Shown: piece by piece, positions 1 to 64,000 of the stretch | Position numbering within the stretch: position 1 is the stretch's first letter | Layout: each line of letters opens with the position of its first letter | Assembly (NCBI RefSeq): GCF_054482525.1 | Contig: NZ_CM137006.1 | Length of the DNA: 64,000 bases | Direction: 5' to 3' (one strand) | Notes under the pieces: generated by a model | What the model was told of the DNA's origin: nothing | Seen by the model: only the letters and a program-made list of their open reading frames with translations | The model's database searches: none | Made by a program: the position numbers and the translations under genes

Positions 1-2179
1 ATGGCCGTTAAAGCCTCCGGGCGTTTTGTCCCTCCGTCAGCATTTGCCGCAGGCACCGGTAAGGCGTTTACCGGTGCTTATGCATGGAACGCGCCACGCG
101 AGGCTGTCGGGCGCGAAAGACCCCTTACACGTGACGAGATGCGTCAGGTGCAAGGTGTTTTATCCACGATTAACCGCCTGCCTTACTTTTTGCGCTCGCT
201 GTTTACGTCACGCTATGACTACATCCGGCGCAATAAAAGCCCGGTGCACGGGTTTTATTTTCTCACATCCACTTTTCAGCGTCGTTTATGGCCGCGCATT
301 GAGCGTGTGAATCAGCGCCATGAAATGAACACCGACGCGTCGTTGCTGTTTCTGGCAGAGCGTGACCATTATGCGCGTCTGCCGGGGATGAATGACAAGG
401 AGCTGAAAAAGTTTGCCGCCCGTATCTCATCGCAGCTTTTCATGATGTATGAGGAACTCTGCGATGCCTGGGTGGATGCGCATGGCGAAAAAGAATCGCT
501 GTTTACGGATGAGGCGCAGGCTCACCTCTATGGTCATGTTGCTGGTGCTGCACGTGCTTTCAATATTTCCCCGCTCTACTGGAAAAAATACCGTAAAGGG
601 CAGATGACCACGAGGCAGGCATATTCTGCCATTGCCCGTCTGTTTAACGATGAGTGGTGGACCCATCAGCTTAAAGGCCAGCGTATGCGCTGGCATGAGG
701 CGTTACTGATTGCTGTCGGGGAGGTCAATAAAGACCGTTCTCCTTATGCTAGTAAACATGCCATTCGTGATGTGCGTGCACGCCGCCAGGCAAATCTGGA
801 ATTTCTTAAATCGTGTGATCTCGAAAACAGGGAAACCGGCGAGCGCATCGACCTTATCAGTAAGGTGATGGGCAGTATTTCTAATCCTGAAATTCGCCGG
901 ATGGAGCTGATGAACACCATTGCCGGTATTGAGCGTTACGCCGCAGCAGAGGGTGATGTGGGGATGTTTATCACGCTGACCGCGCCGTCAAAGTATCACC
1001 CGACACGTCAGGTCAGAAAAGGCGAAAGTAAAACCGTCCAGCTAAATCACGGCTGGAACGATGAGGCATTTAATCCAAAGGATGCGCAGCGTTATCTCTG
1101 CCGTATCTGGAGCCTGATGCGCACGGCATTCAAGGATAATGATTTACAGGTCTACGGTTTGCGTGTCGTCGAGCCACACCACGACGGAACGCCGCACTGG
1201 CATATGATGCTTTTTTGTAATCCGCGCCAGCGTAACCAGATTATCGAAATCATGCGTCGCTATGCGCTCAAAGAGGATGGCGATGAAAGAGGAGCCGCGC
1301 GAAACCGTTTTCAGGCAAAACACCTTAACCGGGGCGGTGCTGCGGGGTATATCGCGAAATACATCTCAAAAAACATCGACGGCTATGCACTGGATGGTCA
1401 GCTCGATAACGATACCGGCAGGCCGCTGAAAGACACTGCTGCGGCTGTTACCGCATGGGCGTCAACGTGGCGCATCCCGCAATTTAAAACGGTTGGTCTG
1501 CCGACAATGGGGGCTTACCGTGAACTACGCAAATTGCCGCGCGGCGTCAGCATTGCTGATGAGTTTGACGAGCGCGTCGAGGCTGCACGCGCCGCCGCAG
1601 ACAGTGGTGATTTTGCGTTGTATATCAGCGCGCAGGGTGGGGCAAATGTCCCGCGCGATTGTCAGACTGTCAGAGTCGCCCGTAGCCCGTCGGATGACGT
1701 TAACGAGTACGAGGAAGAGGTCGAGAGGGTGGTCGGCATTTACGCGCCGCATCTCGGCGCGCGTCATATTCATATCACCAGAACGACGGACTGGCGCATT
1801 GTGCCGAAAGTTCCGGTCGTTGAGCCTTTGACTTTAAAAAGCGGCATCGCCGCGCCTCGGAGTCCTGTCAATAACTGTGGAAAGCTCACCGGTGGTGATA
1901 CTTCGTTACCGGCTCCCACACCTTCTGAGCACGCCGCAGCAGTGCTTAATCTGGTTGATGACGGTGTTATCGAATGGAATGACCCGGAGGTCGTGAGGGC
2001 GCTCAGGGGCGCATTAAAACACGGGCTGAGAACGCCAAATCGTCAGCAAAGAAACAGAAGCCCGTTAAAACCGAATGAAATAGCGCCATCGGCCAGGCTG
2101 ACCCGGTCGGAACGAATGCAAATTACCCGTATCCGCGTTGACCTTGCTCAGAACGGTATCAGGCCGCAGCGATGGGAGC
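1..2179 (+). pseudogene. A: P2-like replication initiation protein gpA (rolling-circle HUH endonuclease), 3' end interrupted by IS3 after codon 726
   Basis: Translation begins MAVKASGRFVPPSAF and contains HUH motif PHWHMMLF and tyrosine motif GYIAKYISK; the provided ORF (1-2217) reads 12 codons into IS3 before stopping. Start at position 1 assumed from recalled P2 gpA N-terminus. Confidence 0.88.
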
Positions 2180-2244
2180 TGATCTTACCCAGCAATAGTG
2201 GACACGCGGCTAAGTGAGTAAACTCTCAGTCAGAGGTGACTCAC

Positions 2245-2544
2245 ATGACAAAAACAGTATCAACCAGTAAAAAACCCCGTAAACAGCATTCGCCTGAATT
2301 TCGCAGTGAAGCCCTGAAGCTTGCTGAACGCATCGGTGTTACTGCCGCAGCCCGTGAACTCAGCCTGTATGAATCACAACTCTACAACTGGCGCAGTAAA
2401 CAGCAAAATCAGCAGACGTCTTCTGAACGTGAACTGGAGATGTCTACCGAGATTGCACGTCTCAAACGCCAGCTGGCAGAACGGGATGAAGAGCTGGCTA
2501 TCCTCCAAAAGGCCGCGACATACTTCGCGAAGCGCCTGAAATGA
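2245..2544 (+). CDS. insE: IS3 transposase OrfA (InsE-like, 99 aa)
   Basis: [31 protein letters not shown]... helix-turn-helix/leucine-zipper OrfA of IS3; the provided ORF starts 3 codons upstream. Confidence 0.92.
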
Positions 2545-3407
2545 AGTATGTCTTTATTGAAAAACATCAGGCTGAGTTCAGCATCAAAGCAATGTGCCGC
2601 GTGCTCCGGGTGGCCCGCAGCGGCTGGTATACGTGGTGTCAGCGGCGGACAAGGATAAGCACGCGTCAGCAGTTCCGCCAACACTGCGACAGCGTTGTCC
2701 TCGCGGCTTTTACCCGGTCAAAACAGCGTTACGGTGCCCCACGCCTGACGGATGAACTGCGTGCTCAGGGTTACCCCTTTAACGTAAAAACCGTGGCGGC
2801 AAGCCTGCGCCGTCAGGGACTGAGGGCAAAGGCCTCCCGGAAGTTCAGCCCGGTCAGCTACCGCGCACACGGCCTGCCTGTGTCAGAAAATCTGTTGGAG
2901 CAGGATTTTTACGCCAGTGGCCCGAACCAGAAGTGGGCAGGAGACATCACGTACTTACGTACAGATGAAGGCTGGCTGTATCTGGCAGTGGTCATTGACC
3001 TGTGGTCACGTGCCGTTATTGGCTGGTCAATGTCGCCACGCATGACGGCGCAACTGGCCTGCGATGCCCTGCAGATGGCGCTGTGGCGGCGTAAGAGGCC
3101 CCGGAACGTTATCGTTCACACGGACCGTGGAGGCCAGTACTGTTCAGCAGATTATCAGGCGCAACTGAAGCGGCATAATCTGCGTGGAAGTATGAGCGCA
3201 AAAGGTTGCTGCTACGATAATGCCTGCGTGGAAAGCTTCTTTCATTCGCTGAAAGTGGAATGTATCCATGGAGAACACTTTATCAGCCGGGAAATAATGC
3301 GGGCAACGGTGTTTAATTATATCGAATGTGATTACAATCGGTGGCGGCGGCACAGTTGGTGTGGCGGCCTCAGTCCGGAACAATTTGAAAACAAGAACCT
3401 CGCTTAG
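2541..3407 (+). CDS. insF: IS3 transposase OrfB (InsF-like, 288 aa, DDE integrase domain)
   Basis: 288-aa ORF overlapping orfA by ATGA; contains HTDRGGQY...[14 protein letters not shown]-type motifs; expected to be expressed as an OrfAB fusion by -1 frameshift. Confidence 0.92.
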
Positions 3408-3440
3408 GCCTGTGTCCATATTACGTGGGTAGGATCAAGC

Positions 3441-3541
3441 TTGAGGTGCTGGCGCGTGGGGCAACGGTAAGCTATTGTGGGGAAAAATTTACGTATCCGG
3501 TCGCTGATGAGGGGGCGGGATTTGTAGTATGTAAATGGTGA
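3441..3541 (+). pseudogene. A: Displaced 3' remnant of gene A (last ~34 codons) downstream of IS3
   Basis: Joining 2179 to 3441 (removing IS3 and one TSD copy) continues the A frame as LEVLARGATVSYCGEKFTYPVADEGAGFVVCKW-stop at 3539-3541, giving ~760 aa, the expected gpA length. Confidence 0.6.
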
Positions 3542-3791
3542 AGGTAAGATGGGTTTTTGTCTGTAACGCATTGTTTTATATGGTTATATTTGATTTTTTG
3601 TAACGTGTGTTCATGTTTTCTTTGCTATGATTCATACTACTGCTATAGATGGCTAAAGATATAGGTTGTTGCTTAAATGTATATAGATAATTAAACGCCT
3701 TAATTTTTGATGAGATGTGTCATAAAGTGGAGTCTGTATGGCATAATTTTATGGGGCATGACATTTATACCATTCTTAAAAAGGAGATTAT

Positions 3792-5459
3792 ATGCTGATA
3801 ACTTTCTCAGGACAAAATTATAAGGCATACGAGAGTTTTAAGTTGTCTTTAAAGCCATTGACAATATTATTAGGGGCAAATAGTTGTGGGAAAAGTGCAT
3901 TAATTAACTCTTTGTTGATGTTTTCTCAGTCTGTTGATTCAATGTCATTGTCTGATTCTGCTTTAAGGTTGAATGGGCCTAAAGTTGGGATGGGAGAAGC
4001 ATTAAATATAATAAAAAATAAAGATGACTCCAAAACACTTAGTTTTAGTTTTGATTTTTCTGATAATACAGTGGTTAAAAATGGCATTGATACACTGAGG
4101 AGAGAAACTTTAGAATCATTTGCTATGATTATGCGATTCACAGTGCAAACGGTGAAAAATAATGACGCTTTGGTTACGAAAGCCAATGATTTAATAAATG
4201 AGGCTTCGAATGCGATCGTTAACTTTGACGAATTTGAGGAAGCTGAGTTAAAGGTTATCGCTGATAAGTTATGTCAATTACTTTTGCTTTTTAGGGAGGC
4301 GGGTGATAATGTCACATTTAGTCGTGCGACCTCAGAAAATTTACGCAAATTTATATATGAATGTCCATTAAAGAGAATAAAGGATTGTCTAACTAAAGTT
4401 ATTTCCATTTCAGGAAATAAATTGTCGGCTTCTAAGATAAGCTATGATTTCAAATATGATAAAAATAAAGGGGTGATAAAAGTTTCGAGGCTTGTTCTTT
4501 TAAATAAGAATGATGAAAAGATAGTTGAGCTATTACCAAAGAAGAATAATGTCGTTGTATTATCAGATGTTATCCCTCAAGAAGTGTTTAGAGGATGTCA
4601 GTCAGATATCTTAGAAATCATCAATCCTTATTCGCTGGGGCTGTTCCCTGTCAATAATGGGCGTGGTTTTTATGTTTTTTTTGGTAACTCTTATAATCCT
4701 GTTGTTAATTTTTTATCACATGTTGTTTCTTTGGGTGTATTAATGCTTTCAAAAATGTTTGATGGTGAAAATGTTAATCACGTCAGCCCATTGAGAGCAT
4801 TTCCTCAGCGATATTATCTATTAGACAAAACAGTCAATCATGCGCAGTTAAATTCTGCCGATGGATCTGAGTTAGCGGAGATCTTGAAGAAAAATACAAA
4901 AATAACAGAAAATATAAATCTTCTTCTGGCTGAATTTAATTTGGCTGTTGATATAGTTAAAGTTAATGACATAATTCATAAAATTGTTATAAACCAAGAT
5001 GCTGTTAATTTAGAGTTGACAGATGTGGGGTTTGGAATATCACAAGTATTGCCTGTCTTGGTTCAAGCTTATTTGTCACCAAAGGGTTCGATTACAATAA
5101 TAGAACAACCAGAAATACATTTGCATCCTAAAATGCAGGCATGGTTAACGGACGCATTAATTAAAATATCTATGCAAGAAAAGAAAGTATTTATTATTGA
5201 AACCCATAGCGATGCTTTAGTTAGACGAATTAGATTAAGAATTGTTGATGAATCGAGTGAACTTACAGAGGATCATGTTGCAATCTACCATCTTGAGCGC
5301 GATGAAGAGGGAACATCAACATTGCTGAATAGGGTGGCTGTAAATTCTGATGGAGATATCACATGGCCAAATGAATTTATGGATGTTGAGATTCAGGATA
5401 CAATTAGAATACAGGAGTTAAAGATACAGAAAATAATGAACTCAAAGGGGGTTCATTGA
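3792..5459 (+). CDS. ABC-type (AAA_15/AAA_21-like) ATPase, 555 aa; first gene of cargo operon in the P2 A-cos accessory slot; candidate defence-system ATPase
   Basis: Walker A GANSCGKS at aa 28-35 (nt 3873-3896); Walker B/D-loop ITIIEQPEIHLHP at aa 434-446 (nt 5091-5129); H-loop IIETHS; ~400-aa insert between Walker A and B; AAGGAG RBS 6 nt upstream; AT-rich codon usage unlike flanking phage genes. Confidence 0.75.
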   Translation: MLITFSGQNYKAYESFKLSLKPLTILLGANSCGKSALINSLLMFSQSVDSMSLSDSALRLNGPKVGMGEALNIIKNKDDSKTLSFSFDFSDNTVVKNGIDTLRRETLESFAMIMRFTVQTVKNNDALVTKANDLINEASNAIVNFDEFEEAELKVIADKLCQLLLLFREAGDNVTFSRATSENLRKFIYECPLKRIKDCLTKVISISGNKLSASKISYDFKYDKNKGVIKVSRLVLLNKNDEKIVELLPKKNNVVVLSDVIPQEVFRGCQSDILEIINPYSLGLFPVNNGRGFYVFFGNSYNPVVNFLSHVVSLGVLMLSKMFDGENVNHVSPLRAFPQRYYLLDKTVNHAQLNSADGSELAEILKKNTKITENINLLLAEFNLAVDIVKVNDIIHKIVINQDAVNLELTDVGFGISQVLPVLVQAYLSPKGSITIIEQPEIHLHPKMQAWLTDALIKISMQEKKVFIIETHSDALVRRIRLRIVDESSELTEDHVAIYHLERDEEGTSTLLNRVAVNSDGDITWPNEFMDVEIQDTIRIQELKIQKIMNSKGVH

Positions 5460-5460
5460 C

Positions 5461-6462
5461 ATGTATTGTGCAGTGTGTTTGTGTCCTGATTTTGTTGCGG
5501 CTAATATTTCTGATATTAATTTATTTAGTGGTTTTTTTATTGGAACCATTGTTAATGGTGAAAATCAGTTGATTTTAGATGCTGATGAAAAAATCCGTTT
5601 GGGCTATTTGAAATCTTGTAAAAATAACAAGGATTCTTTTTATCTGCTTCAGAAATGGGAGGCTGAATTATCTAAAGCTTCTTCAGGTAAAATATTGCTT
5701 GCACCAGTGAGTAATAGTACTGATGATATTAAGGATATAGTTGTTTGTGCAGTTGCTAACGCAGCTACCACCTTTGATAAACATATTGTGGTATTAGACA
5801 ATAATAGTTACTCTGGATATGTTGATGAATTAATTAGGCAAAGAGTTAATTTGTTAAATCTTAATAGTATAAGTTTAATATCAAAGGAGGATAGGGTGCA
5901 GCGTCCTTTGAATTTTATAAAGTTTGATAGCGATTTGTCTTGGGTGCTTCAAAGACTGGGGCGACGCTCTGCTAAAGGATATGGCGAAGATGATTTTAAT
6001 GATTTTATACGAGATATGTTATTAGCTAAAAATTATGAGGTAAAAGATCAAACTCGAGAAGGAGAGTCTCAATCGGGGAAAAAAGCCGGTGAGTTAGATC
6101 TTGTTATTGAAGATAGAGGAGAACTGTTTGCTATAATAGAAGCCTTGATTTTAAACTCTTTAGATCAAGCTAACATATTAAAGCATTATTCAAAGTTAAT
6201 TGATAACTATAATCCTATTCATGTCAAAAGGTTGTTTTTAATTGCTTATTATACAGGTGCAAAATTCGATGCCTGGTGTGAAAGATATATTGAGTATCTA
6301 AAGGGGATTACTTCGGTAGATATTGGTGTGGAATCTCATCAGATAGTTGAGGTTAAAGAAGTGGATACCCCGTACATAGGCTTAAGAAAAATTGAACATC
6401 ATTTTAGATATGCGGGGGAGCACTATTTTTGTATCCATTATGCAGTCAAAATGGCTCGGTGA
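5461..6462 (+). CDS. Hypothetical protein, 333 aa; partner of the ABC ATPase (translationally coupled); candidate effector of unknown fold
   Basis: ATG 1 nt after the ATPase stop (TGA-c-ATG); AT-rich; Cys cluster CAVCLC at N-terminus; acidic stretch GELDLVIEDRGELFAIIEAL; no motif I can assign confidently. Confidence 0.65.
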   Translation: MYCAVCLCPDFVAANISDINLFSGFFIGTIVNGENQLILDADEKIRLGYLKSCKNNKDSFYLLQKWEAELSKASSGKILLAPVSNSTDDIKDIVVCAVANAATTFDKHIVVLDNNSYSGYVDELIRQRVNLLNLNSISLISKEDRVQRPLNFIKFDSDLSWVLQRLGRRSAKGYGEDDFNDFIRDMLLAKNYEVKDQTREGESQSGKKAGELDLVIEDRGELFAIIEALILNSLDQANILKHYSKLIDNYNPIHVKRLFLIAYYTGAKFDAWCERYIEYLKGITSVDIGVESHQIVEVKEVDTPYIGLRKIEHHFRYAGEHYFCIHYAVKMAR

Positions 6463-6473
6463 TGTTTAAGATG

Positions 6474-6499
6474 AATGCACCTATAGGGTGCATCATTTT
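6474..6499 (+). terminator. Putative intrinsic terminator of the cargo operon
   Basis: Short hairpin tgcacc-tata-gggtgca followed by tcatttt immediately after the second cargo gene. Confidence 0.35.
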
Positions 6500-6599
6500 G
6501 CATGTTTAAATATGTTCTCTATGTATGTGCGCTAGGCTTGACTGGCGCGCTTATACTGTGTTTACGCAACTGCATTAAAACTGACCCATGAAGCGGGCG

Positions 6600-6618
6600 G
6601 GCGAGGCGGGGAAAGCAC
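6600..6618. other. cos: P2 cos site (19-nt cohesive-end sequence)
   Basis: GGCGAGGCGGGGAAAGCAC matches the P2 cohesive end as I recall it, located between the accessory slot and the portal gene Q as in P2. Confidence 0.8.
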
Positions 6619-6787
6619 TGCGCGCTGGCGGTGGTGCTGATTTTATTTTTTCAGCGTCTGAGCGCGTCGTGATGGCGTTTGGATTGTTCGCCGGGGCGTT
6701 GGTGTGTATGCGGGCTGTTTTGTGCGGTGGTGAGCGTGTGAGGGCGTGATGACGGGGTGTAAAAAAGCCGCCCGCAGGCGGCGATGT

Positions 6788-7822
6788 TCAGCCGTTGTCA
6801 GTGTCCAGTGAGTAGTTTTTAAAGCGGATGACCTCCTGACCGAGCCAGCCGTTTATCTCGCGGATCCTGTCCTGTAACGGGATAAGCTCATTGCGGACAA
6901 AGACCTTTGCCACTTTCTCAATATCACCCAGCGACCCGACGTTCTCCGGCTTGCCGCCCATCAACTGAAAAGGGATGCGGTGCGCGTCCAGCAGGTCTGC
7001 GGCGCTGGCTTTTTTGATATTAAAAAAATCGTCCTTCGTTGCCACTTCACTGAGCGGGATAATTTTAATACCGTCGGCTTTTCCCTGTGGGGCGTAGAGA
7101 AACAGGTTTTTAAAGTTGTTGCGGCCTTTCGACTTCACCATGTTTTCGCGAAGCATTTCGATATCGTTGCGATCCTGCACGGCATCGGTGACGTACATGA
7201 TGTATCCGGCATGTGCGCCGTTTTCGTAATACTTGCGGCGGAACAGCGTGGCCGACTCATTCAGCCAGGCAGAGTTAAGGGCGCTGAGATATTCCGGCAG
7301 GCCGTACAGCTCCTGATTGATATCCGGCTCCAGCAGGTGAAACACGGAGCCGGGCGCGAAAGGTGTCGGCTCGTTGAAGGATGGCACCCACCAGTAAACA
7401 TCCTCCTCCACGCCACGGCGGGTATATTTTGCCGGTGAGGTTTCCAGTCTGATGACCTTACCGGTAGTGCTGTAGCGCTTTTCCAGAAACGCATTACCGA
7501 ACACCAGAAAATCCAGCACAAAGCGGCTGAAATCCTGCTGGGAAAGCCACGGGTGCGGGATAAACGTTGAGGCCAGAATATTACGTTTGACGTAAATCGG
7601 TGAGCTGTGATGCACGGCAGCACGCAGGCTTTTTGCCAGACCGGTAAAGCTGACCGGTGGCTCATACCATCTGCCGTTACTGATGCACTCGACGTAATCC
7701 AGAATATCACGGCGGTCGAGTACCGGCACCGGCTCACCAAAGGTGAATGCCTCCATTTTCGGGGCGCTGGCAGTCATTGTTTTCACCGCTGGCTGCGGTG
7801 TTTTCCCTTTTTTCTTACTCAT
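6788..7822 (-). CDS. Q: P2-like portal protein gpQ (344 aa)
   Basis: 344-aa ORF MSKKKGKTPQPAVKT..., size and position (leftward, next to cos) match P2 Q. Confidence 0.92.
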   Translation of the reverse strand: MSKKKGKTPQPAVKTMTASAPKMEAFTFGEPVPVLDRRDILDYVECISNGRWYEPPVSFTGLAKSLRAAVHHSSPIYVKRNILASTFIPHPWLSQQDFSRFVLDFLVFGNAFLEKRYSTTGKVIRLETSPAKYTRRGVEEDVYWWVPSFNEPTPFAPGSVFHLLEPDINQELYGLPEYLSALNSAWLNESATLFRRKYYENGAHAGYIMYVTDAVQDRNDIEMLRENMVKSKGRNNFKNLFLYAPQGKADGIKIIPLSEVATKDDFFNIKKASAADLLDAHRIPFQLMGGKPENVGSLGDIEKVAKVFVRNELIPLQDRIREINGWLGQEVIRFKNYSLDTDNG

Positions 7823-9594
7823 CAGTAAAACTCCAGAATGGTGGATGTCAGCGGGGTGCTGATACCGGCGGTGAGTGGCTCATTTAACAGGGCGTGCATG
7901 GTCGCCCAGGCGAGGTCGGCGTGGCTGGCTTCCTCGCTGCGGCTGGCCTCATAGGTGGCGCTGCGTCCGCTGCTGGTCATGGTCTTGCGGATAGCCATAA
8001 ACGAGCTGGTGATGTCGGTGGCGCTGACGTCATATTCCAGACAGCCACGGCGAATAACGTCTTTTGCCTTGAGCACCATTGCGGTTTTCATTTCCGGCGT
8101 GTAGCGGATATCGCGTGCGGCGGGATAGAACGAGCGAACGAGCTGGAACACGCCGACACCGAGGCCGGTGGCATCAATTCCGATGTATTCGACGTTGTAT
8201 TTTTCGGTGAGTTTGCGGATGGATTCAGCCTGGGTGGCAAAGTCCATGCCTTTCCACTGGTGACGCTCAAGTATTCTGAATTTGCCACCGGCCACCACCG
8301 GCGGTGCCAGCACCACGCATCCGGCACTGTCGCCACGGTGTGACGGGTCGTAACCAATCCAGACCGGGCGGGAGCCGAACGGATTCGCGGCAAACGGCGC
8401 ATAGTCTTCCCATTCTTCCAGCGTGTCGACCATGCAGCGTTGCAGCTCCTCGAACGGGAACACCGACGCCTTGTCGTCAACAAATTCACACATGAACAGG
8501 TTTTTAAAATCGTCGGCGCTGTTTTCGCGTTTAAGCTGCTCAATGTCGAACAGCGTGCAGCCACCTTTCAGGGCGTCCTCAATGGTGACAATCTGCCGCC
8601 ACTGACCGTCCGCACAGAGAAGCCCACCGGCAAGAGCGTTATGACTGACGTCGATTTCCACGCGTTCGGCGGCGCTGGCGCGTCCCCGGTTGAACAGTTC
8701 ACCCGACCAGAACGGGTAGGCGTCGTGCGCCAGCGTGGACGGGGTGGAGAAATAGGTCGAGCGCAGGTGACTCTGTGAGGCCATACCTGATGCCACCTTA
8801 CGCAGTACCTGAAAATTCGGTATCCAGAAAATCTCGTCGACGTACAGGTCGCCGTTATGGCTCTGCGCGGTGTTGGAGTTGGTGCCGAGAAAAATCAGTT
8901 TTGCGCCGTTATTGCCCAGGACAATCGGGTCACCGGTCAGGTCAACGTCAACCAGCCGGGCAAAGGCGATGATGTATTCGCGGAACACATACGCCTGCGT
9001 TTTACTGGCCGACAGAAAAATCTGGTTATGACCGGTTTTCAGGGCGCGCAGCAGCGCCTCGCGGGAAAAATAAAACGTCGCGCCAATCTGGCGGGATTTC
9101 AGGATATCGCGGATGCGGTGCTCAAGCCCGGCGCGATACCAGTGCAACTGATATTCGAAAGACTGCTCAAAGAAAATCTGCTCCAGCTTTTCGATAGCCT
9201 CGTCACTGAAAAAATTCTTTTTCGGTTTGCGCCGCCCGCCTTTGTTGCGGTTAGCGATGTTCGGATTAAGGTCTGCCTCGTTGCCGGTCTGGCTGTAGCG
9301 GTTTACCCGTGCCAGTCGTTCAATCTGGCGTCCGAGCAGGTCAATTTCCTTGAAGTCACCGCCGGTTTTCTGCGGTTTGATGATGAGCTGGGTCAGCCGC
9401 GCTTCCAGACTCATTTCGACACGGCTGATGGGGGCAACGCTGTCCCAGCCGTCGCGCTGTTTCCAGCTCTGCACCGTCGGGCGTTTCATCTGCAACATGG
9501 CGGCAATCTGCGGCACGGAAAACCCCTGCCAGTACAGCAGCGCCGCCTGACGACGCGGGTCGTGCAAAAGAGTGGTGTCTGTGGTGATGGTCAT
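7822..9594 (-). CDS. P: P2-like terminase large (ATPase) subunit gpP (590 aa)
   Basis: Start taken at MTITTDTT (ORF track begins 10 codons upstream); 590 aa as P2 gpP; divergent from O. Confidence 0.9.
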   Translation of the reverse strand: MTITTDTTLLHDPRRQAALLYWQGFSVPQIAAMLQMKRPTVQSWKQRDGWDSVAPISRVEMSLEARLTQLIIKPQKTGGDFKEIDLLGRQIERLARVNRYSQTGNEADLNPNIANRNKGGRRKPKKNFFSDEAIEKLEQIFFEQSFEYQLHWYRAGLEHRIRDILKSRQIGATFYFSREALLRALKTGHNQIFLSASKTQAYVFREYIIAFARLVDVDLTGDPIVLGNNGAKLIFLGTNSNTAQSHNGDLYVDEIFWIPNFQVLRKVASGMASQSHLRSTYFSTPSTLAHDAYPFWSGELFNRGRASAAERVEIDVSHNALAGGLLCADGQWRQIVTIEDALKGGCTLFDIEQLKRENSADDFKNLFMCEFVDDKASVFPFEELQRCMVDTLEEWEDYAPFAANPFGSRPVWIGYDPSHRGDSAGCVVLAPPVVAGGKFRILERHQWKGMDFATQAESIRKLTEKYNVEYIGIDATGLGVGVFQLVRSFYPAARDIRYTPEMKTAMVLKAKDVIRRGCLEYDVSATDITSSFMAIRKTMTSSGRSATYEASRSEEASHADLAWATMHALLNEPLTAGISTPLTSTILEFY

Positions 9595-9767
9595 GAATAC
9601 CTCGCCGTGATGAATACACGGCAAGGCTACTGAGTCGCGCCCCGCGATTCGCTAAGGTGCTGTTGTGTCAGTGATAAGCCATCCGGGACTGATGGCGGAG
9701 GATGCGCATCGTCGGGAAACTGATGCCGACATGTGACTCCTCTAATCACTATTCAGGACTCCTGACA

Positions 9768-10622
9768 ATGGCAAAAAAAGTCTCAAAATTCTTTCGTATC
9801 GGCGTTGAGGGTGACACCTGTGACGGGCGTGTCATCAGTGCGCAGGATATTCAGGAAATGGCCGAAACCTTTGACCCGCGAGTCTATGGTTGCCGCATTA
9901 ACCTGGAACATCTGCGCGGCATCCTGCCTGACGGTATTTTTAAGCGTTATGGCGATGTGGTCGAACTGAAGGCCGAAAAGATTGACGATGATTCGGCGCT
10001 GAAAGGCAAATGGGCGCTGTTTGCGAAAATCACCCCGACCGATGACCTTATCGCGATGAACAAGGCCGCGCAGAAGGTCTACACCTCAATGGAAATTCAG
10101 CCGAACTTTGCCAACACCGGCAAATGTTATCTGGTGGGTCTGGCCGTCACCGATGACCCGGCAAGCCTCGGCACGGAATACCTGGAATTCTGCCGCACGG
10201 CAAAACACAACCCCCTGAACCGCTTCAAATTAAGCCCTGAAAACCTGATTTCAGTGGCAACGCCCGTTGAGCTGGAATTTGAAGACCTGCCTGAAACCGT
10301 GTTCACCGCCCTGACCGAAAAGGTGAAGTCCATTTTTGGCCGCAAACAGGCCAGCGATGACGCCCGTCTGAATGACGTGCATGAAGCGGTGACCGCTGTT
10401 GCTGAACATGTGCAGGAAAAACTGAGCGCCACTGAGCAGCGCCTCGCTGAGATGGAAACCGCTTTTTCCGCACTTAAGCAGGATGTGACTGACAGGGCGG
10501 ATGAAACCAGCCAGGCATTCACCCGCCTGAAAAACAGTCTCGACCACACCGAAAGTCTGACCCAGCAGCGCCGCAGCAAGGCCACCGGTGGTGGCGGTGA
10601 CGCCCTGATGACGAACTGCTGA
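9768..10622 (+). CDS. O: P2-like capsid scaffolding protein gpO (284 aa)
   Basis: Start at MAKKVSKFF (ATG 9768); length 284 aa as P2 gpO. Confidence 0.9.
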   Translation: MAKKVSKFFRIGVEGDTCDGRVISAQDIQEMAETFDPRVYGCRINLEHLRGILPDGIFKRYGDVVELKAEKIDDDSALKGKWALFAKITPTDDLIAMNKAAQKVYTSMEIQPNFANTGKCYLVGLAVTDDPASLGTEYLEFCRTAKHNPLNRFKLSPENLISVATPVELEFEDLPETVFTALTEKVKSIFGRKQASDDARLNDVHEAVTAVAEHVQEKLSATEQRLAEMETAFSALKQDVTDRADETSQAFTRLKNSLDHTESLTQQRRSKATGGGGDALMTNC

Positions 10623-10680
10623 CCGGCGTCAGTCAGTCCGGGAAAACCTTCACGATTAACCCTTAATTTCAGGAAAAACT

Positions 10681-11754
10681 ATGCGCCAGGAAACCCGCTT
10701 TAAATTTAATGCCTACCTGTCCCGTGTTGCCGAACTGAACGGCATCGACGCCGGTGATGTGTCGAAAAAATTCACCGTTGAACCGTCGGTCACCCAGACC
10801 CTGATGAACACCATGCAGGAGTCCTCTGACTTTCTGACCCGCATCAACATTGTGCCGGTCAGCGAAATGAAAGGGGAAAAAATTGGCATCGGTGTCACCG
10901 GCTCCATCGCCAGCACCACCGACACCGCCGGTGGCACCGAGCGTCAGCCGAAGGACTTCTCGAAGCTGGCGTCAAACAAGTACGAATGCGACCAGATTAA
11001 CTTCGATTTTTATATCCGCTACAAAACGCTGGACCTGTGGGCGCGTTATCAGGATTTCCAGCTCCGTGTCCGTAACGCCATTATCAAACGCCAGTCCCTT
11101 GATTTAATCATGGCCGGTTTTAACGGCGTGAGGCGTGCCGAAACCTCTGACCGCAGCAGCAATCCGATGCTGCAGGATGTGGCGGTCGGCTGGCTGCAGA
11201 AATACCGCAATGAAGCCCCGGCGCGCGTGATGAGCAAGGTCACTGACGAGGAAGGGCACACCACCTCTGAGGTTATCCGCGTGGGTAAGGGCGGTGATTA
11301 TGCCAGCCTTGACGCACTGGTGATGGATGCGACCAACAACCTGATTGAGCCGTGGTATCAGGAAGACCCTGACCTTGTGGTGATTGTGGGACGTCAGCTA
11401 CTGGCGGACAAGTATTTTCCCATCGTCAACAAGGAGCAGGACAACAGCGAAATGCTGGCCGCTGACGTCATCATCAGCCAGAAACGCATCGGTAACCTGC
11501 CGGCGGTACGCGTCCCGTACTTCCCGGCGGATGCGATGCTCATCACAAAGCTGGAAAACCTGTCCATCTACTACATGGATGACAGCCATCGCCGCGTGAT
11601 TGAGGAAAACCCGAAACTCGACCGCGTGGAGAACTACGAGTCAATGAACATTGATTACGTGGTGGAAGACTACGCCGCCGGTTGTCTGGTGGAAAAAATT
11701 AAGGTCGGTGATTTCTCCACACTGGCTAAAGCGACCGCAGAGCCGGGAGCGTAA
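10681..11754 (+). CDS. N: P2-like major capsid protein gpN (357 aa)
   Basis: 357-aa ORF MRQETRFKFNAYLSRVAELNG...; size and order match P2 N. Confidence 0.93.
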   Translation: MRQETRFKFNAYLSRVAELNGIDAGDVSKKFTVEPSVTQTLMNTMQESSDFLTRINIVPVSEMKGEKIGIGVTGSIASTTDTAGGTERQPKDFSKLASNKYECDQINFDFYIRYKTLDLWARYQDFQLRVRNAIIKRQSLDLIMAGFNGVRRAETSDRSSNPMLQDVAVGWLQKYRNEAPARVMSKVTDEEGHTTSEVIRVGKGGDYASLDALVMDATNNLIEPWYQEDPDLVVIVGRQLLADKYFPIVNKEQDNSEMLAADVIISQKRIGNLPAVRVPYFPADAMLITKLENLSIYYMDDSHRRVIEENPKLDRVENYESMNIDYVVEDYAAGCLVEKIKVGDFSTLAKATAEPGA

Positions 11755-11757
11755 CCG

Positions 11758-12501
11758 ATGACGAGTCCCGCACAGCGCCACATGATGCGGGTCTCGGCAG
11801 CGATGACCGCGCAGCGGGAAGCCGCCCCGCTGCGACATGCAACTGTCTATGAGCAGATGCTGGTTAAGCTCGCCGCAGACCAGCGCACACTGAAAGCGAT
11901 TTATTCAAAAGAGCTGAAGGCCGCGAAAAAACGCGAACTGCTGCCGTTCTGGTTGCCGTGGGTGAACGGCGTGCTGGAGCAGGGCAAAGGTGCACAGGAT
12001 GACATTCTGATGACGGTCATGCTGTGGCGTCTGGATACCGGCGATATTGCCGGTGCGCTGGAGATTGCCCGTTATGCCCTGAAGTACGGTCTGACCATGC
12101 CGGGTAAACACCGCCGTACCCCGCCGTACATGTTCACCGAGGAGGTAGCGCTTGCGGCCATGCGTGCCCACGCTGCCGGTGAGTCTGTGGATACCCGCCT
12201 GCTGACGGAGACCCTTGAACTGACCGCCACGGCTGACATGCCTGATGAAGTGCGCGCAAAGCTGCACAAAATCACCGGTCTGTTTCTGCGTGACGGTGGT
12301 GATGCCGCCGGTGCGCTGGCTCACCTGCAACGTGCGACACAGCTCGACTGTCAGGCAGGTGTCAAAAAAGAGATTGAACGACTGGAGCGGGAGCTGAAAC
12401 CGAAGCCGGAGCCGCAGCCCAAAGCGGCCACCCGCGCCCCGCGTAAGACCCGGAGCGTGACACCGGCAAAACGTGGACGCCCGAAAAAGAAAGCCAGTTA
12501 A
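11758..12501 (+). CDS. M: P2-like terminase small/endonuclease subunit gpM (247 aa)
   Basis: 247-aa ORF following N; basic C-terminus; P2 gene order. Confidence 0.9.
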   Translation: MTSPAQRHMMRVSAAMTAQREAAPLRHATVYEQMLVKLAADQRTLKAIYSKELKAAKKRELLPFWLPWVNGVLEQGKGAQDDILMTVMLWRLDTGDIAGALEIARYALKYGLTMPGKHRRTPPYMFTEEVALAAMRAHAAGESVDTRLLTETLELTATADMPDEVRAKLHKITGLFLRDGGDAAGALAHLQRATQLDCQAGVKKEIERLERELKPKPEPQPKAATRAPRKTRSVTPAKRGRPKKKAS

Positions 12502-12600
12502 CAACCGAATGCGCCCCGCGCCAGGGCGGCACGCCGGTCAGTGTGGGTGAATCACCTGACACTGTACCGGCGTCCACCGCCCGACTTTTCTGAGGTAGTC

Positions 12601-13110
12601 ATGATGACGCTGATTATTCCGCGAAAGGAGGCTCCCGTGTCCGGTGAGGGTACGGTGGTCATCCCGCAACCGGCAGGCGACGAGCCGGTGATTAAAAACA
12701 CGTTCTTTTTTCCCGATATCGACCCGAAGCGCGTCCGGGAACGTATGCGCCTTGAGCAGACCGTCGCCCCCGCCCGTCTGCGTGAGGCCATCAAGTCAGG
12801 CATGGCGGAGACGAATGCGGAGCTGTACGAGTACCGCGAACAGAAAATTGCCGCCGGTTTTACGCGTCTGGCTGACGTCCCGGCAGACGATATCGACGGT
12901 GAAAGCATCAAGGTTTTTTACTACGAGCGCGCCGTGTGTGCGATGGCGACCGCGTCGCTTTATGAGCGTTATCGCGGCGTGGATGCCAGTGCGAAAGGCG
13001 ACAAGAAGGCCGACAGCATTGACAGCACCATTGATGAACTGTGGCGGGATATGCGCTGGGCGGTGGCGCGTATCCAGGACAAGCCGCGCTGCATCGTGAG
13101 TCAAATCTGA
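12601..13110 (+). CDS. L: P2-like head completion/stabilisation protein gpL (169 aa)
   Basis: Start at MMTLIIPRKEAP (ATG 12601); 169 aa. Confidence 0.88.
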   Translation: MMTLIIPRKEAPVSGEGTVVIPQPAGDEPVIKNTFFFPDIDPKRVRERMRLEQTVAPARLREAIKSGMAETNAELYEYREQKIAAGFTRLADVPADDIDGESIKVFYYERAVCAMATASLYERYRGVDASAKGDKKADSIDSTIDELWRDMRWAVARIQDKPRCIVSQI

Positions 13111-13313
13111 TGAAGACCTTTGCGCTACAGGGCGACACGCTCGACGCCATTTGTGTCCGGTATTACGGGCGCACTGAGGGCGTGGTCGAGGCCGTGCTCG
13201 CCGCAAATCCGGGACTGGCTGAACTGGGCGTGGTGCTGCCACACGGCACCGCCGTCGAACTGCCCGACGTTCAGACCGCGCCCGTGGCTGAAACTGTCAA
13301 TCTGTGGGAGTAA
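13110..13313 (+). CDS. X: P2-like tail protein gpX (67 aa)
   Basis: MKTFALQGDTLDAICVRYYGRTEG...; ATG overlaps the L stop (TGATG). Confidence 0.85.
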   Translation: MKTFALQGDTLDAICVRYYGRTEGVVEAVLAANPGLAELGVVLPHGTAVELPDVQTAPVAETVNLWE

Positions 13314-13316
13314 CGC

Positions 13317-13598
13317 ATGACAGCAGAAGAAAAAAGCGTCCTGTCGCTTTTCATGATTGGGGTGCTGATTGTTGTCGGCAAGGTGCTTGCCGGTGGTGAA
13401 CCCATCACCCCGCGTCTGTTTATCGGGCGCATGTTGCTCGGTGGTTTTGTCTCGATGGTTGCCGGTGTTGTTCTGGTGCAGTTTCCTGACCTGTCACTGC
13501 CTGCGGTGTGCGGCATCGGCTCCATGCTGGGTATCGCCGGTTATCAGGTGATTGAGATTGCCATTCAGCGCCGTTTTAAGGGCAGGGGGAAACCGTAA
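13317..13598 (+). CDS. Y: P2-like holin gpY (93 aa)
   Basis: 93-aa ORF with hydrophobic transmembrane segments and basic C-terminus, upstream of endolysin. Confidence 0.88.
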   Translation: MTAEEKSVLSLFMIGVLIVVGKVLAGGEPITPRLFIGRMLLGGFVSMVAGVVLVQFPDLSLPAVCGIGSMLGIAGYQVIEIAIQRRFKGRGKP

Positions 13599-14095
13599 TG
13601 CCGGTAATTAACACGCATCAGAATATCGCCGCCTTTCTCGACATGCTGGCCGTGTCCGAAGGGACGGCGAATCATCCGCTGACGAAAAACCGGGGCTATG
13701 ACGTGATAGTCACCGGACTGGACGGGAAGCCGGAAATTTTCACCGACTACAGTGACCACCCGTTCGCGCATGGCCGACCGGCGAAGGTGTTTAACCGTCG
13801 TGGTGAAAAATCCACGGCCTCCGGTCGCTATCAGCAGCTTTACCTGTTCTGGCCGCACTACCGTAAACAGCTTGCCCTGCCTGATTTCAGTCCGTTGTCA
13901 CAGGACAGACTCGCCATTCAGTTGATCCGCGAACGCGGTGCACTGGATGACATCCGGGCGGGACGCATTGAGCGCGCCATTTCACGCTGTCGCAATATCT
14001 GGGCGTCCCTGCCGGGTGCCGGTTACGGTCAGCGTGAGCATTCACTGGAAAAACTGGTCACCGTCTGGCGTACCGCTGGCGGCGTACCGGCTTAA
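13598..14095 (+). CDS. K: P2-like endolysin/lysozyme gpK (165 aa)
   Basis: 165-aa ORF MPVINTHQNIAAFLDMLAVSEGT...; position after holin. Confidence 0.9.
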   Translation: MPVINTHQNIAAFLDMLAVSEGTANHPLTKNRGYDVIVTGLDGKPEIFTDYSDHPFAHGRPAKVFNRRGEKSTASGRYQQLYLFWPHYRKQLALPDFSPLSQDRLAIQLIRERGALDDIRAGRIERAISRCRNIWASLPGAGYGQREHSLEKLVTVWRTAGGVPA

Positions 14096-14109
14096 ACGGA
14101 GTAAACACC

Positions 14110-14535
14110 ATGAAGAAATTATCCCTTTCACTGATGCTGAACGTGTCGCTGGCACTGATGCCGGCACTGTCCCTGATTTACCCGCAGAGCGTGGCCGTCA
14201 ATTTTGTCGCCGCCTGGGCGATTCTGGCGACGGTTATCTGTGTGGTTGCCGGTGGTGTCGGCGTGTATGCCACTGAGTATGTGCTGGAACGCTACGGGCG
14301 GGAGCTGCCGCCGGAATCGCTGGCCGTGAAGATTGTCGCGTCGCTGTTTTTGCAGCCGGTGCCGTGGCGCAGACGGGCGGCGGCTCTGGTGGTGATGGTG
14401 GCGACGTTTATCTCGCTGGTCGCTGCCGGGTGGATTTTTACCGCGCTGATTTACCTCGTGGCGTCGGTGTTCTTCCGGCTGATACGTACGGCCTGCCGTC
14501 AGTGTTTTGAGGAGCGGCAACCATGTCAAGGCTGA
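14110..14535 (+). CDS. lysA: P2-like lysis accessory protein LysA (141 aa, membrane protein)
   Basis: 141-aa hydrophobic ORF after K. Confidence 0.85.
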   Translation: MKKLSLSLMLNVSLALMPALSLIYPQSVAVNFVAAWAILATVICVVAGGVGVYATEYVLERYGRELPPESLAVKIVASLFLQPVPWRRRAAALVVMVATFISLVAAGWIFTALIYLVASVFFRLIRTACRQCFEERQPCQG

Positions 14536-14948
14536 TGATTGTACTGATTGTGTTGTTATCGCTGGCGGTGGCGGGTCTGTTTCTGGTGAAACACAAAAAT
14601 GCCAGCCTGCGCACCTCACTGGACAGGGCGAACAATGTCGCCAGCGGGCAGCAGACGACCATCACCATGCTGAAAAACCAGCTTCATGTTGCCCTTACCA
14701 GGGCAGACAAAAACGAGCTGGCGCAGGTGGCACTGCGTCAGGAGCTGGAGAACGCCGCGAAGCGTGAAGCACAGCGCGAGAAAACCATCACGAGGTTACT
14801 TAATGAAAACGAAGATTTTCGCCGCTGGTACGGCGCTGACCTGCCTGATGCTGTGCGCCGGTTGCACCAGCGCCCCGCCTGCACCGACGCCAGTGATTGT
14901 CCACAACGCCTGCCCGAAAGTGAGCCTTTGCCCGATGCCGGGCAGTGA
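14523..14948 (+). CDS. lysB: P2-like LysB (Rz-like inner-membrane spanin, 141 aa)
   Basis: 141-aa ORF with N-terminal TM segment and coiled-coil-like body; overlaps lysA end. Confidence 0.85.
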   Translation: MSRLMIVLIVLLSLAVAGLFLVKHKNASLRTSLDRANNVASGQQTTITMLKNQLHVALTRADKNELAQVALRQELENAAKREAQREKTITRLLNENEDFRRWYGADLPDAVRRLHQRPACTDASDCPQRLPESEPLPDAGQ

Positions 14949-15093
14949 CCCGCAGACGAACGGCGATTTAAGTGCCGATATCCGGCAGCTTGAGAACGCG
15001 CTGGCGCGCTGTGCCAGCCAGGTAAAAATGATTAAACACTGTCAGGACGAAAACGATGCTCAAACCCGACAGCCTGCGCAGGGCGCTGACTGA
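14803..15093 (+). CDS. lysC: P2-like LysC (Rz1-like outer-membrane lipoprotein spanin, 96 aa) embedded in +1 frame of lysB
   Basis: MKTKIFAAGTALTCLMLCAGC lipoprotein signal with lipobox LCAGC; Pro-rich; starts inside lysB and extends beyond it. Confidence 0.8.
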   Translation: MKTKIFAAGTALTCLMLCAGCTSAPPAPTPVIVHNACPKVSLCPMPGSDPQTNGDLSADIRQLENALARCASQVKMIKHCQDENDAQTRQPAQGAD

Positions 15094-15523
15094 TGCCGTC
15101 ACGGTACTGAAAACTAACCCCGATATGCTGCGGATATTCGTGGATAACGGGAGTATTGCCTCCACACTGGCGACGTCGCTGTCATTCGAAAAGCGTTACA
15201 CGCTCAATGTCATTGTGACCGACTTTACCGGTGATTTTGACCTGCTCATTGTGCCGGTGCTGGCGTGGCTGCGGGAAAATCAGCCCGACATCATGACCAC
15301 CGACGAAGGCCAGAAAAAGGGCTTCACGTTTTATGCAGACATCAACAATGACAGCAGCTTTGATATCAGTATCAGCCTGATGCTGACCGAGCGCACGCTG
15401 GTCAGTGAGGTTGACGGTGCGCTGCATGTGAAGAATATCCCGGAACCCCCGCTGCCGGAGCCGGTCACCCGCCCGATGGAGCTGTATATCAATGGCGAAC
15501 TGGTGAGCAAGTGGGATGAATGA
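15056..15523 (+). CDS. R: P2-like tail completion protein gpR (155 aa)
   Basis: 155-aa ORF; size and order match P2 R. Confidence 0.88.
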   Translation: MLKPDSLRRALTDAVTVLKTNPDMLRIFVDNGSIASTLATSLSFEKRYTLNVIVTDFTGDFDLLIVPVLAWLRENQPDIMTTDEGQKKGFTFYADINNDSSFDISISLMLTERTLVSEVDGALHVKNIPEPPLPEPVTRPMELYINGELVSKWDE

Positions 15524-15968
15524 GTTTAAGCGTTTTGAAGACCGGCTGACCGGACTTATTGAATCGCTGTCACCGTCAGGGCGTCGGCGACTGAGTGCCG
15601 AACTGGCGAAACGTCTGCGGCAGAGTCAGCAGCGTCGGGTGATGGCTCAGAAAGCCCCGGACGGCACACCCTACGCGCCACGCCAGCAGCAGAGCGCCAG
15701 AAAAAAGACCGGTCGTGTTAAGCGAAAAATGTTTGCGAAACTTATCACCAGTCGTTTTTTGCATATCCGCGCCAGCCCGGAACAGGCATCAATGGAATTT
15801 TACGGCGGGAAGTCACCGAAAATCGCCAGCGTGCATCAGTTCGGCCTGTCGGAAGAAACCCGGAAAGACGGTAAGAAAATTGATTATCCGGCGCGTCCTC
15901 TGCTCGGCTTTACCGGTGAGGATGTGCAGATGATTGAAGAGATTATCCTGGCTCACCTTGAGCGTTAG
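15516..15968 (+). CDS. S: P2-like tail completion protein gpS (150 aa)
   Basis: 150-aa ORF overlapping R end; P2 order. Confidence 0.88.
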   Translation: MNEFKRFEDRLTGLIESLSPSGRRRLSAELAKRLRQSQQRRVMAQKAPDGTPYAPRQQQSARKKTGRVKRKMFAKLITSRFLHIRASPEQASMEFYGGKSPKIASVHQFGLSEETRKDGKKIDYPARPLLGFTGEDVQMIEEIILAHLER

Positions 15969-15998
15969 TTTTATCCAGGCAGAGGCTGATGCGCAATT

Positions 15999-16033
15999 AA
16001 ACATTGAGCGGCCATGCTGGTCGCTCAATGTTT
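15999..16033. terminator. Bidirectional stem-loop between S (+) and the reverse-strand moron
   Basis: 12-bp perfect inverted repeat aaacattgagcg...cgctcaatgttt with 11-nt loop, between convergent genes. Confidence 0.45.
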
Positions 16034-16039
16034 AGAGGT

Positions 16040-16825
16040 TTATGAGTGATTTTTATTTGATGCTTTGTATTCTACAACCTTCTTATTGGCGTAAAGGAAT
16101 TTTGTATATGACAGGAATATAACCAGACCTGAAATGAAATAGATGAGGGATATTATTAATAATGCTTTTTTTTGGCTGTTATTATCTTTAATCTCCTGAC
16201 TTAACCATTCCGAGTCCTCCTCGTTTAGCTGTAAGAGATTATTGCAGGCGATCTCAGGAAGTGTGTCTTTTATAAATACGTTTCGTAGCCTCTTGCAATC
16301 GGCAAGGCTATAAGTTTTATTGAATTCAACTGTTTTATTGTTGAAGGATAAAAGAACTTTGTCACTATAAACATAGTACATCATATTTTTATATGGTATG
16401 CCTATGGCATCTCTTACTATAGCGGATTGTTTGTTGTGTATATAACATGCGAAGAGAATATAAATAATGCTGGACAGAATTACAATTATTGTTTTAATTA
16501 TGTGTGGTGGTTTTGTTATGTCACCCCAGAAGCGAGTAAGAAAAAAATACGATGTTTTTAGTTTTCCATCAATCAGCCCCTGCTGTATCATTCTCACATC
16601 TTCGATGCCTGATACATTGATTCCGTTAATTATTTTAAATAGTTGAATGTCGCGCCATTTTTTGTCGAGCATTTTTAACTTTCTGTCTGAATACTCAAAA
16701 TTGAAATGATGTGCAATAAACCTCATAAGATTACTTTTACCAAAGGTAACAAATGTTAATGCTATTAATAAAAATAGATACAAAGAGATAAACCACCACG
16801 CATTAGTCACATTATCACTGAACAT
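16040..16825 (-). CDS. Moron: predicted membrane protein (261 aa, about three hydrophobic segments) in the S-V intergenic slot
   Basis: Opposite strand to the late operons; strongly AT-rich, Lys/Asn/Ile-rich; hydrophobic segments WWFISLYLFLLIALTFVTF, IIKTIIVILSSIIYILFACYI, ALLIISLIYFISGLVIFLSY. Confidence 0.7.
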   Translation of the reverse strand: MFSDNVTNAWWFISLYLFLLIALTFVTFGKSNLMRFIAHHFNFEYSDRKLKMLDKKWRDIQLFKIINGINVSGIEDVRMIQQGLIDGKLKTSYFFLTRFWGDITKPPHIIKTIIVILSSIIYILFACYIHNKQSAIVRDAIGIPYKNMMYYVYSDKVLLSFNNKTVEFNKTYSLADCKRLRNVFIKDTLPEIACNNLLQLNEEDSEWLSQEIKDNNSQKKALLIISLIYFISGLVIFLSYTKFLYANKKVVEYKASNKNHS

Positions 16826-16908
16826 TACGCTCTCCTCGAATGTTGTATGGTCGTTCTACAAATGAATCCAGATAGCATAACTTTTATATATTGTGCAATC
16901 TCACACGC

Positions 16909-17544
16909 ATGAACACTCTCGCAAATACTCAGGAACTCGCGCGCGCACTGCGCAACATGATCCGCACCGGCCTTGTCGTCGAAACCGACCTTAATGCCGG
17001 TCGCTGCCGTGTGCAGACCGGCGGCATGTGCACCGACTGGCTTCAGTGGCTGACCCATCGCGCCGGGCGTTCGCGCACATGGTGGGCACCTTCCGTGGGG
17101 GAACAGGTGCTGATTCTGGCCGTGGGTGGTGAACTCGACACGGCGTTCGTTCTGCCGGGGATTTATTCCGGCGATAACCCCGCGCCGTCTGCGTCGGCGG
17201 ATGCCCTGCATATCCGTTTCCCTGACGGGGCGGTGATTGAGTATGAACCTGAAACCAGCGCGCTCACGGTAAGCGGAGTTAAAACGGCCAGCGTGACGGC
17301 TTCTGATTCTGTTACTGCCACGGTGCCGGTGGTCATGGTGAAAGCATCAACCCGCATCACCCTGGACACGCCGGAGGTGGTCTGCACCAACAGGCTGATT
17401 ACCGGCACGCTGGAAGTACAGAAGGGCGGGACGATGCGCGGCAACATTGAACACACCGGCGGTGAACTCTCATCAAACGGTAAGGTACTGCATACCCATA
17501 AACACCCCGGCGACAGCGGCGGCACAACAGGGAGTCCTCTATGA
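16909..17544 (+). CDS. V: P2-like baseplate spike protein gpV (211 aa)
   Basis: Start at MNTLANTQELARALRNMIRTG (ATG 16909); 211 aa. Confidence 0.9.
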   Translation: MNTLANTQELARALRNMIRTGLVVETDLNAGRCRVQTGGMCTDWLQWLTHRAGRSRTWWAPSVGEQVLILAVGGELDTAFVLPGIYSGDNPAPSASADALHIRFPDGAVIEYEPETSALTVSGVKTASVTASDSVTATVPVVMVKASTRITLDTPEVVCTNRLITGTLEVQKGGTMRGNIEHTGGELSSNGKVLHTHKHPGDSGGTTGSPL

Positions 17545-17888
17545 CAGCGCGTTATCTCGGAATGAATCGCAGTGATGGCCTGACTGTCACTGACCTTGAG
17601 CATATCAGCCAGAGTATCGGCGATATCCTGCGCACACCGGTCGGCTCACGGGTGATGCGTCGTGATTACGGCTCGTTGCTGGCATCAATGATTGACCAGC
17701 CGCAGACCCCGGCGCTTGAGTTGCAGATTAAGGTCGCCTGTTACATGGCGGTGCTGAAATGGGAACCCCGCGTCACCCTGTCATCCGTCACCACTGAGCG
17801 CAGTTTTGACGGGCGAATGACGGTCACGTTAACCGGCCAGCACAACGACACCGGCCAGCCACTTTCGTTAACCATCCCTGTGAGTTGA
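17541..17888 (+). CDS. W: P2-like baseplate protein gpW (115 aa)
   Basis: 115-aa ORF, overlapping V stop. Confidence 0.9.
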   Translation: MTARYLGMNRSDGLTVTDLEHISQSIGDILRTPVGSRVMRRDYGSLLASMIDQPQTPALELQIKVACYMAVLKWEPRVTLSSVTTERSFDGRMTVTLTGQHNDTGQPLSLTIPVS

Positions 17889-17892
17889 AACC

Positions 17893-18801
17893 ATGCCGAT
17901 TATCGACCTGAACCAGCTACCCGCACCGGATGTGGTCGAGGAGCTGGACTTTGAAACCATTCTTGCCGAACGCAAGGCGACACTGATTTCCCTTTACCCG
18001 GAAGACCAGCAGGAGGCGGTCGCCCGTACCCTGACGCTGGAATCCGAGCCTCTCGTCAAACTGCTGGAGGAAAATGCTTATCGTGAGCTTATCTGGCGTC
18101 AGCGTGTGAATGAGGCCGCACGGGCGGTGATGCTGGCCTGTGCCGCCGGTAATGACCTTGATGTGATTGGTGCCAATTACAACACCACGCGCCTGATTAT
18201 CACTCCGGCAGATGATTCGACTATCCCGCCGACACCGGCAGTGATGGAATCTGACACCGATTATCGTCTGCGTATTCAGCAGGCGTTTGAGGGCTTAAGC
18301 GTCGCCGGGTCGGTGGGGGCCTATCAGTATCATGGTCGCAGTGCTGACGGGCGTGTCGCGGATATCTCTGTCACCAGTCCGTCTCCGGCCTGCGTCACCA
18401 TCTCCGTGCTGTCACGTGAAAATAACGGCGTCGCATCCGAAGACCTGCTGGCCGTGGTGCGTAACGCCCTTAATGGCGAGGACGTCAGGCCGGTGGCCGA
18501 CCGCGTGACCGTGCAGTCTGCCGCCATCGTTGAATACCAGATAAACGCCACGCTGTATCTTTACCCTGGTCCCGAAAGCGAACCCATTCGCGCTGCCGCC
18601 GTGAAAAAACTGGAAGCGTATATCACGGCACAGCACCGGCTGGGGCGCGACATCCGTCTGTCTGCCATTTATGCCGCTTTGCATGTGGAAGGCGTGCAGC
18701 GTGTCGAACTGGCTGCACCGCTGGCCGACATCGTGCTCAACAGTACGCAGGCGTCTTTCTGTACCGAATACAGCGTCGTGACCGGAGGCTCGGATGAGTG
18801 A
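17893..18801 (+). CDS. J: P2-like baseplate assembly protein gpJ (302 aa)
   Basis: 302-aa ORF; P2 order. Confidence 0.9.
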   Translation: MPIIDLNQLPAPDVVEELDFETILAERKATLISLYPEDQQEAVARTLTLESEPLVKLLEENAYRELIWRQRVNEAARAVMLACAAGNDLDVIGANYNTTRLIITPADDSTIPPTPAVMESDTDYRLRIQQAFEGLSVAGSVGAYQYHGRSADGRVADISVTSPSPACVTISVLSRENNGVASEDLLAVVRNALNGEDVRPVADRVTVQSAAIVEYQINATLYLYPGPESEPIRAAAVKKLEAYITAQHRLGRDIRLSAIYAALHVEGVQRVELAAPLADIVLNSTQASFCTEYSVVTGGSDE

Positions 18802-19405
18802 TTCGCGACTGCTGCCGACCGGCTCATCGCCGCTTGAAGTCGCCGCCGCAAAAGCCTGTGCGGAAATTGAAAAAACGCCGGTCAGTATTCGTGAGCTGTG
18901 GAACCCGGATACCTGTCCGGCAAATCTGCTGCCGTGGCTGGCGTGGTCATTTTCGGTTGACCGCTGGGATGATAAGTGGCCGGAAGCGACAAAACGCGCT
19001 GTTATCCGCGATGCGTATTTCATTCACTGCCATAAGGGCACTATAGGCGCAATCCGGCGTGTGGTGGAGCCGCTCGGCTATCTGATTGAGGTGAGGGAGT
19101 GGTGGCAGCTCAACGAGGAGCCGGGGACGTTCCGCATCGTTGTTGGCGTGCTTGAGCAGGGTATTACCGAGGAAATGTATCAGGAGCTGGAGCGCCTCGT
19201 TGCTGATGCAAAACCGGCAAGCCGCCATCTGACGGGACTGGCTATCAGTTTAAGTACAACCGGCAACATTTTTGCCAGTGCGGGATGCTATCACGGTGAC
19301 GCCCTGACGGTTTATCCCTACACCCCGGAGGCCATTATTGTCGGAGGGGATTATTTCCCGGCCTCGGCCATTCATTTAATTGATAACCTGAGAGTAAACG
19401 CATGA
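18794..19405 (+). CDS. I: P2-like baseplate protein gpI
   Basis: ORF overlapping J end and H start; exact start codon uncertain. Confidence 0.8.
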   Translation: MSDSRLLPTGSSPLEVAAAKACAEIEKTPVSIRELWNPDTCPANLLPWLAWSFSVDRWDDKWPEATKRAVIRDAYFIHCHKGTIGAIRRVVEPLGYLIEVREWWQLNEEPGTFRIVVGVLEQGITEEMYQELERLVADAKPASRHLTGLAISLSTTGNIFASAGCYHGDALTVYPYTPEAIIVGGDYFPASAIHLIDNLRVNA

Positions 19406-20700
19406 CAGTGAAATACTACGCCATTCTGACTAATCAGGGCGCAGCACGGCTGGCTAACGCGACGATGCTCGGCAGTAAGCTGAATCTGACGCAAATGGCC
19501 GTTGGTGATGCGAATGGTGTCTTGCCGACACCAGACCCGGCACAGACAAAACTGATTAATCAGAAACGCATCGCGCCGCTGAATCTTCTGAGTGTTGACC
19601 CGAACAACCAGAGCCAGATTATTGCGGAGCAAATCATCCCTGAGAACGAGGGCGGATTCTGGATCCGTGAGATTGGGCTTTATGATGATGAAGGCGTACT
19701 CATTGCGGTGGCGAACTGCCCGGAAACGTACAAACCGCAGTTACAGGAAGGCAGCGGTCGTACCCAGACTATCCGCATGATTCTGGTTGTCACGAATACC
19801 GAAGCCATCACGCTGAAAATCGACCCGTCGGTGGTACTGGCGACCCGTAAATACGTGGATGATAAAGTCCTGGAATTAAAGCTGTATGTGGATGACCAGA
19901 TGAGAAACCACATTGCCGCACAGGATCCTCATACCCAGTATGCACAGAAACATAATCCGACATTTACCGGAGAACCAAAAGCGCCGACGCCTGCCGCAGG
20001 AAATAACACCACGCGGATTGCGACCACTGCGTTTGTACAGGCCGCTATTACCGCTCTGATTAACGGTGCCCCTGACACGCTGGACACACTGAAAGAAATT
20101 GCCGCAGCTATCAACAATGACCCGAAATTCAGCACCACCATTAACAATGCGCTGTCAGGTAAGCAGCCACTGGATGAGACGCTGACTCATTTGAGTGGAA
20201 AGGATGTTGCCGGTCTTCTCGCATACCTTGGTTTGGGAGAAGGCTCTGCATTGCCGGTTGGTGTGCCTGTTCCGTGGCCTTCAGCCACTCCGCCAACGGG
20301 GTGGCTAAAATGTAACGGAGCAGTATTTTCTTCTGAAAAGTACCCAAATCTGGCAAAGGCTTACCCAACATTAAAATTACCAGATTTACGCGGTGAATTT
20401 ATTCGTGGCTGGGATGATGGGCGCGGGATTGACTCTGGTCGTAACTTATTATCTGCACAGAATGATGCAATTCAGAATATTGTTGGTTCTTTTGGGCGTA
20501 CCCAGCTTTTTAGAGACGTACTTAGTTCAGGGCCATTTAGTCAACATGGGCAAGTATTATCTACAGGTCTAAAGGAAGCCGAAATTATTGAGGGTTATGG
20601 CGCTTATAACTGGACATTCGACGCATCTCGCTCAGTTCGCACAGCATCTGAAACCCGCTCCCGTAACATCGCCTTTAATTATATTGTGAGGGCTGCATGA
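19402..20700 (+). CDS. H: Tail fibre protein gpH (432 aa): P2-like constant N-terminus fused to the currently expressed variable C-terminal cassette
   Basis: N-terminus MTVKYYAILTNQGAARLANA...; C-terminal region (WPSATPPTGWLKCNGAVFSSEKYPNLAKAY...LPDLRGEFIRGW) is tail-collar-like; inversion crossover site lies at codons ~276-280. Confidence 0.88.
   Translation: MTVKYYAILTNQGAARLANATMLGSKLNLTQMAVGDANGVLPTPDPAQTKLINQKRIAPLNLLSVDPNNQSQIIAEQIIPENEGGFWIREIGLYDDEGVLIAVANCPETYKPQLQEGSGRTQTIRMILVVTNTEAITLKIDPSVVLATRKYVDDKVLELKLYVDDQMRNHIAAQDPHTQYAQKHNPTFTGEPKAPTPAAGNNTTRIATTAFVQAAITALINGAPDTLDTLKEIAAAINNDPKFSTTINNALSGKQPLDETLTHLSGKDVAGLLAYLGLGEGSALPVGVPVPWPSATPPTGWLKCNGAVFSSEKYPNLAKAYPTLKLPDLRGEFIRGWDDGRGIDSGRNLLSAQNDAIQNIVGSFGRTQLFRDVLSSGPFSQHGQVLSTGLKEAEIIEGYGAYNWTFDASRSVRTASETRSRNIAFNYIVRAA
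20228..20242. repeat. Left inversion crossover site of tail-fibre segment (inside H)
   Basis: TTGGTTTGGGAGAAG; perfect inverted copy at 22160-22174; weak resemblance to gix/hix half-sites. Confidence 0.6.
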
Positions 20701-21302
20701 TAAGTAAAGCTGTATTAAATAATGAACTCATCGCCACAAAGGCCGGAGACATTACCGTTTATAATTATGATGGTGAAACACGGGAATATATTTCCACATC
20801 AACTGAATATCTTGCTGTGGGTGTCGGTATCCCGGCATGTTCCTGTTTAGATGCTCCTGGCTCATATAAAGCTGGTTATGCAATTTGCCGTTCTGCAGAT
20901 TTTAACTCATGGGAATATGTGCCAGACCATCGCGGTGAAATCGTCTATAGCACCGAAACAGGAGAATCAAAAGAAATCACAGTTCCGGGTGATTACCCTG
21001 AAAATACAACCACTATCGCCCCGTTAACGTCATACGATAAATGGGATGGTGAGAAATGGGTGACCGATACTGAGGCACAGCATAACGCCGCAGTAGACGC
21101 GGCAGAAGTACGGCGCCAGTCACTGATTGATGCTGCTATGGCTTCCATTAGTCTGATTCAGCTGAAATTGCAGGCCGGGCGGAAGCTGACGCAGGCAGAA
21201 ACAACCCGGCTTAACGCTGTGCTGGATTACATTGACGCGGTGACTGCAACAGATACCAGCACCGCGCCGGATGTCATCTGGCCTGAACTACCGGAGGCGT
21301 AG
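20697..21302 (+). CDS. G: Tail fibre assembly chaperone gpG (Tfa), currently expressed orientation
   Basis: 201-aa ORF directly after H; C-terminal ...TATDTSTAPDVIWPELPEA typical of Tfa proteins. Confidence 0.85.
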   Translation: MISKAVLNNELIATKAGDITVYNYDGETREYISTSTEYLAVGVGIPACSCLDAPGSYKAGYAICRSADFNSWEYVPDHRGEIVYSTETGESKEITVPGDYPENTTTIAPLTSYDKWDGEKWVTDTEAQHNAAVDAAEVRRQSLIDAAMASISLIQLKLQAGRKLTQAETTRLNAVLDYIDAVTATDTSTAPDVIWPELPEA

Positions 21303-21717
21303 GCCATTCAATATCTGGAGCACTGGCGGTATCAACCAGTTCCAGTGCGTCCAGATAATCCAGCCATAAATTATATTGTTCCAGCTCGTAACCTTTCAGA
21401 CGACCAATAGCAGCTTTGCCAGGCCACTGATGGGTATTGATGTAGGTATTGACTTCTGAAACCAAAGATATCTTTTTCATTTCAGCCGCCAGCATCTCAT
21501 CCTCTTTTGAAGGCGGCGGGGAATTAATCCATATTGGCCGTCCTGAACTGTCAGCGCCAATTTCTTTCCCTTCTGGATGCAGCCCAAGAAATTGCTCATA
21601 TGTTTCTCTGGTAATTTCAATAACATCATCAGGAAGCGTTCCCGCATCCTCATATTCTGGAAACAATTCTTGCAGATAAAAACTTTTACTTGCGGGTGAA
21701 AAGAATACTGAGTTCAT
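21274..21717 (-). CDS. Alternative tail fibre assembly chaperone (Tfa') for the inverted orientation
   Basis: 147-aa reverse-strand ORF; C-terminus ...DTASAPDIEWPTPPVVQAR parallels gpG; convergent with G and overlapping its 3' end. Confidence 0.75.
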   Translation of the reverse strand: MNSVFFSPASKSFYLQELFPEYEDAGTLPDDVIEITRETYEQFLGLHPEGKEIGADSSGRPIWINSPPPSKEDEMLAAEMKKISLVSEVNTYINTHQWPGKAAIGRLKGYELEQYNLWLDYLDALELVDTASAPDIEWPTPPVVQAR

Positions 21718-21719
21718 TC

Positions 21720-22159
21720 TTACCGTCCAATGATTAACGCTGAGACGCTGGTATCTGAAGGAAAGGCTGCATTCAGTGGTTTGTCGACTTTGAACACAAT
21801 CGTATTATTCCCCCTGACAGCGGCAAAAGAACAAACCGCCGTCGCGTATGAACCTGTAATATTACTGGATACACCACCATAAGCTGTTGTTGATACCAGA
21901 GGGATAACGCCCAGCACCTTATTAGGAAATACAAAGGGCAATGTGGCTGTGGCAATATAAGACTTATTAGAACCTGTAATGGCATAAGCATTATCAGTCA
22001 TTCCATTCATCGCCACTGGACCGCTTATACTTACAGTAACCATCTGAATGATTAGCCCGTCAGGTTGACGAATCACAAAATTTCCATTGCCACCAGTAAC
22101 CGTCCAGAAAGACATATCAGGGATTTGGTTTTCCCCGTTGCCCACATTTCGTTTTGCCG
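21720..22159 (-). CDS. Alternative (currently silent) tail-fibre C-terminal cassette, promoterless, expressed only after inversion
   Basis: Reverse-strand reading frame continuous from the right crossover site; shares the GLGE junction frame with H; no independent start expected. Confidence 0.65.
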
Positions 22160-22174
22160 CTTCTCCCAAACCAA
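22160..22174. repeat. Right inversion crossover site of tail-fibre segment
   Basis: CTTCTCCCAAACCAA, exact reverse complement of 20228-20242. Confidence 0.6.
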
Positions 22175-22241
22175 CGTTTAAGAAAATGCAGAGATTACGG
22201 CTAACTGGCATCATCCCCGGTTTTTATTCAGGGGATCCATC

Positions 22242-22835
22242 ATGCTTATTGGCTATGTCCGCGTGTCAACAAATGACCAGAATACGGAATTGCAGCGTAA
22301 CGCGCTGGAGTGTGCAGGATGTGAGCTTATTTTTGAGGATAAAATCAGCGGCACGAAGTCCGACCGACCGGGACTGAAAAAACTGCTCAGGACATTATCG
22401 GAGGGGGATACACTGGTGGTCTGGAAGCTGGACCGGCTGGGGCGTAGTATGCGGCATCTGGTCATTCTGGTTGAGGAACTGCGCGAACGCGGCGTTAATT
22501 TTCGCAGCCTGACGGATGCTATTGATACCAGCACGCCGATGGGGCGTTTTTTCTTTCATGTGATGGGTGCCCTGGCTGAAATGGAGCGAGAACTCATTGT
22601 CGAGAGGACACGCGCCGGACTGGAAGCGGCCAGAGCCAAAGGTCGTATTGGTGGCAGACGACCGAAACTCACCGCGAGTGAGTGGGAGCAGGCCGGGCGT
22701 TTGCTGGCTGCAGGGGAGTCACGTCAACGCGTGGCACTGATTTTTGATATTGGTCTGTCCACGCTCTATAAAAAATTTCCCTCATCAGCGACAAAGAATA
22801 AATTGTGTCATCCCTTAGCCAACCGGGACAAATAG
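22242..22835 (+). CDS. Serine recombinase, DNA invertase of the Pin/Gin/Hin/Cin family (197 aa)
   Basis: N-terminal catalytic domain MLIGYVRVSTNDQNTELQRNAL (active-site Ser in YVRVST), C-terminal HTH; positioned just outside the right crossover site. Confidence 0.9.
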   Translation: MLIGYVRVSTNDQNTELQRNALECAGCELIFEDKISGTKSDRPGLKKLLRTLSEGDTLVVWKLDRLGRSMRHLVILVEELRERGVNFRSLTDAIDTSTPMGRFFFHVMGALAEMERELIVERTRAGLEAARAKGRIGGRRPKLTASEWEQAGRLLAAGESRQRVALIFDIGLSTLYKKFPSSATKNKLCHPLANRDK

Positions 22836-22894
22836 CCTGACATCTCCGGCACAACTGAAAATATCACTCACCCATTAACCACGGAGTTAAACGG

Positions 22895-24085
22895 ATGAGT
22901 GACTATCATCACGGCGTGCAGGTGCTGGAGATTAACGACGGCACCCGCGTCATTTCCACCGTATCCACTGCCATTGTCGGCATGGTCTGCACGGCCAGCG
23001 ATGCGGATGCGGAAACCTTCCCCCTCAATAAACCTGTGCTGATTACCAATGTGCAGAGCGCAATTGCAAAGGCCGGTAAAAAAGGCACGCTGGCGGCATC
23101 GTTGCAGGCCATCGCTGACCAGTCAAAACCGGTCACCGTTGTCGTGCGCGTGGAAGACGGCACTGGTGATGACGAGGAAACGAAACTCGCGCAGACCGTT
23201 TCCAATATCATCGGCACCACCGACGAAAACGGTCAGTACACCGGACTGAAAGCCCTGCTGGCGGCGGAGTCGGTAACCGGTGTTAAACCGCGTATTCTCG
23301 GTGTGCCGGGACTGGATACCAAAGAGGTGGCTGTTGCACTGGCATCCGTCTGTCAGAAGCTGCGCGCTTTCGGATATATCAGCGCGTGGGGCTGTAAGAC
23401 TATTTCCGAGGTGAAAGCCTACCGCCAGAATTTCAGCCAGCGTGAGCTGATGGTCATCTGGCCGGATTTCCTCGTATGGGATACGGTCACCAGTACCACC
23501 GCCACCGCGTATGCCACCGCCCGTGCACTGGGGCTGCGTGCCAAAATCGACCAGGAGCAGGGCTGGCATAAAACGCTGTCCAATGTCGGGGTGAACGGTG
23601 TTACCGGCATCAGCGCATCTGTATTCTGGGATTTGCAGGAGTCCGGCACCGATGCTGACCTGCTTAACGAGTCAGGTGTCACTACGCTGATTCGCCGCGA
23701 CGGTTTCCGCTTCTGGGGTAACCGTACCTGCTCTGATGACCCGCTGTTCCTCTTTGAAAACTACACCCGCACCGCGCAGGTGCTGGCCGACACGATGGCT
23801 GAGGCGCACATGTGGGCGGTGGACAAGCCCATCACCGCAACGCTGATTCGCGACATCGTTGACGGCATCAATGCCAAATTCCGTGAGCTGAAAACAAACG
23901 GCTATATCGTGGATGCGACCTGCTGGTTCAGCGAAGAATCCAACGATGCGGAAACCCTCAAGGCCGGAAAACTGTATATCGACTACGACTATACACCGGT
24001 GCCTCCTCTTGAAAACCTGACCCTGCGCCAGCGTATTACCGATAAATACCTGGCAAATCTGGTCACCTCGGTTAACAGCAATTAA
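22895..24085 (+). CDS. FI: P2-like contractile tail sheath protein gpFI (396 aa)
   Basis: 396-aa ORF MSDYHHGVQVLEINDGTRVIS...; P2 size and order. Confidence 0.93.
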   Translation: MSDYHHGVQVLEINDGTRVISTVSTAIVGMVCTASDADAETFPLNKPVLITNVQSAIAKAGKKGTLAASLQAIADQSKPVTVVVRVEDGTGDDEETKLAQTVSNIIGTTDENGQYTGLKALLAAESVTGVKPRILGVPGLDTKEVAVALASVCQKLRAFGYISAWGCKTISEVKAYRQNFSQRELMVIWPDFLVWDTVTSTTATAYATARALGLRAKIDQEQGWHKTLSNVGVNGVTGISASVFWDLQESGTDADLLNESGVTTLIRRDGFRFWGNRTCSDDPLFLFENYTRTAQVLADTMAEAHMWAVDKPITATLIRDIVDGINAKFRELKTNGYIVDATCWFSEESNDAETLKAGKLYIDYDYTPVPPLENLTLRQRITDKYLANLVTSVNSN

Positions 24086-24097
24086 GGAGCCTGACCG

Positions 24098-24616
24098 ATG
24101 GCAATGCCGCGCAAACTCAAGTTAATGAACGTCTTTCTGAACGGCTACAGCTATCAGGGCGTCGCGAAGTCCGTCACGCTACCAAAACTGACCCGTAAGC
24201 TCGAAAACTATCGCGGTGCGGGGATGAACGGCAGCGCACCGGTAGACCTCGGCCTTGATGACGATGCGCTGTCAATGGAGTGGTCGCTCGGTGGCTTCCC
24301 GGATTCGGTTATCTGGGAGCTTTACGCCGCAACCGGTGTGGATGCCGTACCGATTCGTTTTGCAGGCTCTTACCAGCGCGACGATACCGGCGAAACGGTG
24401 GCCGTCGAGGTGGTCATGCGTGGACGTCAGAAAGAAATCGACACCGGCGAGGGCAAACAGGGAGAAGACACCGAGTCGAAAATCTCCGTGGTCTGCACCT
24501 ATTTCCGGCTGACGATGGACGGTAAGGAGCTGGTCGAAATCGACACCATCAACATGATTGAGAAGGTGAACGGCGTCGACCGGCTGGAGCAACACCGCCG
24601 CAATATCGGCCTGTGA
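24098..24616 (+). CDS. FII: P2-like tail tube protein gpFII (172 aa)
   Basis: 172-aa ORF after FI. Confidence 0.92.
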   Translation: MAMPRKLKLMNVFLNGYSYQGVAKSVTLPKLTRKLENYRGAGMNGSAPVDLGLDDDALSMEWSLGGFPDSVIWELYAATGVDAVPIRFAGSYQRDDTGETVAVEVVMRGRQKEIDTGEGKQGEDTESKISVVCTYFRLTMDGKELVEIDTINMIEKVNGVDRLEQHRRNIGL

Positions 24617-24672
24617 TTTTCATCCGGTCAGCCTGACTGACCGGTTAACCCCGATTCAGAAGTGAGAAAACC

Positions 24673-24948
24673 ATGAACAAAGAAAATGTGATTACCCTGG
24701 ACAATCCGGTCAAGCGTGGTGAGCAGGTTATCGAACAGGTCACGCTGATGAAACCTAATGCCGGGACGCTGCGCGGTGTCAGTCTGGCAGCGGTCGCGAA
24801 CTCCGAAGTCGATGCACTGATTAAGGTGTTGCCGCGCATGACGGCACCGATGCTGACCGCGCAGGAAGTCGCCGCACTGGAACTGCCTGACCTTGTGGCG
24901 CTGGCCGGTAAGGTGGTCGGTTTTTTGTCGCCGAACTCGGTGCAGTGA
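24673..24948 (+). CDS. E: P2-like tail assembly chaperone gpE (91 aa)
   Basis: 91-aa ORF; contains slippery run GGTTTTTTG near its 3' end. Confidence 0.88.
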   Translation: MNKENVITLDNPVKRGEQVIEQVTLMKPNAGTLRGVSLAAVANSEVDALIKVLPRMTAPMLTAQEVAALELPDLVALAGKVVGFLSPNSVQ

Positions 24949-25100
24949 CGTTTCCGAAAAATCTCTCGGTCGATGACCTGATGGCGGATGTGGCAGTGAT
25001 ATTTCACTGGCCGCCATCAGAACTGTATCCCATGAGCCTGACCGAACTCATCACATGGCGCGAAAAGGCGCTCCGGCGAAGCGGAAACACGAATGAGTAA
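24673..25100 (+). CDS. E+E': gpE+E' extended tail chaperone made by programmed -1 frameshift at TTTTTTG (~24917-24925)
   Basis: -1 frame is open from the slippery site to TAA at 25098-25100, overlapping the T start; analogous to P2 E/E' and lambda G/GT. Confidence 0.6.
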
Positions 25101-27540
25101 CAATGTAAAATTACAGGTATTGCTCAGGGCTGTTGACCAGGCATCCCGCCCGTTTAAATCCATCCGTACAGCGAGCAAATCGCTGTCGGGGGATATCCGG
25201 GAAACACAAAAATCACTGCGCGAGCTGAACGGTCACGCATCCCGTATTGAGGGATTTCGCAAGACAAGTGCACAGCTCGCCGTGACTGGTCATGCACTTG
25301 AAAAGGCTCGGCAGGAAGCCGAAGCCCTTGCCACACAGTTTAAAAACACCGAACGTCCGACCCGTGCTCAGGCGAAAGTGCTGGAATCCGCAAAGCGTGC
25401 GGCGGAGGACTTACAGGCGAAATATAACCGCCTGACGGATTCCGTTAAACGCCAGCAGCGGGAACTGGCCGCTGTGGGAATTAATACCCGCAATCTTGCA
25501 CATGATGAGCAGGGACTGAAAAACCGTATCAGTGAAACCACCGCACAGATTAACCGTCAGCGTGACGCGCTGGCGCGTGTCAGTGCGCAACAGGCCAAAC
25601 TTAACGCAGTCAAACAGCGTTATCAGGCCGGAAAAGAACTGGCAGGAAATATGGCCTCAGTGGGCGCTGCCGGTGTGGGGATTGCTGCTGCGGGAACGAT
25701 GGCTGGTGTTAAGTTGCTGATGCCCGGTTATGAGTTTGCGCAGAAAAACTCAGAATTGCAGGCTGTGCTCGGTGTGGCAAAAGACTCCGCCGAAATGGCT
25801 GCACTACGCAAGCAGGCGCGCCAGCTCGGTGACAATACTGCCGCCTCGGCGGATGATGCAGCCGGTGCACAGATTATCATTGCGAAAGCCGGTGGGGATG
25901 TTGATGCCATTCAGGCGGCAACGCCGGTCACGCTGAATATGGCACTGGCGAACCGCCGCACGATGGAGGAAAACGCCGCCCTGCTGATGGGGATGAAATC
26001 CGCCTTTCAGCTTTCAAACGATAAAGTCGCTCATATCGGGGATGTTCTCTCCATGACGATGAACAAAACCGCCGCCGATTTTGACGGCATGAGCGATGCG
26101 CTGACCTATGCCGCACCTGTGGCAAAAAATGCCGGTGTCAGCATTGAAGAAACCGCCGCAATGGTCGGGGCGCTGCATGATGCAAAAATAACAGGCTCAA
26201 TGGCGGGGACGGGAAGCCGTGCCGTGTTAAGCCGCCTGCAGGCACCGACGGGAAAAGCATGGGATGCACTCAAAGAGCTTGGTGTGAAAACCTCAGACAG
26301 TAAGGGAAACACCCGACCAGTATTTACCATTCTGAAAGAAATGCAGGCCAGTTTTGAGAAAAACCGGCTCGGTACTGCCCAGCAGGCTGAATACATGAAA
26401 ACCATTTTCGGGGAGGAGGCCAGCTCAGCCGCCGCCGTGCTGATGACTGCCGCGTCAACCGGAAAGCTGGACAAACTGACCGCTGCGTTTAAAGCCTCAG
26501 ACGGGAAGACCGCAGAGCTGGTAAATATCATGCAGGACAACCTCGGCGGTGACTTTAAGGAGTTTCAGTCCGCTTATGAGGCGGTGGGGACTGACCTGTT
26601 TGACCAGCAGGAAGGCGCACTGCGTAAGCTCACACAGACGGCCACAAAGTATGTGTTAAAACTCGACGGCTGGATACAGAAAAACAAATCACTGGCGTCA
26701 ACCATTGGCCTCATTGCCGGTGGCGCGCTGGCGCTGACTGGCATCATCGGTGCAATTGGTCTTGTAGCCTGGCCGGTTATCACCGGCATCAATGCCATCA
26801 TCGCGGCAGCAGGCGCAATGGGGGCAATCTTCACGACGGTTGGCAGTGCCGTTATGACGGCCATCGGGGCGATTAGCTGGCCGGTTGTGGCCGTGGTGGC
26901 CGCTATTGTCGCCGGGGCGTTACTTATCCGTAAATACTGGGAGCCTGTCAGCGCATTCTTTGGCGGAGTGGTTGAAGGGCTGAAAGCGGTATTTGCGCCG
27001 GTGGGGGAACTGTTCACGCCACTTAAGCCGCTGTTTGACTGGCTGGGTGAAAAGTTACAGGCCGCGTGGCAGTGGTTTAAAAACCTGATTGCCCCGGTTA
27101 AAGCCACCCAGGACACCCTGAACCGTTGCCGTGACACGGGCGTCATGTTCGGGCAGGCACTGGCTGACGCGCTGATGCTGCCGCTTAATGCGTTCAACAA
27201 ACTGCGCAGTGGTATTGACTGGGTACTGGAAAAACTCGGTGTTATCAACAAAGAGTCAGACACACTTGACCAGACCGCCGCCAGAACTCAAGCCGCCACA
27301 TATGGCAGCGGTGATTATATTCCGGCGACCAGCTCTTATGCAGGCTATCAGGCTTATCAGCCGGTCACGGCACCGGCTGGCCGCTCTTATGTAGACCAGA
27401 GTAAAAACGAATATCACATCAGCCTGACGGGTGGTACTGCGCCGGGGACACAGCTTGACCGCCAGTTACAGGATGCGCTCGAAAAATACGAGCGGGATAA
27501 ACGTGCGCGCGCCCGTGCCAGCATGATGCATGACGGTTAA
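25093..27540 (+). CDS. T: P2-like tail tape measure protein gpT (815 aa)
   Basis: 815-aa Ala/Gly-rich coiled-coil protein; P2 size and order. Confidence 0.93.
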   Translation: MSNNVKLQVLLRAVDQASRPFKSIRTASKSLSGDIRETQKSLRELNGHASRIEGFRKTSAQLAVTGHALEKARQEAEALATQFKNTERPTRAQAKVLESAKRAAEDLQAKYNRLTDSVKRQQRELAAVGINTRNLAHDEQGLKNRISETTAQINRQRDALARVSAQQAKLNAVKQRYQAGKELAGNMASVGAAGVGIAAAGTMAGVKLLMPGYEFAQKNSELQAVLGVAKDSAEMAALRKQARQLGDNTAASADDAAGAQIIIAKAGGDVDAIQAATPVTLNMALANRRTMEENAALLMGMKSAFQLSNDKVAHIGDVLSMTMNKTAADFDGMSDALTYAAPVAKNAGVSIEETAAMVGALHDAKITGSMAGTGSRAVLSRLQAPTGKAWDALKELGVKTSDSKGNTRPVFTILKEMQASFEKNRLGTAQQAEYMKTIFGEEASSAAAVLMTAASTGKLDKLTAAFKASDGKTAELVNIMQDNLGGDFKEFQSAYEAVGTDLFDQQEGALRKLTQTATKYVLKLDGWIQKNKSLASTIGLIAGGALALTGIIGAIGLVAWPVITGINAIIAAAGAMGAIFTTVGSAVMTAIGAISWPVVAVVAAIVAGALLIRKYWEPVSAFFGGVVEGLKAVFAPVGELFTPLKPLFDWLGEKLQAAWQWFKNLIAPVKATQDTLNRCRDTGVMFGQALADALMLPLNAFNKLRSGIDWVLEKLGVINKESDTLDQTAARTQAATYGSGDYIPATSSYAGYQAYQPVTAPAGRSYVDQSKNEYHISLTGGTAPGTQLDRQLQDALEKYERDKRARARASMMHDG

Positions 27541-27554
27541 GGAGGTGACGAAAA

Positions 27555-28034
27555 ATGATGCTCGCGTTAGGTATGTTTGTTTTTATGCGCCAGACGCTGC
27601 CACACCAGACCATGCAGCGTGAATCAGATTATCGCTGGCCGTCAAATTCCCGTATCGGTAAACGGGATGCCTTTCAGTTTCTCGGTGTTGGCGAGGAAAA
27701 CATCACGCTTGCCGGTGTGCTTTATCCCGAGCTGACCGGCGGAAAGCTGACGATGACCACGCTCAGGCTGATGGCAGAGGAAGGTCGGGCGTGGCCGTTG
27801 CTGGATGGCACCGGCATGATTTACGGCATGTATGTCATCAGCAGGGTGAGTGAAACAGGGAGTATTTTCTTTGCAGACGGCACACCCCGAAAAATTGATT
27901 TTACGCTGTCGCTCACCCGCGTTGATGAATCACTGGCCGCGCTTTATGGCGATATCGGTAAACAGGCGGAATCGCTCATCGGTAAGGCTGGCAGTATGGC
28001 GACTAAATTCACGGGTATGACGGGGGCGGGATAA
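27555..28034 (+). CDS. U: P2-like tail protein gpU (159 aa)
   Basis: 159-aa ORF after T. Confidence 0.9.
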   Translation: MMLALGMFVFMRQTLPHQTMQRESDYRWPSNSRIGKRDAFQFLGVGEENITLAGVLYPELTGGKLTMTTLRLMAEEGRAWPLLDGTGMIYGMYVISRVSETGSIFFADGTPRKIDFTLSLTRVDESLAALYGDIGKQAESLIGKAGSMATKFTGMTGAG

Positions 28035-29197
28035 TGCTGGATGCGCTGACATTTGATGCAGGCAGTACGCTGACGCCGGATTACATGCTGATGCTCGACA
28101 GCAGGGATATTACCGGCAATATCAGCGACCGTCTGATGAGCATGACTCTGACGGATAACCGGGGCTTTGAGGCTGACCAGCTTGATATTGAACTGAACGA
28201 TGCCGACGGGCAGGTCGAACTGCCGGTTCGTGGCGCTGTCCTGACGGTGTATATCGGCTGGAAAGGTTTTGCCCTGGTATGCAAAGGGAAATTCACCGTT
28301 GATGAGGTAGAGCACCGGGGCGCGCCGGATGTGGTCACCATCCGGGCCCGGAGTGCAGATTTTCGTGGCACGCTCAATTCCCGCCGTGAAGGCTCCTGGC
28401 ATGACACCACGCTCGGTGCGATTGTTGAGGCGATAGCCTCCCGTAACAGGCTGGAAGCCAGTGTCGCTCCATCACTGGCCGGAATTAAAATCCCGCACAT
28501 CGACCAGTCGCAGGAGTCTGATGCTAAATTCCTGACCCGTCTTGCTGAACGCAACGGCGGTGAGGTGTCGGTAAAAATGGGAAAACTGCTGTTTCTCAAA
28601 GCGGGGCAGGGGGTGACGGCCAGCGGTAAAAAAATCCCGCAGATTACCATCACCCGCAGCGACGGCGACCGCCATCATTTTGCGATTGCTGACCGTGGAG
28701 CCTATACCGGCGTAACGGCAAAGTGGTTACACACCAAAGACCCGAAGCCACAAAAGCAGAAGGTAAAACTGAAGCGCAAAAAGAAAGAGAAACACCTGCG
28801 CGCACTGGAGCACCCGAAAGCAAAACCGGTCACGCAGAAGAAAGTGCCAAAAGTACCGGAAGCGCGCGAAGGTGAATACATGGCCGGTGAGGCTGACAAC
28901 GTTTTTGCCCTGACTACGGTATATGCCACGAAAGCGCAGGCCATGCGCGCCGCTCAGGCGAAGTGGGATAAACTGCAACGGGGTGTGGCGGAGTTCTCCA
29001 TCAGCCTGGCTACCGGTCGGGCAGATATTTACACGGAAACGCCGGTCAAGGTATCAGGCTTTAAGCGCGTCATAGACGAGCAGGACTGGACAATCACTAA
29101 GGTGACACATTTTCTGAATAATAGCGGCTTCACGACGTCCTTAGAGCTTGAGGTCAGGCTTTCTGATGTGGAGTACGAAACAGAAGATGATGAGTGA
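28034..29197 (+). CDS. D: P2-like tail protein gpD (387 aa)
   Basis: 387-aa ORF after U. Confidence 0.9.
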   Translation: MLDALTFDAGSTLTPDYMLMLDSRDITGNISDRLMSMTLTDNRGFEADQLDIELNDADGQVELPVRGAVLTVYIGWKGFALVCKGKFTVDEVEHRGAPDVVTIRARSADFRGTLNSRREGSWHDTTLGAIVEAIASRNRLEASVAPSLAGIKIPHIDQSQESDAKFLTRLAERNGGEVSVKMGKLLFLKAGQGVTASGKKIPQITITRSDGDRHHFAIADRGAYTGVTAKWLHTKDPKPQKQKVKLKRKKKEKHLRALEHPKAKPVTQKKVPKVPEAREGEYMAGEADNVFALTTVYATKAQAMRAAQAKWDKLQRGVAEFSISLATGRADIYTETPVKVSGFKRVIDEQDWTITKVTHFLNNSGFTTSLELEVRLSDVEYETEDDE

Positions 29198-29278
29198 TGT
29201 CTATTATTTATCTGTTTGTTTTATAAGGATAAATTAACTAAAATGGCACCATCAACAAAACCGGAAGAGGTGCTCGCG

Positions 29279-29497
29279 ATGTTTCATTGTCCTTTATGCC
29301 AGCATGCCGCACATGCGCGTACAAGCCGCTATATCACTGACACGACAAAAGAGCGTTATCACCAGTGCCAGAACGTGAATTGCAGCGCCACGTTCATCAC
29401 TTATGAGTCGGTACAGCGATACATCGTGAAGCCGGGAGAAGTCCACGCCGTAAGGCCGCACCCGTTGCCGTCAGGGCAGCAAATTATGTGGATGTAA
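29279..29497 (+). CDS. ogr: Ogr zinc-finger late-gene transcriptional activator (72 aa)
   Basis: MFHCPLCQHAAHARTSRYITDTTKERYHQCQNVNCSATF with Cys4 zinc finger; the provided ORF starts 21 codons upstream. Confidence 0.9.
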   Translation: MFHCPLCQHAAHARTSRYITDTTKERYHQCQNVNCSATFITYESVQRYIVKPGEVHAVRPHPLPSGQQIMWM

Positions 29498-29510
29498 TTA
29501 CATACAGGAA

Positions 29511-29534
29511 GCCCCTCAGTCGAGGGGCTTTTTT
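29511..29534 (+). terminator. Rho-independent terminator after ogr
   Basis: gcccctc-agtc-gaggggc hairpin followed by TTTTTT. Confidence 0.7.
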
Positions 29535-29598
29535 GTCGATGTGGTCAATGTGTGGACGTGACCAGAAATAAATCCTTTTATTTCATTGTATTACGCGT

Positions 29599-29625
29599 AA
29601 AAAATAAGCCCGTGTAAGGGAGATT
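29599..29625. other. attR: P2 att core (prophage right junction, attR) next to yegQ
   Basis: AAAAAATAAGCCCGTGTAAGGGAGATT matches the 27-bp P2 attachment core as I recall it; lies between ogr and the first host gene. Confidence 0.75.
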
Positions 29626-29769
29626 ACACAGGCTAAGGAGGTGGTTCCTGGTACAGCTAGCATTTTATGGGTTATGTTTTTCAGCGAAACGGATGATAAC
29701 CTTAATAAATGCAGCTGTATGTGATCGGTTTCTAAGAATTTTCCATCCGGGAAAAATAATCGAAATTAA

Positions 29770-31131
29770 TCACTTACCGTGGGGGTTACGCGTGGTTTCC
29801 CCGGAGAAATTACGCATCAGGAGCGCGTAATTTAGCTCAAGATCCTGCGGCACCGGGATCCACACAGTATAACCATCGCCTGGTGCGACCGGCATAGCTT
29901 CACCTTTGGTGTTTTCCATGTGCTCAAGGGTAAAGTTAATGTTCCCTTGCGGCGTCATCAGCTCAAGGCTGTCGCCAACGGAGAATTTATTTTTCACCGC
30001 TACCGCCGCGAGGTCGCCCTTGCGCTCACCGGTAAACTCACCAACAAACTGCTGGCGGTCAGAAACTGAATAACCGTATTCGTAGTTCTGATAATCGTCG
30101 TGAGTATGACGACGCAGGAAACCTTCGGTATAGCCACGATGCGCCAGACCTTCCAGGGTTTCCAGCAGGCTGGTATCGAACGGTTTGCCCGCAGCGGCGT
30201 CATCGATAGCTTTACGATAAACCTGTGCGGTGCGTGCGCAATAGTAGAAAGATTTGGTACGGCCTTCGATTTTCAGCGAATGCACGCCCATTTTGGTCAG
30301 GCGTTCTACATGGGCGATGGCGCGCAGATCTTTCGAGTTCATGATGTAAGTGCCGTGCTCATCTTCAAACGCGGTCATATACTCGCCCGGACGCTGGGCT
30401 TCTTCGATCATAAACACTTTGTCAGTTGGTGCGCCGATACCCAGCGTCGGCTCAACATTTTGCACCGGAATCGGCTCGTACTTGTGTACGATGTTGCCAA
30501 CGTCATCTTCTTTCCCTTCCTGGACGTTGTACTCCCAGCGGCAGGCGTTGGTGCAGGTGCCCTGGTTCGGGTCGCGCTTGTTGATATAGCCAGAGAGCAG
30601 GCAGCGACCGGAGTAGGCCATGCACAGCGCGCCGTGAACGAAGATCTCGATCTCCATATCCGGCACCTGATTACGAATCTCTTCAATCTCTTCCAGCGAC
30701 AGCTCGCGAGAGAGGATCACGCGGGTCAGTCCCATTTGCTGCCAGAATTTCACCGTCGCCCAGTTCACGGCGTTAGCCTGCACCGAGAGGTGGATCGGCA
30801 CTTCAGGGAAGTGCTCACGCACCAGCATAATCAGCCCTGGATCAGACATAATCAGCGCATCCGGCCCCATTTCCACCACCGGTTTCAGGTCACGGATAAA
30901 GGTTTTCAGCTTGGCGTTGTGCGGTGCAATGTTGACCACGACATAAAACTTTTTCCCCAGCGCATGGGCTTCATTAATGCCGAGCTGAAGATTTTCGTGG
31001 TTGAATTCGTTGTTGCGCACACGCAGGGAGTAACGCGGCTGGCCCGCATAAACAGCATCTGCGCCATAAGCGAAAGCGTAACGCATATTTTTCAGCGTTC
31101 CCGCCGGGGAAAGGAGTTCCGGTTTAAACAT
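29770..31131 (-). CDS. yegQ: U32-family peptidase-like protein YegQ (453 aa)
   Basis: 453-aa ORF with U32 family features; conserved neighbour of yegP/baeR. Confidence 0.95.
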   Translation of the reverse strand: MFKPELLSPAGTLKNMRYAFAYGADAVYAGQPRYSLRVRNNEFNHENLQLGINEAHALGKKFYVVVNIAPHNAKLKTFIRDLKPVVEMGPDALIMSDPGLIMLVREHFPEVPIHLSVQANAVNWATVKFWQQMGLTRVILSRELSLEEIEEIRNQVPDMEIEIFVHGALCMAYSGRCLLSGYINKRDPNQGTCTNACRWEYNVQEGKEDDVGNIVHKYEPIPVQNVEPTLGIGAPTDKVFMIEEAQRPGEYMTAFEDEHGTYIMNSKDLRAIAHVERLTKMGVHSLKIEGRTKSFYYCARTAQVYRKAIDDAAAGKPFDTSLLETLEGLAHRGYTEGFLRRHTHDDYQNYEYGYSVSDRQQFVGEFTGERKGDLAAVAVKNKFSVGDSLELMTPQGNINFTLEHMENTKGEAMPVAPGDGYTVWIPVPQDLELNYALLMRNFSGETTRNPHGK

Positions 31132-31278
31132 AATTCTCTCGTTCTGATGACAGGTCAGATCCGCTTCACCTGATGAAGCGGTTAGGGGAGTGCCCCCACT
31201 TTAAGGGCGGGCATTGTAGCGCTGTAGGGGGGAGCTGGTAAAGCGCCAGACGCCAACAACACGCGCCCGGCATCGTAA

Positions 31279-31611
31279 TTACGTATTGTCTTTCACCGTC
31301 TGGCTTGTGCCATTGGCTTTAACGGAGGCAATTCCGGTTTCACGAGATTGCGCGGTGGCGTACATCTGGCTGGAGCCGATAATTTGATGATTGGCGGCTT
31401 TCAGATTGAAATAGAATTTGCCGTTGCTTGCCGTTTTTTTCTCATAGCGTTCTTCTTGCGGGCTGTTGCTACGCACCGACGCGATACCCTTTTCCGCAGA
31501 GGCTTTTGAGGTATATAGCTCGCTGGTGAGGATAGTCTCACCATTGCCCGCTTTTAGCACAAACCGGAACTGATTATCACTGCTCTTACTGAGTTCAAAC
31601 CAACCAGCCAT
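31279..31611 (-). CDS. yegP: YegP (DUF1508/UPF0339 tandem-repeat protein, 110 aa)
   Basis: Start at MAGWFELSKSSDNQFRFVLKAGNGE; two DUF1508-like repeats. Confidence 0.93.
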   Translation of the reverse strand: MAGWFELSKSSDNQFRFVLKAGNGETILTSELYTSKASAEKGIASVRSNSPQEERYEKKTASNGKFYFNLKAANHQIIGSSQMYATAQSRETGIASVKANGTSQTVKDNT

Positions 31612-31790
31612 AATGACTCCTTGATTGAAATTGCGTATCGAAAACAGCATCTAAAAGGACTGTTTACCGATTAAAGTATGAGCGATTTTCAGGCGGTTGC
31701 CAGGGCGGAGAGATAATGTCAGTTTGCTGACCATGCGTGGGATAATGTTGCCGGATGCGGCGTGAATGCCTTCTCCGGCAGGTAAAAATG

Positions 31791-32513
31791 TTAAACGATG
31801 CGGCAGGCGTCGGCTTCCCAGCGGTAACCGACGCCGTAAACGGCACGGATAAAGGACTGTTCGGCGTCGAGAGATTCCAGCTTGCGACGCAGGTTTTTAA
31901 TGTGGCTGTCGATAGTGCGGTCGGTTACTACGCGGTAGTCGTCATAAAGATGATTGAGCAATTGTTCGCGGGAGAACACTTTTCCTGGTTCATGAGAGAG
32001 CGTTTTCAGCAGACGAAATTCCGCAGGCGTCAGGTCAAGCATTTTTCCGCGCCAGGAAGCCTGAAAACGACCTTCGTCGATAATCAACGGGCTTTCAGCA
32101 TCCTGTTGCTGCAACTCACGCTGGGGTTTGCAACGGCGCAAAATGGTTTTGACGCGCGCTACCACTTCCCGTGGGCTGTACGGTTTGCAGATGTAGTCAT
32201 CAGCGCCAATTTCCAGCCCCAGCAGGCGGTCGATCTCTTCGATTTTTGCTGTCACCATCACGATCGGAATGTCAGAAAAACGACGAATTTCCCGGCACAG
32301 CGTCAAGCCATCGGTGCCAGGGAGCATCAGATCCAACAGGATCAGATCCGGTGGTGTCTGGCGCACATACGGCAGTACCTGATCGCCGTGGCTGATAAGC
32401 GTCGGCGCATAGCTCGCAGCACGCAGATAATCAATGAGTAACTGCCCCAGCTTCGGTTCATCTTCCACGATCAAAATACGCGGTGTGTTTTCGTCGATTG
32501 GTAACTCGGTCAT
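31791..32513 (-). CDS. baeR: Two-component response regulator BaeR (240 aa)
   Basis: Receiver domain ([10 protein letters not shown]...[13 protein letters not shown]) plus OmpR-type winged helix. Confidence 0.96.
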
Positions 32514-33913
32514 ACTTCTCTCTGTAAATCCCGTTCCAGCGGTAACTCTACTGTAATGCTTACCCCGCCAAAAGGCGAATGGGCAGCAATAATGCGGCCA
32601 TTATGTGCTTCAACAATGTTCAGGCAAATCGCCAGCCCCAGCCCGGAACCGCCGCTGGCGCGGTTCCGGGAACCTTCGGTGCGATAAAAACGTTCAAACA
32701 ATTTTTGTAGCTGATCGTCACTGACGCCCGGCGCGCTGTCAGCAAAGGTCAGGCGCACCGTTTTGTCGTGCTGCTCGGCAGAGATTTTCAGGCTGCCGCC
32801 GCTGTCAGTGTAGCGCAGGCTGTTTTCCAGTAAGTTATTGAATAACTGCATTAAACGGTCGCGATCGCCAAATACAGTAATACTGTCTGGCAGGGAAAAT
32901 TGCAGTTTCAGGCCACGGCTGGCGAATCGTTCGCGAAATGCGCCGCCCGCCACTTCCAGCAGTGGGATCAAATCTACCGGTGCTTTTTGATAGGCGAGAG
33001 CGCCTTCATCAGACATCGACAACTGATGCAGATCGTCAACCAGTTTGGTCAGTGTACCGACCTCCGCCTGTAAAGACGCCACCGTCTCCGGCGTGAATTT
33101 ACGCACGCCATCCTGAATGGCTTCCAGTTCACCGCGCAGCACCGCTAATGGCGTACGCAGTTCGTGAGAAATATCGGCCATAAAATCGCGGCGCATTTGC
33201 TGGTTTTTCTCCAGCGTGCTGGCGAGCTGGTTGAAGTCTTGCGCCAGTTTGCCCAGTTCATCTTCACTGGTGGGCGTCACGCGGGTAGTGAAATCGCCCG
33301 CCGCCAGTTTGTGCGTGCCGTCCACCAGCCGTTTTACCGGTGCCAGCAAACCACGCGCCAGCAGAAAGGTAGCGAGTGCCGCGAGTAACGTTGCCAGAGC
33401 GACAATCAGCCAGCTGGTTTGCCGCTGTTGTTTATCGAAATTGATATCAGTATTGCGGGTCAGTCGCTCAACAGGGGAGGCAATCACCGCACCCACTTCC
33501 GCACCGTTGACCAGAATGGGTCGCCGTGTACCGTCAGGTGGAATCGGCGCTCGCGGACCAACCAGCACTTTGTTGTTTTGATCAACCACCCAGAACTGGG
33601 TACGCCAGCCGTGCGGTGGCATACCCGGGCCGGGTTTATCTTCCGAATTATCGTGTTCAAATGAACGCAGGATCTGAAAGACAAAGCGATCATTGTTGCG
33701 CAGGAAGCGCCAGTTACCATGCTGCGCATACTGCTCGCCAAGCGCATCACTTAACAGTTGTAATCGCTGTTCATTACCATGCTTGATGTAATCAATAAAG
33801 CCACGCTCAAAACTGATACGCACCGCCCAGTGCATACTGATCAGCAAGACAATGCAGGTGGCGAAAATCGCCAGAAACAGTTTGCCGGTAATACCGGGTC
33901 GCCAGAACTTCAT
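32510..33913 (-). CDS. baeS: Sensor histidine kinase BaeS (467 aa)
   Basis: TM sensor, HAMP, His kinase (HELRTPL) and ATPase domains; overlaps baeR start. Confidence 0.96.
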
Positions 33914-35325
33914 TGCGCGCTCCTTTTTCGCCGCGAAATAGCTACATTTTGATGCGTATCGTTCGGCACTCTGGCAAAGATGAACGCCGGAAGGGCGATG
34001 ATAAACGCCATGCTAAGCCAGGTGTACATAAAGACGGTTTGTGTGGTGCCGCTGTCGACGCTGACATGCTGTGAACCAAAAAGTCCCAGCAACAGCCCGG
34101 CGATAGTGACGCCGATACTCATCGACAATTGCATAATCATCGACAGCAGGCTGTTTCCGCTGCTCGCCAGATTGTCCGGGAGATCTTTCAGCGTCAGGGT
34201 GTTCATGGAGGAGAAACGCGTCGAGTTGACCATCCCTTGTAAAAACAGGACGAACGGCAAAACGTAGTACCAGCCCAGCAGAGCAGTGGTCATAAACAAC
34301 AGGGTGACCAGCGACAGACCCAGCGTGGTCGCCACCAGTACCCGACGATAACCAAAGCGATTCACTACCTGTACCACAATTCGCTTCATCCCCATGCTGC
34401 CGAGCACCATCGGGATCATCATCAGTCCGGCATGAAACGGTGAGAAGCCAAGGCCAATTTGCAGGAAAACCGGCGTCATAAAGGGCAACATGCCGCTACC
34501 GATACGTCCGGCAAAGCTCCCCGCCAGGCCCAGCGAAAAGGTACGAGTGCGGAACAGTTTCAGACTGAACAGGGCGCGGTTGTTATTTCTGGCGTGCAGC
34601 AGATAAAGCACCAGTGCCACCACGCCAACTGCGACCAGGCCAGCAATCGCCAGCGGCGATAAACCTGTACCTTTACTGCCGTCCAGCGCCAGGGTTAATA
34701 CCGCCATGCCAACCGCCAGCAATAAAAAGCCGGAGAGATCAAAGCGCCGCGTCTGCATGGTGTAGTTCGGCATTAACATCAGTGTGGCGATCGCACCGAT
34801 AATCCCCACCGGAATGTTGATCAAAAAGATCCAGTGCCAGGAGGCGTACTCCACCAGCAGGCCGCCGAGCGCCGGACCGAGCAGCGGCCCGACCTGACCG
34901 GGTAACGTGACAAAGGTCATCGCCGCCATATATTGCTCGCGCGGTACGATTTTCATCACCGTAAGCCTTCCGACCGGCACCATCATCGCACCGCCAACGC
35001 CCTGTAACGCGCGTGCCAGCAACAGTTCGTTCAGCGTGCCGGAAAGCGCGCAAAACAGTGAACCGAGAGTAAACAGCACGATGGCGGTAAAGAAAATATT
35101 GCGCACGCCGACTTTGTCCGCCAGCCAGCCGCTGGCGGGCAGCATCACCGCCACGGTCAGTACATAAGAGACAATGACCATGTGCATATGCAACGGACTT
35201 TCCCCGAGACTTTGCGCCATTGAGGGAAGCGCGGTGTTAACGATGGTGGTGTCCAGCGACTGCATAAAGAAGCCGAAAGCCACAATCCACAATTGCCAGC
35301 GGGTGCTGTCGGGAAGATCTGTCAT
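33910..35325 (-). CDS. mdtD: MFS transporter MdtD (471 aa)
   Basis: Polytopic MFS membrane protein, last gene of mdtABCD. Confidence 0.95.
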
Positions 35326-38300
35326 TTACTCGGTTACCGTTTGTTTAGGTTTACGCGAAAAACGCAGCCGCAGACGGTCGAAAAAGAGATACACCACCGG
35401 CGTGGTATACAGCGTCAGAAGCTGGCTCATTACCAGACCGCCGACAATGGTGATCCCCAATGGTTGCCGCAGCTCCGAGCCGTCACCGCCCGACAATACC
35501 AGCGGCAGCGCACCAAACAGCGCCGCCAGGGTAGTCATCATAATCGGGCGAAAACGCAGCAGACAGGCCTGGAAAATAGCTTCCTGCGGCGTCAGGTTAC
35601 CGTGCCGTTGGGCTTCAAGCGCAAAATCGACCATCATGATGGCGTTTTTCTTTACGATGCCGATTAATAGCATGATCCCTATCAGGGCGATTAGGCTGAA
35701 CGGGGCATTGAACAGTTCCAGCGCCAGCAGCGCTCCAACGCCCGCCGAGGGCAGGGTGGAGAGAATCGTCAGCGGATGTACGTAACTCTCGTAAAGGATA
35801 CCCAGCACGATATACACCGTGGCGATGGCGGCGATAATCAGGATCACCTGCGAGTTCATCGTCTCCTGGAACACCTGCGCCGTGCCGGCAAAACTACCGC
35901 GCACCGTCGAAGGCACACCAAGCTGGGTCATTGCGCGATCGATCGCTGCACTGGCGTCCGAGAGCGATTTCCCGGTCGGCAGGTTGAACGAGATGGTCGA
36001 GGCTGCCGATAATCCCTGATGATTCACCGACAGCGGAGCATTCGCCGGTTGCCATTTAGCGAAATACGACAGCGGGATCGCTTTTCCTTCGTTATTGATA
36101 ACGAACATTTTTTCCAGCGCGCTGATGTCCTGGGTATAGCGCGGATCCACTTCCATCACCACTTTATACTGGTTCATCGGCTGGTAAATGGTCGAGATTT
36201 GCCGCTGACCGAAGGCGTTATTTAACAGACTGTTGGCGGCTTGCACGTCGATTCCCAGCCGTGCCATGGTGTCGCGGTCGTAAACCAGATTCATCTCCGC
36301 GCCGTTATCCTGCTGGTCGGAGTTCACGTCCGCCAGTTCCGGCAATGTCGCCAGTTTTTTGCGGATTTTCGGCTCCCATTCGCGCAGTGCCGCCAGGTCG
36401 TCGGATAACAACGTGTACTGGTAGCTGGCGTTCGACTGACGTCCGCCAACGCGAATATCCTGTACCGCCATCAGGAACAGATTCGCCCCCGGTTCTTTCG
36501 CCAGCTTCACGCGCAGACGGTCGATAATTTGCTGCGCCGTTTCGCTGCGTTCGCCGCGTGGCTTCAGCGTGATAAACATCATCCCGCTGTTCACCCGCGA
36601 ACCGCCGGTAAAGCCGGTAACATTATCCACCGCCGGATCGTCACGGATAATTTTCATAAAATCCTGCAACTTACCGCGCATTGCCTGAAACGAAATACTC
36701 TGATCCGCCTGTATCCCACCCATCAGGACGCCGGTATCCTGCTCCGGGAAGAAGGTTTTCGGGATCGAGATATATAGCCAGATATTCAGCGCAATGGTGC
36801 CAAGCAACACCACGCCCACCAGACGGGTATGATTAAGCACCCATTTCAGCGACTTACCATAGCCTTGTTGCAGGGCTACCAACATGCGACCAAAACCACG
36901 TAGTCGCTTTTGCTCGCGCGGCTTGCTGGCTTTTAGCATCCAGCCGCACATCATTGGCGTTAGCGTCAGAGAAACCAGCAACGAAATACCAATGGCGACA
37001 GAAAGCGTCACGGCAAACTCGCGTAACAGTCTGCCCGGCAATCCGCCCATCAACAGCAGCGGCAGAAACACCGCCACCAGTGACAGACTCATCGACAGCA
37101 CCGTAAAACCGACTTCGCGAGTACCTTGCAGTGCGGCCTGTAGTGGTTTTATCCCCGCTTCCAGGTGACGGGCAATGTTTTCCAGCACCACGATGGCGTC
37201 ATCCACCACGAAACCAGTAGCAATAGTGAGCGCCATTAACGACAGGTTATTGAGACTGAATCCGCACAGGTACATCGCCGCAAACGTACCAATCAGCGAA
37301 ACCGGCACCGCAACGGCGGGAATAATAGTGGCGCGACCCGAGCGCAGGAATAAAAACACCACCAGAATCACCAGCGCCACCGAGATAATCAGCGTTTGCT
37401 CGACTTCTTCCAGCGAGGCGCGAATGGTGGGGGAGCGATCCTGGGCAATTTGCAGATCAATCGCCGCCGGAATGGTTTCCTGCAACTCCGGTAATTTTGC
37501 CCGGATGCTGTCAACCGTCTGGATAATATTGGCTTCCGGCAGCTTGCGGATCATCAGCAAAATAGCCGGTTTGGCATTGGTCATCCCGGCGTTACGTACA
37601 TCCTGTACAGAGTCGGTCACCGTCGCCACATCGCCCAGACGAACCGCGCCGCCGTTGTTGTAATGAATAATCAGCGGCTGATATTCAGCGGCGGTTTTTA
37701 GCTCATCGTTGGTCTGGATCTGCCAGCGGTGAGTGCTATCTTCCAGCGCCCCCTGCGGTTTACGCACGTTGGCATTGCTGATGGCGCTGCGCACATCGTC
37801 CAGCGACACGCCCTGATTAAACAGCGCCTGCGGATTCAGCCCGACGCGTACGGCGGGCAGCGAGCTGCCGCCAACATCGACATCACCGACACCGTCGATT
37901 TGCGAAATCGTCGGAGCCAACTGCGTCGAGGCGAAATCGTACAGTTCACCCTGCGAATAAGTATCGGACGTCAGCGTCAGGATCATTATTGGCGCATCCG
38001 ACGGGTTCGCTTTGCGATAGGTCGGACGGCTTGGCATCCCGCTGGGCAGCAAACTTTGCGCGGCGTTGATCGCCGCTTGCACATCGCGCGCTGCGCCGTT
38101 GATATCGCGGTCAAAATCAAACTGCAAAATAATGCGCGTGCTGCCGAGCGAACTGCTGGAGGTCATTTCACTGACCCCGGCAATGCGCCCAAGCGAACGT
38201 TCCAGCGGCGTGGCAACGGAAGACGCCATTGTTTCTGGTGACGCACCGGGCAGCGAGGCGCTGACCATAATCACCGGAAAATCGACCTGCGGCAGCGGGG

Positions 38301-38403
38301 CGACCGGCAGCATACGGAAGCCCAGTATGCCGCACAGGGTAATGGCGACCGACAGTAAAATCGTCGCCACCGGGCGGTAAATGAAGAGGGCAAAAAACTT
38401 CAC
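35326..38403 (-). CDS. mdtC: RND multidrug efflux pump subunit MdtC (1025 aa)
   Basis: 1025-aa RND transporter paralogue directly downstream of mdtB. Confidence 0.96.
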
Positions 38404-41400
38404 TTACGCCTCCTCTTCATGACGGGCAAAGCGGCTTTTGGTCCACAATGCCAGGCGGTCGAATAGCAGATAAATCACCGGCGTGGTGAACAGCGTCAGC
38501 ACCTGGCTGACAATCAGACCGCCGACCATGCCGATACCTAACGGACGACGCAGTTCCGCGCCGACCCCGGTACTCAACATCAGCGGCAGCGCGCCAAGCA
38601 GAGCCGCCAGGGTGGTCATCAGGATCGGACGAAAACGCAACAGACAAGCCTGGTAGATTGCATCGCGCGGCGACATGCCTTGCTCGCGCTCAGCAGCCAG
38701 CGCGAAGTCGATCATCATGATGGCGTTCTTCTTCACGATACCGATCAGCAAAATAATGCCGATAATTGCAATCACATCCAGTTCGCTACCGGCAATCATT
38801 AACGCCAGCAGTGCGCCAACACCTGCCGTGGGTAGCGTCGAGAGAATGGTGATCGGGTGAATAAAGCTCTCGTACAGAATGCCGAGCACGATATACATCG
38901 CCACCACCGCCGCGACAATCAGCCAGACAGTGCTGCCCAGCGCCGACTGGAAAGCGAGGGTGCTGCCCTGGAACTGCGTGGTGATATCCACCGGCAGATT
39001 CAGCGTCTTTTCGGTGTCCATAATCGCCTGCACCGCATCGCCCAGCGAATAGTTATCCGGCACGTTAAAGGAGATAGTCGTTACCGGAAACTGATCCAGA
39101 TGGTTGATGGAGAGCGGCGCAAAACGCTGCTCAATTTTGGCAATTGAGCTTAGCGGCACCACGCCGCCGTCGCTGCTGGTCAGGCGAATGGTATCCAGCG
39201 CCGCGAGGCCTGGGGTATTTTCGGTGTTGTGTTCCAGCACCACGCGATACTGGTTAGCCTGAGTATAAATAGTGGAAATCAGCCGCTGACCAAACGCGTT
39301 GTACAGGGCGTTATCGACATCCGCCATGCTGATCCCCAGACGGCTGGCGCTGTCGCGATCAACATTGACATACGCCACCAGCCCTTGGTCCTGCCAGTCG
39401 CTGGAGACATCAGAAAGCTGTGGCAACTGCTGGAGTTTTTCCATCAACTGTGGCACCCAGGTACTGAGCGCATCCAGTGACGTGGCCTGCAAGGTAAACT
39501 GGTACTGGGTGCGGCTGACCTGAGTATCGATGGTCAGGTCCTGCGTTGGTTGCAGGAAGAGATCGACGCCCGGCACTTTATCCACCGCCGTTTGCAGACG
39601 GGCGATGACTTTTTGCACCCGGTCATCTCGTTCATCCAGTGGTTTGAGATTGATCTGTAAACGCGCACTGTTCAGCGACGGGTTAGTGCCATCAACGCCA
39701 ACAAATGAGGTCAAACTTTGCACTGCCGGATCCTGCAAAATCACGTCCGCGACCTGGCGTTGCCGCTGGGCCATATTGGCAAAGGAGCTGGATTGCGGTG
39801 CCTGCAAAGTGCCCTGAATAATGCCGTTGTCCTGCACCGGGAAGAAACCTTTCGGAATGAACACCCACAGCAGCACGCTAAGCAGCAGCGTGCTGAGTGC
39901 CACGCTTAAGGTCAGCCACGGATGATTCAGCACTTTCGCCAGTCCACGACCATAGGCGGCGATTATCCTGTCGAACATTTTCTCCGAGGCTCGGGAGAAG
40001 CGATTCTGTTTACGCAGCGACTCCTGGCTGAGCATCCGCGCGCACATCATCGGCGTCAGAGTCAGCGACACCACGGCTGAGATCAAAATCGCGACTGCCA
40101 GAGTAATAGCAAATTCGCGGAACAGTCGCCCGACGATATCGCCCATAAATAGCAGTGGGATCAACACTGCAATCAGTGAGAAGGTCAGCGAGATAATGGT
40201 AAAGCCGATTTCACCCGCGCCTTTGAGCGCCGCCGCCAACGGTTTTTCGCCTTTTTCGATATAGCGGGAAATGTTTTCGATCACCACGATGGCGTCATCG
40301 ACCACAAATCCGGTGGCGATAGTTAACGCCATCAGCGTCAGGTTATTGATTGAAAAATCGAGAAACACCATGACCGCGAAGGTGCCGATTAACGACAGCG
40401 GCACTGCGACGCCGGGAATGATGGTCGCCGGAATATTACGCAAAAACAGGTAGATAATCATGACTACCAGCGCGATAGCCATCATCAATTCAAACTGAGT
40501 ATCATCGACCGATGCGCGGATGTTGGTGGTGCGGTCAGAAAGCACCGTCACTTTTACCGATTTCGGCAAACTCTCGGTGAGTTGTGGCAGCATCTGCCGG
40601 ATGCTGTCGGCGGTGGAGATAATGTTAGCACCGGGCTGGCGCTGAACATTCATCACAATGGCCTGTTCTTTGTTCGCCCACGCGCCGAGCCAGCTGTTTT
40701 CTGCTCCTTGCTCTACGGTTGCGACATCGCCCAGACGAATCGGCGCGCCGTTCTGGTAGGCGATGATCAGCTGGCGATACTCTTCGGCGGATTGCATCTG
40801 GTCGTTCGCGGAAAGTGTGACCGCACGGGAAGGGCCGTCGAGGCTACCTTTTGCCGAGTTAACGTTAGCGCCGGTAATAGCGGTGCGCGCGGTTTCGCTG
40901 GTCAGGCCGAGGGCGGCAATCGCCTGGGCGTTAAGTTTGACGCGAACAGCCGGACGCTGGCCGCCGGAAAGCGTCACCAGGCCGACGCCGGAAATCTGCG
41001 AGATTTTTTGCGCGACGCGGGTTTCCACCATATCTTCCACCTGGGTCATCGGCATGGCGGTTGAGGTGACGGCGAGCGTCATGATCGGCGGATCTGCCGG
41101 GTTCACTTTGCTATAAACCGGCGGGTTAGGTAGATCGCTCGGCAACAAGTTGGTCGCAGCGTTAATCGCGGCCTGCACTTCCTGCTCGGCGACATCGAGC
41201 GGTAATGTTAGCTGGAACTGCAAAGTGATAACTGACGCACCGCCGGAACTTTGCGACGACATCTGTTTCAGGCCAGACATCTGCCCGAACTGGCGTTCGA
41301 GCGGCGCGGTAACGGCAGAGGTCATGACATCCGGGCTGGCACCTGGGTAGAGGGTGACCACCTGAATGGTTGGATAGTCCACTTCCGGCAGCGCCGAAAC

Positions 41401-41526
41401 GGGCAGGGCGCGATAACCGATAATCCCGGCGAGTAAGATCGCCACCATCAGCAGCGTGGTGGCGACAGGACGCATAATAAACAGGCGCGACGGGCCGCCT
41501 GTGCTGCTCGGGGGTAACACCTGCAT
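38404..41526 (-). CDS. mdtB: RND multidrug efflux pump subunit MdtB (1040 aa)
   Basis: 1040-aa RND transporter. Confidence 0.96.
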
Positions 41527-42773
41527 CAGGAGCGTGCTCCTTTTTTCGCGTATTCGCGGCTGGTGGCTTTCTCTTCCGAAGTGGTGGCGCTCTGGGCTTC
41601 CACCACTTCCACTTTCGCCCCTTCGGTCAGGCGATCAATGCCATCCGTCACTACGCGGTCGCCCGCAGAAATACCTGCGCGGATCACCACTTTCTGACTG
41701 TCCTGAATGCCCGGCGTCACCAGATGTTTGCTGACCTTGTTTTCGCTATTCAGCACCCAGACAAAATGGCCTTCGTTGCCCATTTGCAGAGCGGCGGTGG
41801 GGATCACCACGGCGTTTTGTTCGGTGTCGACTAACATACGCGCGTTAACAAACTGATTGGGAAACAGCGCATCATCCTGATTATTAAAGCGTGCTTTCAC
41901 TTTAATCGTACCGGTAGTGGCATCGATTTGGTTATCGAGACTTAACAGCGTGCCTTCACTTAATTTCTTCGAGTTGGTGCGATCCCAGGCTTCAACAACC
42001 AGCGGTTTTCCGGCTTTTTGCGCCTGTACTACGGTAGCGATATCGCTTTCCGGCAGGGTAAAGAGCAAATCGATAGGATGCGTCTGGGTGATCACCACAA
42101 TCCCGGTGGTATCACCACTGGAGATTTGGTTACCAACATCAACCTGCTTGAGGCCAACGCGACCATCGACTGGTGCGGTAATACGGCTCCAGTCGAGCTG
42201 CAGCTGCGCGCTGGCGACGCTTGCTTCATCAGCCTTAATGGTGCCTTCGGTTTCACTGACCAGCGCTTGTTGGGCATCCAGCTCCTGGCGGGAGACAAGA
42301 TTGGTTTTTGCCAGTTGTTGATAACGCGCCAGGTCACGGCGGGCGTTGGCAAGCGTGGCTTTATCTTTTGCCAGTTGGCCCTGGGCTTGTGCTAATGCAA
42401 CTTTGAACTGGCTTGGGTCAATTTCTGCCAGTAAATCGCCTGCTTTGACCTGCTGGCCTTCCTGGAAATGTAACGCCATCAGTTGACCGTCCACGCGGCT
42501 GCGCACCGTAACGGTATTAGCGGCGGTAATGGTGCCAAGCCCGGTGAGATAACGTGGCACAGCTTGTTCTACGGCAGTCGCCGCCTGAACCGGGGCTAAT
42601 GGGCCGGCACGCATACCACGGCGACCACCCGCTGGCGATTGCTGCGCTTGTTTCGTCGCCCCTGGGGCTGCACTCCGGGAGTCATTGCGGCCTTGCCAGA
42701 ACCAGAATGCGGCGATGGCGGCGATAACCACCACGATTACGATTACCCAACGGGATTTATAACTGCCTTTCAT
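41526..42773 (-). CDS. mdtA: Efflux membrane fusion protein MdtA (415 aa)
   Basis: Start at [16 protein letters not shown] (ATG 42773, revcomp); HlyD-type periplasmic adaptor. Confidence 0.94.
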
Positions 42774-42826
42774 CGTTAAGAGTTTCTCTTCCTGAAACGT
42801 TTCGCGGAATGATACTAGTGTAGCCA

Positions 42827-42844
42827 GCCAATAAGGGAGAAAAA
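42827..42844 (-). promoter_or_regulatory. Putative BaeR-binding box upstream of mdtA
   Basis: Reverse complement reads TTTTTCTCCCTTATTGGC, close to the BaeR box consensus as I recall it (TTTTTCTCCATDATTGGC); ~55 bp upstream of the mdtA start. Confidence 0.5.
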
Positions 42845-42999
42845 TGGAGGAATTATGAAACACTATCGGGAATCGTCTGAATGGCGGGCACATTTGCGAG
42901 CACGCATCCAGTAATAACACATGAAACTATTTTATCTACGCGTTAGCGATAGACTACGTGCATGGCGAAAGGAGGTAAGCCGATGATTTCAGCGGGACG

Positions 43000-43150
43000 C
43001 TGAAACGGGAAAGCCCCTCCCGAGGAAGGGGCCATAAATAAGGAAAGGGTCATGATGAAGCTACTCATCATCGTGGTGCTCTTAGTCATTAGCTACCCAG
43101 CATACTAAGACTACCAGGGCGGGGGAAACCCCGCTCTACCCTCACTCCTG
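43000..43150 (-). ncRNA. sibB: SibB antisense sRNA (type I antitoxin), approximate boundaries
   Basis: By established ibs/sib organisation the antisense RNA fully overlaps ibs; reverse-strand hairpin plus U-rich tract near 43009-43031 is consistent with its terminator. Confidence 0.5.
43052..43108 (+). CDS. ibsB: Type I toxin IbsB (18-aa hydrophobic peptide)
   Basis: ATGATGAAG... encodes MMKLLIIVVLLVISYPAY; preceded by AAGGAGG-containing leader. Confidence 0.85.
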   Translation: MMKLLIIVVLLVISYPAY

Positions 43151-43329
43151 AAAGTATGCCTTCACGATAAGATTGTCAATCTGCAGGCTTTGCAGTCTGC
43201 GATCCTGCCAGCAAATATTCTTTGCGAGACGTTACGCAATAATCACACTGGAAACTATTTTATCCGCAAGTCAGCGATAGACTGCATACAGGGCGAAAGG
43301 AGGTAAGCCGACGATTTCAGCGGGACGCT

Positions 43330-43480
43330 GAAACGGGAAACCCTCTCCCGGAGAAGAGGGCTTTTAATAAGGAAAGGGTTATGATGAAGCACGTCATCAT
43401 ACTGGTGATACTCTTAGTGATTAGCTTCCAGGCTTACTAAGAACACCAGGGGGAGGGGGAAACCTCTCCCTAACCCTCAC
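43330..43480 (-). ncRNA. sibA: SibA antisense sRNA (type I antitoxin), approximate boundaries
   Basis: Antisense to ibsA by analogy; hairpin at ~43338-43360. Confidence 0.5.
43381..43440 (+). CDS. ibsA: Type I toxin IbsA (19-aa hydrophobic peptide)
   Basis: Encodes MMKHVIILVILLVISFQAY. Confidence 0.85.
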   Translation: MMKHVIILVILLVISFQAY

Positions 43481-43660
43481 TCCTGAAATTATGTCACTCC
43501 GCCCTTAGTGTCAATCGACGGCTCTCCGTTCTTGCGAGGCGAATAGCAAAATTTTCTGCGCCGCCGGGCCTAATTCTGAAAGTTTCTTCGTTTGCTCTTA
43601 TTTCATTGTTGCAGTCGGTATGATACCGGACCTCGATAATTCTCTAAGAAAGGATTTCTT

Positions 43661-44320
43661 ATGAGCGAACAAATCACGTTTGCCACCAGCGATTTTGCCA
43701 GTAACCCGGAACCACGTTGCCCCTGCATTTTGCTGCTGGATGTTTCTGGCTCGATGAGCGGCAGACCTATTAATGAACTTAATGCCGGATTGGTTACCTT
43801 TCGCGATGAGCTGCTTGCCGACCCGCTGGCCTTAAAAAGAGTGGAACTCGGTATTGTGACGTTCGGCCCGGTGCATGTGGAACAACCATTTACCAGCGCC
43901 GCTAATTTTTTCCCGCCCATCCTGTTTGCCCAGGGCGATACACCAATGGGCGCCGCCATTACCAAAGCCCTGGATATGGTTGAGGAGCGCAAACGTGAGT
44001 ATCGCGCCAATGGTATTTCCTATTATCGTCCGTGGATTTTCCTGATCACTGATGGCGCACCAACCGATGAGTGGCAGGCTGCCGCCAACAAAGTGTTTCA
44101 GGGGGAAGAAGATAAGAAGTTTGCCTTCTTTTCCATCGGTGTTCAGGGGGCGGATATGAAGACTTTGGCACAAATCAGCGTTCGTCAGCCTTTGCCACTG
44201 CAGGGATTACAATTCCGTGAACTGTTTAGCTGGTTATCCAGTTCGCTGCGTTCGGTTTCCCGCTCCACGCCGGGAACTGAAGTTGTGCTGGAAGCGCCAA
44301 AAGGCTGGACGTCAGTGTGA
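43661..44320 (+). CDS. yegL: von Willebrand factor A domain protein YegL (219 aa)
   Basis: vWA MIDAS-like motif [11 protein letters not shown]; 219 aa. Confidence 0.93.
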
Positions 44321-45078
44321 GCTGGCGTCTGGTCTATGCATCAACCGTTGGAACGTCGCACATCAGCGCGGACTTGCCTTGCCAGGATGCCTGCCAGATG
44401 CAGGTTGCCTGGTTAAATGACCAGCAGCCATTATTGTCGGTATTTGTCGCTGATGGCGCAGGCAGTGTCTCGCAGGGTGGCGAAGGCGCGATGCTCGCCG
44501 TCAATGAAGCGATGGCTTATATGTCGCAAAAAGTGCAGGGCGGGGAATTGGGGCTTAATGATGTCCTCGCCACGGATATTGTGCTGACCATTCGTCAGCG
44601 ACTTTTTGCCGAGGCAGAGGCCAAAGAATTAGCGGTTCGCGATTTTGCCTGCACATTTCTGGGACTGATTTCATCGCCTGACGGCACCTTGATTATGCAG
44701 ATTGGCGATGGCGGCGTGGTGGTAGATTTGGGTCACGGTCTGCAATTGCCTCTCACGCCGATGGTGGGTGAATATGCCAATATGACGCACTTCATTACCG
44801 ACGAAGATGCCGTTTCCAGACTGGAAACTTACACCAGTACTGAGCGTGCGCATAAAGTTGCAGCATTTACGGATGGTATTCAGAGGCTGGCGTTAAATAT
44901 GTTGAATAATTCTCCGCATGTGCCTTTTTTTACCCCGTTTTTCAATGGACTGGCGTCAGCAACGCAGGAACAACTCGATTTATTACCTGAATTGTTAAAG
45001 CAGTTTTTGTCCGGCCCGGCGGTAAACGAGCGTACCGATGATGATAAAACGTTGGCACTGGCGCTGTGGTTACCATGA
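44317..45078 (+). CDS. pphC: PP2C-like protein phosphatase YegK/PphC (253 aa)
   Basis: 253-aa ORF overlapping the yegL stop; conserved partner of the yegI kinase. Confidence 0.9.
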
Positions 45079-47015
45079 AACCCACTTTATATACTGCTAC
45101 TGGTGAGTGCGTTACGCCAGGCTGTGAACTGGGCAAAGGTGGCGAAGGCGCGGTTTATGATATCGAGGAGTTTGTCGATAGCGTCGCCAAGATTTATCAC
45201 ACGCCGCCACCCGCCTTAAAACAGGACAAACTTGCCTTTATGGCTGCGACAGCTGATGCGCAGTTGCTGAATTATGTCGCCTGGCCGCAGGCAACGCTTC
45301 ACGGTGGACGAGGCGGAAAAGTTATCGGTTTTATGATGCCAAAAGTTTCTGGTAAAGAACCGATTCATATGATCTATAGCCCGGCACATCGTCGCCAGAG
45401 TTACCCTCATTGTGCGTGGGATTTTCTACTCTATGTTGCGCGCAATATTGCGTCATCTTTTGCTACGGTTCACGAGCACGGGCATGTCGTGGGTGACGTA
45501 AACCAGAACAGCTTTATGGTAGGCCGTGACAGCAAAGTGGTATTGATTGATAGCGACTCCTTTCAGATTAACGCCAATGGAACGCTGCATTTATGCGAAG
45601 TCGGCGTGTCGCATTTTACGCCGCCAGAGCTGCAAACATTGCCATCATTTGTCGGCTTTGAACGCACCGCGAATCACGATAATTTTGGCCTTGCGTTGCT
45701 GATTTTTCACGTCTTGTTTGGTGGTCGGCATCCTTATTCCGGTGTACCGCTTATCTCTGATGCGGGTAATGCGCTGGAGACGGATATTGCCCATTTCCGT
45801 TATGCCTACGCGTCAGATAATCAGCGACGTGGTTTAAAACCGCCGCCACGATCGATACCGCTGTCGATGTTACCGGGCGATGTTGAAGCCATGTTTCAGC
45901 AGGCATTCACGGAAAGTGGCGTGGCAACCGGGCGTCCGACGGCAAAAGCGTGGGTATCAGCACTGGATTCTCTACGCCAACAGTTAAAGAAATGTACCGT
46001 TTCGGCAATGCATGTTTATCCTGCTCATTTGACCGACTGCCCGTGGTGTACGCTGGATAATCAAGGCGTTATCTATTTTATTGATCTCGGCGAAGAGGTC
46101 ATTACCACCAGTGGTGATTTTGTGCTGGCGAAAGTCTGGGCGATGGTGATGGCGTCAGTAGCACCGCCAGCATTGCAATTGCCATTACCCGATCATTTCC
46201 AACCGACTGGCCGGCCGCTTCCTTTAGGCCTGTTACGGCGCGAATACATCATTCTGATTGAGATCGCACTGTCAGCTTTATCGCTGTTGCTTTGCGGTCT
46301 TCAGGCAGAACCGCGTTATATTATTTTGGTTCCTGTGCTGGCGGCTATCTGGATTATTGGCAGTCTGACAAGCAAAGCTTATAAAGCAGAAATCCAGCAA
46401 CGCCGTGAGGCATTTAATCGCGCGAAAATGGACTATGACCATTTAGTCAGCCAGATCCAGCAGGTGGGCGGGCTGGAAGGTTTTATCGCCAAACGGACGA
46501 TGCTCGAAAAAATGAAGGACGAAATGCTCGGGTTACCGGAAGAAGAAAAACGTGCTCTGGCAGCACTTCACGACACCGCAAGGGAACGGCAGAAGCAGAA
46601 GTTTCTGGAGGGATTTTTTATTGATGTTGCCTCTATTCCCGGCGTTGGCCCTGCGCGTAAAGCGGCGTTACGGTCCTTTGGTATTGAAACAGCAGCGGAT
46701 GTTACCCGTCGTGGGGTTAAGCAAGTGAAAGGGTTTGGTGATCATCTGACCCAGGCGGTTATCGACTGGAAAGCGAGTTGCGAACGCCGTTTTGTGTTCA
46801 GGCCGAACGAAGCGGTAACGCCTGCAGACAGACAAGCGGTAATGGCAAAAATGACCGCCAAACGACATCGGCTGGAATCGGCGTTGACTGTCGGCGCGAC
46901 AGAGTTGCAGCGATTCCGCCTTCATGCTCCAGCACGGACCATGCCGTTGATGGAACCGTTACGTCAGGCGGCAGAAAAACTGGCTCAGGCGCAGGCTGAT
47001 TTAAGCCGTTGCTGA
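45066..47015 (+). CDS. yegI: Ser/Thr protein kinase-like protein YegI (649 aa) with C-terminal membrane/coiled-coil region
   Basis: Kinase-like N-terminal domain (HGHVVGDVNQNSFMV catalytic-loop-like, DSDSF), TM segments, C-terminal region. Confidence 0.92.
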   Translation: MVTMKPTLYTATGECVTPGCELGKGGEGAVYDIEEFVDSVAKIYHTPPPALKQDKLAFMAATADAQLLNYVAWPQATLHGGRGGKVIGFMMPKVSGKEPIHMIYSPAHRRQSYPHCAWDFLLYVARNIASSFATVHEHGHVVGDVNQNSFMVGRDSKVVLIDSDSFQINANGTLHLCEVGVSHFTPPELQTLPSFVGFERTANHDNFGLALLIFHVLFGGRHPYSGVPLISDAGNALETDIAHFRYAYASDNQRRGLKPPPRSIPLSMLPGDVEAMFQQAFTESGVATGRPTAKAWVSALDSLRQQLKKCTVSAMHVYPAHLTDCPWCTLDNQGVIYFIDLGEEVITTSGDFVLAKVWAMVMASVAPPALQLPLPDHFQPTGRPLPLGLLRREYIILIEIALSALSLLLCGLQAEPRYIILVPVLAAIWIIGSLTSKAYKAEIQQRREAFNRAKMDYDHLVSQIQQVGGLEGFIAKRTMLEKMKDEMLGLPEEEKRALAALHDTARERQKQKFLEGFFIDVASIPGVGPARKAALRSFGIETAADVTRRGVKQVKGFGDHLTQAVIDWKASCERRFVFRPNEAVTPADRQAVMAKMTAKRHRLESALTVGATELQRFRLHAPARTMPLMEPLRQAAEKLAQAQADLSRC

Positions 47016-47027
47016 GCCAGTTTTCAA

Positions 47028-48380
47028 TTAACGAAACACCACTTCCGCCCAGCGTGCCAGCCCGGCGGTGACGGAGCCAAAGTCATCGCCACCTGCAATC
47101 GGAATGCCCGGCAACTGTTCTGTCAGCGCTTTTTTAATCAGCGGTGAACGGGCGCTACCGCCAGTTAGGTAGATAACGTCCGGTTTTTCCTGGGCGTTAT
47201 CCAGCGCCAGTTGCACCTGTTCCAGAATCCGCGCCAGTGGCTGGTTGAGGGCGCTTTCCAGCCCTTGCTGGCTAATCAGCGTAGCCAGTTCATCGCTGAT
47301 AAACGGTAGTGAGGCGCGGGTTTCCGCTACGCTTGAAAGGGCGATTTTGCTCTCTTCTGCACTGCGCACCAGGCGATAGCTTAAACGCTGACGCCAGACT
47401 TTCTGTAACAGGGCCACTTTTTCCGGTTCGCGGGCATCGCGTACCAGATCGTTAAGCAGACGACCGTTGGCACTACTGTAGAAATCACTTTGCGCAGGTA
47501 CGTCGTTGATGGCAACCGCATTCCACCACGGCAGAATCGGCAGGGCGATGCCTTTTTCGGTTTCGCCACCCATGCCAAGTAACGGCATCAGGTTTTTAAA
47601 CGCCAGCGCGATATCCAGATCGTTACCACCAATACGGCAACCACTGTGACCCAGCAGGCTGGCTTCACGATCGAGACGCGAACGCCACTGCGGCCCCATC
47701 AGCAGCAATGAACAGTCAGTCGTACCACCGCCGATATCCACCACCAGCACCCGTTTTTCTTCCTGCAAGGTGGCTTCGTAATCCAGCCCAGCCGCGACCG
47801 GCTCGTACTGGAATACCACATCCTTAAACCCGGCACGCTTTGCCGCGCGTTCCAGAATCCCTTGCGCCTGGGTGTTTGCTTCATCGCCGCCCAGCCCCTG
47901 GAAGTTGATCGGGCGACCAATCACCGCCTGAGTAATCGCATCCGGCAGCTGCGCCTGCGCCTGCTGGCGAATGTGCAACATCATTGCGCAGACCAGATCC
48001 TCAAACAGCGCTACCTGCTGCGGTTTTAAGCCGCTGGCACCGAGGAATGATTTTGGTGATTTCACAAACCACACCTCTTCTGGATCATCAATGTACTGTG
48101 CCAGTGAGGAAAGACCGAACTGCACGCTTTTCGCCGTAACATCGATATCTTCTTCGCGGTTATAACGAATCGCCCGACGCAACAGCGCCTGCGTTTCATC
48201 GTCGTCTGCCGGAACATCATGATGGCGGTACAGCCATTCGCTTACCGCTTCACGCGTTGGCGCGCAAAGCATTGAAGGCAGCAGCGTGCTGTCGTTTTCC
48301 ATTTTCAGTAATTGCGGCTTACCGTCGCGCATGACCGCCACTGAACAGTTTGCTGTACCGTAATCAAAACCAATAAACAC
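47028..48380 (-). CDS. yegD: Hsp70-family (actin-like ATPase) protein YegD (450 aa)
   Basis: Start taken at GTG giving MFIGFDYGTANCSVAV; DnaK-like phosphate-binding motifs (VVDIGGGTTD). Confidence 0.9.
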   Translation of the reverse strand: MFIGFDYGTANCSVAVMRDGKPQLLKMENDSTLLPSMLCAPTREAVSEWLYRHHDVPADDDETQALLRRAIRYNREEDIDVTAKSVQFGLSSLAQYIDDPEEVWFVKSPKSFLGASGLKPQQVALFEDLVCAMMLHIRQQAQAQLPDAITQAVIGRPINFQGLGGDEANTQAQGILERAAKRAGFKDVVFQYEPVAAGLDYEATLQEEKRVLVVDIGGGTTDCSLLLMGPQWRSRLDREASLLGHSGCRIGGNDLDIALAFKNLMPLLGMGGETEKGIALPILPWWNAVAINDVPAQSDFYSSANGRLLNDLVRDAREPEKVALLQKVWRQRLSYRLVRSAEESKIALSSVAETRASLPFISDELATLISQQGLESALNQPLARILEQVQLALDNAQEKPDVIYLTGGSARSPLIKKALTEQLPGIPIAGGDDFGSVTAGLARWAEVVFR

Positions 48381-48513
48381 GAAATAATCCCCATGCCGGT
48401 GAAGAAGGGGCGTGACTTTAGCGAAATGTTGCCGTCGCGACAACCGGAATATGAAAGCAAAGCGTAGCGTCTGAATAACGTTTATGCTGAAAGCGGATTA
48501 ACAAGGAGATGCG

Positions 48514-49371
48514 ATGTATACCCTGAACTGGCAGCCGCCATATGACTGGTCGTGGATGTTGGGATTTCTCGCCGCCCGTGCGGTGAACGGTGTGGAAACG
48601 GTCGCTGACGATTATTATGCCCGTAGTCTGGCGGTGGGCGAATATCGCGGCGTGGTGACTGCTATTCCGGATATAGCCCGCCATACTCTGCACATAAATT
48701 TAAGTGCAGGTTTAGAACCTGTTGCCGCAGAGTGTCTGGCGAAAATGAGCCGCCTGTTTGATCTGCAATGTAACCCGCAGATTGTTAACGGTGCGTTGGG
48801 CAAGTTAGGCGCGGCGCGGCCCGGATTGCGTTTACCCGGCAGTGTTGATGCTTTTGAGCAGGGCGTGCGGGCGATTTTAGGCCAACTGGTGAGCGTGGCG
48901 ATGGCGGCAAAATTGACCGCCAGAGTGGCACAGCTTTATGGCGAACGGCTGGATGATTTTCCGGATTATGTCTGCTTCCCCACGCCTCAGCGGCTGGCTG
49001 CAGCCGACCCGCAGGCATTAAAAGCGTTAGGTATGCCGTTGAAACGGGCAGAGGCACTGATTCATCTGGCAAATGCGGCGCTGGAGGGCACCTTACCAAT
49101 GACAATTCCGGGCGACGTAGAGCAAGCGATGAAAACGCTGCAAACTTTTCCGGGTATCGGGCGCTGGACGGCGAATTATTTCGCCTTACGTGGCTGGCAG
49201 GCGAAAGATGTTTTCCTGCCGGATGATTATCTGATTAAACAGCGATTTCCGGGAATGACACCGGCACAAATCCGCCGTTATGCCGAACGCTGGAAGCCCT
49301 GGCGTTCTTATGCGCTGTTGCATATCTGGTATACGGAAGGCTGGCAACCAGACGGAACGGACGAATTGTAG
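48514..49371 (+). CDS. alkA: 3-methyladenine DNA glycosylase II AlkA
   Basis: 285-aa ORF with HhH-GPD glycosylase motif (FPGIGRWTANYFALRG). Confidence 0.95.
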   Translation: MYTLNWQPPYDWSWMLGFLAARAVNGVETVADDYYARSLAVGEYRGVVTAIPDIARHTLHINLSAGLEPVAAECLAKMSRLFDLQCNPQIVNGALGKLGAARPGLRLPGSVDAFEQGVRAILGQLVSVAMAAKLTARVAQLYGERLDDFPDYVCFPTPQRLAAADPQALKALGMPLKRAEALIHLANAALEGTLPMTIPGDVEQAMKTLQTFPGIGRWTANYFALRGWQAKDVFLPDDYLIKQRFPGMTPAQIRRYAERWKPWRSYALLHIWYTEGWQPDGTDEL

Positions 49372-49392
49372 GCCTGATACGCCGCATCAGGC
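49372..49392. terminator. REP-like hairpin between convergent alkA and dgcE
   Basis: gcctgat-acgccgc-atcaggc inverted repeat. Confidence 0.35.
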
Positions 49393-49408
49393 GATGGGGA
49401 AGCACGCC

Positions 49409-52400
49409 TTAGTTAATCGCGAAATAACTGCTATTCACCAGCAAATCCAGCGGTTGGGCATCGGCAATCACATCGCCATAAATCAGATCGACGCCGATGC
49501 CAGAAAGCGTATCCATCACCAGGGGTAAAACTACTGGCCCGGCGATGGTCTTCATCCCGAGCCGCTGAGCGTGCCCCTGAATGATCGTAATCAGCATCTC
49601 ATCCATCAAATTTCCCTGCACGTTGGCGCATAACTCACCATCAAGTAGCAGGTAATCTGCCATATTCGCTTTCAGCGAGTTGAAGATTTGCAGATCGCGG
49701 CCCACCTGACTGAATACGATCCGACATCCCGCCAGCCGCAGTTTTTGCACGTTTTCTGCGTGATCTAAAATCGCGTCTGCCGGAATAATCAGATGTAATA
49801 ACCGTGGTGGTAGAGGGCTATTTTCCAGCTGCTCAAGTAGTTCATTCACCAGCGTGGCGCTACTCAAACCGGCAACGGAAAGGGGGAGGGCGATGCTTAA
49901 GCCTTTACTGGCAACCGCTTTTGCGGCCTGCTGGAAAAAATCGTGGAATACCCGTCGGTCAAGAGCATGGCTAAGTGCCGGATCGCTGAAGCTACGACGA
50001 AATGTTTGTTCATCAATAATCTCGCCTTCGCAACTCCAGAGCTTAAGTGAAATCAGCCACAAATTACGTGCTTCCGGGATCCGCGGCGAAGCGACACCGT
50101 GGGCGATCATCATCAACTGATTTTCTTTAATCATCCGCCACTGTTCATCAAGCGATATCGCCGCCCGTTCGCTATGTGTGGCAGCTTGCTGCGGTTCGTA
50201 AATCGTCACCCGGCCCCGTCCACCATTTTTGGAGGCATAACAGGCGATATCAGCCTGCGACATCACTTCAGCTGCCTGATGATTGTTGTCATCAATCAAG
50301 GTAATCCCGGCACTGGCACCTACCCGATGTACTCGTCCTTCCCAGATAAAGTGATAGTCATTCACGGCGCTGATAATGCGTGTAGCGATAAAACGCGCAC
50401 TTTCTACATTACAATCTGGCAGCAGCAGACCAAATTCATCGCCACCGAGTCGCGCCAGCACGTCGCTGGAGCGCAGCATACTCAGCATCAACGACGCCAG
50501 TTCGCGCAGCAAAGCGTCGCCAGCGGCGTGCCCGGCGCTGTCATTCACCGCTTTAAAGCGATCAAGATCGATAAACACCAGTGCATGTCGCTGATGTGTA
50601 CTGTTTACCGTTTGCAGCAGGATGCGTAGTTGCTTCTCAAAACTGGCGCGATTGGCGAGATGCGTCAGTGCATCATGGGAGGCGCTGTAGCTCAGCTGGC
50701 GCAGCATTTTGCGTGATTCGGTGACGTCCTGAATCACCAGAACCGAGCCTATATTGCTGCCGTCCAGAGTACTTAACGGCGTAATACTGTAATGCACGTC
50801 GTAGCTGCCGCCGCTCCGACAGTGCAACACCACATCTTGTTCAATCGCGGAACGTGAGGTGTCGGCACTGTAAATGTTCTCCATTAATGGTCCGTTGTCG
50901 CCAAAAGTAATATGCAACACCGTCAGGAGCGGAACACCTAATGCTTCTTCCTGCGTCCAGCCGCTCATCTTCTCCGCCACCGGATTCATAAAGGTAATTT
51001 TCATCGCCATATCAATACAGACCACGGCTTCACCGATGGAGTCCAGCGTAATGTGCAGGCGCTCTTTTTCCTGAAACAATGCCTCGTTAAGCTGTTTCAC
51101 TTCGGTCATATCCATATTAATGCCGAGCAGGCGTTCGACTTCGCCTTCTTTATTCAGTACCCGGTTAGCGAGGGCGCGGATATGGCGGATGCCATCTTTC
51201 ACGGCAATGCGAAATTCCAGCTTAAAGGGCGAGCGTGATTGCAACGAATCACGAATCACTTTTTCGGCATGCTGGCGATCTTCCGGCAGCACGCACTCGT
51301 ACCACACCTGCCAGTTCGGTTTGATATGTGGAGGAATTTCATACAGCTCGAACATCCGCTTATCCCAGCTAAAAATATTCGGCTTCAACTCCCACTCCCA
51401 GATGCCAATCCCGCCCGCTTCGTTAGCCAGCGTGATGCGCTCCATCAGTTGCTGGTTCACCTGTTCGGTGCGTTTTAGCTCGTTAATGTCTTCAATCTGA
51501 GCGATAAAATAGAGCGGCGTACCATCGGTGTGGCGCACCAGTGAGACGGCAAGCAACGCCCAGACAACATCGCCATTGCGGTTGTAGTAGCGTTTTTCCA
51601 TTGAATAGGTGTTTATTTCACCGCTGATCAGCTTTTCAACCTGTTGCAGATCTTTATTGAGATCCTCCGGCCAGGTCAGTTGCTGAAAGGTGAGTCCGCG
51701 CAGTTCTTCCTGACTGTAACCGAGAAACTGGCAGAGCGCTTTGTTGGATTGCAGCCATTGCCCCTCGGTGCCCACTAATGCCATGCCGATGGCGGAATAT
51801 TCCATCGCGTTACGAAAGCGGGTTTCGCTTTCAGAGATGTGTTTGCGTTCCGCACGAAAGGCATACATCACCATCGTCATGATGTTGGCGGGCAGCAGGA
51901 TCAGCAAAAACGGTAGCCACGGCATATGGCTCATCAGGTATGTACGCGGCGTAGCAAGCAGGGAGGGATCCGCGGCCATCATCAGTGACACCATCATCAC
52001 CGTGGTAAGGAAGATCAAAAAGGCTTCCATTCGTGGCAGGCGCACGGCGCTCCACATCAACAGCACAATAATGAAAGTAAAAGGCCACGGCAGATACAGC
52101 ATCGAAAGCCAGCTTAACGTCAGTGTGATGGCCAACGTGAGCAGCGACTCAAAAAGCAACCGTGGGTTGCGATGGCGCAGCAGATAGTGTGGTTTAAATA
52201 ACAATCCCAGTGGCACCAGTGCCAGTGCGCCGATGGATTCTGACAGTACCCATATCAAAAATGCCCTGAGAGGATCGTCTCCGGGCGTCAGCAGGATAAC
52301 CAGAACACCCCCTAACAGAGGTGGAACAATGGCGCTGCCGAGTGCCAGACGCAGCCAGTCAGCCAGATTTTGCAATGGGTTATACCACGGCAGCAATATA

Positions 52401-52726
52401 CGCAGTAGCACTGCTCCGACCACGGCTTCAACAATATTGATGGTCGTCCAGGTCATGTTCAGCGAGCTGGTGGAAAAAAGCAGGATGGATGCGGCGATAT
52501 TTCCCAGCGAGCAGCTCAGCGCAATCCCCGGCCACATGCGCCCGGCATGGCGATAAAACGCCACCATCATGATGGACGTCGGGAACCACAGTGGGGCGAG
52601 TTGGGTGCCAAATTGCGAAAGCTCAAGCGAGAAAAGGGTAAAGATAAACGAGACTAAACCTAAACTGACCAGGTGAAGCAGCGGGTGGGGCAGGGCAATT
52701 AATACATGCTGTGATTGTTTGCTCAT
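49409..52726 (-). CDS. dgcE: Diguanylate cyclase DgcE/YegE (1105 aa; MASE1 membrane domain, PAS domains, GGDEF, degenerate EAL)
   Basis: 1105-aa ORF; N-terminal polytopic membrane domain, GGDEF motif (RLGGDEFGLLL), C-terminal EAL-like region. Confidence 0.95.
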   Translation of the reverse strand: MSKQSQHVLIALPHPLLHLVSLGLVSFIFTLFSLELSQFGTQLAPLWFPTSIMMVAFYRHAGRMWPGIALSCSLGNIAASILLFSTSSLNMTWTTINIVEAVVGAVLLRILLPWYNPLQNLADWLRLALGSAIVPPLLGGVLVILLTPGDDPLRAFLIWVLSESIGALALVPLGLLFKPHYLLRHRNPRLLFESLLTLAITLTLSWLSMLYLPWPFTFIIVLLMWSAVRLPRMEAFLIFLTTVMMVSLMMAADPSLLATPRTYLMSHMPWLPFLLILLPANIMTMVMYAFRAERKHISESETRFRNAMEYSAIGMALVGTEGQWLQSNKALCQFLGYSQEELRGLTFQQLTWPEDLNKDLQQVEKLISGEINTYSMEKRYYNRNGDVVWALLAVSLVRHTDGTPLYFIAQIEDINELKRTEQVNQQLMERITLANEAGGIGIWEWELKPNIFSWDKRMFELYEIPPHIKPNWQVWYECVLPEDRQHAEKVIRDSLQSRSPFKLEFRIAVKDGIRHIRALANRVLNKEGEVERLLGINMDMTEVKQLNEALFQEKERLHITLDSIGEAVVCIDMAMKITFMNPVAEKMSGWTQEEALGVPLLTVLHITFGDNGPLMENIYSADTSRSAIEQDVVLHCRSGGSYDVHYSITPLSTLDGSNIGSVLVIQDVTESRKMLRQLSYSASHDALTHLANRASFEKQLRILLQTVNSTHQRHALVFIDLDRFKAVNDSAGHAAGDALLRELASLMLSMLRSSDVLARLGGDEFGLLLPDCNVESARFIATRIISAVNDYHFIWEGRVHRVGASAGITLIDDNNHQAAEVMSQADIACYASKNGGRGRVTIYEPQQAATHSERAAISLDEQWRMIKENQLMMIAHGVASPRIPEARNLWLISLKLWSCEGEIIDEQTFRRSFSDPALSHALDRRVFHDFFQQAAKAVASKGLSIALPLSVAGLSSATLVNELLEQLENSPLPPRLLHLIIPADAILDHAENVQKLRLAGCRIVFSQVGRDLQIFNSLKANMADYLLLDGELCANVQGNLMDEMLITIIQGHAQRLGMKTIAGPVVLPLVMDTLSGIGVDLIYGDVIADAQPLDLLVNSSYFAIN

Positions 52727-53043
52727 TACCGCTTTATCCGCAAGACCAGGTCGCCAGTATTCGTTTCTGTGTTTATGCTAGTACAAAAGTTTTACATTTT
52801 ATATGCGAATTGCTCATAAAGTGACGTAAAGGCGGATAATTTGCGCAACTGCGTATAACATTTTTTACCTTGCATTAAAACTGAACAACGTAATTTGCCA
52901 CCGGGAATTATTCGTCAACAATTACTCTGAGCGCGCGGCAACGCTATTCGACTGGTATCAGGCGGATGAAATCCCTATAATTGCCGCGTTTGGCGCTTCG
53001 TCGCCCCCTTCCTAACATCCAGGTTAATCAGGTCGCTAAATAT

Positions 53044-53685
53044 ATGACTGATCAGTCTCATCAGTGCGTCATTATCGGTATCGCTGGCGCATCGGCTTCC
53101 GGCAAGAGTCTTATTGCCAGTACCCTTTATCGTGAATTACGTGAGCAAGTCGGTGATGAACACATCGGCGTAATTCCCGAAGACTGCTATTACAAAGATC
53201 AAAGCCATCTGTCGATGGAAGAACGCGTTAAGACCAACTACGACCATCCCAGCGCGATGGATCACAGCCTGCTGCTTGAGCATTTACAAGCATTGAAACG
53301 CGGCTCGGCCATTGACCTGCCGGTTTACAGCTATGTTGAACATACGCGTATGAAAGAAACGGTGACGGTTGAGCCGAAGAAAGTCATCATTCTCGAAGGC
53401 ATTTTGCTGCTGACGGATGCGCGTTTGCGTGATGAACTTAACTTCTCAATTTTCGTTGATACCCCGCTGGATATCTGCCTGATGCGCCGCATCAAGCGTG
53501 ACGTTAACGAGCGTGGGCGTTCAATGGATTCAGTGATGGCGCAATATCAAAAAACCGTGCGTCCGATGTTCCTGCAATTCATTGAGCCTTCTAAACAATA
53601 TGCGGACATTATCGTGCCGCGCGGCGGGAAAAACCGCATCGCCATCGATATATTGAAAGCGAAAATAAGTCAGTTCTTTGAATAA
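53044..53685 (+). CDS. udk: Uridine/cytidine kinase Udk (213 aa)
   Basis: Start at [22 protein letters not shown] (P-loop); 213 aa. Confidence 0.96.
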
Positions 53686-53776
53686 GCTTGATAAATTGTG
53701 TACCGTTCAGTGATAACCTGGTATGCCCTTGACGTAATTGGCGTTAAGGGAGTGATGCGCGAAAGGAGAAAATGCC

Positions 53777-54358
53777 ATGCGTCTGTGTGACCGAGATATT
53801 GAAGCCTGGCTTGATGAAGGCCGTTTGTCGATCAACCCACGTCCGCCAGTGGAGCGTATTAACGGCGCGACGGTGGATGTGCGCCTGGGCAATAAATTTC
53901 GTACCTTCCGTGGTCACACGGCAGCGTTTATCGATCTGAGCGGTCCCAAAGATGAAGTGAGCGCCGCGCTTGACCGCGTGATGAGCGATGAGATCGTTCT
54001 CGATGAAAGCGAGGCGTTCTATCTTCACCCAGGAGAGCTGGCGCTGGCGGTGACGCTGGAGTCGGTGACGCTGCCAGCCGATCTGGTGGGCTGGCTGGAC
54101 GGGCGTTCCTCATTGGCGCGTCTGGGGCTGATGGTGCACGTCACCGCGCACCGCATCGATCCGGGCTGGTCTGGCTGCATTGTGCTGGAGTTCTACAACT
54201 CCGGTAAGCTGCCGCTGGCGCTGCGTCCGGGCATGTTAATTGGTGCGCTGAGCTTTGAGCCGCTTTCCGGCCCGGCGGCGCGACCATACAACCGCCGCGA
54301 AGATGCGAAATATCGCAACCAGCAGGGCGCGGTAGCCAGCCGAATCGATAAAGACTAA
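53777..54358 (+). CDS. dcd: dCTP deaminase Dcd (193 aa)
   Basis: 193-aa [26 protein letters not shown]... Confidence 0.96.
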
Positions 54359-54379
54359 TTCAGGCCCATTGAGGATACC

Positions 54380-56233
54380 ATGAGACGATTTCTGACGACG
54401 CTGATGATACTCCTGGTCGTGCTGGTGGCCGGGTTATCTGCGTTAGTGTTGCTGGTGAATCCGAATGATTTCCGCGACTATATGGTCAAGCAAGTTGCTG
54501 CACGTAGCGGTTATCAATTGCAGCTCGACGGGCCACTGCGTTGGCACGTCTGGCCGCAGCTTAGTATCCTCTCCGGGCGAATGTCTCTCACCGCCCAGGG
54601 CGCGAGCCAGCCACTGGTTCGCGCCGACAACATGCGTCTGGACGTGGCGCTTTTACCACTGCTGAGTCATCAACTGAGCGTTAAGCAGGTAATGCTAAAA
54701 GGGGCAGTGATCCAACTGACGCCGCAGACGGAAGCGGTACGCAGTGAAGATGCCCCGGTTGCACCACGCGACAATACCTTGCCGGATCTGTCAGACGATC
54801 GCGGATGGTCGTTTGATATATCCAGTCTTAAGGTGGCGGACAGCGTGCTGGTGTTCCAGCATGAAGATGACGAGCAGGTGACAATCCGCAATATTCGCCT
54901 GCAAATGGAACAAGATCCCCAACATCGTGGTTCATTTGAGTTCTCCGGGCGGGTTAATCGCGATCAGCGCGACCTCACATTATCCCTTAACGGTACGGTA
55001 GATGCTTCTGATTATCCGCATGATTTAACGGCGGCTATTGAACAAATTAACTGGCAGTTGCAGGGTGCAGATTTACCAAAACAAGGTATTCAGGGGCAGG
55101 GGAGTTTCCAGGCCCAGTGGCAGGAGTCACATAAACGCCTTTCATTTAACCAAATCAGTTTGACTGCCAATGACAGTACGCTGAGCGGGCAAGCACAGGT
55201 CACGCTGACAGAGAAACCGGAATGGCAGCTGAGGCTGCAATTCCCGCAACTGAATCTTGACAACCTCATCCCGCTTAAAGAAACAGCGAACGGTGAAAAC
55301 GGTGCCGCGCAGCAGGGGCAGAGCCAATCAACGTTGCCGCGCCCGGTCATTTCTTCGCGTATTGATGAACCGGCCTATCAGGGACTGCAAGGCTTTACGG
55401 CTGATATTTTGTTGCAGGCCAGTAACGTGCGCTGGCGCGGAATGAATTTTACAGATGTTGCCACGCAAATGACCAACAAGTCGGGTCTGCTGGAAATTAC
55501 TCAACTGCAGGGCAAACTTAACGGTGGACAGGTTTCGCTGCCGGGCACGCTGGACGCGACATCAATAAATCCGCGGATAAGCTTCCAGCCACGGCTGGAA
55601 AACGTTGAGATTGGCACCATTCTGAAGGCGTTTAACTATCCGATTTCGTTGACCGGAAAGATGTCACTGGCTGGTGATTTCTCCGGTGCTGACATAGATG
55701 CCGATGCATTCCGCCACAACTGGCAAGGACAGGCACATGTCGAAATGACTGACACGCGCATGGAAGGGATGAACTTCCAGCAGATGATTCAGCAAGCGGT
55801 AGAGCGTAATGGTGGTGATGTGAAGGCCGCTGAAAACTTCGATAACGTGACGCGTCTTGACCGCTTTACCACCGATTTGACGTTGAAGGATGGCGTCGTG
55901 ACGTTAAACGACATGCAAGGTCAATCGTCAGTGCTGGCGCTGACAGGGGAAGGCATGTTGAATTTGGCAGATCAAACCTGCGACACCCAGTTTGACATTC
56001 GTGTGATTGGCGGTTGGAACGGGGAAAGCAAACTGATTGATTTCCTCAAAGAAACGCCAGTACCGCTGCGGGTTTATGGCAACTGGCAGCAACTTAATTA
56101 CAGCCTGCAAGTTGACCAGCTGCTACGCAAACATCTACAGGACGAAGCGAAACGTCGCCTGAATGACTGGGCCGAGCGGAATAAAGATTCCCGCAATGGC
56201 AAAGATGTGAAGAAGTTGCTGGAGAAGATGTAG
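54380..56233 (+). CDS. asmA: Outer-membrane protein assembly factor AsmA (617 aa)
   Basis: 617-aa ORF with N-terminal signal anchor; conserved neighbour of dcd. Confidence 0.95.
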   Translation: MRRFLTTLMILLVVLVAGLSALVLLVNPNDFRDYMVKQVAARSGYQLQLDGPLRWHVWPQLSILSGRMSLTAQGASQPLVRADNMRLDVALLPLLSHQLSVKQVMLKGAVIQLTPQTEAVRSEDAPVAPRDNTLPDLSDDRGWSFDISSLKVADSVLVFQHEDDEQVTIRNIRLQMEQDPQHRGSFEFSGRVNRDQRDLTLSLNGTVDASDYPHDLTAAIEQINWQLQGADLPKQGIQGQGSFQAQWQESHKRLSFNQISLTANDSTLSGQAQVTLTEKPEWQLRLQFPQLNLDNLIPLKETANGENGAAQQGQSQSTLPRPVISSRIDEPAYQGLQGFTADILLQASNVRWRGMNFTDVATQMTNKSGLLEITQLQGKLNGGQVSLPGTLDATSINPRISFQPRLENVEIGTILKAFNYPISLTGKMSLAGDFSGADIDADAFRHNWQGQAHVEMTDTRMEGMNFQQMIQQAVERNGGDVKAAENFDNVTRLDRFTTDLTLKDGVVTLNDMQGQSSVLALTGEGMLNLADQTCDTQFDIRVIGGWNGESKLIDFLKETPVPLRVYGNWQQLNYSLQVDQLLRKHLQDEAKRRLNDWAERNKDSRNGKDVKKLLEKM

Positions 56234-56254
56234 GTTACCAGGTGACCTGTCCTG

Positions 56255-56291
56255 TAGGCCTGATAAGACGCGTGAAGCGTCGCATCAGGCG
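56255..56291. repeat. REP (repetitive extragenic palindromic) element downstream of asmA
   Basis: gtaggcctgataagacgcgtgaagcgtcgcatcaggcg, classic REP palindrome. Confidence 0.7.
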
Positions 56292-56525
56292 TTCGTGGCG
56301 GCACCATTATATTCTGAATATGTAAGTTCGAAGGCTGTTCCGTTCACTTGATGTTCCTCGTTACTATGGAACGCTCAAGCCGGTGAACGTGCCAGGGTGG
56401 CTCAATCTCCACCACCCTGGCAACCCGGACCCACACCCCCGCTGTGATGTCCATGTACCACAGACAACGCTTCATTGCTGAAGTTATAAGGCGTTACGCA
56501 GCATTGGGTAAAATGGCCGATACCA

Positions 56526-58109
56526 TCACACCTCGTATTCCATCTCGCCATCCTTATGCAGCGGAATAATCTGCACCTTCTGCACGCGATGGCTTTCCAC
56601 CTGCAACGTTTTAAGCAAATAATCCCCCACCTGAACTTCTTCGCCAGGTTTTGGAATACGCTGCAAATATTCCATCAGCAGCCCGGCAATGGTGTGATAT
56701 TCACGTTTCTCGTCCAGCGGCAGCGGCACATATTGCACCAGATCTTCCAGTGGCATATGACCATTCGCCGTCCAGGAACCGTCCGCATTCTTCTGAATAT
56801 CATGGCGGGCGTCGATCTCTTCCACTTCGTTCGGTAAGTTACCGGCAATGGTTTCTGTGACGTCACTTAATGTCACAATCCCTTCCACTGAACCAAACTC
56901 ATCCACCACAAAAGCAAAGTGCGTGCGGGCATTACGGAACTGCTCCAGGGCTGGTAACAACGGCAAGGTTTCCGGGAACACCAGCGGCTGGCGAATCAAC
57001 ACCCGCAGGTTGAGCGGTTCGCCGCGCAGTGACTGTTGTAGCAGGTCGATAACGTGAACAACACCGAGCAAATCTTCCGCGTCGTCACCGTCGGTAACCA
57101 CCAGCCGCGTATGCTGATTTCGCTCCAGCAACTGGCGGATTTCCTCTTCCGGCGCGTTGAGATCGATATGCTCAATATCGTGGCGCGACGTCATAATGCT
57201 GCTGACGGTACGCTGGTTAAGATTAAGGACCCGCTCAATCATCCGCCGCTCCTGCGGATTAAAGATCTGCTGGTTACCATGATCCACCAGCATGGACGCG
57301 GTTTCGGCATCCAGTTCCGCATCTTCTTTTTGCCCGCTAAGCAGGCGCATTACCGCTTCGGTAGTCCGCTGGCGCAGTGTCTGGTTAGCGGAAAGAAAAC
57401 GTCGTCGGTTAAAGATAGCCAACTGATTGAGCGCCTCGATCATCACCGAGAAGCCAATGGCGGCGTACAGGTAGCCTTTCGGAATGACGAAGCCGAAACC
57501 TTCTGCCACCAGGCTAAAGCCAATCATCAACAGGAAGCTTAAGCAGAGAATAACGATGGTCGGGTGACTGTTAACAAATTGCGTTAACGGCTTGCTGGCC
57601 ATCAGCATCAGGCTGATAGCGATAACCACGGCGGCCATCATGACCAGTAAATGGTCGACCATCCCGACGGCGGTAATCACTGAGTCGAGTGAGAAGATGG
57701 CGTCCAGTACCACAATTTGTGTCACCACCCCCCAGAACTTCGCACCTTTGCGTTGTGTGGGGTTATTGCTGTCTTTCCCCTCCAGCCGTTCGTTCAGCTC
57801 CATCGTGGCTTTGAACAGCAGGAAGAAACCACCAAACAGCATGATTAAGTCGCGGGCGCTAAAGGTAAACGAGCGGAAGCTGAACAGCGGTTGAGTCAGG
57901 GTGACCAGCCAGGAGATTGACGCCAGCAGTAACAGGCGCATTAACATCGCCAGCAGCAGCCCGGTAACCCGTGCGCGGTCGCGCTGCTTCGGTGGTAGTT
58001 TTTCGGCGAGGATGGCAATAAAGACCAGGTTATCAATGCCGAGGACCAGTTCGATCACAATCAGCGTGATTAACCCGGCCCAGATAGACGGATCGGCAAT
58101 CCATTCCAT
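56526..58109 (-). CDS. yegH: TerC-family membrane protein with CBS/CorC domains, YegH (527 aa)
   Basis: Start at [13 protein letters not shown] (ATG 58109 revcomp); TerC N-terminal TM domain, C-terminal CBS pair and CorC/transporter-associated domain. Confidence 0.93.
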
Positions 58110-58270
58110 AGTAAGTACAAAACCTATTCGTTGTATGACAAATGTCACAATTCGATCATGGATAAATCGGGGCAAAAATGCAATGTTGCAGCACTATTTA
58201 TCTCATATTATTTGAGGTTTATAACCTCACATTATCCCTGAATTAAAAGTGGTAATAATAAAACATTATT

Positions 58271-58284
58271 TAAGAAATATCGCA
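58271..58284 (+). promoter_or_regulatory. Possible RcsAB box in the cps (wza) promoter region
   Basis: TAAGAAATATCGCA resembles the RcsAB box consensus (TaAGaatatTCctA) as I recall it; weak, by eye. Confidence 0.3.
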
Positions 58285-58577
58285 TGTGGAGACACTATAT
58301 TAAATATTGTCAACCTAAAGAAACTCCTAAAAACCATATTGAATGACACTTAATATAATTCTTAAAAATAGCCAATTGCCGAATTGTTACCTTGCCTGCT
58401 ATTCCGTTAGCTGTAACACTTCCTCCTGCATTATTGGAGAGCCAATATTCAATTACCATAATGTCACCTTATATTCGGAAGTTAATTTCCGCAATAACCC
58501 TTTCTCATCAACGACTGTATGTTGAGAGGGTTTTAAAAATTAAGCTAAATCAGTGTATTGGTAGCTAAAAAGCCAGG

Positions 58578-58589
58578 GGCGGTAGCGTG
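58578..58589 (+). promoter_or_regulatory. ops: ops element (GGCGGTAGCGTG) within JUMPstart in the wza 5' leader; RfaH recruitment site
   Basis: Exact match to ops consensus GGCGGTAGnnTG ~180 bp upstream of wza, same strand. Confidence 0.8.
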
Positions 58590-58767
58590 TCTGGATGCCT
58601 GAAAGACCAGTCTGAATTATTCTGTCAATAGCCTGCGGATGAAATCAATTTTTTTAGGACTGATGCCAGTTAAATTTTTATTCAATTAACTGCAAGGTAA
58701 ATGTGCATGGCGACATTGCTATTAACAGTGCACAGGATAATTACTCTGCCAAAGTGATAAATAAACA

Positions 58768-59907
58768 ATGATGAAATCCAAAATGAAATTGATGCCATTA
58801 TTGGTGTCAGTAACCTTGATAAGCGGTTGCACAGTACTTCCGGGCAGCAATATGTCGACGATGGGGAAAGACGTCATCAAACAGCAGGACGCTGATTTCG
58901 ATCTCGACAAAATGGTGAATGTTTATCCGTTGACCCCGCGCCTGATTGATCAATTACGACCACGCCCGAATGTAGCGCGCCCCAATATGACGCTGGAAAG
59001 TGAGATCGCGAATTATCAGTATCGCGTCGGGCCGGGGGACGTTCTTAATGTCACCGTCTGGGATCACCCGGAACTCACCACGCCAGCCGGTCAGTACCGC
59101 AGCTCCAGCGACACCGGCAACTGGGTACAGCCTGACGGCACTATGTTTTACCCGTATATCGGCAAGGTTCACGTGGTGGGGAAAACGCTCGCTGAAATCC
59201 GCAGTGATATTACCGGGCGCTTAGCGACGTACATCGCTGACCCGCAGGTGGACGTTAATATCGCCGCCTTCCGCTCGCAAAAAGCCTATATCTCCGGTCA
59301 GGTGAATAAATCCGGTCAACAGGCCATCACCAACGTGCCACTGACCATTCTTGATGCCATCAACGCCGCAGGTGGCCTGACCGACACCGCTGACTGGCGC
59401 AACGTAGTGCTAACACACAATGGTCGTGAAGAGCGCATTTCTTTGCAGGCGCTGATGCAAAACGGCGACCTCAATCAGAACCGACTGCTTTACCCCGGCG
59501 ATATTCTCTACGTGCCGCGTAATGATGATCTGAAAGTGTTTGTGATGGGTGAAGTGAAGAAACAGAGCACCCTGAAAATGGACTTTAGCGGCATGACCCT
59601 GACTGAAGCCCTTGGTAATGCTGAAGGCATCGACATGACCACCTCCAACGCCAGCGGCATCTTTGTCATTCGTCCGCTGAAAGGCGAGGGTGGGCGTAAC
59701 GGCAAGATTGCCAATATCTACCAGCTGGATATGTCCGATGCCACGTCGCTGGTGATGGCGACAGAATTCCGCCTGCAACCTTATGACGTGGTGTATGTCA
59801 CCACCGCACCGGTTTCCCGCTGGAACCGTCTGATCAATCAGTTGCTGCCAACTATTAGCGGTGTCCGTTACATGACGGATACAGCCAGCGACATTCATAA
59901 CTGGTAA
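58768..59907 (+). CDS. wza: Outer-membrane polysaccharide export lipoprotein Wza (379 aa)
   Basis: Lipoprotein signal [21 protein letters not shown]; 379 aa. Confidence 0.96.
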
Positions 59908-59912
59908 TCGTC

Positions 59913-60356
59913 ATGTTTAACAACATTTTAGTTGTCTGTGTCGGCAATATTTGCCGTTCCCCGACGGCGGAACGCTTACTGCAACGTTATCACCCGGAGC
60001 TGAAAGTGGAGTCCGCTGGACTCGGCGCGCTGGTCGGTAAGGGCGCTGATCCTACCGCTATCAGCGTCGCCGCAGAACATCAACTGTCTCTGGAAGGTCA
60101 CTGTGCCCGTCAAATCAGCCGCAGCCTGTGTCGCAACTACGACCTGATTTTGACCATGGAAAAGCGCCATATCGAACGCTTATGCGAGATGGCACCTGAG
60201 ATGCGCGGCAAAGTGATGCTGTTTGGTCACTGGGATAACGAATGTGAAATCCCCGATCCGTATCGCAAAAGCCGGGAAACGTTTGCAGCGGTGTACACAT
60301 TACTTGAACGGTCTGCCCGCCAGTGGGCGCAGGCATTGAACGCAGAGCAGGTATAA
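59913..60356 (+). CDS. wzb: Low-molecular-weight protein-tyrosine phosphatase Wzb (147 aa)
   Basis: CX5R P-loop VCVGNICRS at N-terminus. Confidence 0.96.
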   Translation: MFNNILVVCVGNICRSPTAERLLQRYHPELKVESAGLGALVGKGADPTAISVAAEHQLSLEGHCARQISRSLCRNYDLILTMEKRHIERLCEMAPEMRGKVMLFGHWDNECEIPDPYRKSRETFAAVYTLLERSARQWAQALNAEQV

Positions 60357-60358
60357 GA

Positions 60359-62521
60359 ATGACAGAAAAAGTAAAACAACATGCCGCTCCGGTAACGGGC
60401 AGTGATGAAATCGATATTGGTCGCCTGGTCGGCACCGTCATTGAAGCGCGCTGGTGGGTGATTGGCATCACCGCCGTATTTGCCCTCTGTGCCGTGGTTT
60501 ACACCTTCTTCGCCACGCCGATATATAGCGCCGACGCACTGGTACAAATCGAACAAAGCAGCGGCAATTCGCTGGTGCAGGATATCGGATCGGCATTAGC
60601 CAACAAACCGCCAGCATCGGACGCTGAGATCCAGTTGATTCGTTCGCGTCTGGTGCTTGGTAAAACGGTGGACGATCTCGACCTCGATATTGCGGTGAGC
60701 AAAAACACGTTCCCGATTTTCGGTGCGGGCTGGGATCGTTTGATGGGACGCCAGAACGAGACGGTGAAAGTGACCACCTTTAACCGCCCGAAAGAGATGG
60801 CGGATCAAGTGTTTACGCTTAATGTGCTTGATGACAAAAACTACACCTTGAGCAGTGATGGCGGCTTTAGCGCCCGTGGGCAAGCGGGCCAGATGCTGAA
60901 AAAAGAAGGCGTCACGCTGATGGTTGAAGCCATTCACGCCAGCCCGGGCACTGAGTTTACCGTCACCAAATACTCCACGCTGGGGATGATCAACCAACTG
61001 CAAAACAGCCTGACGGTAACGGAGAACGGCAAAGACGCAGGCGTACTGAGCCTGACTTATACCGGTGAAGATCGCGAACAGATCCGCGACATTCTTAACA
61101 GTATCGCCCGTAACTATCAGGAGCAAAATATTGAGCGCAAATCGGCGGAAGCGTCGAAAAGCCTCGCCTTCCTCGCGCAACAGTTACCGGAAGTACGTAG
61201 CCGCCTTGATGTTGCCGAAAACAAACTGAATGCCTTCCGTCAGGATAAAGATTCTGTTGATCTGCCGCTGGAAGCAAAAGCGGTGCTCGATTCGATGGTG
61301 AACATCGACGCACAGTTGAACGAACTGACCTTTAAAGAGGCAGAAATCTCCAAGCTGTACACCAAAGTTCACCCGGCGTACCGCACGCTGCTGGAGAAAC
61401 GGCAGGCGCTGGAAGACGAAAAAGCCAAACTTAACGGTCGCGTAACGGCGATGCCGAAAACCCAGCAGGAGATTGTGCGCCTGACCCGCGATGTCGAGTC
61501 TGGTCAGCAGGTCTATATGCAACTGCTGAATAAAGAGCAGGAGCTGAAAATCACCGAAGCCAGCACCGTCGGCGATGTGCGCATTGTTGACCCGGCAATC
61601 ACTCAGCCTGGTGTGCTGAAACCGAAGAAAGGGCTGATTATCCTCGGCGCGATTATCCTCGGCCTGATGCTCTCTATCGTGGGTGTGCTGCTGCGCTCGT
61701 TGTTCAATCGCGGCATCGAAAGCCCACAGGTGCTGGAAGAACACGGTATTAGCGTCTATGCCAGCATCCCGCTGTCGGAATGGCAGAAAGCGCGCGATAG
61801 CGTCAAAACCATCAAAGGGGTTAAACGCTATAAACAGAGCCAGCTACTGGCGGTGGGGAATCCAACCGATCTGGCGATTGAAGCCATCCGCAGTCTGCGT
61901 ACCAGTCTGCACTTCGCGATGATGCAGGCGCAGAACAATGTGTTGATGATGACCGGGGTTAGCCCGTCAATCGGTAAAACCTTTGTCTGCGCTAACCTGG
62001 CGGCGGTGATCAGTCAGACCAATAAACGGGTGTTGTTGATCGACTGCGATATGCGCAAAGGCTACACCCACGAGCTGTTGGGCACCAATAACGTCAATGG
62101 CCTGTCGGAAATTTTGATTGGTCAGGGCGATATTACTACCGCTGCTAAACCGACCTCTATTGCCAAATTTGACCTGATCCCGCGCGGTCAGGTACCGCCA
62201 AATCCTTCTGAACTGTTGATGAGCGAACGCTTTGCCGAACTGGTGAACTGGGCGAGTAAAAACTATGACCTGGTGTTGATTGATACGCCGCCGATTCTGG
62301 CAGTGACCGATGCGGCAATTGTTGGTCGTCATGTCGGAACCACGTTAATGGTGGCGCGTTATGCGGTCAACACATTGAAAGAAGTGGAAACCAGTCTGAG
62401 CCGCTTTGAGCAAAATGGTATTCCGGTGAAAGGGGTGATTCTCAACTCCATCTTCCGCCGCGCCAGCGCGTATCAGGATTATGGCTATTACGAATACGAA
62501 TATAAGTCGGATGCGAAATAA
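60359..62521 (+). CDS. wzc: Tyrosine autokinase / polysaccharide co-polymerase Wzc (720 aa)
   Basis: Start at MTEKVKQHAAP; Walker A GVSPSIGKT; C-terminal Tyr-rich tail YQDYGYYEYEYKSD. Confidence 0.96.
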   Translation: MTEKVKQHAAPVTGSDEIDIGRLVGTVIEARWWVIGITAVFALCAVVYTFFATPIYSADALVQIEQSSGNSLVQDIGSALANKPPASDAEIQLIRSRLVLGKTVDDLDLDIAVSKNTFPIFGAGWDRLMGRQNETVKVTTFNRPKEMADQVFTLNVLDDKNYTLSSDGGFSARGQAGQMLKKEGVTLMVEAIHASPGTEFTVTKYSTLGMINQLQNSLTVTENGKDAGVLSLTYTGEDREQIRDILNSIARNYQEQNIERKSAEASKSLAFLAQQLPEVRSRLDVAENKLNAFRQDKDSVDLPLEAKAVLDSMVNIDAQLNELTFKEAEISKLYTKVHPAYRTLLEKRQALEDEKAKLNGRVTAMPKTQQEIVRLTRDVESGQQVYMQLLNKEQELKITEASTVGDVRIVDPAITQPGVLKPKKGLIILGAIILGLMLSIVGVLLRSLFNRGIESPQVLEEHGISVYASIPLSEWQKARDSVKTIKGVKRYKQSQLLAVGNPTDLAIEAIRSLRTSLHFAMMQAQNNVLMMTGVSPSIGKTFVCANLAAVISQTNKRVLLIDCDMRKGYTHELLGTNNVNGLSEILIGQGDITTAAKPTSIAKFDLIPRGQVPPNPSELLMSERFAELVNWASKNYDLVLIDTPPILAVTDAAIVGRHVGTTLMVARYAVNTLKEVETSLSRFEQNGIPVKGVILNSIFRRASAYQDYGYYEYEYKSDAK

Positions 62522-62545
62522 CGACGCCTGCATTCGCACCGCCCC

Positions 62546-62583
62546 GTAGGCCGGATAAGGCGCTCACGCCGCATCCGGCAAGC
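62546..62583. repeat. REP element between wzc and wcaA
   Basis: gtaggccggataaggcgctcacgccgcatccggcaagc palindrome. Confidence 0.7.
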
Positions 62584-62613
62584 AAACCAGCTCATAAGTC
62601 GGGAGAACAACCT

Positions 62614-63453
62614 ATGAAAGACAATCCGCTGATCTCAATCTATATGCCGACCTGGAACCGCCAACAACTGGCGATTCGGGCGATAAAATCGGTCCTGCGC
62701 CAGGACTACAGTAACTGGGAGATGATCATCGTGGATGATTGCTCCACCTCCTGGGAACAGCTGCAACAGTATGTCAGCGCCCTCAACGATCCGCGTATCA
62801 CCTACATTCACAACGACATTAACAGCGGGGCGTGCGCGGTACGTAACCAGGCGATTATGCTGGCGCAAGGGGAATACATCACCGGGATCGATGATGATGA
62901 TGAATGGACACCCAACCGCCTGAGCGTCTTCCTCGCCCATAAACAGCAACTGGTCACTCATGCCTTTTTGTACGCTAACGACTACGTTTGCCAGGGCGAA
63001 GTCTATTCCCAACCGGCAAGTTTGCCGCTGTATCCAAAATCGCCATATTCACGCCGACTGTTCTACAAACGCAATATCATTGGCAATCAGGTCTTTACCT
63101 GGGCGTGGCGTTTCAAAGAGTGTTTGTTCGATACCGAACTGAAAGCGGCACAGGATTACGACATCTTTCTGCGAATGGTGGTGGAGTATGGCGAACCGTG
63201 GAAAGTGGAAGAGGCGACGCAGATCCTGCATATCAATCACGGCGAAATGCAGATCACCTCGTCACCGAAAAAATTCTCCGGATACTTCCACTTTTACCGC
63301 AAGCACAAAGACAAATTCGACCGTGCCAGTAAAAAATATCAGCTGTTTACCCTCTACCAGATCCGCAATAAACGTATGACCTGGCGCACTTTGCTGACGC
63401 TGCTGTCGGTGCGTAACGGCAAACGTCTGGCTGATGGTATTCGGGGGCGCTAA
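62614..63453 (+). CDS. wcaA: Colanic acid glycosyltransferase WcaA (GT2 family, 279 aa)
   Basis: GT2 motifs (ISIYMPTWNR, DDDDEW). Confidence 0.95.
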   Translation: MKDNPLISIYMPTWNRQQLAIRAIKSVLRQDYSNWEMIIVDDCSTSWEQLQQYVSALNDPRITYIHNDINSGACAVRNQAIMLAQGEYITGIDDDDEWTPNRLSVFLAHKQQLVTHAFLYANDYVCQGEVYSQPASLPLYPKSPYSRRLFYKRNIIGNQVFTWAWRFKECLFDTELKAAQDYDIFLRMVVEYGEPWKVEEATQILHINHGEMQITSSPKKFSGYFHFYRKHKDKFDRASKKYQLFTLYQIRNKRMTWRTLLTLLSVRNGKRLADGIRGR

Positions 63454-63455
63454 AG

Positions 63456-63944
63456 ATGCTGGAAGATCTGCGCGCCAACAGCTGGAGTTTACGCCCGTGC
63501 TGCATGGTTCTTGCCTATCGCGTCGCTCATTTTTGTTCGGTGTGGCGCAAAAAGAACGTCCTCAACAATCTGTGGGCGGCCCCGCTGCTGGTGCTGTATC
63601 GCATTATCACCGAATGCTTTTTCGGTTATGAAATCCAGGCCGCCGCGACCATTGGCCGACGCTTTACTATCCATCACGGTTACGCCGTGGTGATCAATAA
63701 AAACGTGGTCGTGGGGGATGATTTCACCATTCGCCACGGCGTCACTATCGGCAATCGTGGTGCCGATAACATGGCATGCCCACACATTGGCAACGGCGTC
63801 GAACTCGGTGCCAACGTCATTATTCTTGGTGATATCACGCTTGGTAACAACGTCACCGTGGGCGCGGGCAGCGTGGTGCTCGACTCTGTCCCGGACAACG
63901 CGCTGGTGGTGGGAGAAAAAGCGCGAGTGAAGGTAATTAAATGA
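63456..63944 (+). CDS. wcaB: Colanic acid acetyltransferase WcaB (hexapeptide-repeat, 162 aa)
   Basis: Left-handed beta-helix hexapeptide repeats (IGNGVELGANVIILGDITLGNNVTVGAGSVV). Confidence 0.95.
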   Translation: MLEDLRANSWSLRPCCMVLAYRVAHFCSVWRKKNVLNNLWAAPLLVLYRIITECFFGYEIQAAATIGRRFTIHHGYAVVINKNVVVGDDFTIRHGVTIGNRGADNMACPHIGNGVELGANVIILGDITLGNNVTVGAGSVVLDSVPDNALVVGEKARVKVIK

Positions 63945-64000
63945 ATATTCTGCAATTTAATGTGCGACTGGCGGAAGGCGGGGCAGCAGGTGTGGCGTTA
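63941..64000 (+). CDS. wcaC: Colanic acid glycosyltransferase WcaC, 5' end only (window edge)
   Basis: ATG overlapping the wcaB stop; MNILQFNVRLAEGGAAGVAL; truncated by the window. Confidence 0.8.
   Translation, partial: MNILQFNVRLAEGGAAGVAL

Follow-up and report, generated by a model that had tools for sequence, protein, structure and literature searches.

The right junction of a P2-type prophage at the cyaR small RNA gene of the Escherichia coli chromosome

The window, by which we mean the whole 64-kb stretch of DNA that was analysed, begins at the start codon of a P2-type gene A and runs through the prophage late region into the chromosome. Read from left to right, the junction is made up of gene D, ogr, the ogr terminator, a P arm carrying Int arm-type sites, an IHF region and a 27-bp att core, followed on the opposite strand by the small RNA gene cyaR and by yegQ (Table 1). 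With yegQ, the protein-coding genes of the host begin on the right side of the prophage. Except at 45069-45120, the chromosome is collinear with that of K-12 (28983-64000, about 97% identity).

Table 1. Coordinates of the prophage, junction and flanking features, numbered from the first base of the window
Feature	Position	Strand	Evidence or remark
Visible part of P2-type (Peduovirus) prophage	1-29625	+	Gene A start codon to end of attR core; blastn and tblastn against P2
IS3 element, 1258 bp, in gene A after codon 727 of 761	2180-3437	+	Pfam HTH_Tnp_1 and rve; P2 collinearity broken at 2180-3440
cos site, joined cohesive ends	6600-6618	.	P2 33546-33593 matches window 6571-6618; P2 1-399 matches window 6600-7000
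Inverted repeats, 27 nt, AAACCAAGGTTT-type crossover sites	20216-20242 and 22160-22186		Inside gene H
Assembly protein	21274-21717	-	
Alternative H C-terminus	21720-22214	-	
Gin/Cin/Hin-type serine invertase	22242-22835		
Gene D, tail/late control D protein, 387 aa	28034-29197	+	tblastn, 98.5% aa identity to full-length P2 gpD
ogr, 72 aa, zinc-finger activator of P2 late transcription	29279-29497	+	100% aa identity to P2 Ogr; NCBIfam PRK09678, 177.6 bits
Rho-independent terminator of ogr and the F operon	29511-29536	+	P2 terminator annotation 24265-24288, offset +5243
Int arm-type binding sites (P arm), direct repeats TGTGGTCA / TGTGGACG	29536-29563	.	Identical to P2 'Int P arm' 24293-24320
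IHF binding region of attP kept in attR	29567-29600	.	P2 'IHF' feature 24324-24357
att core, attR copy, 27 bp	29599-29625	.	Int-mediated strand-exchange site; exact match to the P2 attP core
cyaR (ryeE) sRNA gene	29602-29687	-	Rfam RF00112, 100.7 bits (gathering score 47), model positions 1-85 of 85
yegQ / trhP (tRNA U34 hydroxylase)	29770-31131	-	NCBIfam PRK15452, 875 bits; RefSeq annotation of matching genomes agrees

The ogr terminator is formed by the hairpin AGCCCCTC-AGTC-GAGGGGCT followed by a T-run, with a folding energy of -21.4 kcal/mol (z = -4.0). A terminator upstream of the core had been proposed in a first-pass annotation made from the sequence alone, and the P2 annotation and RNA folding agree in placing it there. 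It was not listed on the + strand by a simple consensus terminator scan, probably because the stem extension runs into the T-run. The two direct repeats of the P arm are predicted to be bound by Int in attR; the consensus described for such arm sites is tgTGGaCa (PMC3448106). In the adjoining IHF region, five substitutions relative to P2 were found, at 29586, 29588 and 29593-29595, and the same variant is present in the attR of K-12 and of ETEC1701. This region may likewise be a binding site for IHF. The P arm and the IHF region both lie between the ogr terminator and the core, which gives the junction, at the sequence level, the make-up of a P2-type attR. The terminators of ogr and cyaR face each other across the P arm.

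The core itself, AAAAAATAAGCCCGTGTAAGGGAGATT on the + strand, occurs once in the window. No second copy was found there with up to three mismatches allowed, and none is expected by chance either. All 27 positions are identical to P2 (AF063097, 24356-24382), where the stretch is annotated as attP and as 'Int attP core'. In a megablast search of 50,697 phage records, similarity to P2 covered 29207-29625 and ended exactly at the last base of the core. From the chromosomal side, the genomes with an empty site (about 79% of 5,426 complete E. coli genomes) aligned only from 29591 or 29599 rightwards, and the core is present in them. A six-way alignment was built from the attR sequences of the window, K-12 and ETEC1701, the ETEC1701 attL, the P2 attP and the E. 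coli C122 attB. The core is common to attB, attL, attR and attP, the classic POB'/BOP'/POP'/BOB' pattern is obtained, and the switch from phage similarity (P arm) to host similarity (B') falls at the core. P2 attP and the attB of E. coli C share the 27-bp core with the junction, and the Int arm sites and the order terminator-P arm-IHF-core are the same. An unoccupied allele with a single core thus exists in the species: in C122 the empty site lies between yegR and cyaR/yegQ, in the order yegR-core-cyaR-yegQ. The first-pass annotation had identified the 27-mer downstream of ogr as the P2 att core and had set the prophage/chromosome boundary at this position. Both assignments are borne out, the former by exact identity to the annotated attP core and to attB, the latter by the end of the P2 match at 29625 and the start of the empty-site alignments; the comparison with P2 attP and the K-12 region that it had proposed as a check returned an exact core and the full set of four att types.

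P2 Int is a tyrosine recombinase which, aided by IHF, swaps strands between the attP core and the identical 27 bp of the chromosome. At this locus, exchange by Int and IHF would have joined the phage P arm, with the ogr terminator, the Int arm sites and the IHF site, through the core to host DNA. The segment 29511-29625 is read, at a probability of about 0.95, as the attR of a P2-type prophage that occupies locI, the primary attachment site for P2 in E. coli. The junction is the product of P2-type site-specific recombination. Its value for annotation is that the right prophage boundary is fixed at 29625. An attR at this textbook site is already known; the site has been documented, and the configuration is common to hundreds of sequenced E. 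coli. The arrangement gpD'-ogr-att-yegQ, or more of the prophage, was found in 1,124 of the 5,426 complete genomes (21%), and a full gene D stands at the junction in 726 of them (13%). None of the 5,426 has the same sequence as the window; the best match covers 90% at 98.7%.

The core had been described in the first-pass annotation as directly abutting yegQ. This has to be corrected: the stop codon of yegQ, at 29770, is 144 bp away, and most of the gap is occupied by cyaR. The last 24 nt of cyaR (29602-29625) are part of the att core and comprise the 3' half of the terminator stem and the U tail. The stem, read from 29634 to 29607 and followed by TATTTTTT, straddles the core/host boundary and folds at -15.9 kcal/mol (z = -5.1). 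The core brought in by the phage does not differ from that of the host, so that cyaR is restored intact at attR upon integration. On the other side of the prophage, integration leaves a promoter-less 24-nt duplicate of cyaR at attL, where, by RNA folding, the core and P' arm no longer form the cyaR hairpin. As read from the sequence, cyaR is the actual integration target and survives the insertion of the prophage, and it is predicted to be expressed in the lysogen; CyaR sRNAs are typified by CRP-dependent expression and Hfq binding. The gene is often left unannotated; the present analysis flags it both as the target and as surviving integration. P2-type integrases have been described as integrating mostly between genes (PMC3448106), a description that overlooks cyaR. 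The 'cyaR RNA' has been tabulated as an insertion site for Wphi2 (P2) in E. coli W, for ogr-D' in K-12 and for P2*B in E. coli B (Archer et al. 2011, PMC3032704). Wphi2 and P2*B are P2-type and share the site with the window prophage; the likeness is that given by their row in this table.

Other temperate phages are known that insert at the 3' ends of small RNA genes and restore them: 186 and HP1 use tRNA genes, Fels-2 and SopE-phi use ssrA, and P2-type 'Rybb' prophages lie at rybB (PMC3448106, PMC3032704). In the window prophage, too, the att core repeats the 3' end of a gene for a structured RNA, and the gene survives. Its target is the terminator of an Hfq-type sRNA, however, and not a tRNA-like structure. 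In Kluyvera, cyaR and the inner 21 nt of the core are conserved (L013, L015, L016, L017 and L018). In Kluyvera intermedia (L016, 875-999), a diverged P2-type P arm and terminator are joined to the core and cyaR, indicating a putative P2-like prophage at cyaR in another genus. Unrelated DNA was found at that side of cyaR in the other Kluyvera species (L013, L015, L017 and L018).

The left junction lies outside the window. Draft assemblies of the same sequence, including GCA_029445955.1 and GCA_036915595.1, differ from window positions 1-12217 at one base. In one such draft contig (L007), an exact copy of the 27-bp core was found at 6316-6342, equivalent to window coordinates -3684 to -3658. Over the 10 kb upstream, the order in this contig is gat operon, yegS, yegR, core, int, C, cox, orf78, B, orf80-83 and A. 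The int gene (6422-7435, 337 aa) adjoins the attL core and encodes a protein with 100% identity to P2 Int; none of the genes int, C, cox and B is shortened. From these matching assemblies, attL of the window prophage would be located about 3.68 kb to the left of base 1. Both L007 and ETEC1701 have a directly oriented copy of the core on the int side, and in the latter two exact cores flank a P2-type prophage between yegR and yegQ. The first-pass annotation had named a missing second copy as grounds for rejecting its reading and had expected the left junction outside the window; the exact copy beside int in the same-sequence assemblies agrees with that expectation. With the left end taken from L007, the prophage is about 33.28 kb long, or about 32.0 kb without IS3.

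The late genes are kept in full. When all P2 proteins were searched by tblastn, Q, P, O, N, M, L, X, Y, K, lysA/B/C, R, S, orf30, V, W, J, I, FI, FII, E, T, U, D and ogr were found to be full length, with 82-100% amino acid identity. The cohesive ends annotated in P2 (cosL 1-19, cosR 33575-33593) are joined in the prophage. The prophage of the window lineage differs from P2 in the five IHF-region substitutions, in the repressor C, which determines immunity (65% amino acid identity in L007), and in Cox (84%), with Int at 100% in the same contig. In addition, cargo not found in P2 stands in place of its tail-fibre H/G and Z/fun region and of its old/tin region.

Window positions 3523-6570 stand in place of P2 orf91/tin/old. 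They hold, at 3792-6462 on the + strand, a two-gene cargo, the products of which are an AAA_15/AAA_21 ATPase of 555 aa and a protein of 333 aa. The best PADLOC matches of the ATPase were NsnB (1.9e-52), HEC-03B, PDC-M55A and AriA; its 333-aa partner had no match in Pfam, PADLOC, PHROGs or NCBIfam. The pair is probably an anti-phage defence module in a known P2 accessory-gene slot. In the second replaced region, 19231-22814 takes the place of the C-terminus of H, of G and of Z/fun. An invertible tail-fibre segment was recognised at 20216-22835, where P2 has Z/fun; its components are included in Table 1.

Gene A is interrupted. It begins at window base 1 and is collinear with P2 to codon 727 of 761, at which point an IS3 element has been inserted. 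The assignment to IS3 follows from the length of about 1258 bp, an orfA with a helix-turn-helix (HTH) domain, an orfB with an rve domain, terminal inverted repeats and a 3-bp target duplication. Read from the sequence, the ends are TGATC...GATCA and the duplication is AGC, at 2177-2179 and 3438-3440. The 34 C-terminal residues of gpA are cut off and replaced by IS-derived residues. The displaced tail was detected by tblastn at 3431-3538 and is 68% identical to P2, as against 98% for the rest of the protein. None of the 5,426 complete genomes has the gpA::IS3 junction. When the gpA-IS3 fusion was looked up as an exact protein sequence, it was found in draft assemblies, of which GCA_029445955.1 and GCA_036915595.1 are two. 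Given its absence from all of the complete genomes, the IS3 event appears to be recent and lineage-specific. In the P2 annotation, gpA is the essential replication nickase, and its function is likely to have been lost through IS3. The element is therefore flagged here for prophage annotation. In an intact Peduovirus all essential P2 genes would be full length, whereas here gene A is split. The prophage is structurally complete, at about 33.3 kb, yet probably impaired in replication and on the way to becoming defective. Its description as nearly complete in the first-pass annotation accordingly stands for the size and the full-length late genes and needs correction for gene A.

At the same locus, K-12 has yegR, a 213-nt gpD fragment (yegZ), ogrK, attR, cyaR and yegQ, and one full core only. 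That K-12 has only a remnant at this place, as stated in the first-pass annotation, is correct. The remnant measures 639 bp from its left joint to the end of attR, as compared with the whole late region in the window, and this agrees with the cryptic K-12 remnant of P2 that Barreiro and Haggard-Ljungquist reportedly described in 1992 as 639 nt long. Gene D is kept only from about the equivalent of window position 28983 onwards. The left joint lies inside the attL core, 18 bases of which (AAAAAATAAGCCCGTGTA) are fused to gpD at the equivalent of 28983. A GTGT microhomology was noted at this core/gpD fusion (L003, 3988-4005). The joint hints at an aberrant Int-mediated deletion, or a microhomology-mediated one, rather than at random decay. 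Locus and orientation are the same as in the window, and the two attR sequences do not differ over the P arm, the core and the adjoining part of cyaR. Compared with the window prophage, K-12 shows a much later stage of decay at the same site, reduced to gpD'-ogrK-attR. A comparison of prophage and K-12 remnant at cyaR has already been published (PMC3032704).

The overlap of the core with cyaR might suggest that the 27-mer is merely a conserved cyaR terminator, its match to P2 saying nothing about a recombination junction at this position. The persistence of the inner 21 nt together with cyaR in those Kluyvera species with unrelated DNA on the other side is in keeping with such a view. Nevertheless, P arm similarity (97% to P2) reaches the core and host similarity begins there, and these breakpoints contradict a terminator-only reading. 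Moreover, attL, attR, attP and attB recombine cleanly on paper, and a core can be both the cyaR terminator and the crossover site, the two statements being compatible. A terminator without a junction is thus highly improbable, and the segment is best read as attR. Given an attR at this site, the prophage of the window and the K-12 remnant could descend from one ancestral integration, which would make the window the literal 'before' of the remnant. They share the site, the orientation and the IHF-region variant beside the attR core. Such a descent is doubtful, however. The window and K-12 are 96.75% identical in their prophage part and 97.26% identical in their chromosomal part, and identity to free P2 is 96.43%; values so nearly equal do not discriminate between shared and independent acquisition. 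In 13-21% of genomes the site holds P2-type prophages with differing cargo, the IS3 junction is confined to the window lineage, and P2 reintegrates readily at an intact core. The statement of the first-pass annotation that this strain 'retains' the prophage therefore holds as far as a P2-type prophage at the same site is concerned, while the implied common descent with the K-12 remnant is doubtful.

A further reading concerns the state of the prophage, which could be fully functional, that is, competent for excision, replication and plaque formation, so that the junction would be that of a live temperate phage and not a first step of decay. None of the structural, lysis and late-control genes of P2 is truncated, and cos is present. 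In the same-sequence contig L007, the int product is identical to P2 Int, the genes C, cox and B follow, and neither core has a mismatch. In gpA, moreover, the C-terminal tail is poorly conserved, and its loss might be tolerated. Against this, IS3 splits at codon 727 of 761 a gene whose product is annotated in P2 as essential for replication, and the tail is swapped for residues derived from the element. A fully functional prophage is on balance unlikely, and attR of a structurally complete prophage with impaired replication is preferred. The 'before' state of decay seen by the first-pass annotation is to be qualified in the same way: with IS3 already in gene A, the prophage is probably not fully functional.

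Outside the window, an island of about 790 bp carrying yegR was found in C122 (L005, 2206-3027), K-12 (L003), ETEC1701 (L004) and L007 (about 5500-6342). In E69, which is labelled E. coli (L010), the order is yegS, 86 bp, core and cyaR, and yegR is missing; a junction of the E69 type may occur in no more than one of the 5,426 complete genomes. The left edge of the island corresponds to a decayed core and the start of a P' arm, with 18 of 27 core positions matching and 38 of 57 over core and P' arm together. When the comparison was anchored at the breakpoint, the match was significant: among 6,702 windows spanning the P2 genome it scored highest, and its score was not reached in any of 5,000 shuffles. 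When the left part of the island was aligned to the P' arm by unrestricted local alignment, the match was not significant on its own, and 113 of 1000 shuffles scored as well. The same left edge is found in the window's own lineage (L007). At the right edge, a decayed P arm leads into the intact core. The sequence to the left of the core in the empty attB resembles the P arm of P2, TCGATGTGGTCAATG...ACCAGA.ATA, with a local alignment score of 21 compared with 9 +/- 1.3 for shuffles (maximum 17). One Escherichia sp. genome also keeps the IHF part in the attB flank.

On the simplest view of these edges, to which a slight preference is given, the 'empty' attB beside cyaR represents the attR of a far more ancient P2-type prophage that has been almost wholly deleted and of which the relic of about 0.8 kb holds yegR. 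Selection on the cyaR terminator would have kept the right-hand core of this fossil element intact. As to a phage origin of yegR and the island interior, tblastn with the P2 proteins gave nothing. Among the 50,697 phage records, the sole matches to the interior by tblastn and blastn were vB_EcoM-720R8 and 'Phage TP', and both were rejected as prophage-flank artefacts; a match of YegR to phrog_21109 is probably an artefact of the same kind. The 'Phage TP' record (AY639599.1, L002) contains yegR', ogr and yegQ ('putative protease') at K-12-like spacing and is a chromosomal P2 remnant locus, not a phage genome. No statement of the fossil-attR reading was found in the literature covered, which takes in older work incompletely. 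If the reading is true, the locus would record three generations of P2 integration and decay, namely the fossil island, the K-12 remnant and the IS3-bearing prophage, and the sRNA terminator would have served as a lasting landing site for P2 through repeated rounds of integration and decay. The fossil attR is the only part of the present analysis that may add to phage-host evolution.

Elsewhere in the window, two Sib antitoxin sRNAs lie upstream of mdtA in the sibA/sibB region (43037-43179 and 43366-43514, - strand), and the colanic-acid wza operon is preceded by a JUMPstart element at 58551-58589 (+ strand); both are ordinary and K-12-like. At 45069-45120, about 50 bp are present where K-12 has about 786 bp (yegJ region). 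Among the database entries, two metagenome-assembled genomes labelled 'Citrobacter sp.' (L011) and 'Collinsella sp.' (L012) contain E. coli-type attL/attR junctions with arms that match C122 and P2 almost exactly, and these are probably mis-binned E. coli contigs.

Follow-up and report, generated by a model that had tools for sequence, protein, structure and literature searches.

Response regulators of the OmpR/PhoB family bind head to tail on tandem direct repeats, and PhoB, whose pho box half-site is CTGTCAT, activates promoters devoid of a -35 element from a pho box that ends about 10 bp upstream of the -10 element. For BaeR, the 18-bp consensus TTTTTCTCCATDATTGGC is credited to Nishino et al. 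2005 in passages of PMC3799227 and PMC3915751, the first of which also notes a CTNCA core for BaeR sites. Choudhary et al. mapped BaeR by ChIP-exo in Escherichia coli K-12 MG1655 and reported two peaks upstream of mdtA (PMC7657598, Data Set S2). The BaeR box was published in 2005 and the ChIP-exo data followed in 2020, and another E. coli genome adds nothing new to them. We analysed the mdtA promoter in a stretch of 64,000 nucleotides of E. coli chromosome, referred to as the window in the rest of the text. The 18-mer TTTTTCTCCCTTATTGGC, which occupies 42844..42827 of the minus strand and precedes the mdtA ATG (42773) by 53 nt, is the already published mdtA BaeR box of E. coli, and nothing is new in the site itself. 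The sole refinement that we propose is a longer array of three phased half-sites, whose register we infer from the sequence and of which the 18-mer would be the promoter-proximal portion.

The window is 100% identical to the chromosome of E. coli strain 19KM1776 (NZ_CP151009.1; record coordinates equal window coordinates plus 18). RefSeq places mdtA, the first gene of the operon, at 41526..42773 on the minus strand, and Pfam finds HlyD-type membrane-fusion domains in its product. It is followed on the same strand by mdtB (38404-41526), mdtC (35326-38403) and mdtD (33910-35325), as annotated in RefSeq, then by baeS (32510-33913), whose product contains HAMP, HisKA and HATPase_c domains, and baeR (31791-32513). 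The six genes run without gaps, neighbours either abutting or overlapping by 1-4 nt. In Pfam, the baeR product combines a receiver domain (Response_reg, PF00072) with a winged-helix Trans_reg_C domain (PF00486), as in regulators of the OmpR/PhoB type. It also aligns along its entire length with the solved BaeR structure (PDB 4B09), and its relatives include PhoB, KdpE and BasR/PmrA. An open reading frame of 464 aa (41526-42920, minus strand) shares the frame of mdtA, begins further upstream with a GTG at 42920 and runs through the whole promoter. We rejected this start as an artefact because RefSeq begins the protein at the ATG at 42773 (415 aa) and because the alignment of upstream sequences displays 1- and 2-nt indels and a non-coding pattern of conservation.

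Two Sib antitoxin RNAs are encoded upstream on the mdtA strand, at 43179..43037 and 43514..43366 (Rfam RF00113; 141.7 and 149.5 bits, respectively). Opposite each of them, on the plus strand, lies an Ibs type I toxin open reading frame (43052-43108 and 43381-43440), the proximal one being MMKLLIIVVLLVISYPAY. These loci are the known sibA/ibsA-sibB/ibsB pair located between yegL and mdtA. The 601-bp Sib/Ibs region is far more variable than the mdtA promoter: 66 E. coli records are at least 99% identical over it, compared to 5265 for a 71-bp core of the promoter (see below).

The sequence-only reading had recognized the reverse strand at 42827-42844 as a near-consensus BaeR site upstream of mdtA. 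The letters that it gave, TTTTTCTCCCTTATTGGC, are exact, the consensus that it relied on is the one printed in PMC3799227 and PMC3915751, and the RefSeq start codon of mdtA confirms the placement of the box. TTTTTCTCCCTTATTGGC agrees with TTTTTCTCCATDATTGGC at 17 of 18 positions, with a single mismatch, and the 64-kb window contains no other match, whether one or up to three mismatches are allowed. With at most one mismatch, none of 100 dinucleotide-preserving shuffles contained a match; analytically, 2.2e-4 matches are expected per window over both strands together. With at most three mismatches, shuffles contained 0.30 matches on average and 27 of the 100 had at least one. Since the three-mismatch pattern is not rare in shuffled DNA, the weight rests on the 17/18 match.

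The term near-consensus is correct as a count and partly circular as evidence. In K-12 MG1655, the BaeR sites of spy and acrD read TTTTTCTCCATAATTGGC and TTTTTCTCCACGATTGGC, respectively, and the column-wise majority of the mdtA, spy and acrD sites, TTTTTCTCCAT[AGT]ATTGGC, is exactly the published consensus. TTTTTCTCCCTTATTGGC thus appears to be a founding member of this consensus and not an independent match to it. In all three promoters, the box lies on the coding strand of its gene.

Downstream of the box, a 16-nt block, CTAaACTAGTATCATT, is conserved at 0.93-0.96 and contains a putative -10 element, TATCAT (42809..42814, minus strand). Two overlapping -10 candidates, TAGTAT and TATCAT, can be read in this invariant block. 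In E. albertii and in a cryptic Escherichia clade the block becomes TAGTAACAT, in which TAGTAT loses its last T and the second candidate, now TAACAT, retains the T at -12, the A at -11 and the T at -7. We favour TATCAT because this variant keeps these three positions of TA(T/A)CAT. With TATCAT as the candidate -10, transcription is predicted to start near A42802, leaving a 5′ untranslated region of about 29 nt, and the hexamer at the nominal -35 position would be CCCTTA. Numbered from this predicted start, the 18-mer extends from -42 to -25.

No mdtA-proximal start is present in the start-site set of uninduced cells (Kim 2012), in which the sole start assigned to mdtA falls within the sib region, 646 bp upstream. 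Likewise, the Cappable-seq supplement, read under both coordinate systems, has no entry close to the mdtA promoter, and the list of constitutive RpoD promoters does not include mdtA. An activator-dependent promoter is consistent both with the lack of an uninduced proximal start and with the absence of mdtA from the constitutive list. The uninduced set also contains an ibsB start (U00096.2 2151851), which corresponds to about position 42962 on the plus strand of the window and would put an ibs promoter, divergent from that of mdtA, at the upper limit of the interval covered by the sequence-only reading.

The predicted leader contains a Shine-Dalgarno-like sequence, AGGAAGAG (42786..42793, minus strand), embedded in the conserved block TTTCAGGAaGAGA (42785-42797). 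From the end of this block's purine run to the ATG there are 12 nt, a long spacing for a Shine-Dalgarno sequence, and the block may have a role beyond ribosome binding.

We searched the region upstream of mdtA for half-sites resembling the core of the spy box, CTCCATAAT, with up to two mismatches, a definition chosen after viewing these same sites. The coding strand contains exactly three matches, starting at 42860, 42849 and 42839, that is, spaced by 11 and 10 bp. Half-site 1, TTTCATAAT (42852..42860, minus strand), carries two mismatches to CTCCATAAT and would lie at about -58 to -50 from the predicted start. Half-site 2, CTCCATTTT (42841..42849, minus strand; about -47 to -39), is the most conserved element of the promoter. 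Half-site 3, CTCCCTTAT (42831..42839, minus strand; about -37 to -29), is followed by TGGC (42830-42827) and overlaps the nominal -35 hexamer. Together, the three half-sites would span -58 to -29, and the 18-mer comprises the end of half-site 2, the whole of half-site 3 and TGGC. Such a triplet is unique in the 64-kb window on both strands and did not arise in any of 100 first-order Markov simulations. This is no independent test, since the half-site consensus was chosen post hoc from the same sites. TRF and a seed-based repeat finder reported no repeat in 42770-42930; generic repeat finders are blind here because the half-sites are too degenerate.

K-12 MG1655 is identical to the window from 42862 down to the mdtA ATG and differs only further upstream, for example by CAGAC where the window has CCGAT at 42869-42865. 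The promoter is in fact essentially invariant across E. coli, the 71-bp core at 42790-42860 being 100% identical in 5265 of 5417 records. The box itself is identical to K-12 positions 2153945-2153962. Gene coordinates in PMC7657598 agree with NC_000913.3, and the ChIP-exo peaks were converted as window = 2196789 − K-12 coordinate; all ChIP-exo and RNA data considered here come from K-12, another strain than that of the window. Peak_5 (K-12 2153931-2153967, S/N 10.96) corresponds to TCATAATTCCTCCATTTTTCTCCCTTATTGGCTGGCT at 42822..42858 on the minus strand, or -56 to -20 from the predicted start. It encloses the 18-mer and reaches 14 bp further upstream, beginning within half-site 1, so the published mapping of BaeR falls on the site picked out from sequence and not elsewhere. 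Peak_6 (K-12 2153972-2153998, S/N 14.99) corresponds to TAGTATCATTCCGCGAAACGTTTCAGG at 42791..42817 on the minus strand (-15 to +12) and covers the -10/start region of the promoter. Its signal probably reflects RNA polymerase held by BaeR, at about the position where an open complex would be expected.

These data leave very little room for the idea that TTTTTCTCCCTTATTGGC matches by chance, or that the region works as RNA within the 5′ leader instead of as a DNA operator. Short motifs do recur, as the shuffles scored with three mismatches illustrate. However, the expectation of 2.2e-4, the lack of any one-mismatch match in the 100 shuffles and the ChIP-exo occupancy rule out chance resemblance as the origin of the match. 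As for an RNA element, the predicted fold of 42862-42765 was no better than that of its shuffles (z = +0.93), and Rfam returned only the two Sib RNAs; this candidate was rejected. We regard both possibilities as exceedingly improbable.

The consequence of BaeR binding is apparent from expression data. Upon induction with 5% ethanol, deletion of baeR reduced expression of mdtA (log2 change of -4.0), mdtB (-3.8), mdtC (-3.6), mdtD/iceT (-3.4) and baeS (-4.6), which represents a 10- to 25-fold drop, and left uninduced expression unchanged (PMC7657598). Together with the contiguity of the six genes, these results support autoregulation of mdtABCD-baeSR by BaeR, as the sequence-only reading had proposed. 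Nevertheless, the 18-mer alone does not predict occupancy, because the Nishino box of spy (K-12 1825764-1825781) lies between two BaeR ChIP-exo peaks and inside neither, and because acrD has no BaeR peak in the same study (PMC7657598). The second of the spy peaks, peak_2 (K-12 1825823-1825843), covers CATAATCTCTGCAAAATCATC, which contains the box of Yamamoto 2008, TCTNCANAA (PMC7657598).

To examine conservation, we took 80 mdtA loci from different species of Enterobacteriaceae and aligned the 130 nt that precede each start codon, yielding 79 unique sequences, and scored identity to the window in the 57 sequences that belong to genera other than Escherichia and Citrobacter. Conservation was strongly blocked, with half-sites 1 and 2 and the -10 block almost unchanged throughout the 79 sequences. 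Among these 57 sequences, identity reached 0.98 for half-site 2 (42849-42841), 0.94 for the -10 block CTACACTAGTATCATT (42823-42808), 0.92 for the leader block TTTCAGGAAGAGA (42797-42785), 0.85 for an upstream TTCAGAC (42881-42875) and 0.83 for half-site 1 (42860-42852). In contrast, half-site 3 (42839-42831) scored 0.33 and the last 12 nt of the 18-mer (42838-42827) scored 0.36, no more than the 0.38 of the unconstrained DNA far upstream (42903-42885). Within the 18-mer, conservation across the family is confined to the 5′ TTTTTC (0.93). Its 3′ two-thirds are conserved only in Escherichia and Citrobacter, in which half-site 3 scores 1.00 and 0.83, respectively, and its GGC end varies even inside Escherichia, where GAC or AGC is also found.

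This pattern raises the possibility that the ancestral and essential operator consists of half-sites 1 and 2 (42860-42841), with CTCCCTTATTGGC as a third half-site or spacer specific to Escherichia and Citrobacter; the textbook 18-mer would then be an E. coli-specific description of the site. Such a reading refines the BaeR operator and is no true rival to it, and we give it nearly even odds. Several observations besides the identity scores and the variable GGC end point in this direction. When distant genera are compared with the published consensus, the position that fits it best moves 10 bp further upstream, onto ATTTCCTCCATTTTTCCG. Peak_5, as noted above, begins in half-site 1. Moreover, a weight matrix built only from the upstream block of the mdtA orthologues (42861-42840) has as its top match at spy the core of the box, TTCTCCATAAT (12.7 bits, 0.008 expected), and as its top match at acrD again the core of the box (0.3 bits, 0.03 expected). 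Since the matrix picks these spy and acrD cores, they correspond better to the upstream half-site of mdtA. On the other hand, TTTTTCTCC...ATTGGC is exact in three unrelated K-12 promoters, for which chance is no explanation, and TGGC is retained in the acrD box of Erwinia. The conservation of the upstream block could also stem from another factor or from an overlapping promoter element.

The related and more specific proposal, that the family-wide BaeR operator is the 20-bp pair TTTCATAwTTCCTCCATTTTT (42860-42840) and not the textbook 18-mer, comes from the alignment; we advance it tentatively and would not bet on it. If true, regulon predictions based on TTTTTCTCCATDATTGGC in other genera employ a lineage-specific motif drawn from three E. 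coli sites.

One overlapping promoter element deserves consideration in this context. TTCAGA (42881-42876) and CATAAT (42857-42852) could form a second sigma-70 promoter with a start near 42845, in which case half-site 1 would owe its conservation to its role as a -10 element. A consensus scan indeed returned TTCAGA-18-CATAAT with 9 of 12 matches, and both hexamers are conserved across genera. Yet the scan found one site where 0.8 are expected in shuffles, the 18-bp spacing is suboptimal and the -35 match is weak, and the uninduced start-site set has no start near 42845. Furthermore, ChIP-exo peak_2 of spy also has a CATAAT at its 5′ edge, which favours contact by BaeR. We consider a second promoter unlikely and retain half-site 1 as part of the BaeR array.

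TTCAGAC itself opens a conserved upstream element, TTCAGACGATTCCCGA (42866..42881, minus strand), and scores 0.85-1.00 across the 79 sequences. In K-12, Citrobacter and Enterobacter the element is a direct repeat, CAGAC-N5-CAGAC, the second copy of which is replaced here by CCGAT; some genera have palindromes instead, such as CGGATGAATCCG. CpxR sites on the mdtA promoter have been reported in the literature. The element TTCAGACGATTCCCGA does not match the CpxR box, and the CpxR box GTAAA-N5-GTAAA has no match with two or fewer mismatches in 42774-43040, nor in the 280 bp upstream of mdtA. At three mismatches it has only four matches, none of which falls on a conserved block.

Taken together, these results make it highly likely (with a probability of roughly 0.9) that the region of TTTTTCTCCCTTATTGGC is the known BaeR operator of mdtABCD-baeSR, functioning as a phased array through PhoB-like recruitment and positive autoregulation. 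BaeS phosphorylates BaeR, a winged-helix response regulator of the OmpR/PhoB type encoded at the end of its own operon. BaeR would then bind same-strand half-sites of the form CTCCATAAT, phased by 10-11 bp between about -58 and -25. A gap of about 12 bp would separate the array from the conserved -10 candidate TATCAT (42814-42809) downstream, and the array would stand where a -35 element, apparently missing from this promoter, is normally found. BaeR would thus most likely recruit RNA polymerase in the manner of PhoB at pho boxes. Since the transcript closes with baeS and baeR, activation is subject to positive autoregulation.

Through its control of an efflux pump for multiple drugs and metals and of the pump's envelope-stress regulator, the site is relevant to antibiotic tolerance. 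The point worth recording is that the upstream two-thirds of the array, and not the 3′ end of the 18-mer, are conserved across Enterobacteriaceae. As the 18-mer comes from three E. coli sites and only its 5′ end and the adjacent upstream DNA are conserved family-wide, caution is warranted when it is used to define BaeR regulons in other genera.

How the array compares with described operators can be summarized as follows. The response regulator DzrR of Dickeya oryzae is reported to recognize two direct CTCCAT repeats upstream of desAB, an RND efflux operon, and baeR is reportedly dispensable there (PMC10052836). The CTCCAT core is the same as in half-site 2 of mdtA and in the spy and acrD boxes; the regulator and the organism differ, and we mention the likeness in passing. 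A literature search for the exact promoter sequence returned a single paper, which quotes TCTNCANAA, the box that Yamamoto 2008 derived from the spy footprint. Exact TCTNCANAA is absent from the mdtA promoter, but its CTNCA core is present in half-site 2 (CTCCA) and, with one mismatch, in half-sites 1 (TTTCA) and 3 (CTCCC). The spy promoter has an exact match, TCTGCAAAA, which precedes the Nishino box by about 60 bp and falls within ChIP-exo peak_2; this peak holds a CTTCATAAT-CTCTGCAAAAT pair that contains TCTNCANAA.

The spy and acrD boxes share TTTTTCTCC...ATTGGC with mdtA, on the coding strand upstream of the gene, and resemble it further in having CTCC-type half-sites 10, 11 or 22 bp upstream. 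They differ from it in the central triplet (CTT in mdtA, ATA in spy and ACG in acrD) and in the distance to the start codon (53 nt in mdtA, about 140 in spy and about 70 in acrD). The pho box of PhoB class II promoters is bound by a regulator of the same family. Like it, the mdtA array has same-strand repeats phased by about 10-11 bp, would end about 10-12 bp upstream of the putative -10 element and is associated with no recognizable -35. The half-site sequence of the pho box is unlike the CTCCATAAT-like one of mdtA, and contact with sigma-70 is something that we infer for BaeR by analogy. With the mdtA BaeR box of K-12 described by Nishino, Honda and Yamaguchi in 2005, the agreement is complete: the same 18-mer stands at the same 53-nt distance upstream of the same operon.

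Follow-up and report, generated by a model that had tools for sequence, protein, structure and literature searches.

The 64,000-nt stretch of DNA that we analyzed (the window; contig NZ_CM137006.1 of assembly GCF_054482525.1) contains the already characterized Escherichia coli ibsB/sibB and ibsA/sibA type I toxin-antitoxin pair, a system that is already known. Our results are an annotation-level confirmation of this textbook locus together with one correction. The correction concerns a six-codon reading frame that the initial annotation had placed upstream of the toxin gene in each repeat: it is very probably not a conserved part of the module, arising by a C/T polymorphism at a single position. 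Two curiosities remain, a conserved GGAGG that is followed by no start codon in upstream regions of the ibsA/ibsB type and a C/T pattern that is reciprocal between the two copies in different strains. How chromosomal type I toxin mRNAs stay silent yet activatable is incompletely understood for ibs, and ibsA and ibsB are among the least expressed E. coli genes; a leader element specific to this subclass, if true, would be a small, testable addition.

Identity of the locus and its two modules

Across the locus, 881 bases are 100% identical to E. coli PCN033 (NZ_CP006632.1), and a search of 5,426 complete E. coli genomes found related sequence in 5,419. RefSeq annotates, in order, mdtA on the minus strand, an "Ibs family toxin," ibsA, and then the plus-strand genes yegL, pphC, and yegI. 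This order is shared with K-12 MG1655, in which yegL and mdtA flank sibA/ibsA and sibB/ibsB, and the mdtA-yegL context of the sibA/sibB pair is present here (mdtA upstream on the minus strand, yegL downstream on the plus strand). The intergenic region agrees with that of K-12 in 856 of 887 alignment columns, and the number of ibs copies at the mdtA-yegL locus ranges from 1 to 3 among strains. The tandem ibsB/sibB and ibsA/sibA modules proposed in the initial annotation are thus confirmed by the identity with PCN033, the RefSeq Ibs annotations, the synteny with K-12 (mdtA-sibB-sibA-yegL), and Rfam. All traits that define loci of the Ibs/Sib family (ibsA-E/sibA-E, or SIB or QUAD repeats; Rfam RF00113; Fozo et al. 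2008, Han et al. 2010) are the same in the window: hydrophobic toxins of 18 to 19 amino acids, antisense Sib RNAs that overlap them fully and have promoters of their own, and a tandem arrangement between mdtA and yegL. Relative to K-12, IbsB carries an F15Y difference and the upstream C/T allele is swapped between the two copies.

Repeat unit 1, the ibsB/sibB module including its upstream leader/promoter region and the Sib promoter, spans positions 42917 to 43179 (263 bp), and repeat unit 2, the ibsA/sibA module, spans 43245 to 43514 (270 bp); both were delimited as direct repeats and by alignment to K-12, and the length of about 245 bp given previously was roughly right. The units are 81% identical, with a start-to-start spacing of 328 to 335 bp. 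Each encodes one Ibs peptide on the plus strand, with the lengths originally described: ibsB (43052 to 43108) encodes the 18-aa MMKLLIIVVLLVISYPAY (RefSeq WP_001386901.1, "Ibs family toxin"), and ibsA (43381 to 43440) encodes the 19-aa MMKHVIILVILLVISFQAY (RefSeq WP_010723109.1). Both frames fit the MMK...(I/L/V)n...S(F/Y)xAY toxin type and have their own Shine-Dalgarno (SD) sequence. Their Ibs membership rests on K-12 identity and RefSeq annotation, the peptides being under the 20-residue minimum of the protein-family scan. IbsA is identical to K-12 IbsA, and IbsB is identical at 17 of 18 residues, the difference being Tyr in place of the K-12 Phe, as given in the initial annotation. Tyr15 also occurs in O157:H7, O4:H5, and one Escherichia clade genome, while Leu and Trp occur elsewhere; as judged from these sequences, position 15 of IbsB is simply variable and F15Y is ordinary variation. 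The K-12 Ibs homologues are toxic when overproduced and are repressed by the cognate Sib RNA, as summarized in Han et al. 2010 (PMC2943612, citing Fozo 2008).

An antisense Sib RNA had been expected opposite each ibs gene, and the Rfam model SIB_RNA (RF00113) gives two strong matches on the minus strand that cover both toxin ORFs, at 43037 to 43179 (141.7 bits, E = 1e-30) and at 43366 to 43514 (149.5 bits, E = 1e-32); these scores are 2.5 to 2.7 times the gathering score of 56. Annotation transferred from K-12 places SibB at 43008 to 43143 (5′ end at 43143, full-length 3′ end at 43008) and SibA at 43335 to 43478 (5′ end at 43478, full-length 3′ end at 43335), both on the minus strand. The −35 hexamer TTGACA of each Sib promoter can be read from the minus strand at 43174 to 43179 for SibB and 43509 to 43514 for SibA, where it occupies the first positions of the Rfam model. 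Both RNAs start with G here, in agreement with the reported +1G of SibA and SibB, which are therefore not NAD-capped, unlike SibC, SibD, and SibE (PMC12956327). In K-12 Term-seq data (Adams et al. 2021), the Sib RNAs have very strong 3′ ends at 2153749 and 2153420; these dominant ends map to 43040 (SibB) and 43369 (SibA) in the window, exactly at the complement of the ibs SD sequence, and imply Sib forms of 104 and 110 nt. Each unit encodes an Ibs toxin on the plus strand and, on the minus strand, an antisense Sib RNA that is made constitutively; by covering the toxin ORF and its ribosome-binding site, Sib would keep ibs repressed. The ibsA and ibsB mRNAs have been described as "nearly undetectable" in K-12 (PMC5389530), and across 3,376 RNA-seq samples brought together in one compendium they rank 4503 and 4504 of 4510 genes (PMC10392735).

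The six-codon upstream frame and its distribution

An SD-like AAGGAGG precedes both toxin genes on the plus strand (42969 to 42975 in copy 1, 43297 to 43303 in copy 2). It lies within a 49-nt block, GGCGAAAGGAGGTAAGCCGAYGATTTCAGCGGGACGCTGAAACGGGAAA, found by comparison of the copies at 42964 to 43012 and at 43292 to 43340, and the two blocks differ at one base only, with Y = T (42984) in copy 1 and Y = C (43312) in copy 2. The six-codon ORF ATG ATT TCA GCG GGA CGC TGA (MISAGR, stop; 42983 to 43003, plus strand) is present in copy 1 only, and the equivalent 21 nt of copy 2 (43311 to 43331) begin with ACG and contain no start codon and no upstream ORF (uORF). The initial annotation was therefore correct in assigning an AAGGAGG to each repeat, but the ORF that it assigned to each repeat exists only in the ibsB copy. 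K-12 shows the reciprocal state, with ATG in the ibsA copy and ACG in the ibsB copy. The signals of the ATG copy (AAGGAGG, a 7-nt spacer, and ATG) are as good as they get, and if this stretch is transcribed, translation of the mini-ORF is likely. A full-text literature search for the peptide MISAGR returned unrelated matches only. We also considered a 21-aa ORF at 42921 to 42986 and rejected it as a real gene, as it lacks an SD and K-12 has AGG in place of its ATG.

Among the 5,426 complete E. coli genomes, an exact 41-mer with ATG occurs in 2,934 (∼54%), at 2,998 places and nearly always once per genome, and the corresponding 41-mer with ACG occurs in 4,799, at 7,042 places; the ATG version is found in ∼30% of E. 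coli copies. The longer arrangement of the window, an exact 80-mer with the ATG upstream of ibsB, is present in 66 of these genomes, and the K-12-type 81-mer with the ATG upstream of ibsA is present in 2,221. Every copy carries ACG in O157:H7 NE122 (three copies) and EC21Z-101 (a single copy), and O4:H5 has ACG in the one copy scored, the second of its two copies not matching the search pattern.

We scanned species-representative genomes for the ibs SD/start motif, which gave ibs copies in Escherichia, Citrobacter, Salmonella diarizonae, Kluyvera, Pseudocitrobacter, Phytobacter, Hafnia, and others, with upstream regions of three classes (ibsA/B type, ibsD/E type, and ibsC/Hafnia type). The ibsA/B type comprises 25 distinct sequences with the block, from Escherichia, Citrobacter, and one Salmonella; the ibsD/E and ibsC/Hafnia types, which include ibsC, ibsD, and ibsE, lack it. 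Within the ibsA/B type, E. albertii, E. whittamii, and two Escherichia genomes have ACG as the triplet at the start position, Escherichia sp. E1V33 has AAG, Citrobacter copies have AGA, CGG, AAA, or AAG, and Salmonella diarizonae has CCG. The stop codon of the uORF is also changed, from TGA to TGG, in several Citrobacter copies. ATG at the start triplet is absent from all non-E. coli homologues examined, and no ATG, GTG, or TTG lies 4 to 12 nt downstream of GGAGG in ibsA/B-type copies with ACG, AAG, or AGA; neither the start codon nor the frame is conserved among orthologues.

Because the start triplet varies across species, ATG is in the minority among E. coli copies, and ibsC, ibsD, and ibsE lack the block, these comparisons exclude a conserved uORF and identify the frame as a strain polymorphism that is not a family feature. 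ACG appears to be the ancestral triplet and ATG to be a polymorphism within E. coli. The mini-ORF arises where a C/T change turns ACG into ATG 7 nt past a conserved and normally start-less GGAGG, and this strain carries the T allele only upstream of ibsB. About half of E. coli genomes retain one ATG copy and no more, and the allele may conceivably have some selective value.

The start of ibsA and ibsB transcription

The predicted folds of the ibs leaders contain two hairpins on the plus strand. Hairpin 1 (UUUCAGCG-GGA-CGCUGAAA; 42987 to 43005 in copy 1, 43315 to 43333 in copy 2) contains most of the uORF, and hairpin 2 (43013 to 43032 in copy 1, 43341 to 43360 in copy 2), which has one compensatory CG-to-UA pair, corresponds on the opposite strand to the Sib terminator (in copy 1, the SibB terminator hairpin). 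The stem of hairpin 1 extends to 7 to 8 bp (UUUCAGC(G)/(C)GCUGAAA) only in the ibsA/B type, whereas the other classes pair CAGC/GCUG only. In six Citrobacter sequences, a U-A pair of this stem is replaced by U-G, so that the ibs-sense RNA stays paired there and the Sib sense has C-A.

In our literature search, we found no experimental transcription starts for ibsA or ibsB: the supplements of Adams 2021 give 3′ ends only, the Salmonella IbsA papers give no 5′ ends, and the RNA-seq compendium supplements make no mention of ibs or sib. The mapped starts of ibsC and ibsD, which we deduced from the T7 primers GCAGCATGGGGCTG and GTCAGCAGGGGGCTG of Han et al. 2010 (PMC2943612), lie at the first bases of hairpin 1, and a −10-like hexamer (AACAAT, TACGAT, or TATAAT) stands 7 to 8 nt before hairpin 1 in the ibsD/E and ibsC/Hafnia types. 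At that position the ibsA/B type has TAAGCC, AAAGCC, or TCAGCC, without the critical final T. Alignment of the 25 ibsA/B-type copies instead points to a conserved TA(G/C/A)A(C/G)T ∼13 nt upstream of GGAGG, with an invariant G two bases before it. In the window, this candidate ibsB promoter would be the −10-like TAGACT at 42950 to 42955 (plus strand; invariant G at −14), with its counterpart in copy 2 at 43278 to 43283. The element has no good −35, which fits very low expression. A consensus promoter scan found no plus-strand sigma-70 promoter, though it missed the Sib promoters too and is uninformative here. We also rejected the idea that the T allele creates a −10 (GATGAT) where ibsC and ibsD have theirs: it would lie 2 nt from hairpin 1, compared with 7 to 8 nt elsewhere, and has a poor −35.

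For transcription to begin where it does in ibsC and ibsD, at hairpin 1, the block would have to lie upstream of the ibsA/B start, as a promoter-proximal element acting at the DNA level or as a mere part of the repeat, and neither GGAGG nor ATG would ever be in ibs mRNA. The primer-extension starts of ibsC and ibsD (PMC2943612) agree with this arrangement, as do the homology among all five K-12 copies, which begins at hairpin 1, and the consensus scan that found no plus-strand promoter. It is nonetheless rather doubtful in our estimation: ibsA/B copies lack the final T of the −10-like hexamer that the other classes have before hairpin 1, and this arrangement would leave unexplained both an invariant GATTT and the three additional base pairs in the ibsA/B-type stem of hairpin 1. 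The UUU:AAA pairs of the ibsA/B hairpin 1 require a transcription start upstream of the UUU. On the basis of the upstream −10-like TAGAnT, the extended stem, and the U-G pair kept in the ibs sense, we therefore somewhat favor a longer leader for ibsA/B-type mRNAs, with GGAGG ∼10 nt from the 5′ end. The GGAGG block would then lie inside this longer 5′ leader, and the copies that carry ATG could have their mini-ORF translated, if the leader is made.

The start-less GGAGG and possible effects on toxin translation

The initial annotation had further suggested that the upstream ORF might couple or gate translation of the toxin. As a general feature this fails, since the ATG is present in one copy here, in the other copy in K-12, and in none of the non-E. 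coli homologues examined. The stop codon of the uORF (43001 to 43003) lies 48 nt upstream of the ibsB AUG (43052), with hairpin 2 in between; this gap and the stable hairpin therefore leave no room for coupling of the overlap type. Sib leaves the uORF uncovered, the SibB 3′ end being at 43008. When a ribosome on the uORF was mimicked by holding positions 42969 to 43016 single-stranded, the predicted mean unpaired probability of the ibsB SD and AUG was 0.40, compared with 0.49 for the long leader and 0.53 for the short leader; in nascent-length RNAs, the same measure was 0.63 with the ribosome mimic, 0.71 for the long leader, and 0.70 for the short leader. Predicted accessibility of the ibs ribosome-binding site is thus barely changed, and gating has no computational support, though such folding predictions are weak. 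The idea resembles mok/hok coupling in the hok/sok system, in that reading of an upstream frame would be required for toxin translation or would tune it. The mok frame is conserved and overlaps hok, and its translation is the target of Sok, whereas the mini-ORF in the window stops 48 nt short of ibs, is not covered by Sib, and lacks its start codon in most copies and in all other species.

A narrower version would make the uORF functional in particular strains: the T-allele copies (ibsB here, ibsA in K-12) would translate the six-codon ORF, and ribosomes would open hairpin 1 and terminate beside hairpin 2, modulating ibs translation or mRNA stability, so that the C/T polymorphism would be a natural switch for toxin expression. 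The perfect SD, 7-nt spacing, and ATG are what such a mechanism needs, the ORF sits inside hairpin 1, a likely promoter lies upstream of the 49-nt block, and many E. coli genomes carry the T allele, almost always in a single copy; an effect of this kind could also be missed by folding predictions. We nevertheless consider it very unlikely, given that ∼70% of E. coli copies and all other species lack the start codon, that the 48-nt gap and stable hairpin precede the ibs AUG, that predicted ribosome-binding site accessibility is essentially unchanged, and that ibsA/ibsB mRNAs are almost undetectable in K-12 (PMC5389530, PMC10392735).

What the ibsA/B type does conserve is GGAGG itself, kept in 24 of the 25 copies (Escherichia and Citrobacter), the Salmonella copy having GGAAG. 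The bases that flank it vary on both sides (AAAGGAGGTAAGCC, AAAAGGAGGTCAGCC, AAAAAGGAGGAAAGCC, ACGGAGGTAAGCC, and CAGGAGGTAAGCC). The RNAalifold consensus of the 25 leaders consists of a 3-bp GGC/GCC stem with GAAAGGAGGUAA in its loop, hairpin 1, and hairpin 2, and single-sequence minimum free energy (MFE) folds pair GGAGG with the CCUCC of hairpin 2. CCUAC in E. albertii and GGAAG in Salmonella break the GGAGG:CCUCC pairing and are uncompensated. A pairing of GGAGG with the 3′ CUCCU of ibs mRNA was rejected, being only 5 bp long and predicted by no fold.

It is possible, and we propose it only tentatively, that the start-less GGAGG is a conserved element near the 5′ end of the longer ibsA/B-type mRNA, with the uORF as a by-product. 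Its role could be ribosome binding or structural, as a 5′ stabilizer or standby site like STAB-SD or as the partner of the CCUCC in hairpin 2, and it would be compatible with a known locus in which the frame arises by polymorphism. The retention of the motif while its flanks and the start triplet vary is consistent with such a role, as are its place in the loop of the conserved GGC/GCC stem in the consensus and its pairing with hairpin 2 in the MFE folds. The conserved −10-like TAGAnT, with its G at −14, lies ∼13 nt upstream, and the UUU:AAA extension of hairpin 1, which needs an upstream start, and the U-A to U-G change, with pairing kept only in the ibs-sense RNA, likewise suggest that the motif is transcribed. 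However, the 25 copies show no compensatory changes for any pairing of the motif, and they come from a few related genera, such that the conservation could partly reflect relatedness.

The nearest named precedent, by resemblance only, is STAB-SD, a 5′ mRNA stabilizer of Bacillus thuringiensis cry3A (Agaisse and Lereclus 1996, as summarized in PMC4113751). [quoted passage not shown] AAGGAGG/GGAGG shows strong complementarity to the 3′ end of 16S rRNA and, in copies with ACG, AAG, or AGA, has no start at initiation distance, as in STAB-SD. STAB-SD acts by blocking RNase J1, however, and to our knowledge this nuclease is absent from E. coli. Another possible likeness is to the type I system tisB/istR-1, in which an upstream ribosome-loading element, the standby site alluded to in bioRxiv 10.1101/2025.05.26.656083, also lies in the toxin leader. 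In tisB mRNA this site is unstructured, and the antitoxin RNA blocks it, whereas Sib does not cover GGAGG here. A fuller model, which we regard as unlikely in its entirety, would be that ibsA/B-type mRNAs, unlike those of ibsC, ibsD, and ibsE, carry a 5′ extension of ∼25 nt in which the start-less GGAGG binds the 30S subunit or pairs with hairpin 2, setting mRNA stability or translatability; under this model, natural C/T variation, common in E. coli, would retune toxin expression copy by copy.

Start-less GGAGG and a reciprocal C/T allele

Both ibs copies in the window carry a GGAGG (positions 42971-42975 and 43299-43303). This normally start-less element is kept across Escherichia and Citrobacter in 24 of the 25 distinct ibsA/B-type upstream regions aligned (loci L005-L077), the flanking bases being variable among these copies, and it resembles either a STAB-SD or a standby element. 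Within the surrounding 49-nt block (42964-43012 versus 43292-43340), the two copies differ solely by a single C/T, which makes the first triplet of a six-codon reading frame ATG in one copy and ACG in the other. The alleles are reciprocal between strains, with T in ibsB and C in ibsA of PCN033 and the converse in K-12 (locus L001), and nearly all genomes carrying the T allele have exactly one T copy. These patterns suggest that the tandem copies have undergone gene conversion with each other, or that the mutation has recurred.

Upstream classes and a candidate ibsA/B promoter

By upstream region, ibs genes fall into three classes (K-12 loci L003 and L004; loci L006, L021, L054, L056, L064, L065, and others): the ibsA/B type; the ibsD/E type, marked by AACAAT; and the ibsC/Hafnia type, which has either TACGAT or TATAAT. 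The three become homologous exactly at leader hairpin 1 (42987-43005 in the ibsB copy), where the ibsC/D transcription start has been mapped. The ibsA/B copies have a −10-like TAGACT (42950-42955 and 43278-43283) beside an invariant G at −14, with the hexamer variants TAGAGT, TACAGT, and TAAAGT in other genera; neither site has a recognizable −35. We consider TAGACT a candidate weak ibsA/B promoter, separate from those of ibsC and ibsD/E.

Unit number, Ibs variation, and Sib 3′ ends

The mdtA-yegL locus holds one to three ibs/sib units depending on the E. coli strain (O157:H7, O4:H5, and EC21Z-101; loci L085, L086, and L087, respectively), and Ibs is variable at residues 4-5 (K/I/W/R/H) and at residue 15 (F/Y/L/W). 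In K-12 Term-seq, Sib 3′ ends fall predominantly at 2153749 and 2153420, which correspond to minus-strand positions 43040 and 43369 of the window, opposite the first base of each ibs SD. They define Sib forms of 104 and 110 nt, shorter than the 136 and 144 nt of the annotation. A further 3′ end, weak and orphan (K-12 2153897; window 42892, minus strand), lies between sibB and mdtA.

Neighboring features

Upstream of mdtA, the minus strand carries TTTTTCTCCCTTATTGGC (42827-42844), which may resemble the box that BaeR binds in the mdtABCD promoter. A plus-strand 21-codon reading frame (42921-42986), whose TGA overlaps the ATG of the six-codon frame (ATGA), is probably a chance occurrence rather than a real gene, since it lacks an SD and K-12 has AGG in place of its ATG. 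Downstream of the repeats, the plus strand (43661-45078) carries yegL, with a vWA domain, then the protein phosphatase gene pphC and the protein kinase gene yegI, in the same order as in K-12, with the yegL stop overlapped by the pphC start.

Follow-up and report, generated by a model that had tools for sequence, protein, structure and literature searches.

YegL, PphC and YegI of Escherichia coli as a probable phospho-switch of the TerY-P type

The vWA, phosphatase and kinase genes at positions 43661 to 47015 of the 64,000-nucleotide stretch analysed here (the window; NCBI RefSeq assembly GCF_054482525.1, contig NZ_CM137006.1) are the previously described E. coli operon yegL-pphC-yegI, to which nothing is added as annotation. 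Taken together, the evidence is best explained by a phospho-switch of the TerY-P type whose genes are tightly packed and probably coupled in translation, a reading to which we give a probability of about 0.75. Our additions to the published picture are the relationship of YegL to TerY, a zinc ribbon and an (HhH)2 module predicted in YegI, and the occurrence of the triad as a cassette across phyla.

Identity of the locus and its gene junctions

The window matches E. coli PCN033 at 100% identity, and RefSeq names the genes there yegL, pphC and yegI, so that the identities given in the preliminary description (yegL-yegK-yegI) were correct. Its rating of the triad as of modest novelty was also right. 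All three genes already bear names, and for two of them the protein has been characterised biochemically. The genes do not differ in kind from those studied by Rajagopalan, Nagle & Dworkin (J Bacteriol 2018; FEBS Lett 2020), and PCN033 likewise has K39, D141 and DSD of YegI, D46 of PphC and a two-pass topology. The triad proteins are ~97% identical to other E. coli alleles. The Pfam matches of YegL and PphC (Table 1), the near-universal presence in E. coli and the low dN/dS (see below) argue against ORFs that arose by chance.

Table 1. Genes of the triad and modules of YegI, with positions in the window
Feature	Position	Strand	Description	Basis or key residues
yegL	43661..44320	+	TerY-family vWA protein, 219 aa	ORF, RefSeq name, Pfam VWA 6e-10
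pphC (yegK)	44317..45078	+	PP2C-type Ser/Thr phosphatase, 253 aa	GTG start; Pfam PP2C_2 6e-53
yegI	45075..47015	+	atypical Hanks-type Ser/Thr kinase, 646 aa from ATG 45075	RefSeq, homologue alignment
YegI, aa 1-300	45075..45974	+	kinase domain	G20xGGEG25xV27, K39, D141/N143, D159-S-D161-S162, TPPE185, D202
YegI, aa ~303-330	45981..46064	+	zinc-ribbon-like module (predicted)	C307, H313, C322-P-W-C325
YegI, aa ~389-435	46239..46379	+	transmembrane hairpin	Kyte-Doolittle peaks 389-411, 413-435; helices in model
YegI, aa ~436-512	46380..46610	+	long cytoplasmic helix / coiled-coil stalk	model helices 418-465, 467-485, 487-500, 502-512
YegI, aa ~515-575 and beyond	46617..47009	+	C-terminal (HhH)2 module (predicted), then long helical region	hairpins IPGVGPARK, VKGFGDHL

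All three plus-strand ORFs were recovered as first described, the third as 45066-47015 (649 aa) when read from an in-frame alternative GTG that adds three residues. At the yegL/pphC junction (...TCA GTG TGA) the yegL stop and the GTG start of pphC share GTGA, which gives the 4-nt overlap already noted. For pphC and yegI an overlap of 13 nt had been proposed; this holds only with the longest-ORF GTG at 45066, whereas the ATG at 45075 in the junction sequence GTG GTT ACC ATG A leads to a 4-nt ATGA overlap. RefSeq places the start of yegI at this ATG, its position is the N-terminus in 13/13 aligned YegI homologues, and published work describes the same 4-nt ATGA overlap with pphC for yegI of B strains and O157 (Rajagopalan & Dworkin; bioRxiv 10.1101/303594, 10.1101/819920), whose contiguous arrangement the PCN033 triad shares. 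As RefSeq, literature and homologue N-termini all favour the ATG, 4 nt (ATGA) and not 13 nt is the most likely length of this overlap.

The tight translational coupling read from these junctions is plausible, and would be ancient, since the 4-nt overlap of vWA and PP2C genes recurs in ~50 of ~72 homologous loci. In 36% of complete E. coli genomes, K-12 included, yegJ lies between pphC and yegI and the coupling is therefore broken there; PCN033 carries the uninterrupted, yegJ-less form. IS elements were found at the locus in some E. coli genomes and a truncated yegI in one Escherichia representative. A simple scan for sigma-70-like promoters upstream of yegL gave nothing above shuffle expectation. 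According to the two preprints, expression of the triad is undetectable under standard conditions and weak in stationary phase (bioRxiv 10.1101/303594, 10.1101/819920), and yegI mutations have been reported as recurrent in long-term evolution lines.

YegL is a TerY-family protein

By its sequence, YegL belongs to the TerY family of vWA proteins, and its metal-binding MIDAS site is intact. The MIDAS residues D27, S29, S31, T94 and D131 are conserved to at least 95% in 71 homologues, and the same holds for a Ser-rich C-terminal motif, W191 L192 S193 x S195 ... S200 x S202 x P204 G205. BLASTP of YegL against a TerY protein of an IncHI2 ter locus led to 32% identity over 181 aa (E 4e-27), and tblastn matched the TerY genes of 2294 plasmids, with 29-36% identity to the TerY proteins of ter plasmids. 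Both the MIDAS site and the C-terminal W-x-S-x-S motif are common to YegL and TerY. In a PADLOC scan YegL touched the TerY model PDLC02224 alone, below threshold (E 0.013, 13 bits). Kyte-Doolittle analysis revealed no hydrophobic segment in YegL, which is predicted to be cytoplasmic. Within Escherichia the dN/dS of yegL is 0.016-0.067, and among homologous loci the vWA protein is the most conserved member of the triad, with 54-85% identity compared to 31-62% for the kinase. In the portions available, bioRxiv 10.1101/303594 and 10.1101/819920 describe YegL as a predicted von Willebrand factor type A protein and nothing more.

PphC and the modules of YegI

PphC shows the fold and conserved metal-binding aspartates of PP2C (PPM) phosphatases: the Pfam PP2C_2 match spans residues 11-220, and the acidic metal ligands D24, D46, D131, D186 and D241-243 are at least 95% conserved among homologues. 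The same preprints report that PphC is Mn-dependent, inactive as D46N and able to dephosphorylate YegI (bioRxiv 10.1101/303594, 10.1101/819920). For YegI they describe an active kinase with two transmembrane passes and DSD in place of DFG, for which K39D and D141N are dead, which prefers Mn2+ and autophosphorylates activation-loop serines from which PphC removes the phosphates; PhoA-LacZ topology analysis placed both termini in the cytoplasm, with a two-helix hairpin as inner-membrane anchor (bioRxiv 10.1101/819920, 10.1101/303594). The kinase and phosphatase motifs on which the preliminary description had made its annotation depend are thus present and conserved, and both activities are published.

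The signature residues of the kinase domain (Table 1) are invariant in 68 sequences. The catalytic loop reads VGD141VNQNS and is followed by D159-S-D161, so that canonical HRDxKxxN and DFG are absent; activity is reported regardless. Pfam Pkinase did not reach E 0.01 with YegI. An AlphaFold model of the kinase domain (mean pLDDT 89) was matched by Foldseek to PknB, PknA, Aurora and Src kinases with probability 1.00, the top matches being PknB and PknA with target-normalised TM of 0.62-0.74. The bilobal fold, Gly-rich loop, beta3 Lys and catalytic and metal-binding Asp that mark Hanks-type kinases were all found. Conserved catalytic residues and the match of the model to PknB, despite the missing Pfam kinase domain, confirm YegI as a divergent Hanks kinase.

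The membrane/coiled-coil tail attributed to YegI is indeed present in both its parts, but this description was incomplete, as two further modules are predicted: a zinc ribbon with conserved C-H-C-C residues and, at the C-terminus, an (HhH)2 module. C307, H313, C322 and C325 do not vary among 68 homologues, and in the model this segment forms two short strands and then a helix; no Pfam zinc-ribbon model matched YegI. From these residues and the modelled fold we infer that the ribbon binds zinc. The (HhH)2 assignment is a prediction from sub-threshold sequence and fold matches. Pfam HHH_5 gave E 9e-4 and 20.1 bits, below the cut-off of 27, and a profile of the module found in the PDB only HhH segments, namely those of L32e, REV1, Pol IV and RAD51D (E 0.02-0.9). 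A fold search with the C-terminal model (pLDDT 95) led to HhH domains of Rad51-NTD, Hjm, DisA and Hef as best matches, none of them significant (E at least 0.24). The distal helical region covers 583-645 in the full-length model and forms one helix in the C-terminal model. A family of 2319 representatives shares the module at E <= 1e-10, and in the best 150 of these it is C-terminal in proteins of ~640-660 aa, or in shorter ones that are likely fragments. Neither the HhH module nor the zinc ribbon is mentioned in the available text of bioRxiv 10.1101/303594 and 10.1101/819920. No solved structure related to YegL, PphC or YegI came up in sequence searches of the PDB.

Distribution and neighbourhoods

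The locus is present in 5420/5426 complete E. coli genomes, and in 5387/5426 a match covers at least 80% of the 4.5-kb query. Its position in Escherichia is fixed, next to mdtABCD. Within Escherichia dN/dS is 0.02-0.17, like that of the flanking genes, indicating purifying selection; on this ground pseudogenisation of the triad was rejected. The earlier statement that the triad is conserved core chromosome therefore stands for Escherichia, but beyond this genus it fails: among ~100,000 species representatives, the only matches in Enterobacteriaceae were Escherichia species and Klebsiella spallanzanii, so a family-wide synteny comparison, as had been suggested, would mostly find absence. The remaining matches are scattered over distant phyla and plasmids.

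In ~72/76 informative loci the vWA, PP2C and kinase genes are adjacent and in the same order; these loci belong to Proteobacteria, Planctomycetota, cyanobacteria, archaea (Methanoregula) and plasmids, with plasmid-borne copies in Pseudomonas, Rhizobium/Agrobacterium, Cupriavidus and Deinococcus. When 920 flanking ORFs were clustered all against all, no conserved fourth gene spanned lineages. Among the loci examined, YegD (Hsp70-like) adjoins the triad in Escherichia only and was rejected as a member of the system; similarly, a GYF-T2SSE ATPase adjoins it in Planctomycetota only. Judged from these sequences, the triad looks like a horizontally spread, self-contained TerY-P-type cassette with no fixed fourth gene. 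A search of phage genomes led to one weak kinase match and nothing else.

When the two nearest ORFs on each side were inspected at ~60 non-Escherichia loci, their Pfam content was heterogeneous, mostly ordinary metabolic, transport or regulatory genes, and enrichment in defence islands is therefore not demonstrated. Some homologous copies lie among genes for an SLFN-like helicase, McrA-N, BrxR and JetB, among AbiH, a KAP NTPase and a Tn7-like element, and among GmrSD, SymE and type I RM. At a minority of loci, PADLOC analysis of the flanks detected Gabija, JetA, methyltransferases and RecQ-like helicases. DUF4236 genes accompany some triads and also the ter locus, and terZABCDE was found beside the triad neither in the window nor in the loci examined. 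In E. coli the locus holds a near-universal fixed position, which is not typical of a defence cassette.

Comparison with known systems

The TerY-P triad was defined by Anantharaman, Iyer & Aravind 2012; we follow the summaries in eLife RP94800 and PLoS One e0159419. In common with it, the E. coli genes encode together a TerY-family vWA protein with MIDAS, an adjacent PP2C and an adjacent Ser/Thr kinase, and they are inherited jointly across distant lineages; TerY-P triads are likewise mobile, often beside DNA-processing or restriction genes, and the kinases of CoCoNuT-linked TerY-P carry a zinc ribbon after the catalytic domain, as is predicted for YegI. YegI differs in a membrane hairpin, a coiled coil and a putative (HhH)2 beyond the zinc ribbon, and the E. 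coli triad stands alone, without McrBC/CoCoNuT, WXG100/FtsK or ter genes.

A TerY-P system of the same three-component architecture was reported by Gao et al. 2020, according to papers citing it, as a stand-alone defence that protects against T7-like phages. Its kinase is fused to a C-terminal OB fold, whereas YegI has 2TM + a predicted HhH module instead; in the YegI model a zinc ribbon, TM hairpin, coiled coil and (HhH)2 were seen and no OB fold. The PADLOC TerY-P model was not matched by YegL, PphC or YegI. PphC matched no PADLOC model, and YegI matched only the kinase cores of PD-T4-6 and MkoA (E at least 1.8e-4). Membership in a PADLOC defence family, with the marginal TerY match as the only hint, was thus rejected.

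With PknB-PstP of M. tuberculosis and PrkC-PrpC of B. subtilis the triad shares the kinase fold and a cognate PP2C that is encoded alongside and dephosphorylates the kinase. Unlike these kinases, YegI has no extracellular PASTA or other sensor domain, keeps both termini in the cytoplasm and reads VGDVNQNS for HRDxKxxN and DSD for DFG. An obligatory vWA partner gene and accessory domains of a nucleic-acid type (predicted) also set the triad apart.

Proposed function and alternative explanations

In the phospho-switch that we favour, YegL would act as sensor, adaptor or phospho-substrate, with its invariant Ser-rich C-terminal tail as a candidate target, and PphC would reset the switch. The HhH and zinc-ribbon modules may tether YegI to nucleic acid at the membrane, and the output would concern DNA or foreign-DNA stress and not routine metabolism. 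The cassette would have become fixed in Escherichia beside mdtABCD, kept by purifying selection and barely expressed in the laboratory. In a genome-wide overproduction screen both YegL and YegI came out as DNA-damage-up proteins; MdtA and MdtB scored too, so the screen may partly reflect overproduction of membrane proteins. An anti-phage or DNA-stress role of the triad is plausible.

If defence against phages or other foreign DNA were the function, the membrane-tethered HhH kinase of a TerY-P system fixed in E. coli would sense incoming DNA and bring about growth arrest or other protection through YegL. TerY-P-like triads reported as stand-alone systems against T7-like phages are in line with this, as are the homologues beside AbiH, KAP NTPase, GmrSD, type I RM, BrxR, Wadjet and Gabija genes, the plasmid copies, the patchy taxonomic distribution and the predicted nucleic-acid-type domains of the kinase. 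We nevertheless regard dedicated defence as possible but rather unlikely, since PADLOC models remained unmatched, the reported defence kinases have an OB fold and not 2TM + HhH, most neighbours at ~60 loci are non-defence genes, one fixed site is occupied in nearly all E. coli genomes, phage genomes gave a single weak match, and no phage phenotype is reported for the yegJ-interrupted K-12. Kinase and phosphatase might also be a housekeeping pair for physiology, for example of stationary phase or the envelope, and yegL would then be a mere upstream neighbour; the experimental papers frame the pair in this way (bioRxiv 10.1101/303594, 10.1101/819920). The weak stationary-phase expression reported there, the core status in E. 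coli and the purifying selection fit this, but the reading is improbable given a vWA gene linked to the pair in ~72/76 loci across phyla, as its most conserved member and with its stop overlapping the PP2C start in most loci, besides plasmid carriage and an occurrence among Enterobacteriaceae representatives limited to Escherichia and one Klebsiella species.

We hold just as little of a metal or tellurite-type stress sensor, in which the MIDAS site of YegL would sense a metal ion and the kinase/phosphatase pair convert the signal into phosphorylation. It would be in keeping with the homology of YegL to TerY of tellurite-resistance loci, the invariant MIDAS and the DUF4236 genes shared by some triads and the ter locus, and it was the original TerY-P hypothesis (Anantharaman et al. 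2012, as given in a citing paper); no terZABCDE adjoins the triad in the window or the loci examined, however. MIDAS sites, moreover, commonly mediate protein-ligand contacts and not the sensing of free metal. That the triad is what is left of a horizontally acquired element, now silent, decaying and functionless, is very improbable. Such decay could explain the undetectable expression in standard conditions and the recurrent yegI mutations of long-term evolution lines, as well as the yegJ insertion in 36% of genomes, the IS elements and the one truncated yegI. Against it stand the coverage of at least 80% of the query in 5387/5426 genomes, the dN/dS of 0.02-0.17, the retention of all catalytic, MIDAS and zinc-ligand residues and the published activity of the purified proteins.

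The TerY-P-type switch could be extended, with considerable reserve, to a domesticated sentinel in which YegI at the inner membrane would detect DNA via its zinc ribbon and (HhH)2 and phosphorylate the YegL tail, while PphC resets the system. The DNA might be that of an entering phage or conjugative element, or a damaged or mis-segregated chromosome, and the phosphorylated Ser-rich tail would trigger a protective or suicidal response. If true, a kinase system that is still an orphan in the best-studied bacterium would gain a function, and a 2TM-HhH subclass of TerY-P systems would be defined. YegI is among eight known E. coli Ser/Thr/Tyr protein kinases in one paper's list, and its only known substrate is YegI itself. 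The search for its role is narrowed by the obligatory TerY-like vWA partner, the conserved zinc-ribbon and HhH modules (predicted) and the cassette-like spread to plasmids and some defence islands, and that two of the three proteins score as DNA-damage inducers on overproduction is a further pointer; jointly these features point to DNA or foreign-DNA stress over metabolism. Because yegJ splits the operon in K-12, strains with an uninterrupted operon are better suited than K-12 for experiments.

Gene boundaries and start codons

The segment matches the E. coli PCN033 chromosome with 100% identity, and ORF listing recovered the three co-directional reading frames described before, which RefSeq names yegL, pphC (yegK) and yegI. 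At the yegL/pphC junction (TCA-GTG-TGA) the sequence GTGA is common to the yegL stop and the pphC start, confirming the 4-nt overlap of the preliminary description. An overlap also exists at the pphC/yegI junction (GTG-GTT-ACC-ATG-A), but its supposed size of 13 nt holds only if yegI is read from its earliest in-frame start codon. RefSeq starts yegI at ATG 45075; for B and O157 strains an ORF of 1941 bp and 646 aa is reported that overlaps by the four nucleotides ATGA (Rajagopalan, Nagle and Dworkin, bioRxiv 10.1101/303594 and 10.1101/819920); and 13 of 13 aligned YegI homologues begin at the matching residue. On these grounds we favour ATG 45075, by which yegI encodes 646 aa and the overlap shrinks to 4 nt (ATGA). 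The same type of start-codon artefact was seen for mdtA (464 aa as longest ORF, 415 aa in RefSeq) and yegD (471 and 450 aa). yegI and yegD are convergent, with 12 nt separating their stop codons (47015-47028), and have been given as a transcriptional 'excludon' (PMC12288877); no terminator-like hairpin was found in this gap.

Positions of the features discussed (window positions unless preceded by an L-number, which denotes a DNA stretch of another genome or plasmid)
Feature	Position	Strand	Remark
yegL	43661-44320	+	vWA domain protein (RefSeq), 219 aa
pphC	44317-45078	+	protein-serine/threonine phosphatase (RefSeq), 253 aa, GTG start
yegI	45066-47015	+	protein kinase (RefSeq); as longest ORF 649 aa, GTG start
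mdtA	41526-42920		longest ORF
yegD	47028-48443	-	longest ORF
Sib RNAs	43037-43179, 43366-43514	-	Rfam SIB_RNA, 141.7 and 149.5 bits
Ibs small ORFs	43052-43108, 43381-43440	+	RefSeq Ibs-family toxin, IbsA
yegJ-bearing segment	L002:5080-5804		725 nt
pphC of E. coli E69	L034:2980-3741
TerY protein, IncHI2 plasmid	L089:11021-12058
DUF4236 gene, IncHI2 plasmid	L089:6838-8046		beside terW
DUF4236, Burkholderiales	L026:7297-8424, L028:3331-4470, L065 flank		adjoining triad
Thiotrichales kinases	L062:5875-7620, L063:9992-11782

Kinase, phosphatase and accessory modules

Pfam assigned YegL to VWA (6e-10) and PphC to PP2C_2 (6e-53). For YegI no Pfam kinase model was found at E ≤ 0.01, the only match being a sub-threshold HHH_5 at residues 518-553, and since the annotation stands or falls with the kinase motifs, these were checked more closely. 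Across 68 aligned homologues, the most distant of them 27% identical, the Gly-rich loop G20-x-G-G-E-G25-x-V27, K39, D141, N143, D202, I158-D159-x-D161-S162 and T182-P-P-E185 were invariant or nearly so. The AlphaFold2 model built on this alignment (mean pLDDT 89) found its best PDB matches in the kinase domains of M. tuberculosis PknB and PknA and in eukaryotic kinases (probability 1.00, target-normalised TM 0.62-0.74). According to Rajagopalan et al., YegI prefers Mn2+ and autophosphorylates on serines of its activation loop, the kinetics being second-order, and K39D or D141N abolishes activity; VGDxxQxS replaces HRDxxxxN and DSD replaces DFG, conversion of DSD to DFG yielding an inactive protein. 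PphC, Mn2+-dependent and inactive as D46N, removes the phosphate from YegI. Its acidic residues D24, D46, D131, D186 and D241-243 were at least 95% conserved among 70 aligned homologues. With conserved motifs and published biochemistry for both enzymes and a PknB/PknA-like fold of YegI, the annotation stands.

Two hydrophobic stretches of YegI (389-411 and 413-435) agree with the published two-pass topology with both termini in the cytoplasm (Rajagopalan et al.). Between kinase and membrane hairpin, an invariant C307...H313...C322-P-W-C325 lies in a modelled strand-strand-helix element, which we read as a putative, presumably metal-binding, zinc ribbon. The hairpin is followed by a helical stalk of ~75 residues and then by a module containing a pair of Gly-hydrophobic-Gly hairpins, IPGVGPARK and VKGFGDHL; a long helix closes the protein. 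Residues 505-646, modelled separately, reached pLDDT 95. Profile comparison of this C-terminal part with the PDB returned only HhH segments, from archaeal L32e, REV1, DNA polymerase IV and RAD51D (E 0.02-0.9), and the best folds were HhH domains of Rad51/Dmc1/RadA, Hjm, DisA, Hef, RuvA and NAD-ligase, none significant (E at least 0.24). These sub-threshold matches in sequence and fold make an (HhH)2 module likely without proving it. In a scoring of 1.84 billion representative proteins, 2319 relatives of the module reached E ≤ 1e-10, and in the best 150 of these it was located at the C-terminal end of proteins of ~640-660 aa or shorter, the shorter ones probably being fragments. Both the HhH and the zinc module are absent from the account in the experimental preprint. 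In YegL no hydrophobic segment was found; its complete MIDAS (D27-x-S29-x-S31, T94, D131) and the Ser-rich C-terminal motif W191-L-S193-x-S195...S200-x-S202-x-P-G were at least 95% conserved in 71 homologues.

Kinship with the TerY-P triad

When YegL was searched against plasmids by tblastn, 2332 records matched, 2294 of them below 60% identity, and those sampled from the latter were TerY vWA genes of tellurite-resistance (ter) loci carried by Klebsiella, Escherichia, Enterobacter and Salmonella plasmids. The best match in an IncHI2 plasmid lay inside a terW-terY-terX-terY-terY block, and pairwise BLASTP with this TerY gave 32% identity over 181 residues (E 4e-27). MIDAS residues and, in the tail, W-x-S-x-S stand at aligned positions in the two proteins. 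The composition of the trio is that of the TerY-phosphorylation (TerY-P) triad, in which a TerY-family vWA protein, a PP2C phosphatase and a Ser/Thr kinase are encoded together. In the literature this triad appears as a proposed metal-sensing phospho-switch tied to DNA-processing systems, one variant being reported as a stand-alone anti-phage system (eLife RP94800; PLoS One e0159419). The trio falls outside the TerY defence family as now modelled in PADLOC, as the TerY model matched YegL only with E 0.013 and PphC was without any match.

The 'TerY-C metal binding' tail of one IncHI2 TerY protein contains CPWC, like C322-P-W-C325 of YegI (~46038-46049), a hint of a possible relationship between the two Cys-rich modules. 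DUF4236 proteins adjoin the triad in three Burkholderiales loci and one is encoded beside terW in the IncHI2 tellurite-resistance locus, a second thread tying the triad to ter-associated genes.

The trio as a cassette

When ~100,000 species, each represented by a single genome, were scanned for two invariant kinase peptides, 88 relatives came up, and 80 loci were retained. Enterobacteriaceae were represented only by Escherichia species and Klebsiella spallanzanii, K. aerogenes being added by protein search. Other loci came from Burkholderiales, Pseudomonas, Chromatium, Thiotrichales, Methylococcaceae, Desulfobacterota, Planctomycetota, Spirulina, Lentisphaerae and the archaeal Methanoregula. 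Of the 76 loci whose upstream sequence was long enough, ~72 had YegL and PphC homologues directly upstream of the kinase, in the same order; the 4-nt vWA/PP2C overlap recurred in ~50, and the PP2C/kinase junction typically measured -14 to +20 nt. YegL was the most conserved (54-85% identity; kinase 31-62%, phosphatase 32-66%). The Hsp70-like E. coli neighbour YegD was adjacent only in Escherichia, and clustering of 920 flanking ORFs gave no fourth gene common across lineages. The kinase was also found on bona fide plasmids of Pseudomonas (megaplasmids including pQBR103), Agrobacterium/Rhizobium/Sinorhizobium, Cupriavidus and Deinococcus, with the whole triad in both plasmids whose annotation was inspected. 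In its fixed gene order, its patchy occurrence in distant taxa, its plasmid copies and its lack of a fixed fourth gene, the trio behaves as a self-contained, horizontally transferred cassette. Its description as conserved core chromosome applies only inside Escherichia.

Two Thiotrichales genomes are rare exceptions, with a glycogen phosphorylase gene instead of vWA and PP2C genes upstream of the YegI-like kinase. An opposite-strand gene for a GYF_2-domain T2SSE-type ATPase follows the triad in ten Planctomycetota loci (L067, L068, L072-L074, L076, L078, L080, L083, L085), and a hydrophobic stretch terminates nine kinase sequences that we assume to be those from Planctomycetota.

State of the locus in E. 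coli

A 4.5-kb query of triad and flanks matched 5420 of 5426 complete E. coli genomes, and in 5387 a place was found that spans 80% or more of the query. dN/dS, computed against four further Escherichia genomes, was low (yegL 0.016-0.067, pphC 0.11-0.165, yegI 0.06-0.10), and the triad genes are thus maintained by selection; flanking genes gave 0.03-0.09 (mdtA), 0.04-0.08 (yegD) and 0.07-0.40 (alkA; full-length alignments 0.07-0.14). In 1934 of the 5426 genomes, including K-12, a segment bearing yegJ on the opposite strand parts pphC from yegI and takes the place of the first yegI codons, and some genomes carry IS1 or IS4 at this spot; PCN033 and the window (45066-45078) have the uninterrupted form. 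Published work found no condition of robust expression, and a simple scan upstream of yegL gave no sigma-70-like promoter.

By far the most divergent triad gene within E. coli is pphC (83% amino-acid identity and dS 0.82 to strain E69, where yegL is 98% identical), which suggests an allele imported by recombination. The interval between mdtA and yegL holds two Sib/Ibs type I toxin-antitoxin modules in tandem.

Possible function

The locus is already known and named, and the preliminary description was essentially right about its identity; the present analysis corrects one overlap, maps the domains of YegI more completely, classes the trio as TerY-P, subject to the caveats on membership, and finds it to be a mobile cassette rather than a stretch of conserved enterobacterial synteny. 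To the joint statement of locus identity, cassette and phospho-switch we assign a probability of roughly 75%. The genes are inherited as a cassette that includes an obligatory TerY-like MIDAS partner, and the membrane-anchored kinase bears conserved zinc-ribbon-like and HhH-like modules in the cytoplasm. YegL could serve as sensor, adaptor or phospho-acceptor, its Ser-rich tail being the candidate site. At the membrane, the accessory modules would recruit the kinase to nucleic acid; PphC would reset the switch, and the output may relate to DNA or foreign-DNA stress.

That the triad is specifically an anti-phage system appears rather less likely than not. Defence-type genes abounded in three of the five non-Escherichia contexts read in detail, namely Piscinibacter (SLFN-like helicase, MazG, McrA-N/NOV_C, SNase, BrxR, JetB), Chromobacterium (AbiH, KAP NTPase, Tn7-like transposition module) and Klebsiella spallanzanii (GmrSD, SymE, type I restriction-modification). 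A Rhizobium rhizogenes plasmid carried UvrD-helicase and DUF262 genes, maybe of defence type, plus HxsABC, and a Pseudomonas fulva megaplasmid umuDC-like and conjugation-type genes, none annotated as defence. For ~60 loci the two ORFs closest to the triad on either side were also scanned: their Pfam content was heterogeneous and largely ordinary, and only a minority of loci had clear defence genes by PADLOC (Gabija, JetA, methyltransferases); as these counts stand without a background control, we claim no enrichment. A slightly smaller chance is given to a domesticated DNA-sensing TerY-P sentinel.

A genome-wide overproduction screen placed YegL and YegI among the proteins raising endogenous DNA damage (Xia et al., bioRxiv 10.1101/354589), which fits a DNA connection, but the signal may be unspecific, as MdtA and MdtB scored likewise. 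All four proteins are encoded by two adjacent operons (38404-42773 and 43661-47015).

Follow-up and report, generated by a model that had tools for sequence, protein, structure and literature searches.

The yegH-wza intergenic region

The window, by which we mean the whole stretch of 64,000 nucleotides that was analysed, carries at 58110-58767 a spacer of 658 bp between two divergent genes, yegH on the minus strand and wza on the plus strand. The genes wzb, wzc, wcaA and wcaB follow wza in that order.

58109, minus strand: ATG of yegH (RefSeq annotation)
58768-59907, plus strand: wza, which opens the colanic-acid operon (ATG at 58768), an ORF of 379 amino acids annotated as Wza in RefSeq

The region controls the E. 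coli colanic-acid (cps/wca) operon, and as such it has already been described. In an alignment of 701 nt that span the spacer, it agrees with E. coli PCN033 at 100% of positions and with K-12 MG1655 at 98.3%. The 12 SNPs that separate it from K-12 all fall outside the conserved elements described below, none of them in the ops/JUMPstart element, the RcsAB-box candidate or the promoter blocks. The same 701-nt region was matched at 95% identity or more in 4831 of 5426 complete E. coli genomes, an intact copy of the spacer being absent from about 11% of them. E. coli KE51 (locus L084) is such a case: an IS1 replaces the DNA from about 58181 to a wcaL remnant, and the promoter and nearly the whole colanic-acid cluster are gone. 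The spacer has a GC content of 28-33%, as against about 55% in the adjoining genes.

An earlier note on this DNA had placed the regulatory motifs in an untranslated region of about 590 nt upstream of wza. That length was mistaken, as it is the distance from a mechanically called ORF end at 58175 and not from the yegH start at 58109. The real leader is moreover shorter than 590 nt. Besides the leader, the control region of the divergent yegH and the wza promoter, which is untranscribed, lie in the spacer.

To compare the region between genera we collected 80 wza loci, one genome per species, 79 of which have a usable upstream region. All mean identities given below are identities to the window sequence in an alignment of 27 species (26 besides this one).

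Several other features lie outside the wza control elements. On the yegH side, a conserved palindrome, TATGACAAATGTCACA, is found at 58134-58149 (within 58131-58152), 25-40 nt upstream of the yegH ATG, with a mean identity of 0.70 across genera. It has a single mismatch to the CRP consensus TGTGA-N6-TCACA and may represent a protein site or, alternatively, a hairpin of the yegH 5' UTR. Further into the operon, the gap between wzc and wcaA (62522-62613) holds a REP-like, GC-rich stem-loop, GCCGGATAAGGCGCTCACGCCGCATCCGGC, at the position where group 1 and Klebsiella capsule loci reportedly have a stem-loop attenuator, between wzc and wbaP; it is plausible that this stem-loop is an obstacle which RfaH-modified polymerase reads through. 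Elsewhere in the window, Rfam models identified two Sib antitoxin RNAs and the CyaR sRNA, at 43037-43514 and 29602-29687, both on the minus strand, which are ordinary E. coli features.

The ops and JUMPstart element

58551-58589, plus strand: JUMPstart, 39 nt, a short hairpin followed by ops (Rfam RF01707)
58578-58589, plus strand (non-template strand of wza): ops, the RfaH loading and pause site, an exact 12-mer GGCGGTAGCGTG

The earlier note had reported an exact ops element upstream of wza, and it is indeed there, at the 3' end of a full-length JUMPstart, beginning 190 nt before the wza ATG. The 12-mer agrees with the ops consensus GGCGGTAGnnTG (core GGCGGTAG) and has no second match in the window, not even with one mismatch; by our own arithmetic, about 0.008 exact matches would be expected by chance in 128 kb of two-strand sequence. 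The Rfam model RF01707 aligned over its positions 1-38 of 38 with a score of 57.3 bits (gathering cut-off 35, E = 3e-12). RfaH requires ops on the non-template strand (PMC9765446), and here ops lies on the wza strand, between the long operon and candidate promoters whose predicted starts are 150-215 nt upstream.

The element is strongly conserved. A JUMPstart (RF01707) precedes wza in 19 of the 20 other genera tested with Rfam, and about 75 of the 79 loci have ops at a constant spacing to the wza ATG, held at 186-199 nt across loci. Of the 4838 E. coli records that match the 45-mer around ops, 4139 do so with an identity of 99% or more. The pairs of the JUMPstart hairpin are retained across species, with 0 compensatory changes according to RNAalifold.

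Published data from E. coli CFT073 bear directly on the orthologous site. The same 12-mer at -190 of wza is among the eight ops sites with an RfaH ChIP signal, which at wza was seen in delta-hns delta-stpA cells and spans wza-wcaM (PMC9765446). In the wild type grown in rich medium the wza locus is silent and the RfaH signal absent; H-NS sits on the wild-type wza promoter, and a sigma-70 peak appears there only without H-NS (PMC9765446). In the present strain too, ops is predicted to recruit RfaH and to improve distal expression.

In Pseudescherichia vulneris and its relatives (loci L041, L038 and L037) the JUMPstart/ops element is deleted from the wza leader, leaving a natural ops-less variant in which neither the RcsAB box nor any of the promoter blocks has been lost and the conserved leader blocks beyond the ops position are still present. 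Since this lineage lost JUMPstart and kept the rest, the RfaH input is dispensable in at least one lineage.

A candidate RcsAB box

58271-58284, plus strand: candidate RcsAB box (RcsA-RcsB~P operator), TAAGAAATATCGCA, from consensus match and conservation

The published RcsAB consensus is TaAGaatatTCctA (PMC4325325; PMC3950696). The sequence TAAGAAATATCGCA occurs once in the window, is the sole match within the yegH-wza spacer, and agrees with this consensus at 9 of 14 positions, including every capitalised one (T1, A3, G4, T10, C11 and A14). The consensus match alone is no evidence, however, because motifs of this class are not rare: in the relaxed RcsB form, TNRGANNNNTCNNA, 5 were observed in the window against 10 expected, and in the form reduced to the invariant positions, TNAGNNNNNTCNNA, 19 against 20 expected.

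The resemblance to an RcsAB box that the earlier note had pointed out is nevertheless borne out, as it is backed by uniqueness within the spacer, identity with K-12, invariance in E. coli and a fixed register across genera. The pattern TA[AG]GA[AT]AT[AT]TCGCA is found in about 55 of the 79 wza loci, 293-329 nt upstream of ops, in Escherichia, Citrobacter, Salmonella, Enterobacter, Lelliottia, Kosakonia, Phytobacter, Silvania, Huaxiibacter and Pseudescherichia. In 47 of the 79 loci, from at least 10 genera, its distance to the next promoter block is fixed at 53-55 nt. In the 27-species alignment the box forms a sharp island of conservation, with a mean identity of 0.78 vs 0.35 in both flanks. 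Its surroundings are polymorphic within E. coli, where of 4820 records only 1855 have the 44-mer around the box with an identity of 99% or more; in the most divergent E. coli variants fetched, SNPs lie immediately beside the 14-mer, which itself is untouched.

The homodimer box of RcsB reads TN(G/A)GAN4TC(T/C)NA, with T or C at position 12 (PMC7913699). TAAGAAATATCGCA departs from it at this one position, which is G in E. coli and in nearly all orthologues. To judge from the motif, such a G fits a site for the RcsAB heterodimer rather than for the homodimer.

In K-12, the wza box is reportedly bound by RcsA-RcsB~P and required for induction, a result attributed to Wehland and Bernhard (2000). 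A full-text literature search for the 14-mer returned 0 matches; from its consensus match and its conservation it is in all likelihood the very site that was footprinted and mutated in K-12. On the K-12 chromosome (NC_000913.3) the 14-mer corresponds to 2137727-2137740 of the complementary strand. The wza promoter has been described as having -10 and -35 sites and an RcsAB box (PMC2478693), and RcsA-RcsB activates wza (PMC11014345).

The box lies 67-137 nt upstream of the two candidate -10 hexamers described below, which would place its centre near -86 or near -150, depending on the predicted start. Lying upstream of any plausible start, it belongs to promoter DNA and not to the leader. Of the two motifs that the earlier note had assigned to the wza leader, only ops is therefore in it.

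Conserved promoter blocks and the transcription start

58307-58333, plus strand: conserved block TTGTCAAC..AAAGAAACTCCTAAAAA, putatively part of the promoter, mean identity 0.80; it includes TAAAGAAACTCCTA
58316-58329, plus strand: RcsB-like 14-mer TAAAGAAACTCCTA, whose right half TCCTA (58325-58329) matches the RcsB half of the consensus
58349-58367, plus strand: conserved block CTTAATATAATTCTTAAAA, mean identity 0.87, with -10 candidates TAATAT (58351-58356) and TATAAT (58354-58359)
58390-58423, plus strand: conserved block CCTTGCCTG..TTAGCTGTAACACTTC, mean identity 0.82, candidate promoter (b) or an early-leader element

Downstream of the box, conservation is concentrated in these blocks, so that the layout reads RcsAB box, 54 nt, TTGTCAAT..TCCTAAAA, 25 nt, TTAATAT.., 41 nt, CTTGCCTG..GCTGCAACAAT. 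The spacings are rigid (53-55, 24-25 and 40-41 nt in 47 loci of at least 10 genera), and the sequence between the blocks is unconserved. The block CTTAATATAATTCTTAAAA, which is invariant in E. coli, follows the TCCTAA block by 24-25 nt, and CCTTGCCTG..TTAGCTGTAACACTTC stands 40-41 nt after the TTAATAT block, most genera having GCTGCAACAAT at this place. The distance from the last promoter block to ops is variable, at 172-210 nt.

Two core promoters may be proposed from these blocks. Candidate (a) would use a -10 element at 58351-58359, lacking a -35 element, with a start at 58363-58366 and the box at about -86. Candidate (b) would consist of TTGCCT (58392-58397), 17 nt, TG and AACACT (58415-58420). 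Its start would be near 58427 and would put the box at about -150, a position comparable to that of the rcsA boxes at roughly -170 (PMC11879457). We lean slightly towards (a). Over the two candidates the 5' UTR would be about 340-405 nt long, with ops about 150-215 nt into the transcript. The CFT073 data set gives NA as its entry for the wza start, and the RfaH peak boundary in it is coarse (PMC9765446).

Two further annotations of this stretch were set aside. A consensus scan gave a sole promoter-like match, at 58435-58462, which we reject as its sequence is non-conserved. PGAP annotates a 49-aa 'hypothetical protein', WP_162829205.1, at 58310-58459 on the minus strand; it overlaps the promoter blocks in antisense, spacing differences of 1 nt between genera would shift its frame, and we judge it spurious. 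PCN033 and other strains carry this annotation, and K-12 does not.

The spacer also bears traces of a second, more distal Rcs-like site.

58192-58205, plus strand: relic of a distal Rcs-like box, CACTATTTATCTCA, which aligns with TGAGATTT[AC]TCT[CT]A

The full distal box, TGAGATTT[AC]TCT[CT]A, is found in Enterobacter, Lelliottia, Trabulsiella and others (example loci L029, L046, L068, L011 and L077). It is near-palindromic, and in Enterobacter and Lelliottia about 95 nt separate it from the proximal box downstream. Trabulsiella, Franconibacter and Cedecea have the distal box alone, and E. coli, Citrobacter and Salmonella have kept only its right half. From these patterns, the complement of Rcs boxes seems to have shifted from genus to genus, some having the distal box only, some the distal and the proximal one, and some the proximal one only.

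The wza leader

58615-58674 (58615-58645 and 58650-58674), plus strand: conserved leader blocks beyond ops, AATTATTCTGTCAATAGCCTGCGGATGAA and TTTTTTAGGACTGATGCCAGTTAAA, mean identity 0.77 and 0.90
58730-58767, plus strand: wza translation-initiation region, GCACAGGATAATTACTCTGCCAAAGTGATAAATAAACA, mean identity 0.93

The start region of wza lacks a canonical Shine-Dalgarno sequence and has a small invariant hairpin near the ATG. RNAalifold, applied to the leader, found 0 compensatory pairs and only three structures: the JUMPstart hairpin, a stem overlapping ops and the small invariant stem near the ATG. The single-sequence fold of the leader is no stabler than those of its shuffles (z = -0.14). 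No intrinsic terminator-like sites were found in the wza leader, and from wza to wcaB they are at chance level (6 found vs 6.1 expected).

Just upstream of JUMPstart, a leader hairpin at 58496-58532 has a free energy of -13.4 kcal/mol (z = -3.2). It is not conserved outside Escherichia; its tail reads UUUUAAAAA here and GUGUGAAAAA in K-12, and 4 of the 12 SNPs cluster there. A weak Rfam match to mir-320 at 58489-58545 is spurious and reflects merely this E. coli-specific hairpin.

Beyond ops, a frame of 8 codons (ATG CCA GTT AAA TTT TTA TTC AAT TAA) runs from 58664 to 58690 after AGGA, with constant length and an in-frame TAA in 61 of 77 loci. Its reading as an upstream ORF is weak, since about 20 loci have ATA or ATT in place of the start codon and it is the nucleotides that are conserved, synonymous sites included. 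To judge from this pattern, a recognition sequence is more probable at 58664-58690 than an upstream ORF.

Could the leader carry a further, post-transcriptional input at 58615-58674 and 58730-58767, whether CsrA at GGA motifs, an sRNA target or the 8-codon frame as a uORF? The blocks are 0.77-0.93 identical across the 26 species in the absence of conserved RNA structure, which suggests single-stranded recognition sequences. They contain GGA motifs (in GCGGAUG, UAGGACU and ACAGGAU), and a paper on CsrA in EPEC contains the terms wza, colanic acid and UTR. The GGA motifs vary, however, being replaced by CAGAAT in Salmonella and CACGTGAT in C. youngae, and the uORF form of the idea, favoured by the constant open frame, meets the divergent start codons and the synonymous-site conservation just described. 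We therefore hold such an input to be possible and, on balance, doubtful.

A broader reading would combine this input with the promoter architecture. The control of wza would then reside in a rigid four-block nucleoprotein promoter, with a proximal RcsB half-site at about -41.5, at least one block serving a further factor or an RNA signal, a set of Rcs boxes that changes between genera, and post-transcriptional input beyond ops. We offer this picture tentatively and would not expect it to hold as a whole.

Probable two-stage control of the colanic-acid operon

The arrangement very probably provides a two-stage control, in which Rcs-dependent initiation is followed by RfaH-dependent elongation. 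In the first stage, the AT-rich spacer is silenced by H-NS. Once the Rcs phosphorelay is active and RcsA has been stabilised, RcsA-RcsB~P would bind 58271-58284. The bound proteins would activate or de-silence a weak sigma-70 promoter 80-150 bp downstream, by contact with RNA polymerase or by anti-silencing, with transcription predicted to start near 58364 or 58427. In the second stage, polymerase would transcribe a leader of about 340-405 nt and reach JUMPstart, where the non-template ops DNA would be exposed, polymerase would pause and RfaH would load. Once loaded, RfaH would exclude NusG and Rho and suppress pausing, and the RfaH-modified complex would as a result be expected to transcribe the operon of more than 20 kb to its end. 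RfaH contacts S10 and can recruit ribosomes, and in this way may also help ribosomes to engage wza, a role that the poor Shine-Dalgarno region of this gene would fit. The architecture which the earlier note had expected of a colanic-acid operon, RfaH antitermination together with Rcs activation, is thus supported by the identity with K-12, by the conservation across genera and by the published CFT073 ChIP.

The first stage places the operator at TAAGAAATATCGCA, and it might be argued instead that this sequence is not an operative Rcs operator but is conserved for another protein, the functional site being the proximal element TAAAGAAACTCCTA at 58316-58329 or yet another block. The motif class of TAAGAAATATCGCA is no commoner than chance in the window and its position 12 deviates from the RcsB homodimer box, while TAAAGAAACTCCTA has a perfect TCCTA right half, belongs to a more strongly conserved block (0.80) and would centre near -41.5 of candidate promoter (a), RcsB boxes lying usually just upstream of the -35 (PMC5651002). 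However, position 4 of TAAAGAAACTCCTA is A where the consensus has an invariant G, and Citrobacter and Salmonella do not keep its left half (TCAATAAAATCCTA). TAAGAAATATCGCA has every invariant position, varies across genera exactly as the RcsB/RcsAB consensus permits (A/G at position 3, A/T at the centre), and stays invariant in E. coli while the neighbouring bases vary. We thus consider it very unlikely that TAAGAAATATCGCA is not the operator; the two sites are not mutually exclusive and may well act together.

Likewise very unlikely, in our view, is that ops/JUMPstart at wza is a conserved relic with little effect and that Rcs-dependent initiation alone sets colanic-acid output: the three Pseudescherichia-type loci that keep every other block without it, the absence of RfaH signal from the silent locus of wild-type CFT073 in rich medium, and the terminator-like sites, none in the leader and at chance level from wza to wcaB, could be read in this way, but the element is exact, it is held in place in about 75 of the 79 loci and its surroundings are near-identical in most matching E. 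coli records, RfaH is on ops in CFT073 as soon as the promoter fires, with signal across the whole cluster, and a hairpin terminator is unneeded because RfaH mainly counters Rho and H-NS effects (PMC9765446).

In this strain the control region for colanic acid is intact and like that of K-12, so that Rcs induction of the capsule by envelope stress and full-length expression through RfaH should work as in the model strain. As a discovery this carries little weight, for a known control region has been confirmed in another strain. The block spacing, the possible second RcsB half-site, the changing Rcs boxes and the loss of JUMPstart in Pseudescherichia are minor side observations that are new to us. 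The cross-genus footprint is nonetheless a cheap map of the bases to mutate in a poorly documented core promoter, for a possible second RcsB site and for further factors, and it is relevant to the engineering of colanic-acid overproduction and to H-NS counter-silencing.

Comparison with known systems

The locus is the K-12 cps/wza promoter region of Stout (1996) and of Wehland and Bernhard (2000) in another strain, and is as such already known. Aligned with the K-12 cps promoter, the ops/JUMPstart element and the box candidate are identical base for base, as are the promoter blocks. Of the 12 SNPs, four lie in or just after the leader hairpin at 58496-58532, the tail being UUUU here and GUGUG in K-12.

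The cps locus of Klebsiella pneumoniae likewise combines Rcs activation with RfaH antitermination ahead of a capsule cluster of the Wza/Wzc type (PMC3438125). There, the RcsAB box, TAAGATTATTCTCA, belongs to the galF promoter P1 and JUMPstart to the wzi promoter P2, and the two elements thus act on two transcripts, whereas at wza both serve one. The Klebsiella box differs from the wza box at 5 of 14 positions.

The rcsA boxes of E. coli resemble the wza box in that they act from far upstream, within AT-rich DNA to which H-NS binds; at rcsA the distance to the start is about 170 bp (PMC11879457). rcsA has two boxes, whereas wza of E. coli has one full box, together with the half-site relic at 58192-58205 and the RcsB-like half-site at 58316-58329.

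Among the RfaH-dependent operon leaders (rfaQ, rfb/wzx, hlyCABD, kps and tra; RF01707), the common plan is that of wza: ops on the non-template strand, a hairpin just 5' of it and a long surface-polysaccharide operon behind. The wza 12-mer is that of the rfaQ and wzx sites listed for CFT073, and its distance to the first gene, 190 nt, compares with 40-634 nt in the other operons. Unlike these, the wza ops would be used only when an H-NS-silenced, Rcs-dependent promoter fires, and is accordingly 'cryptic' in rich medium.
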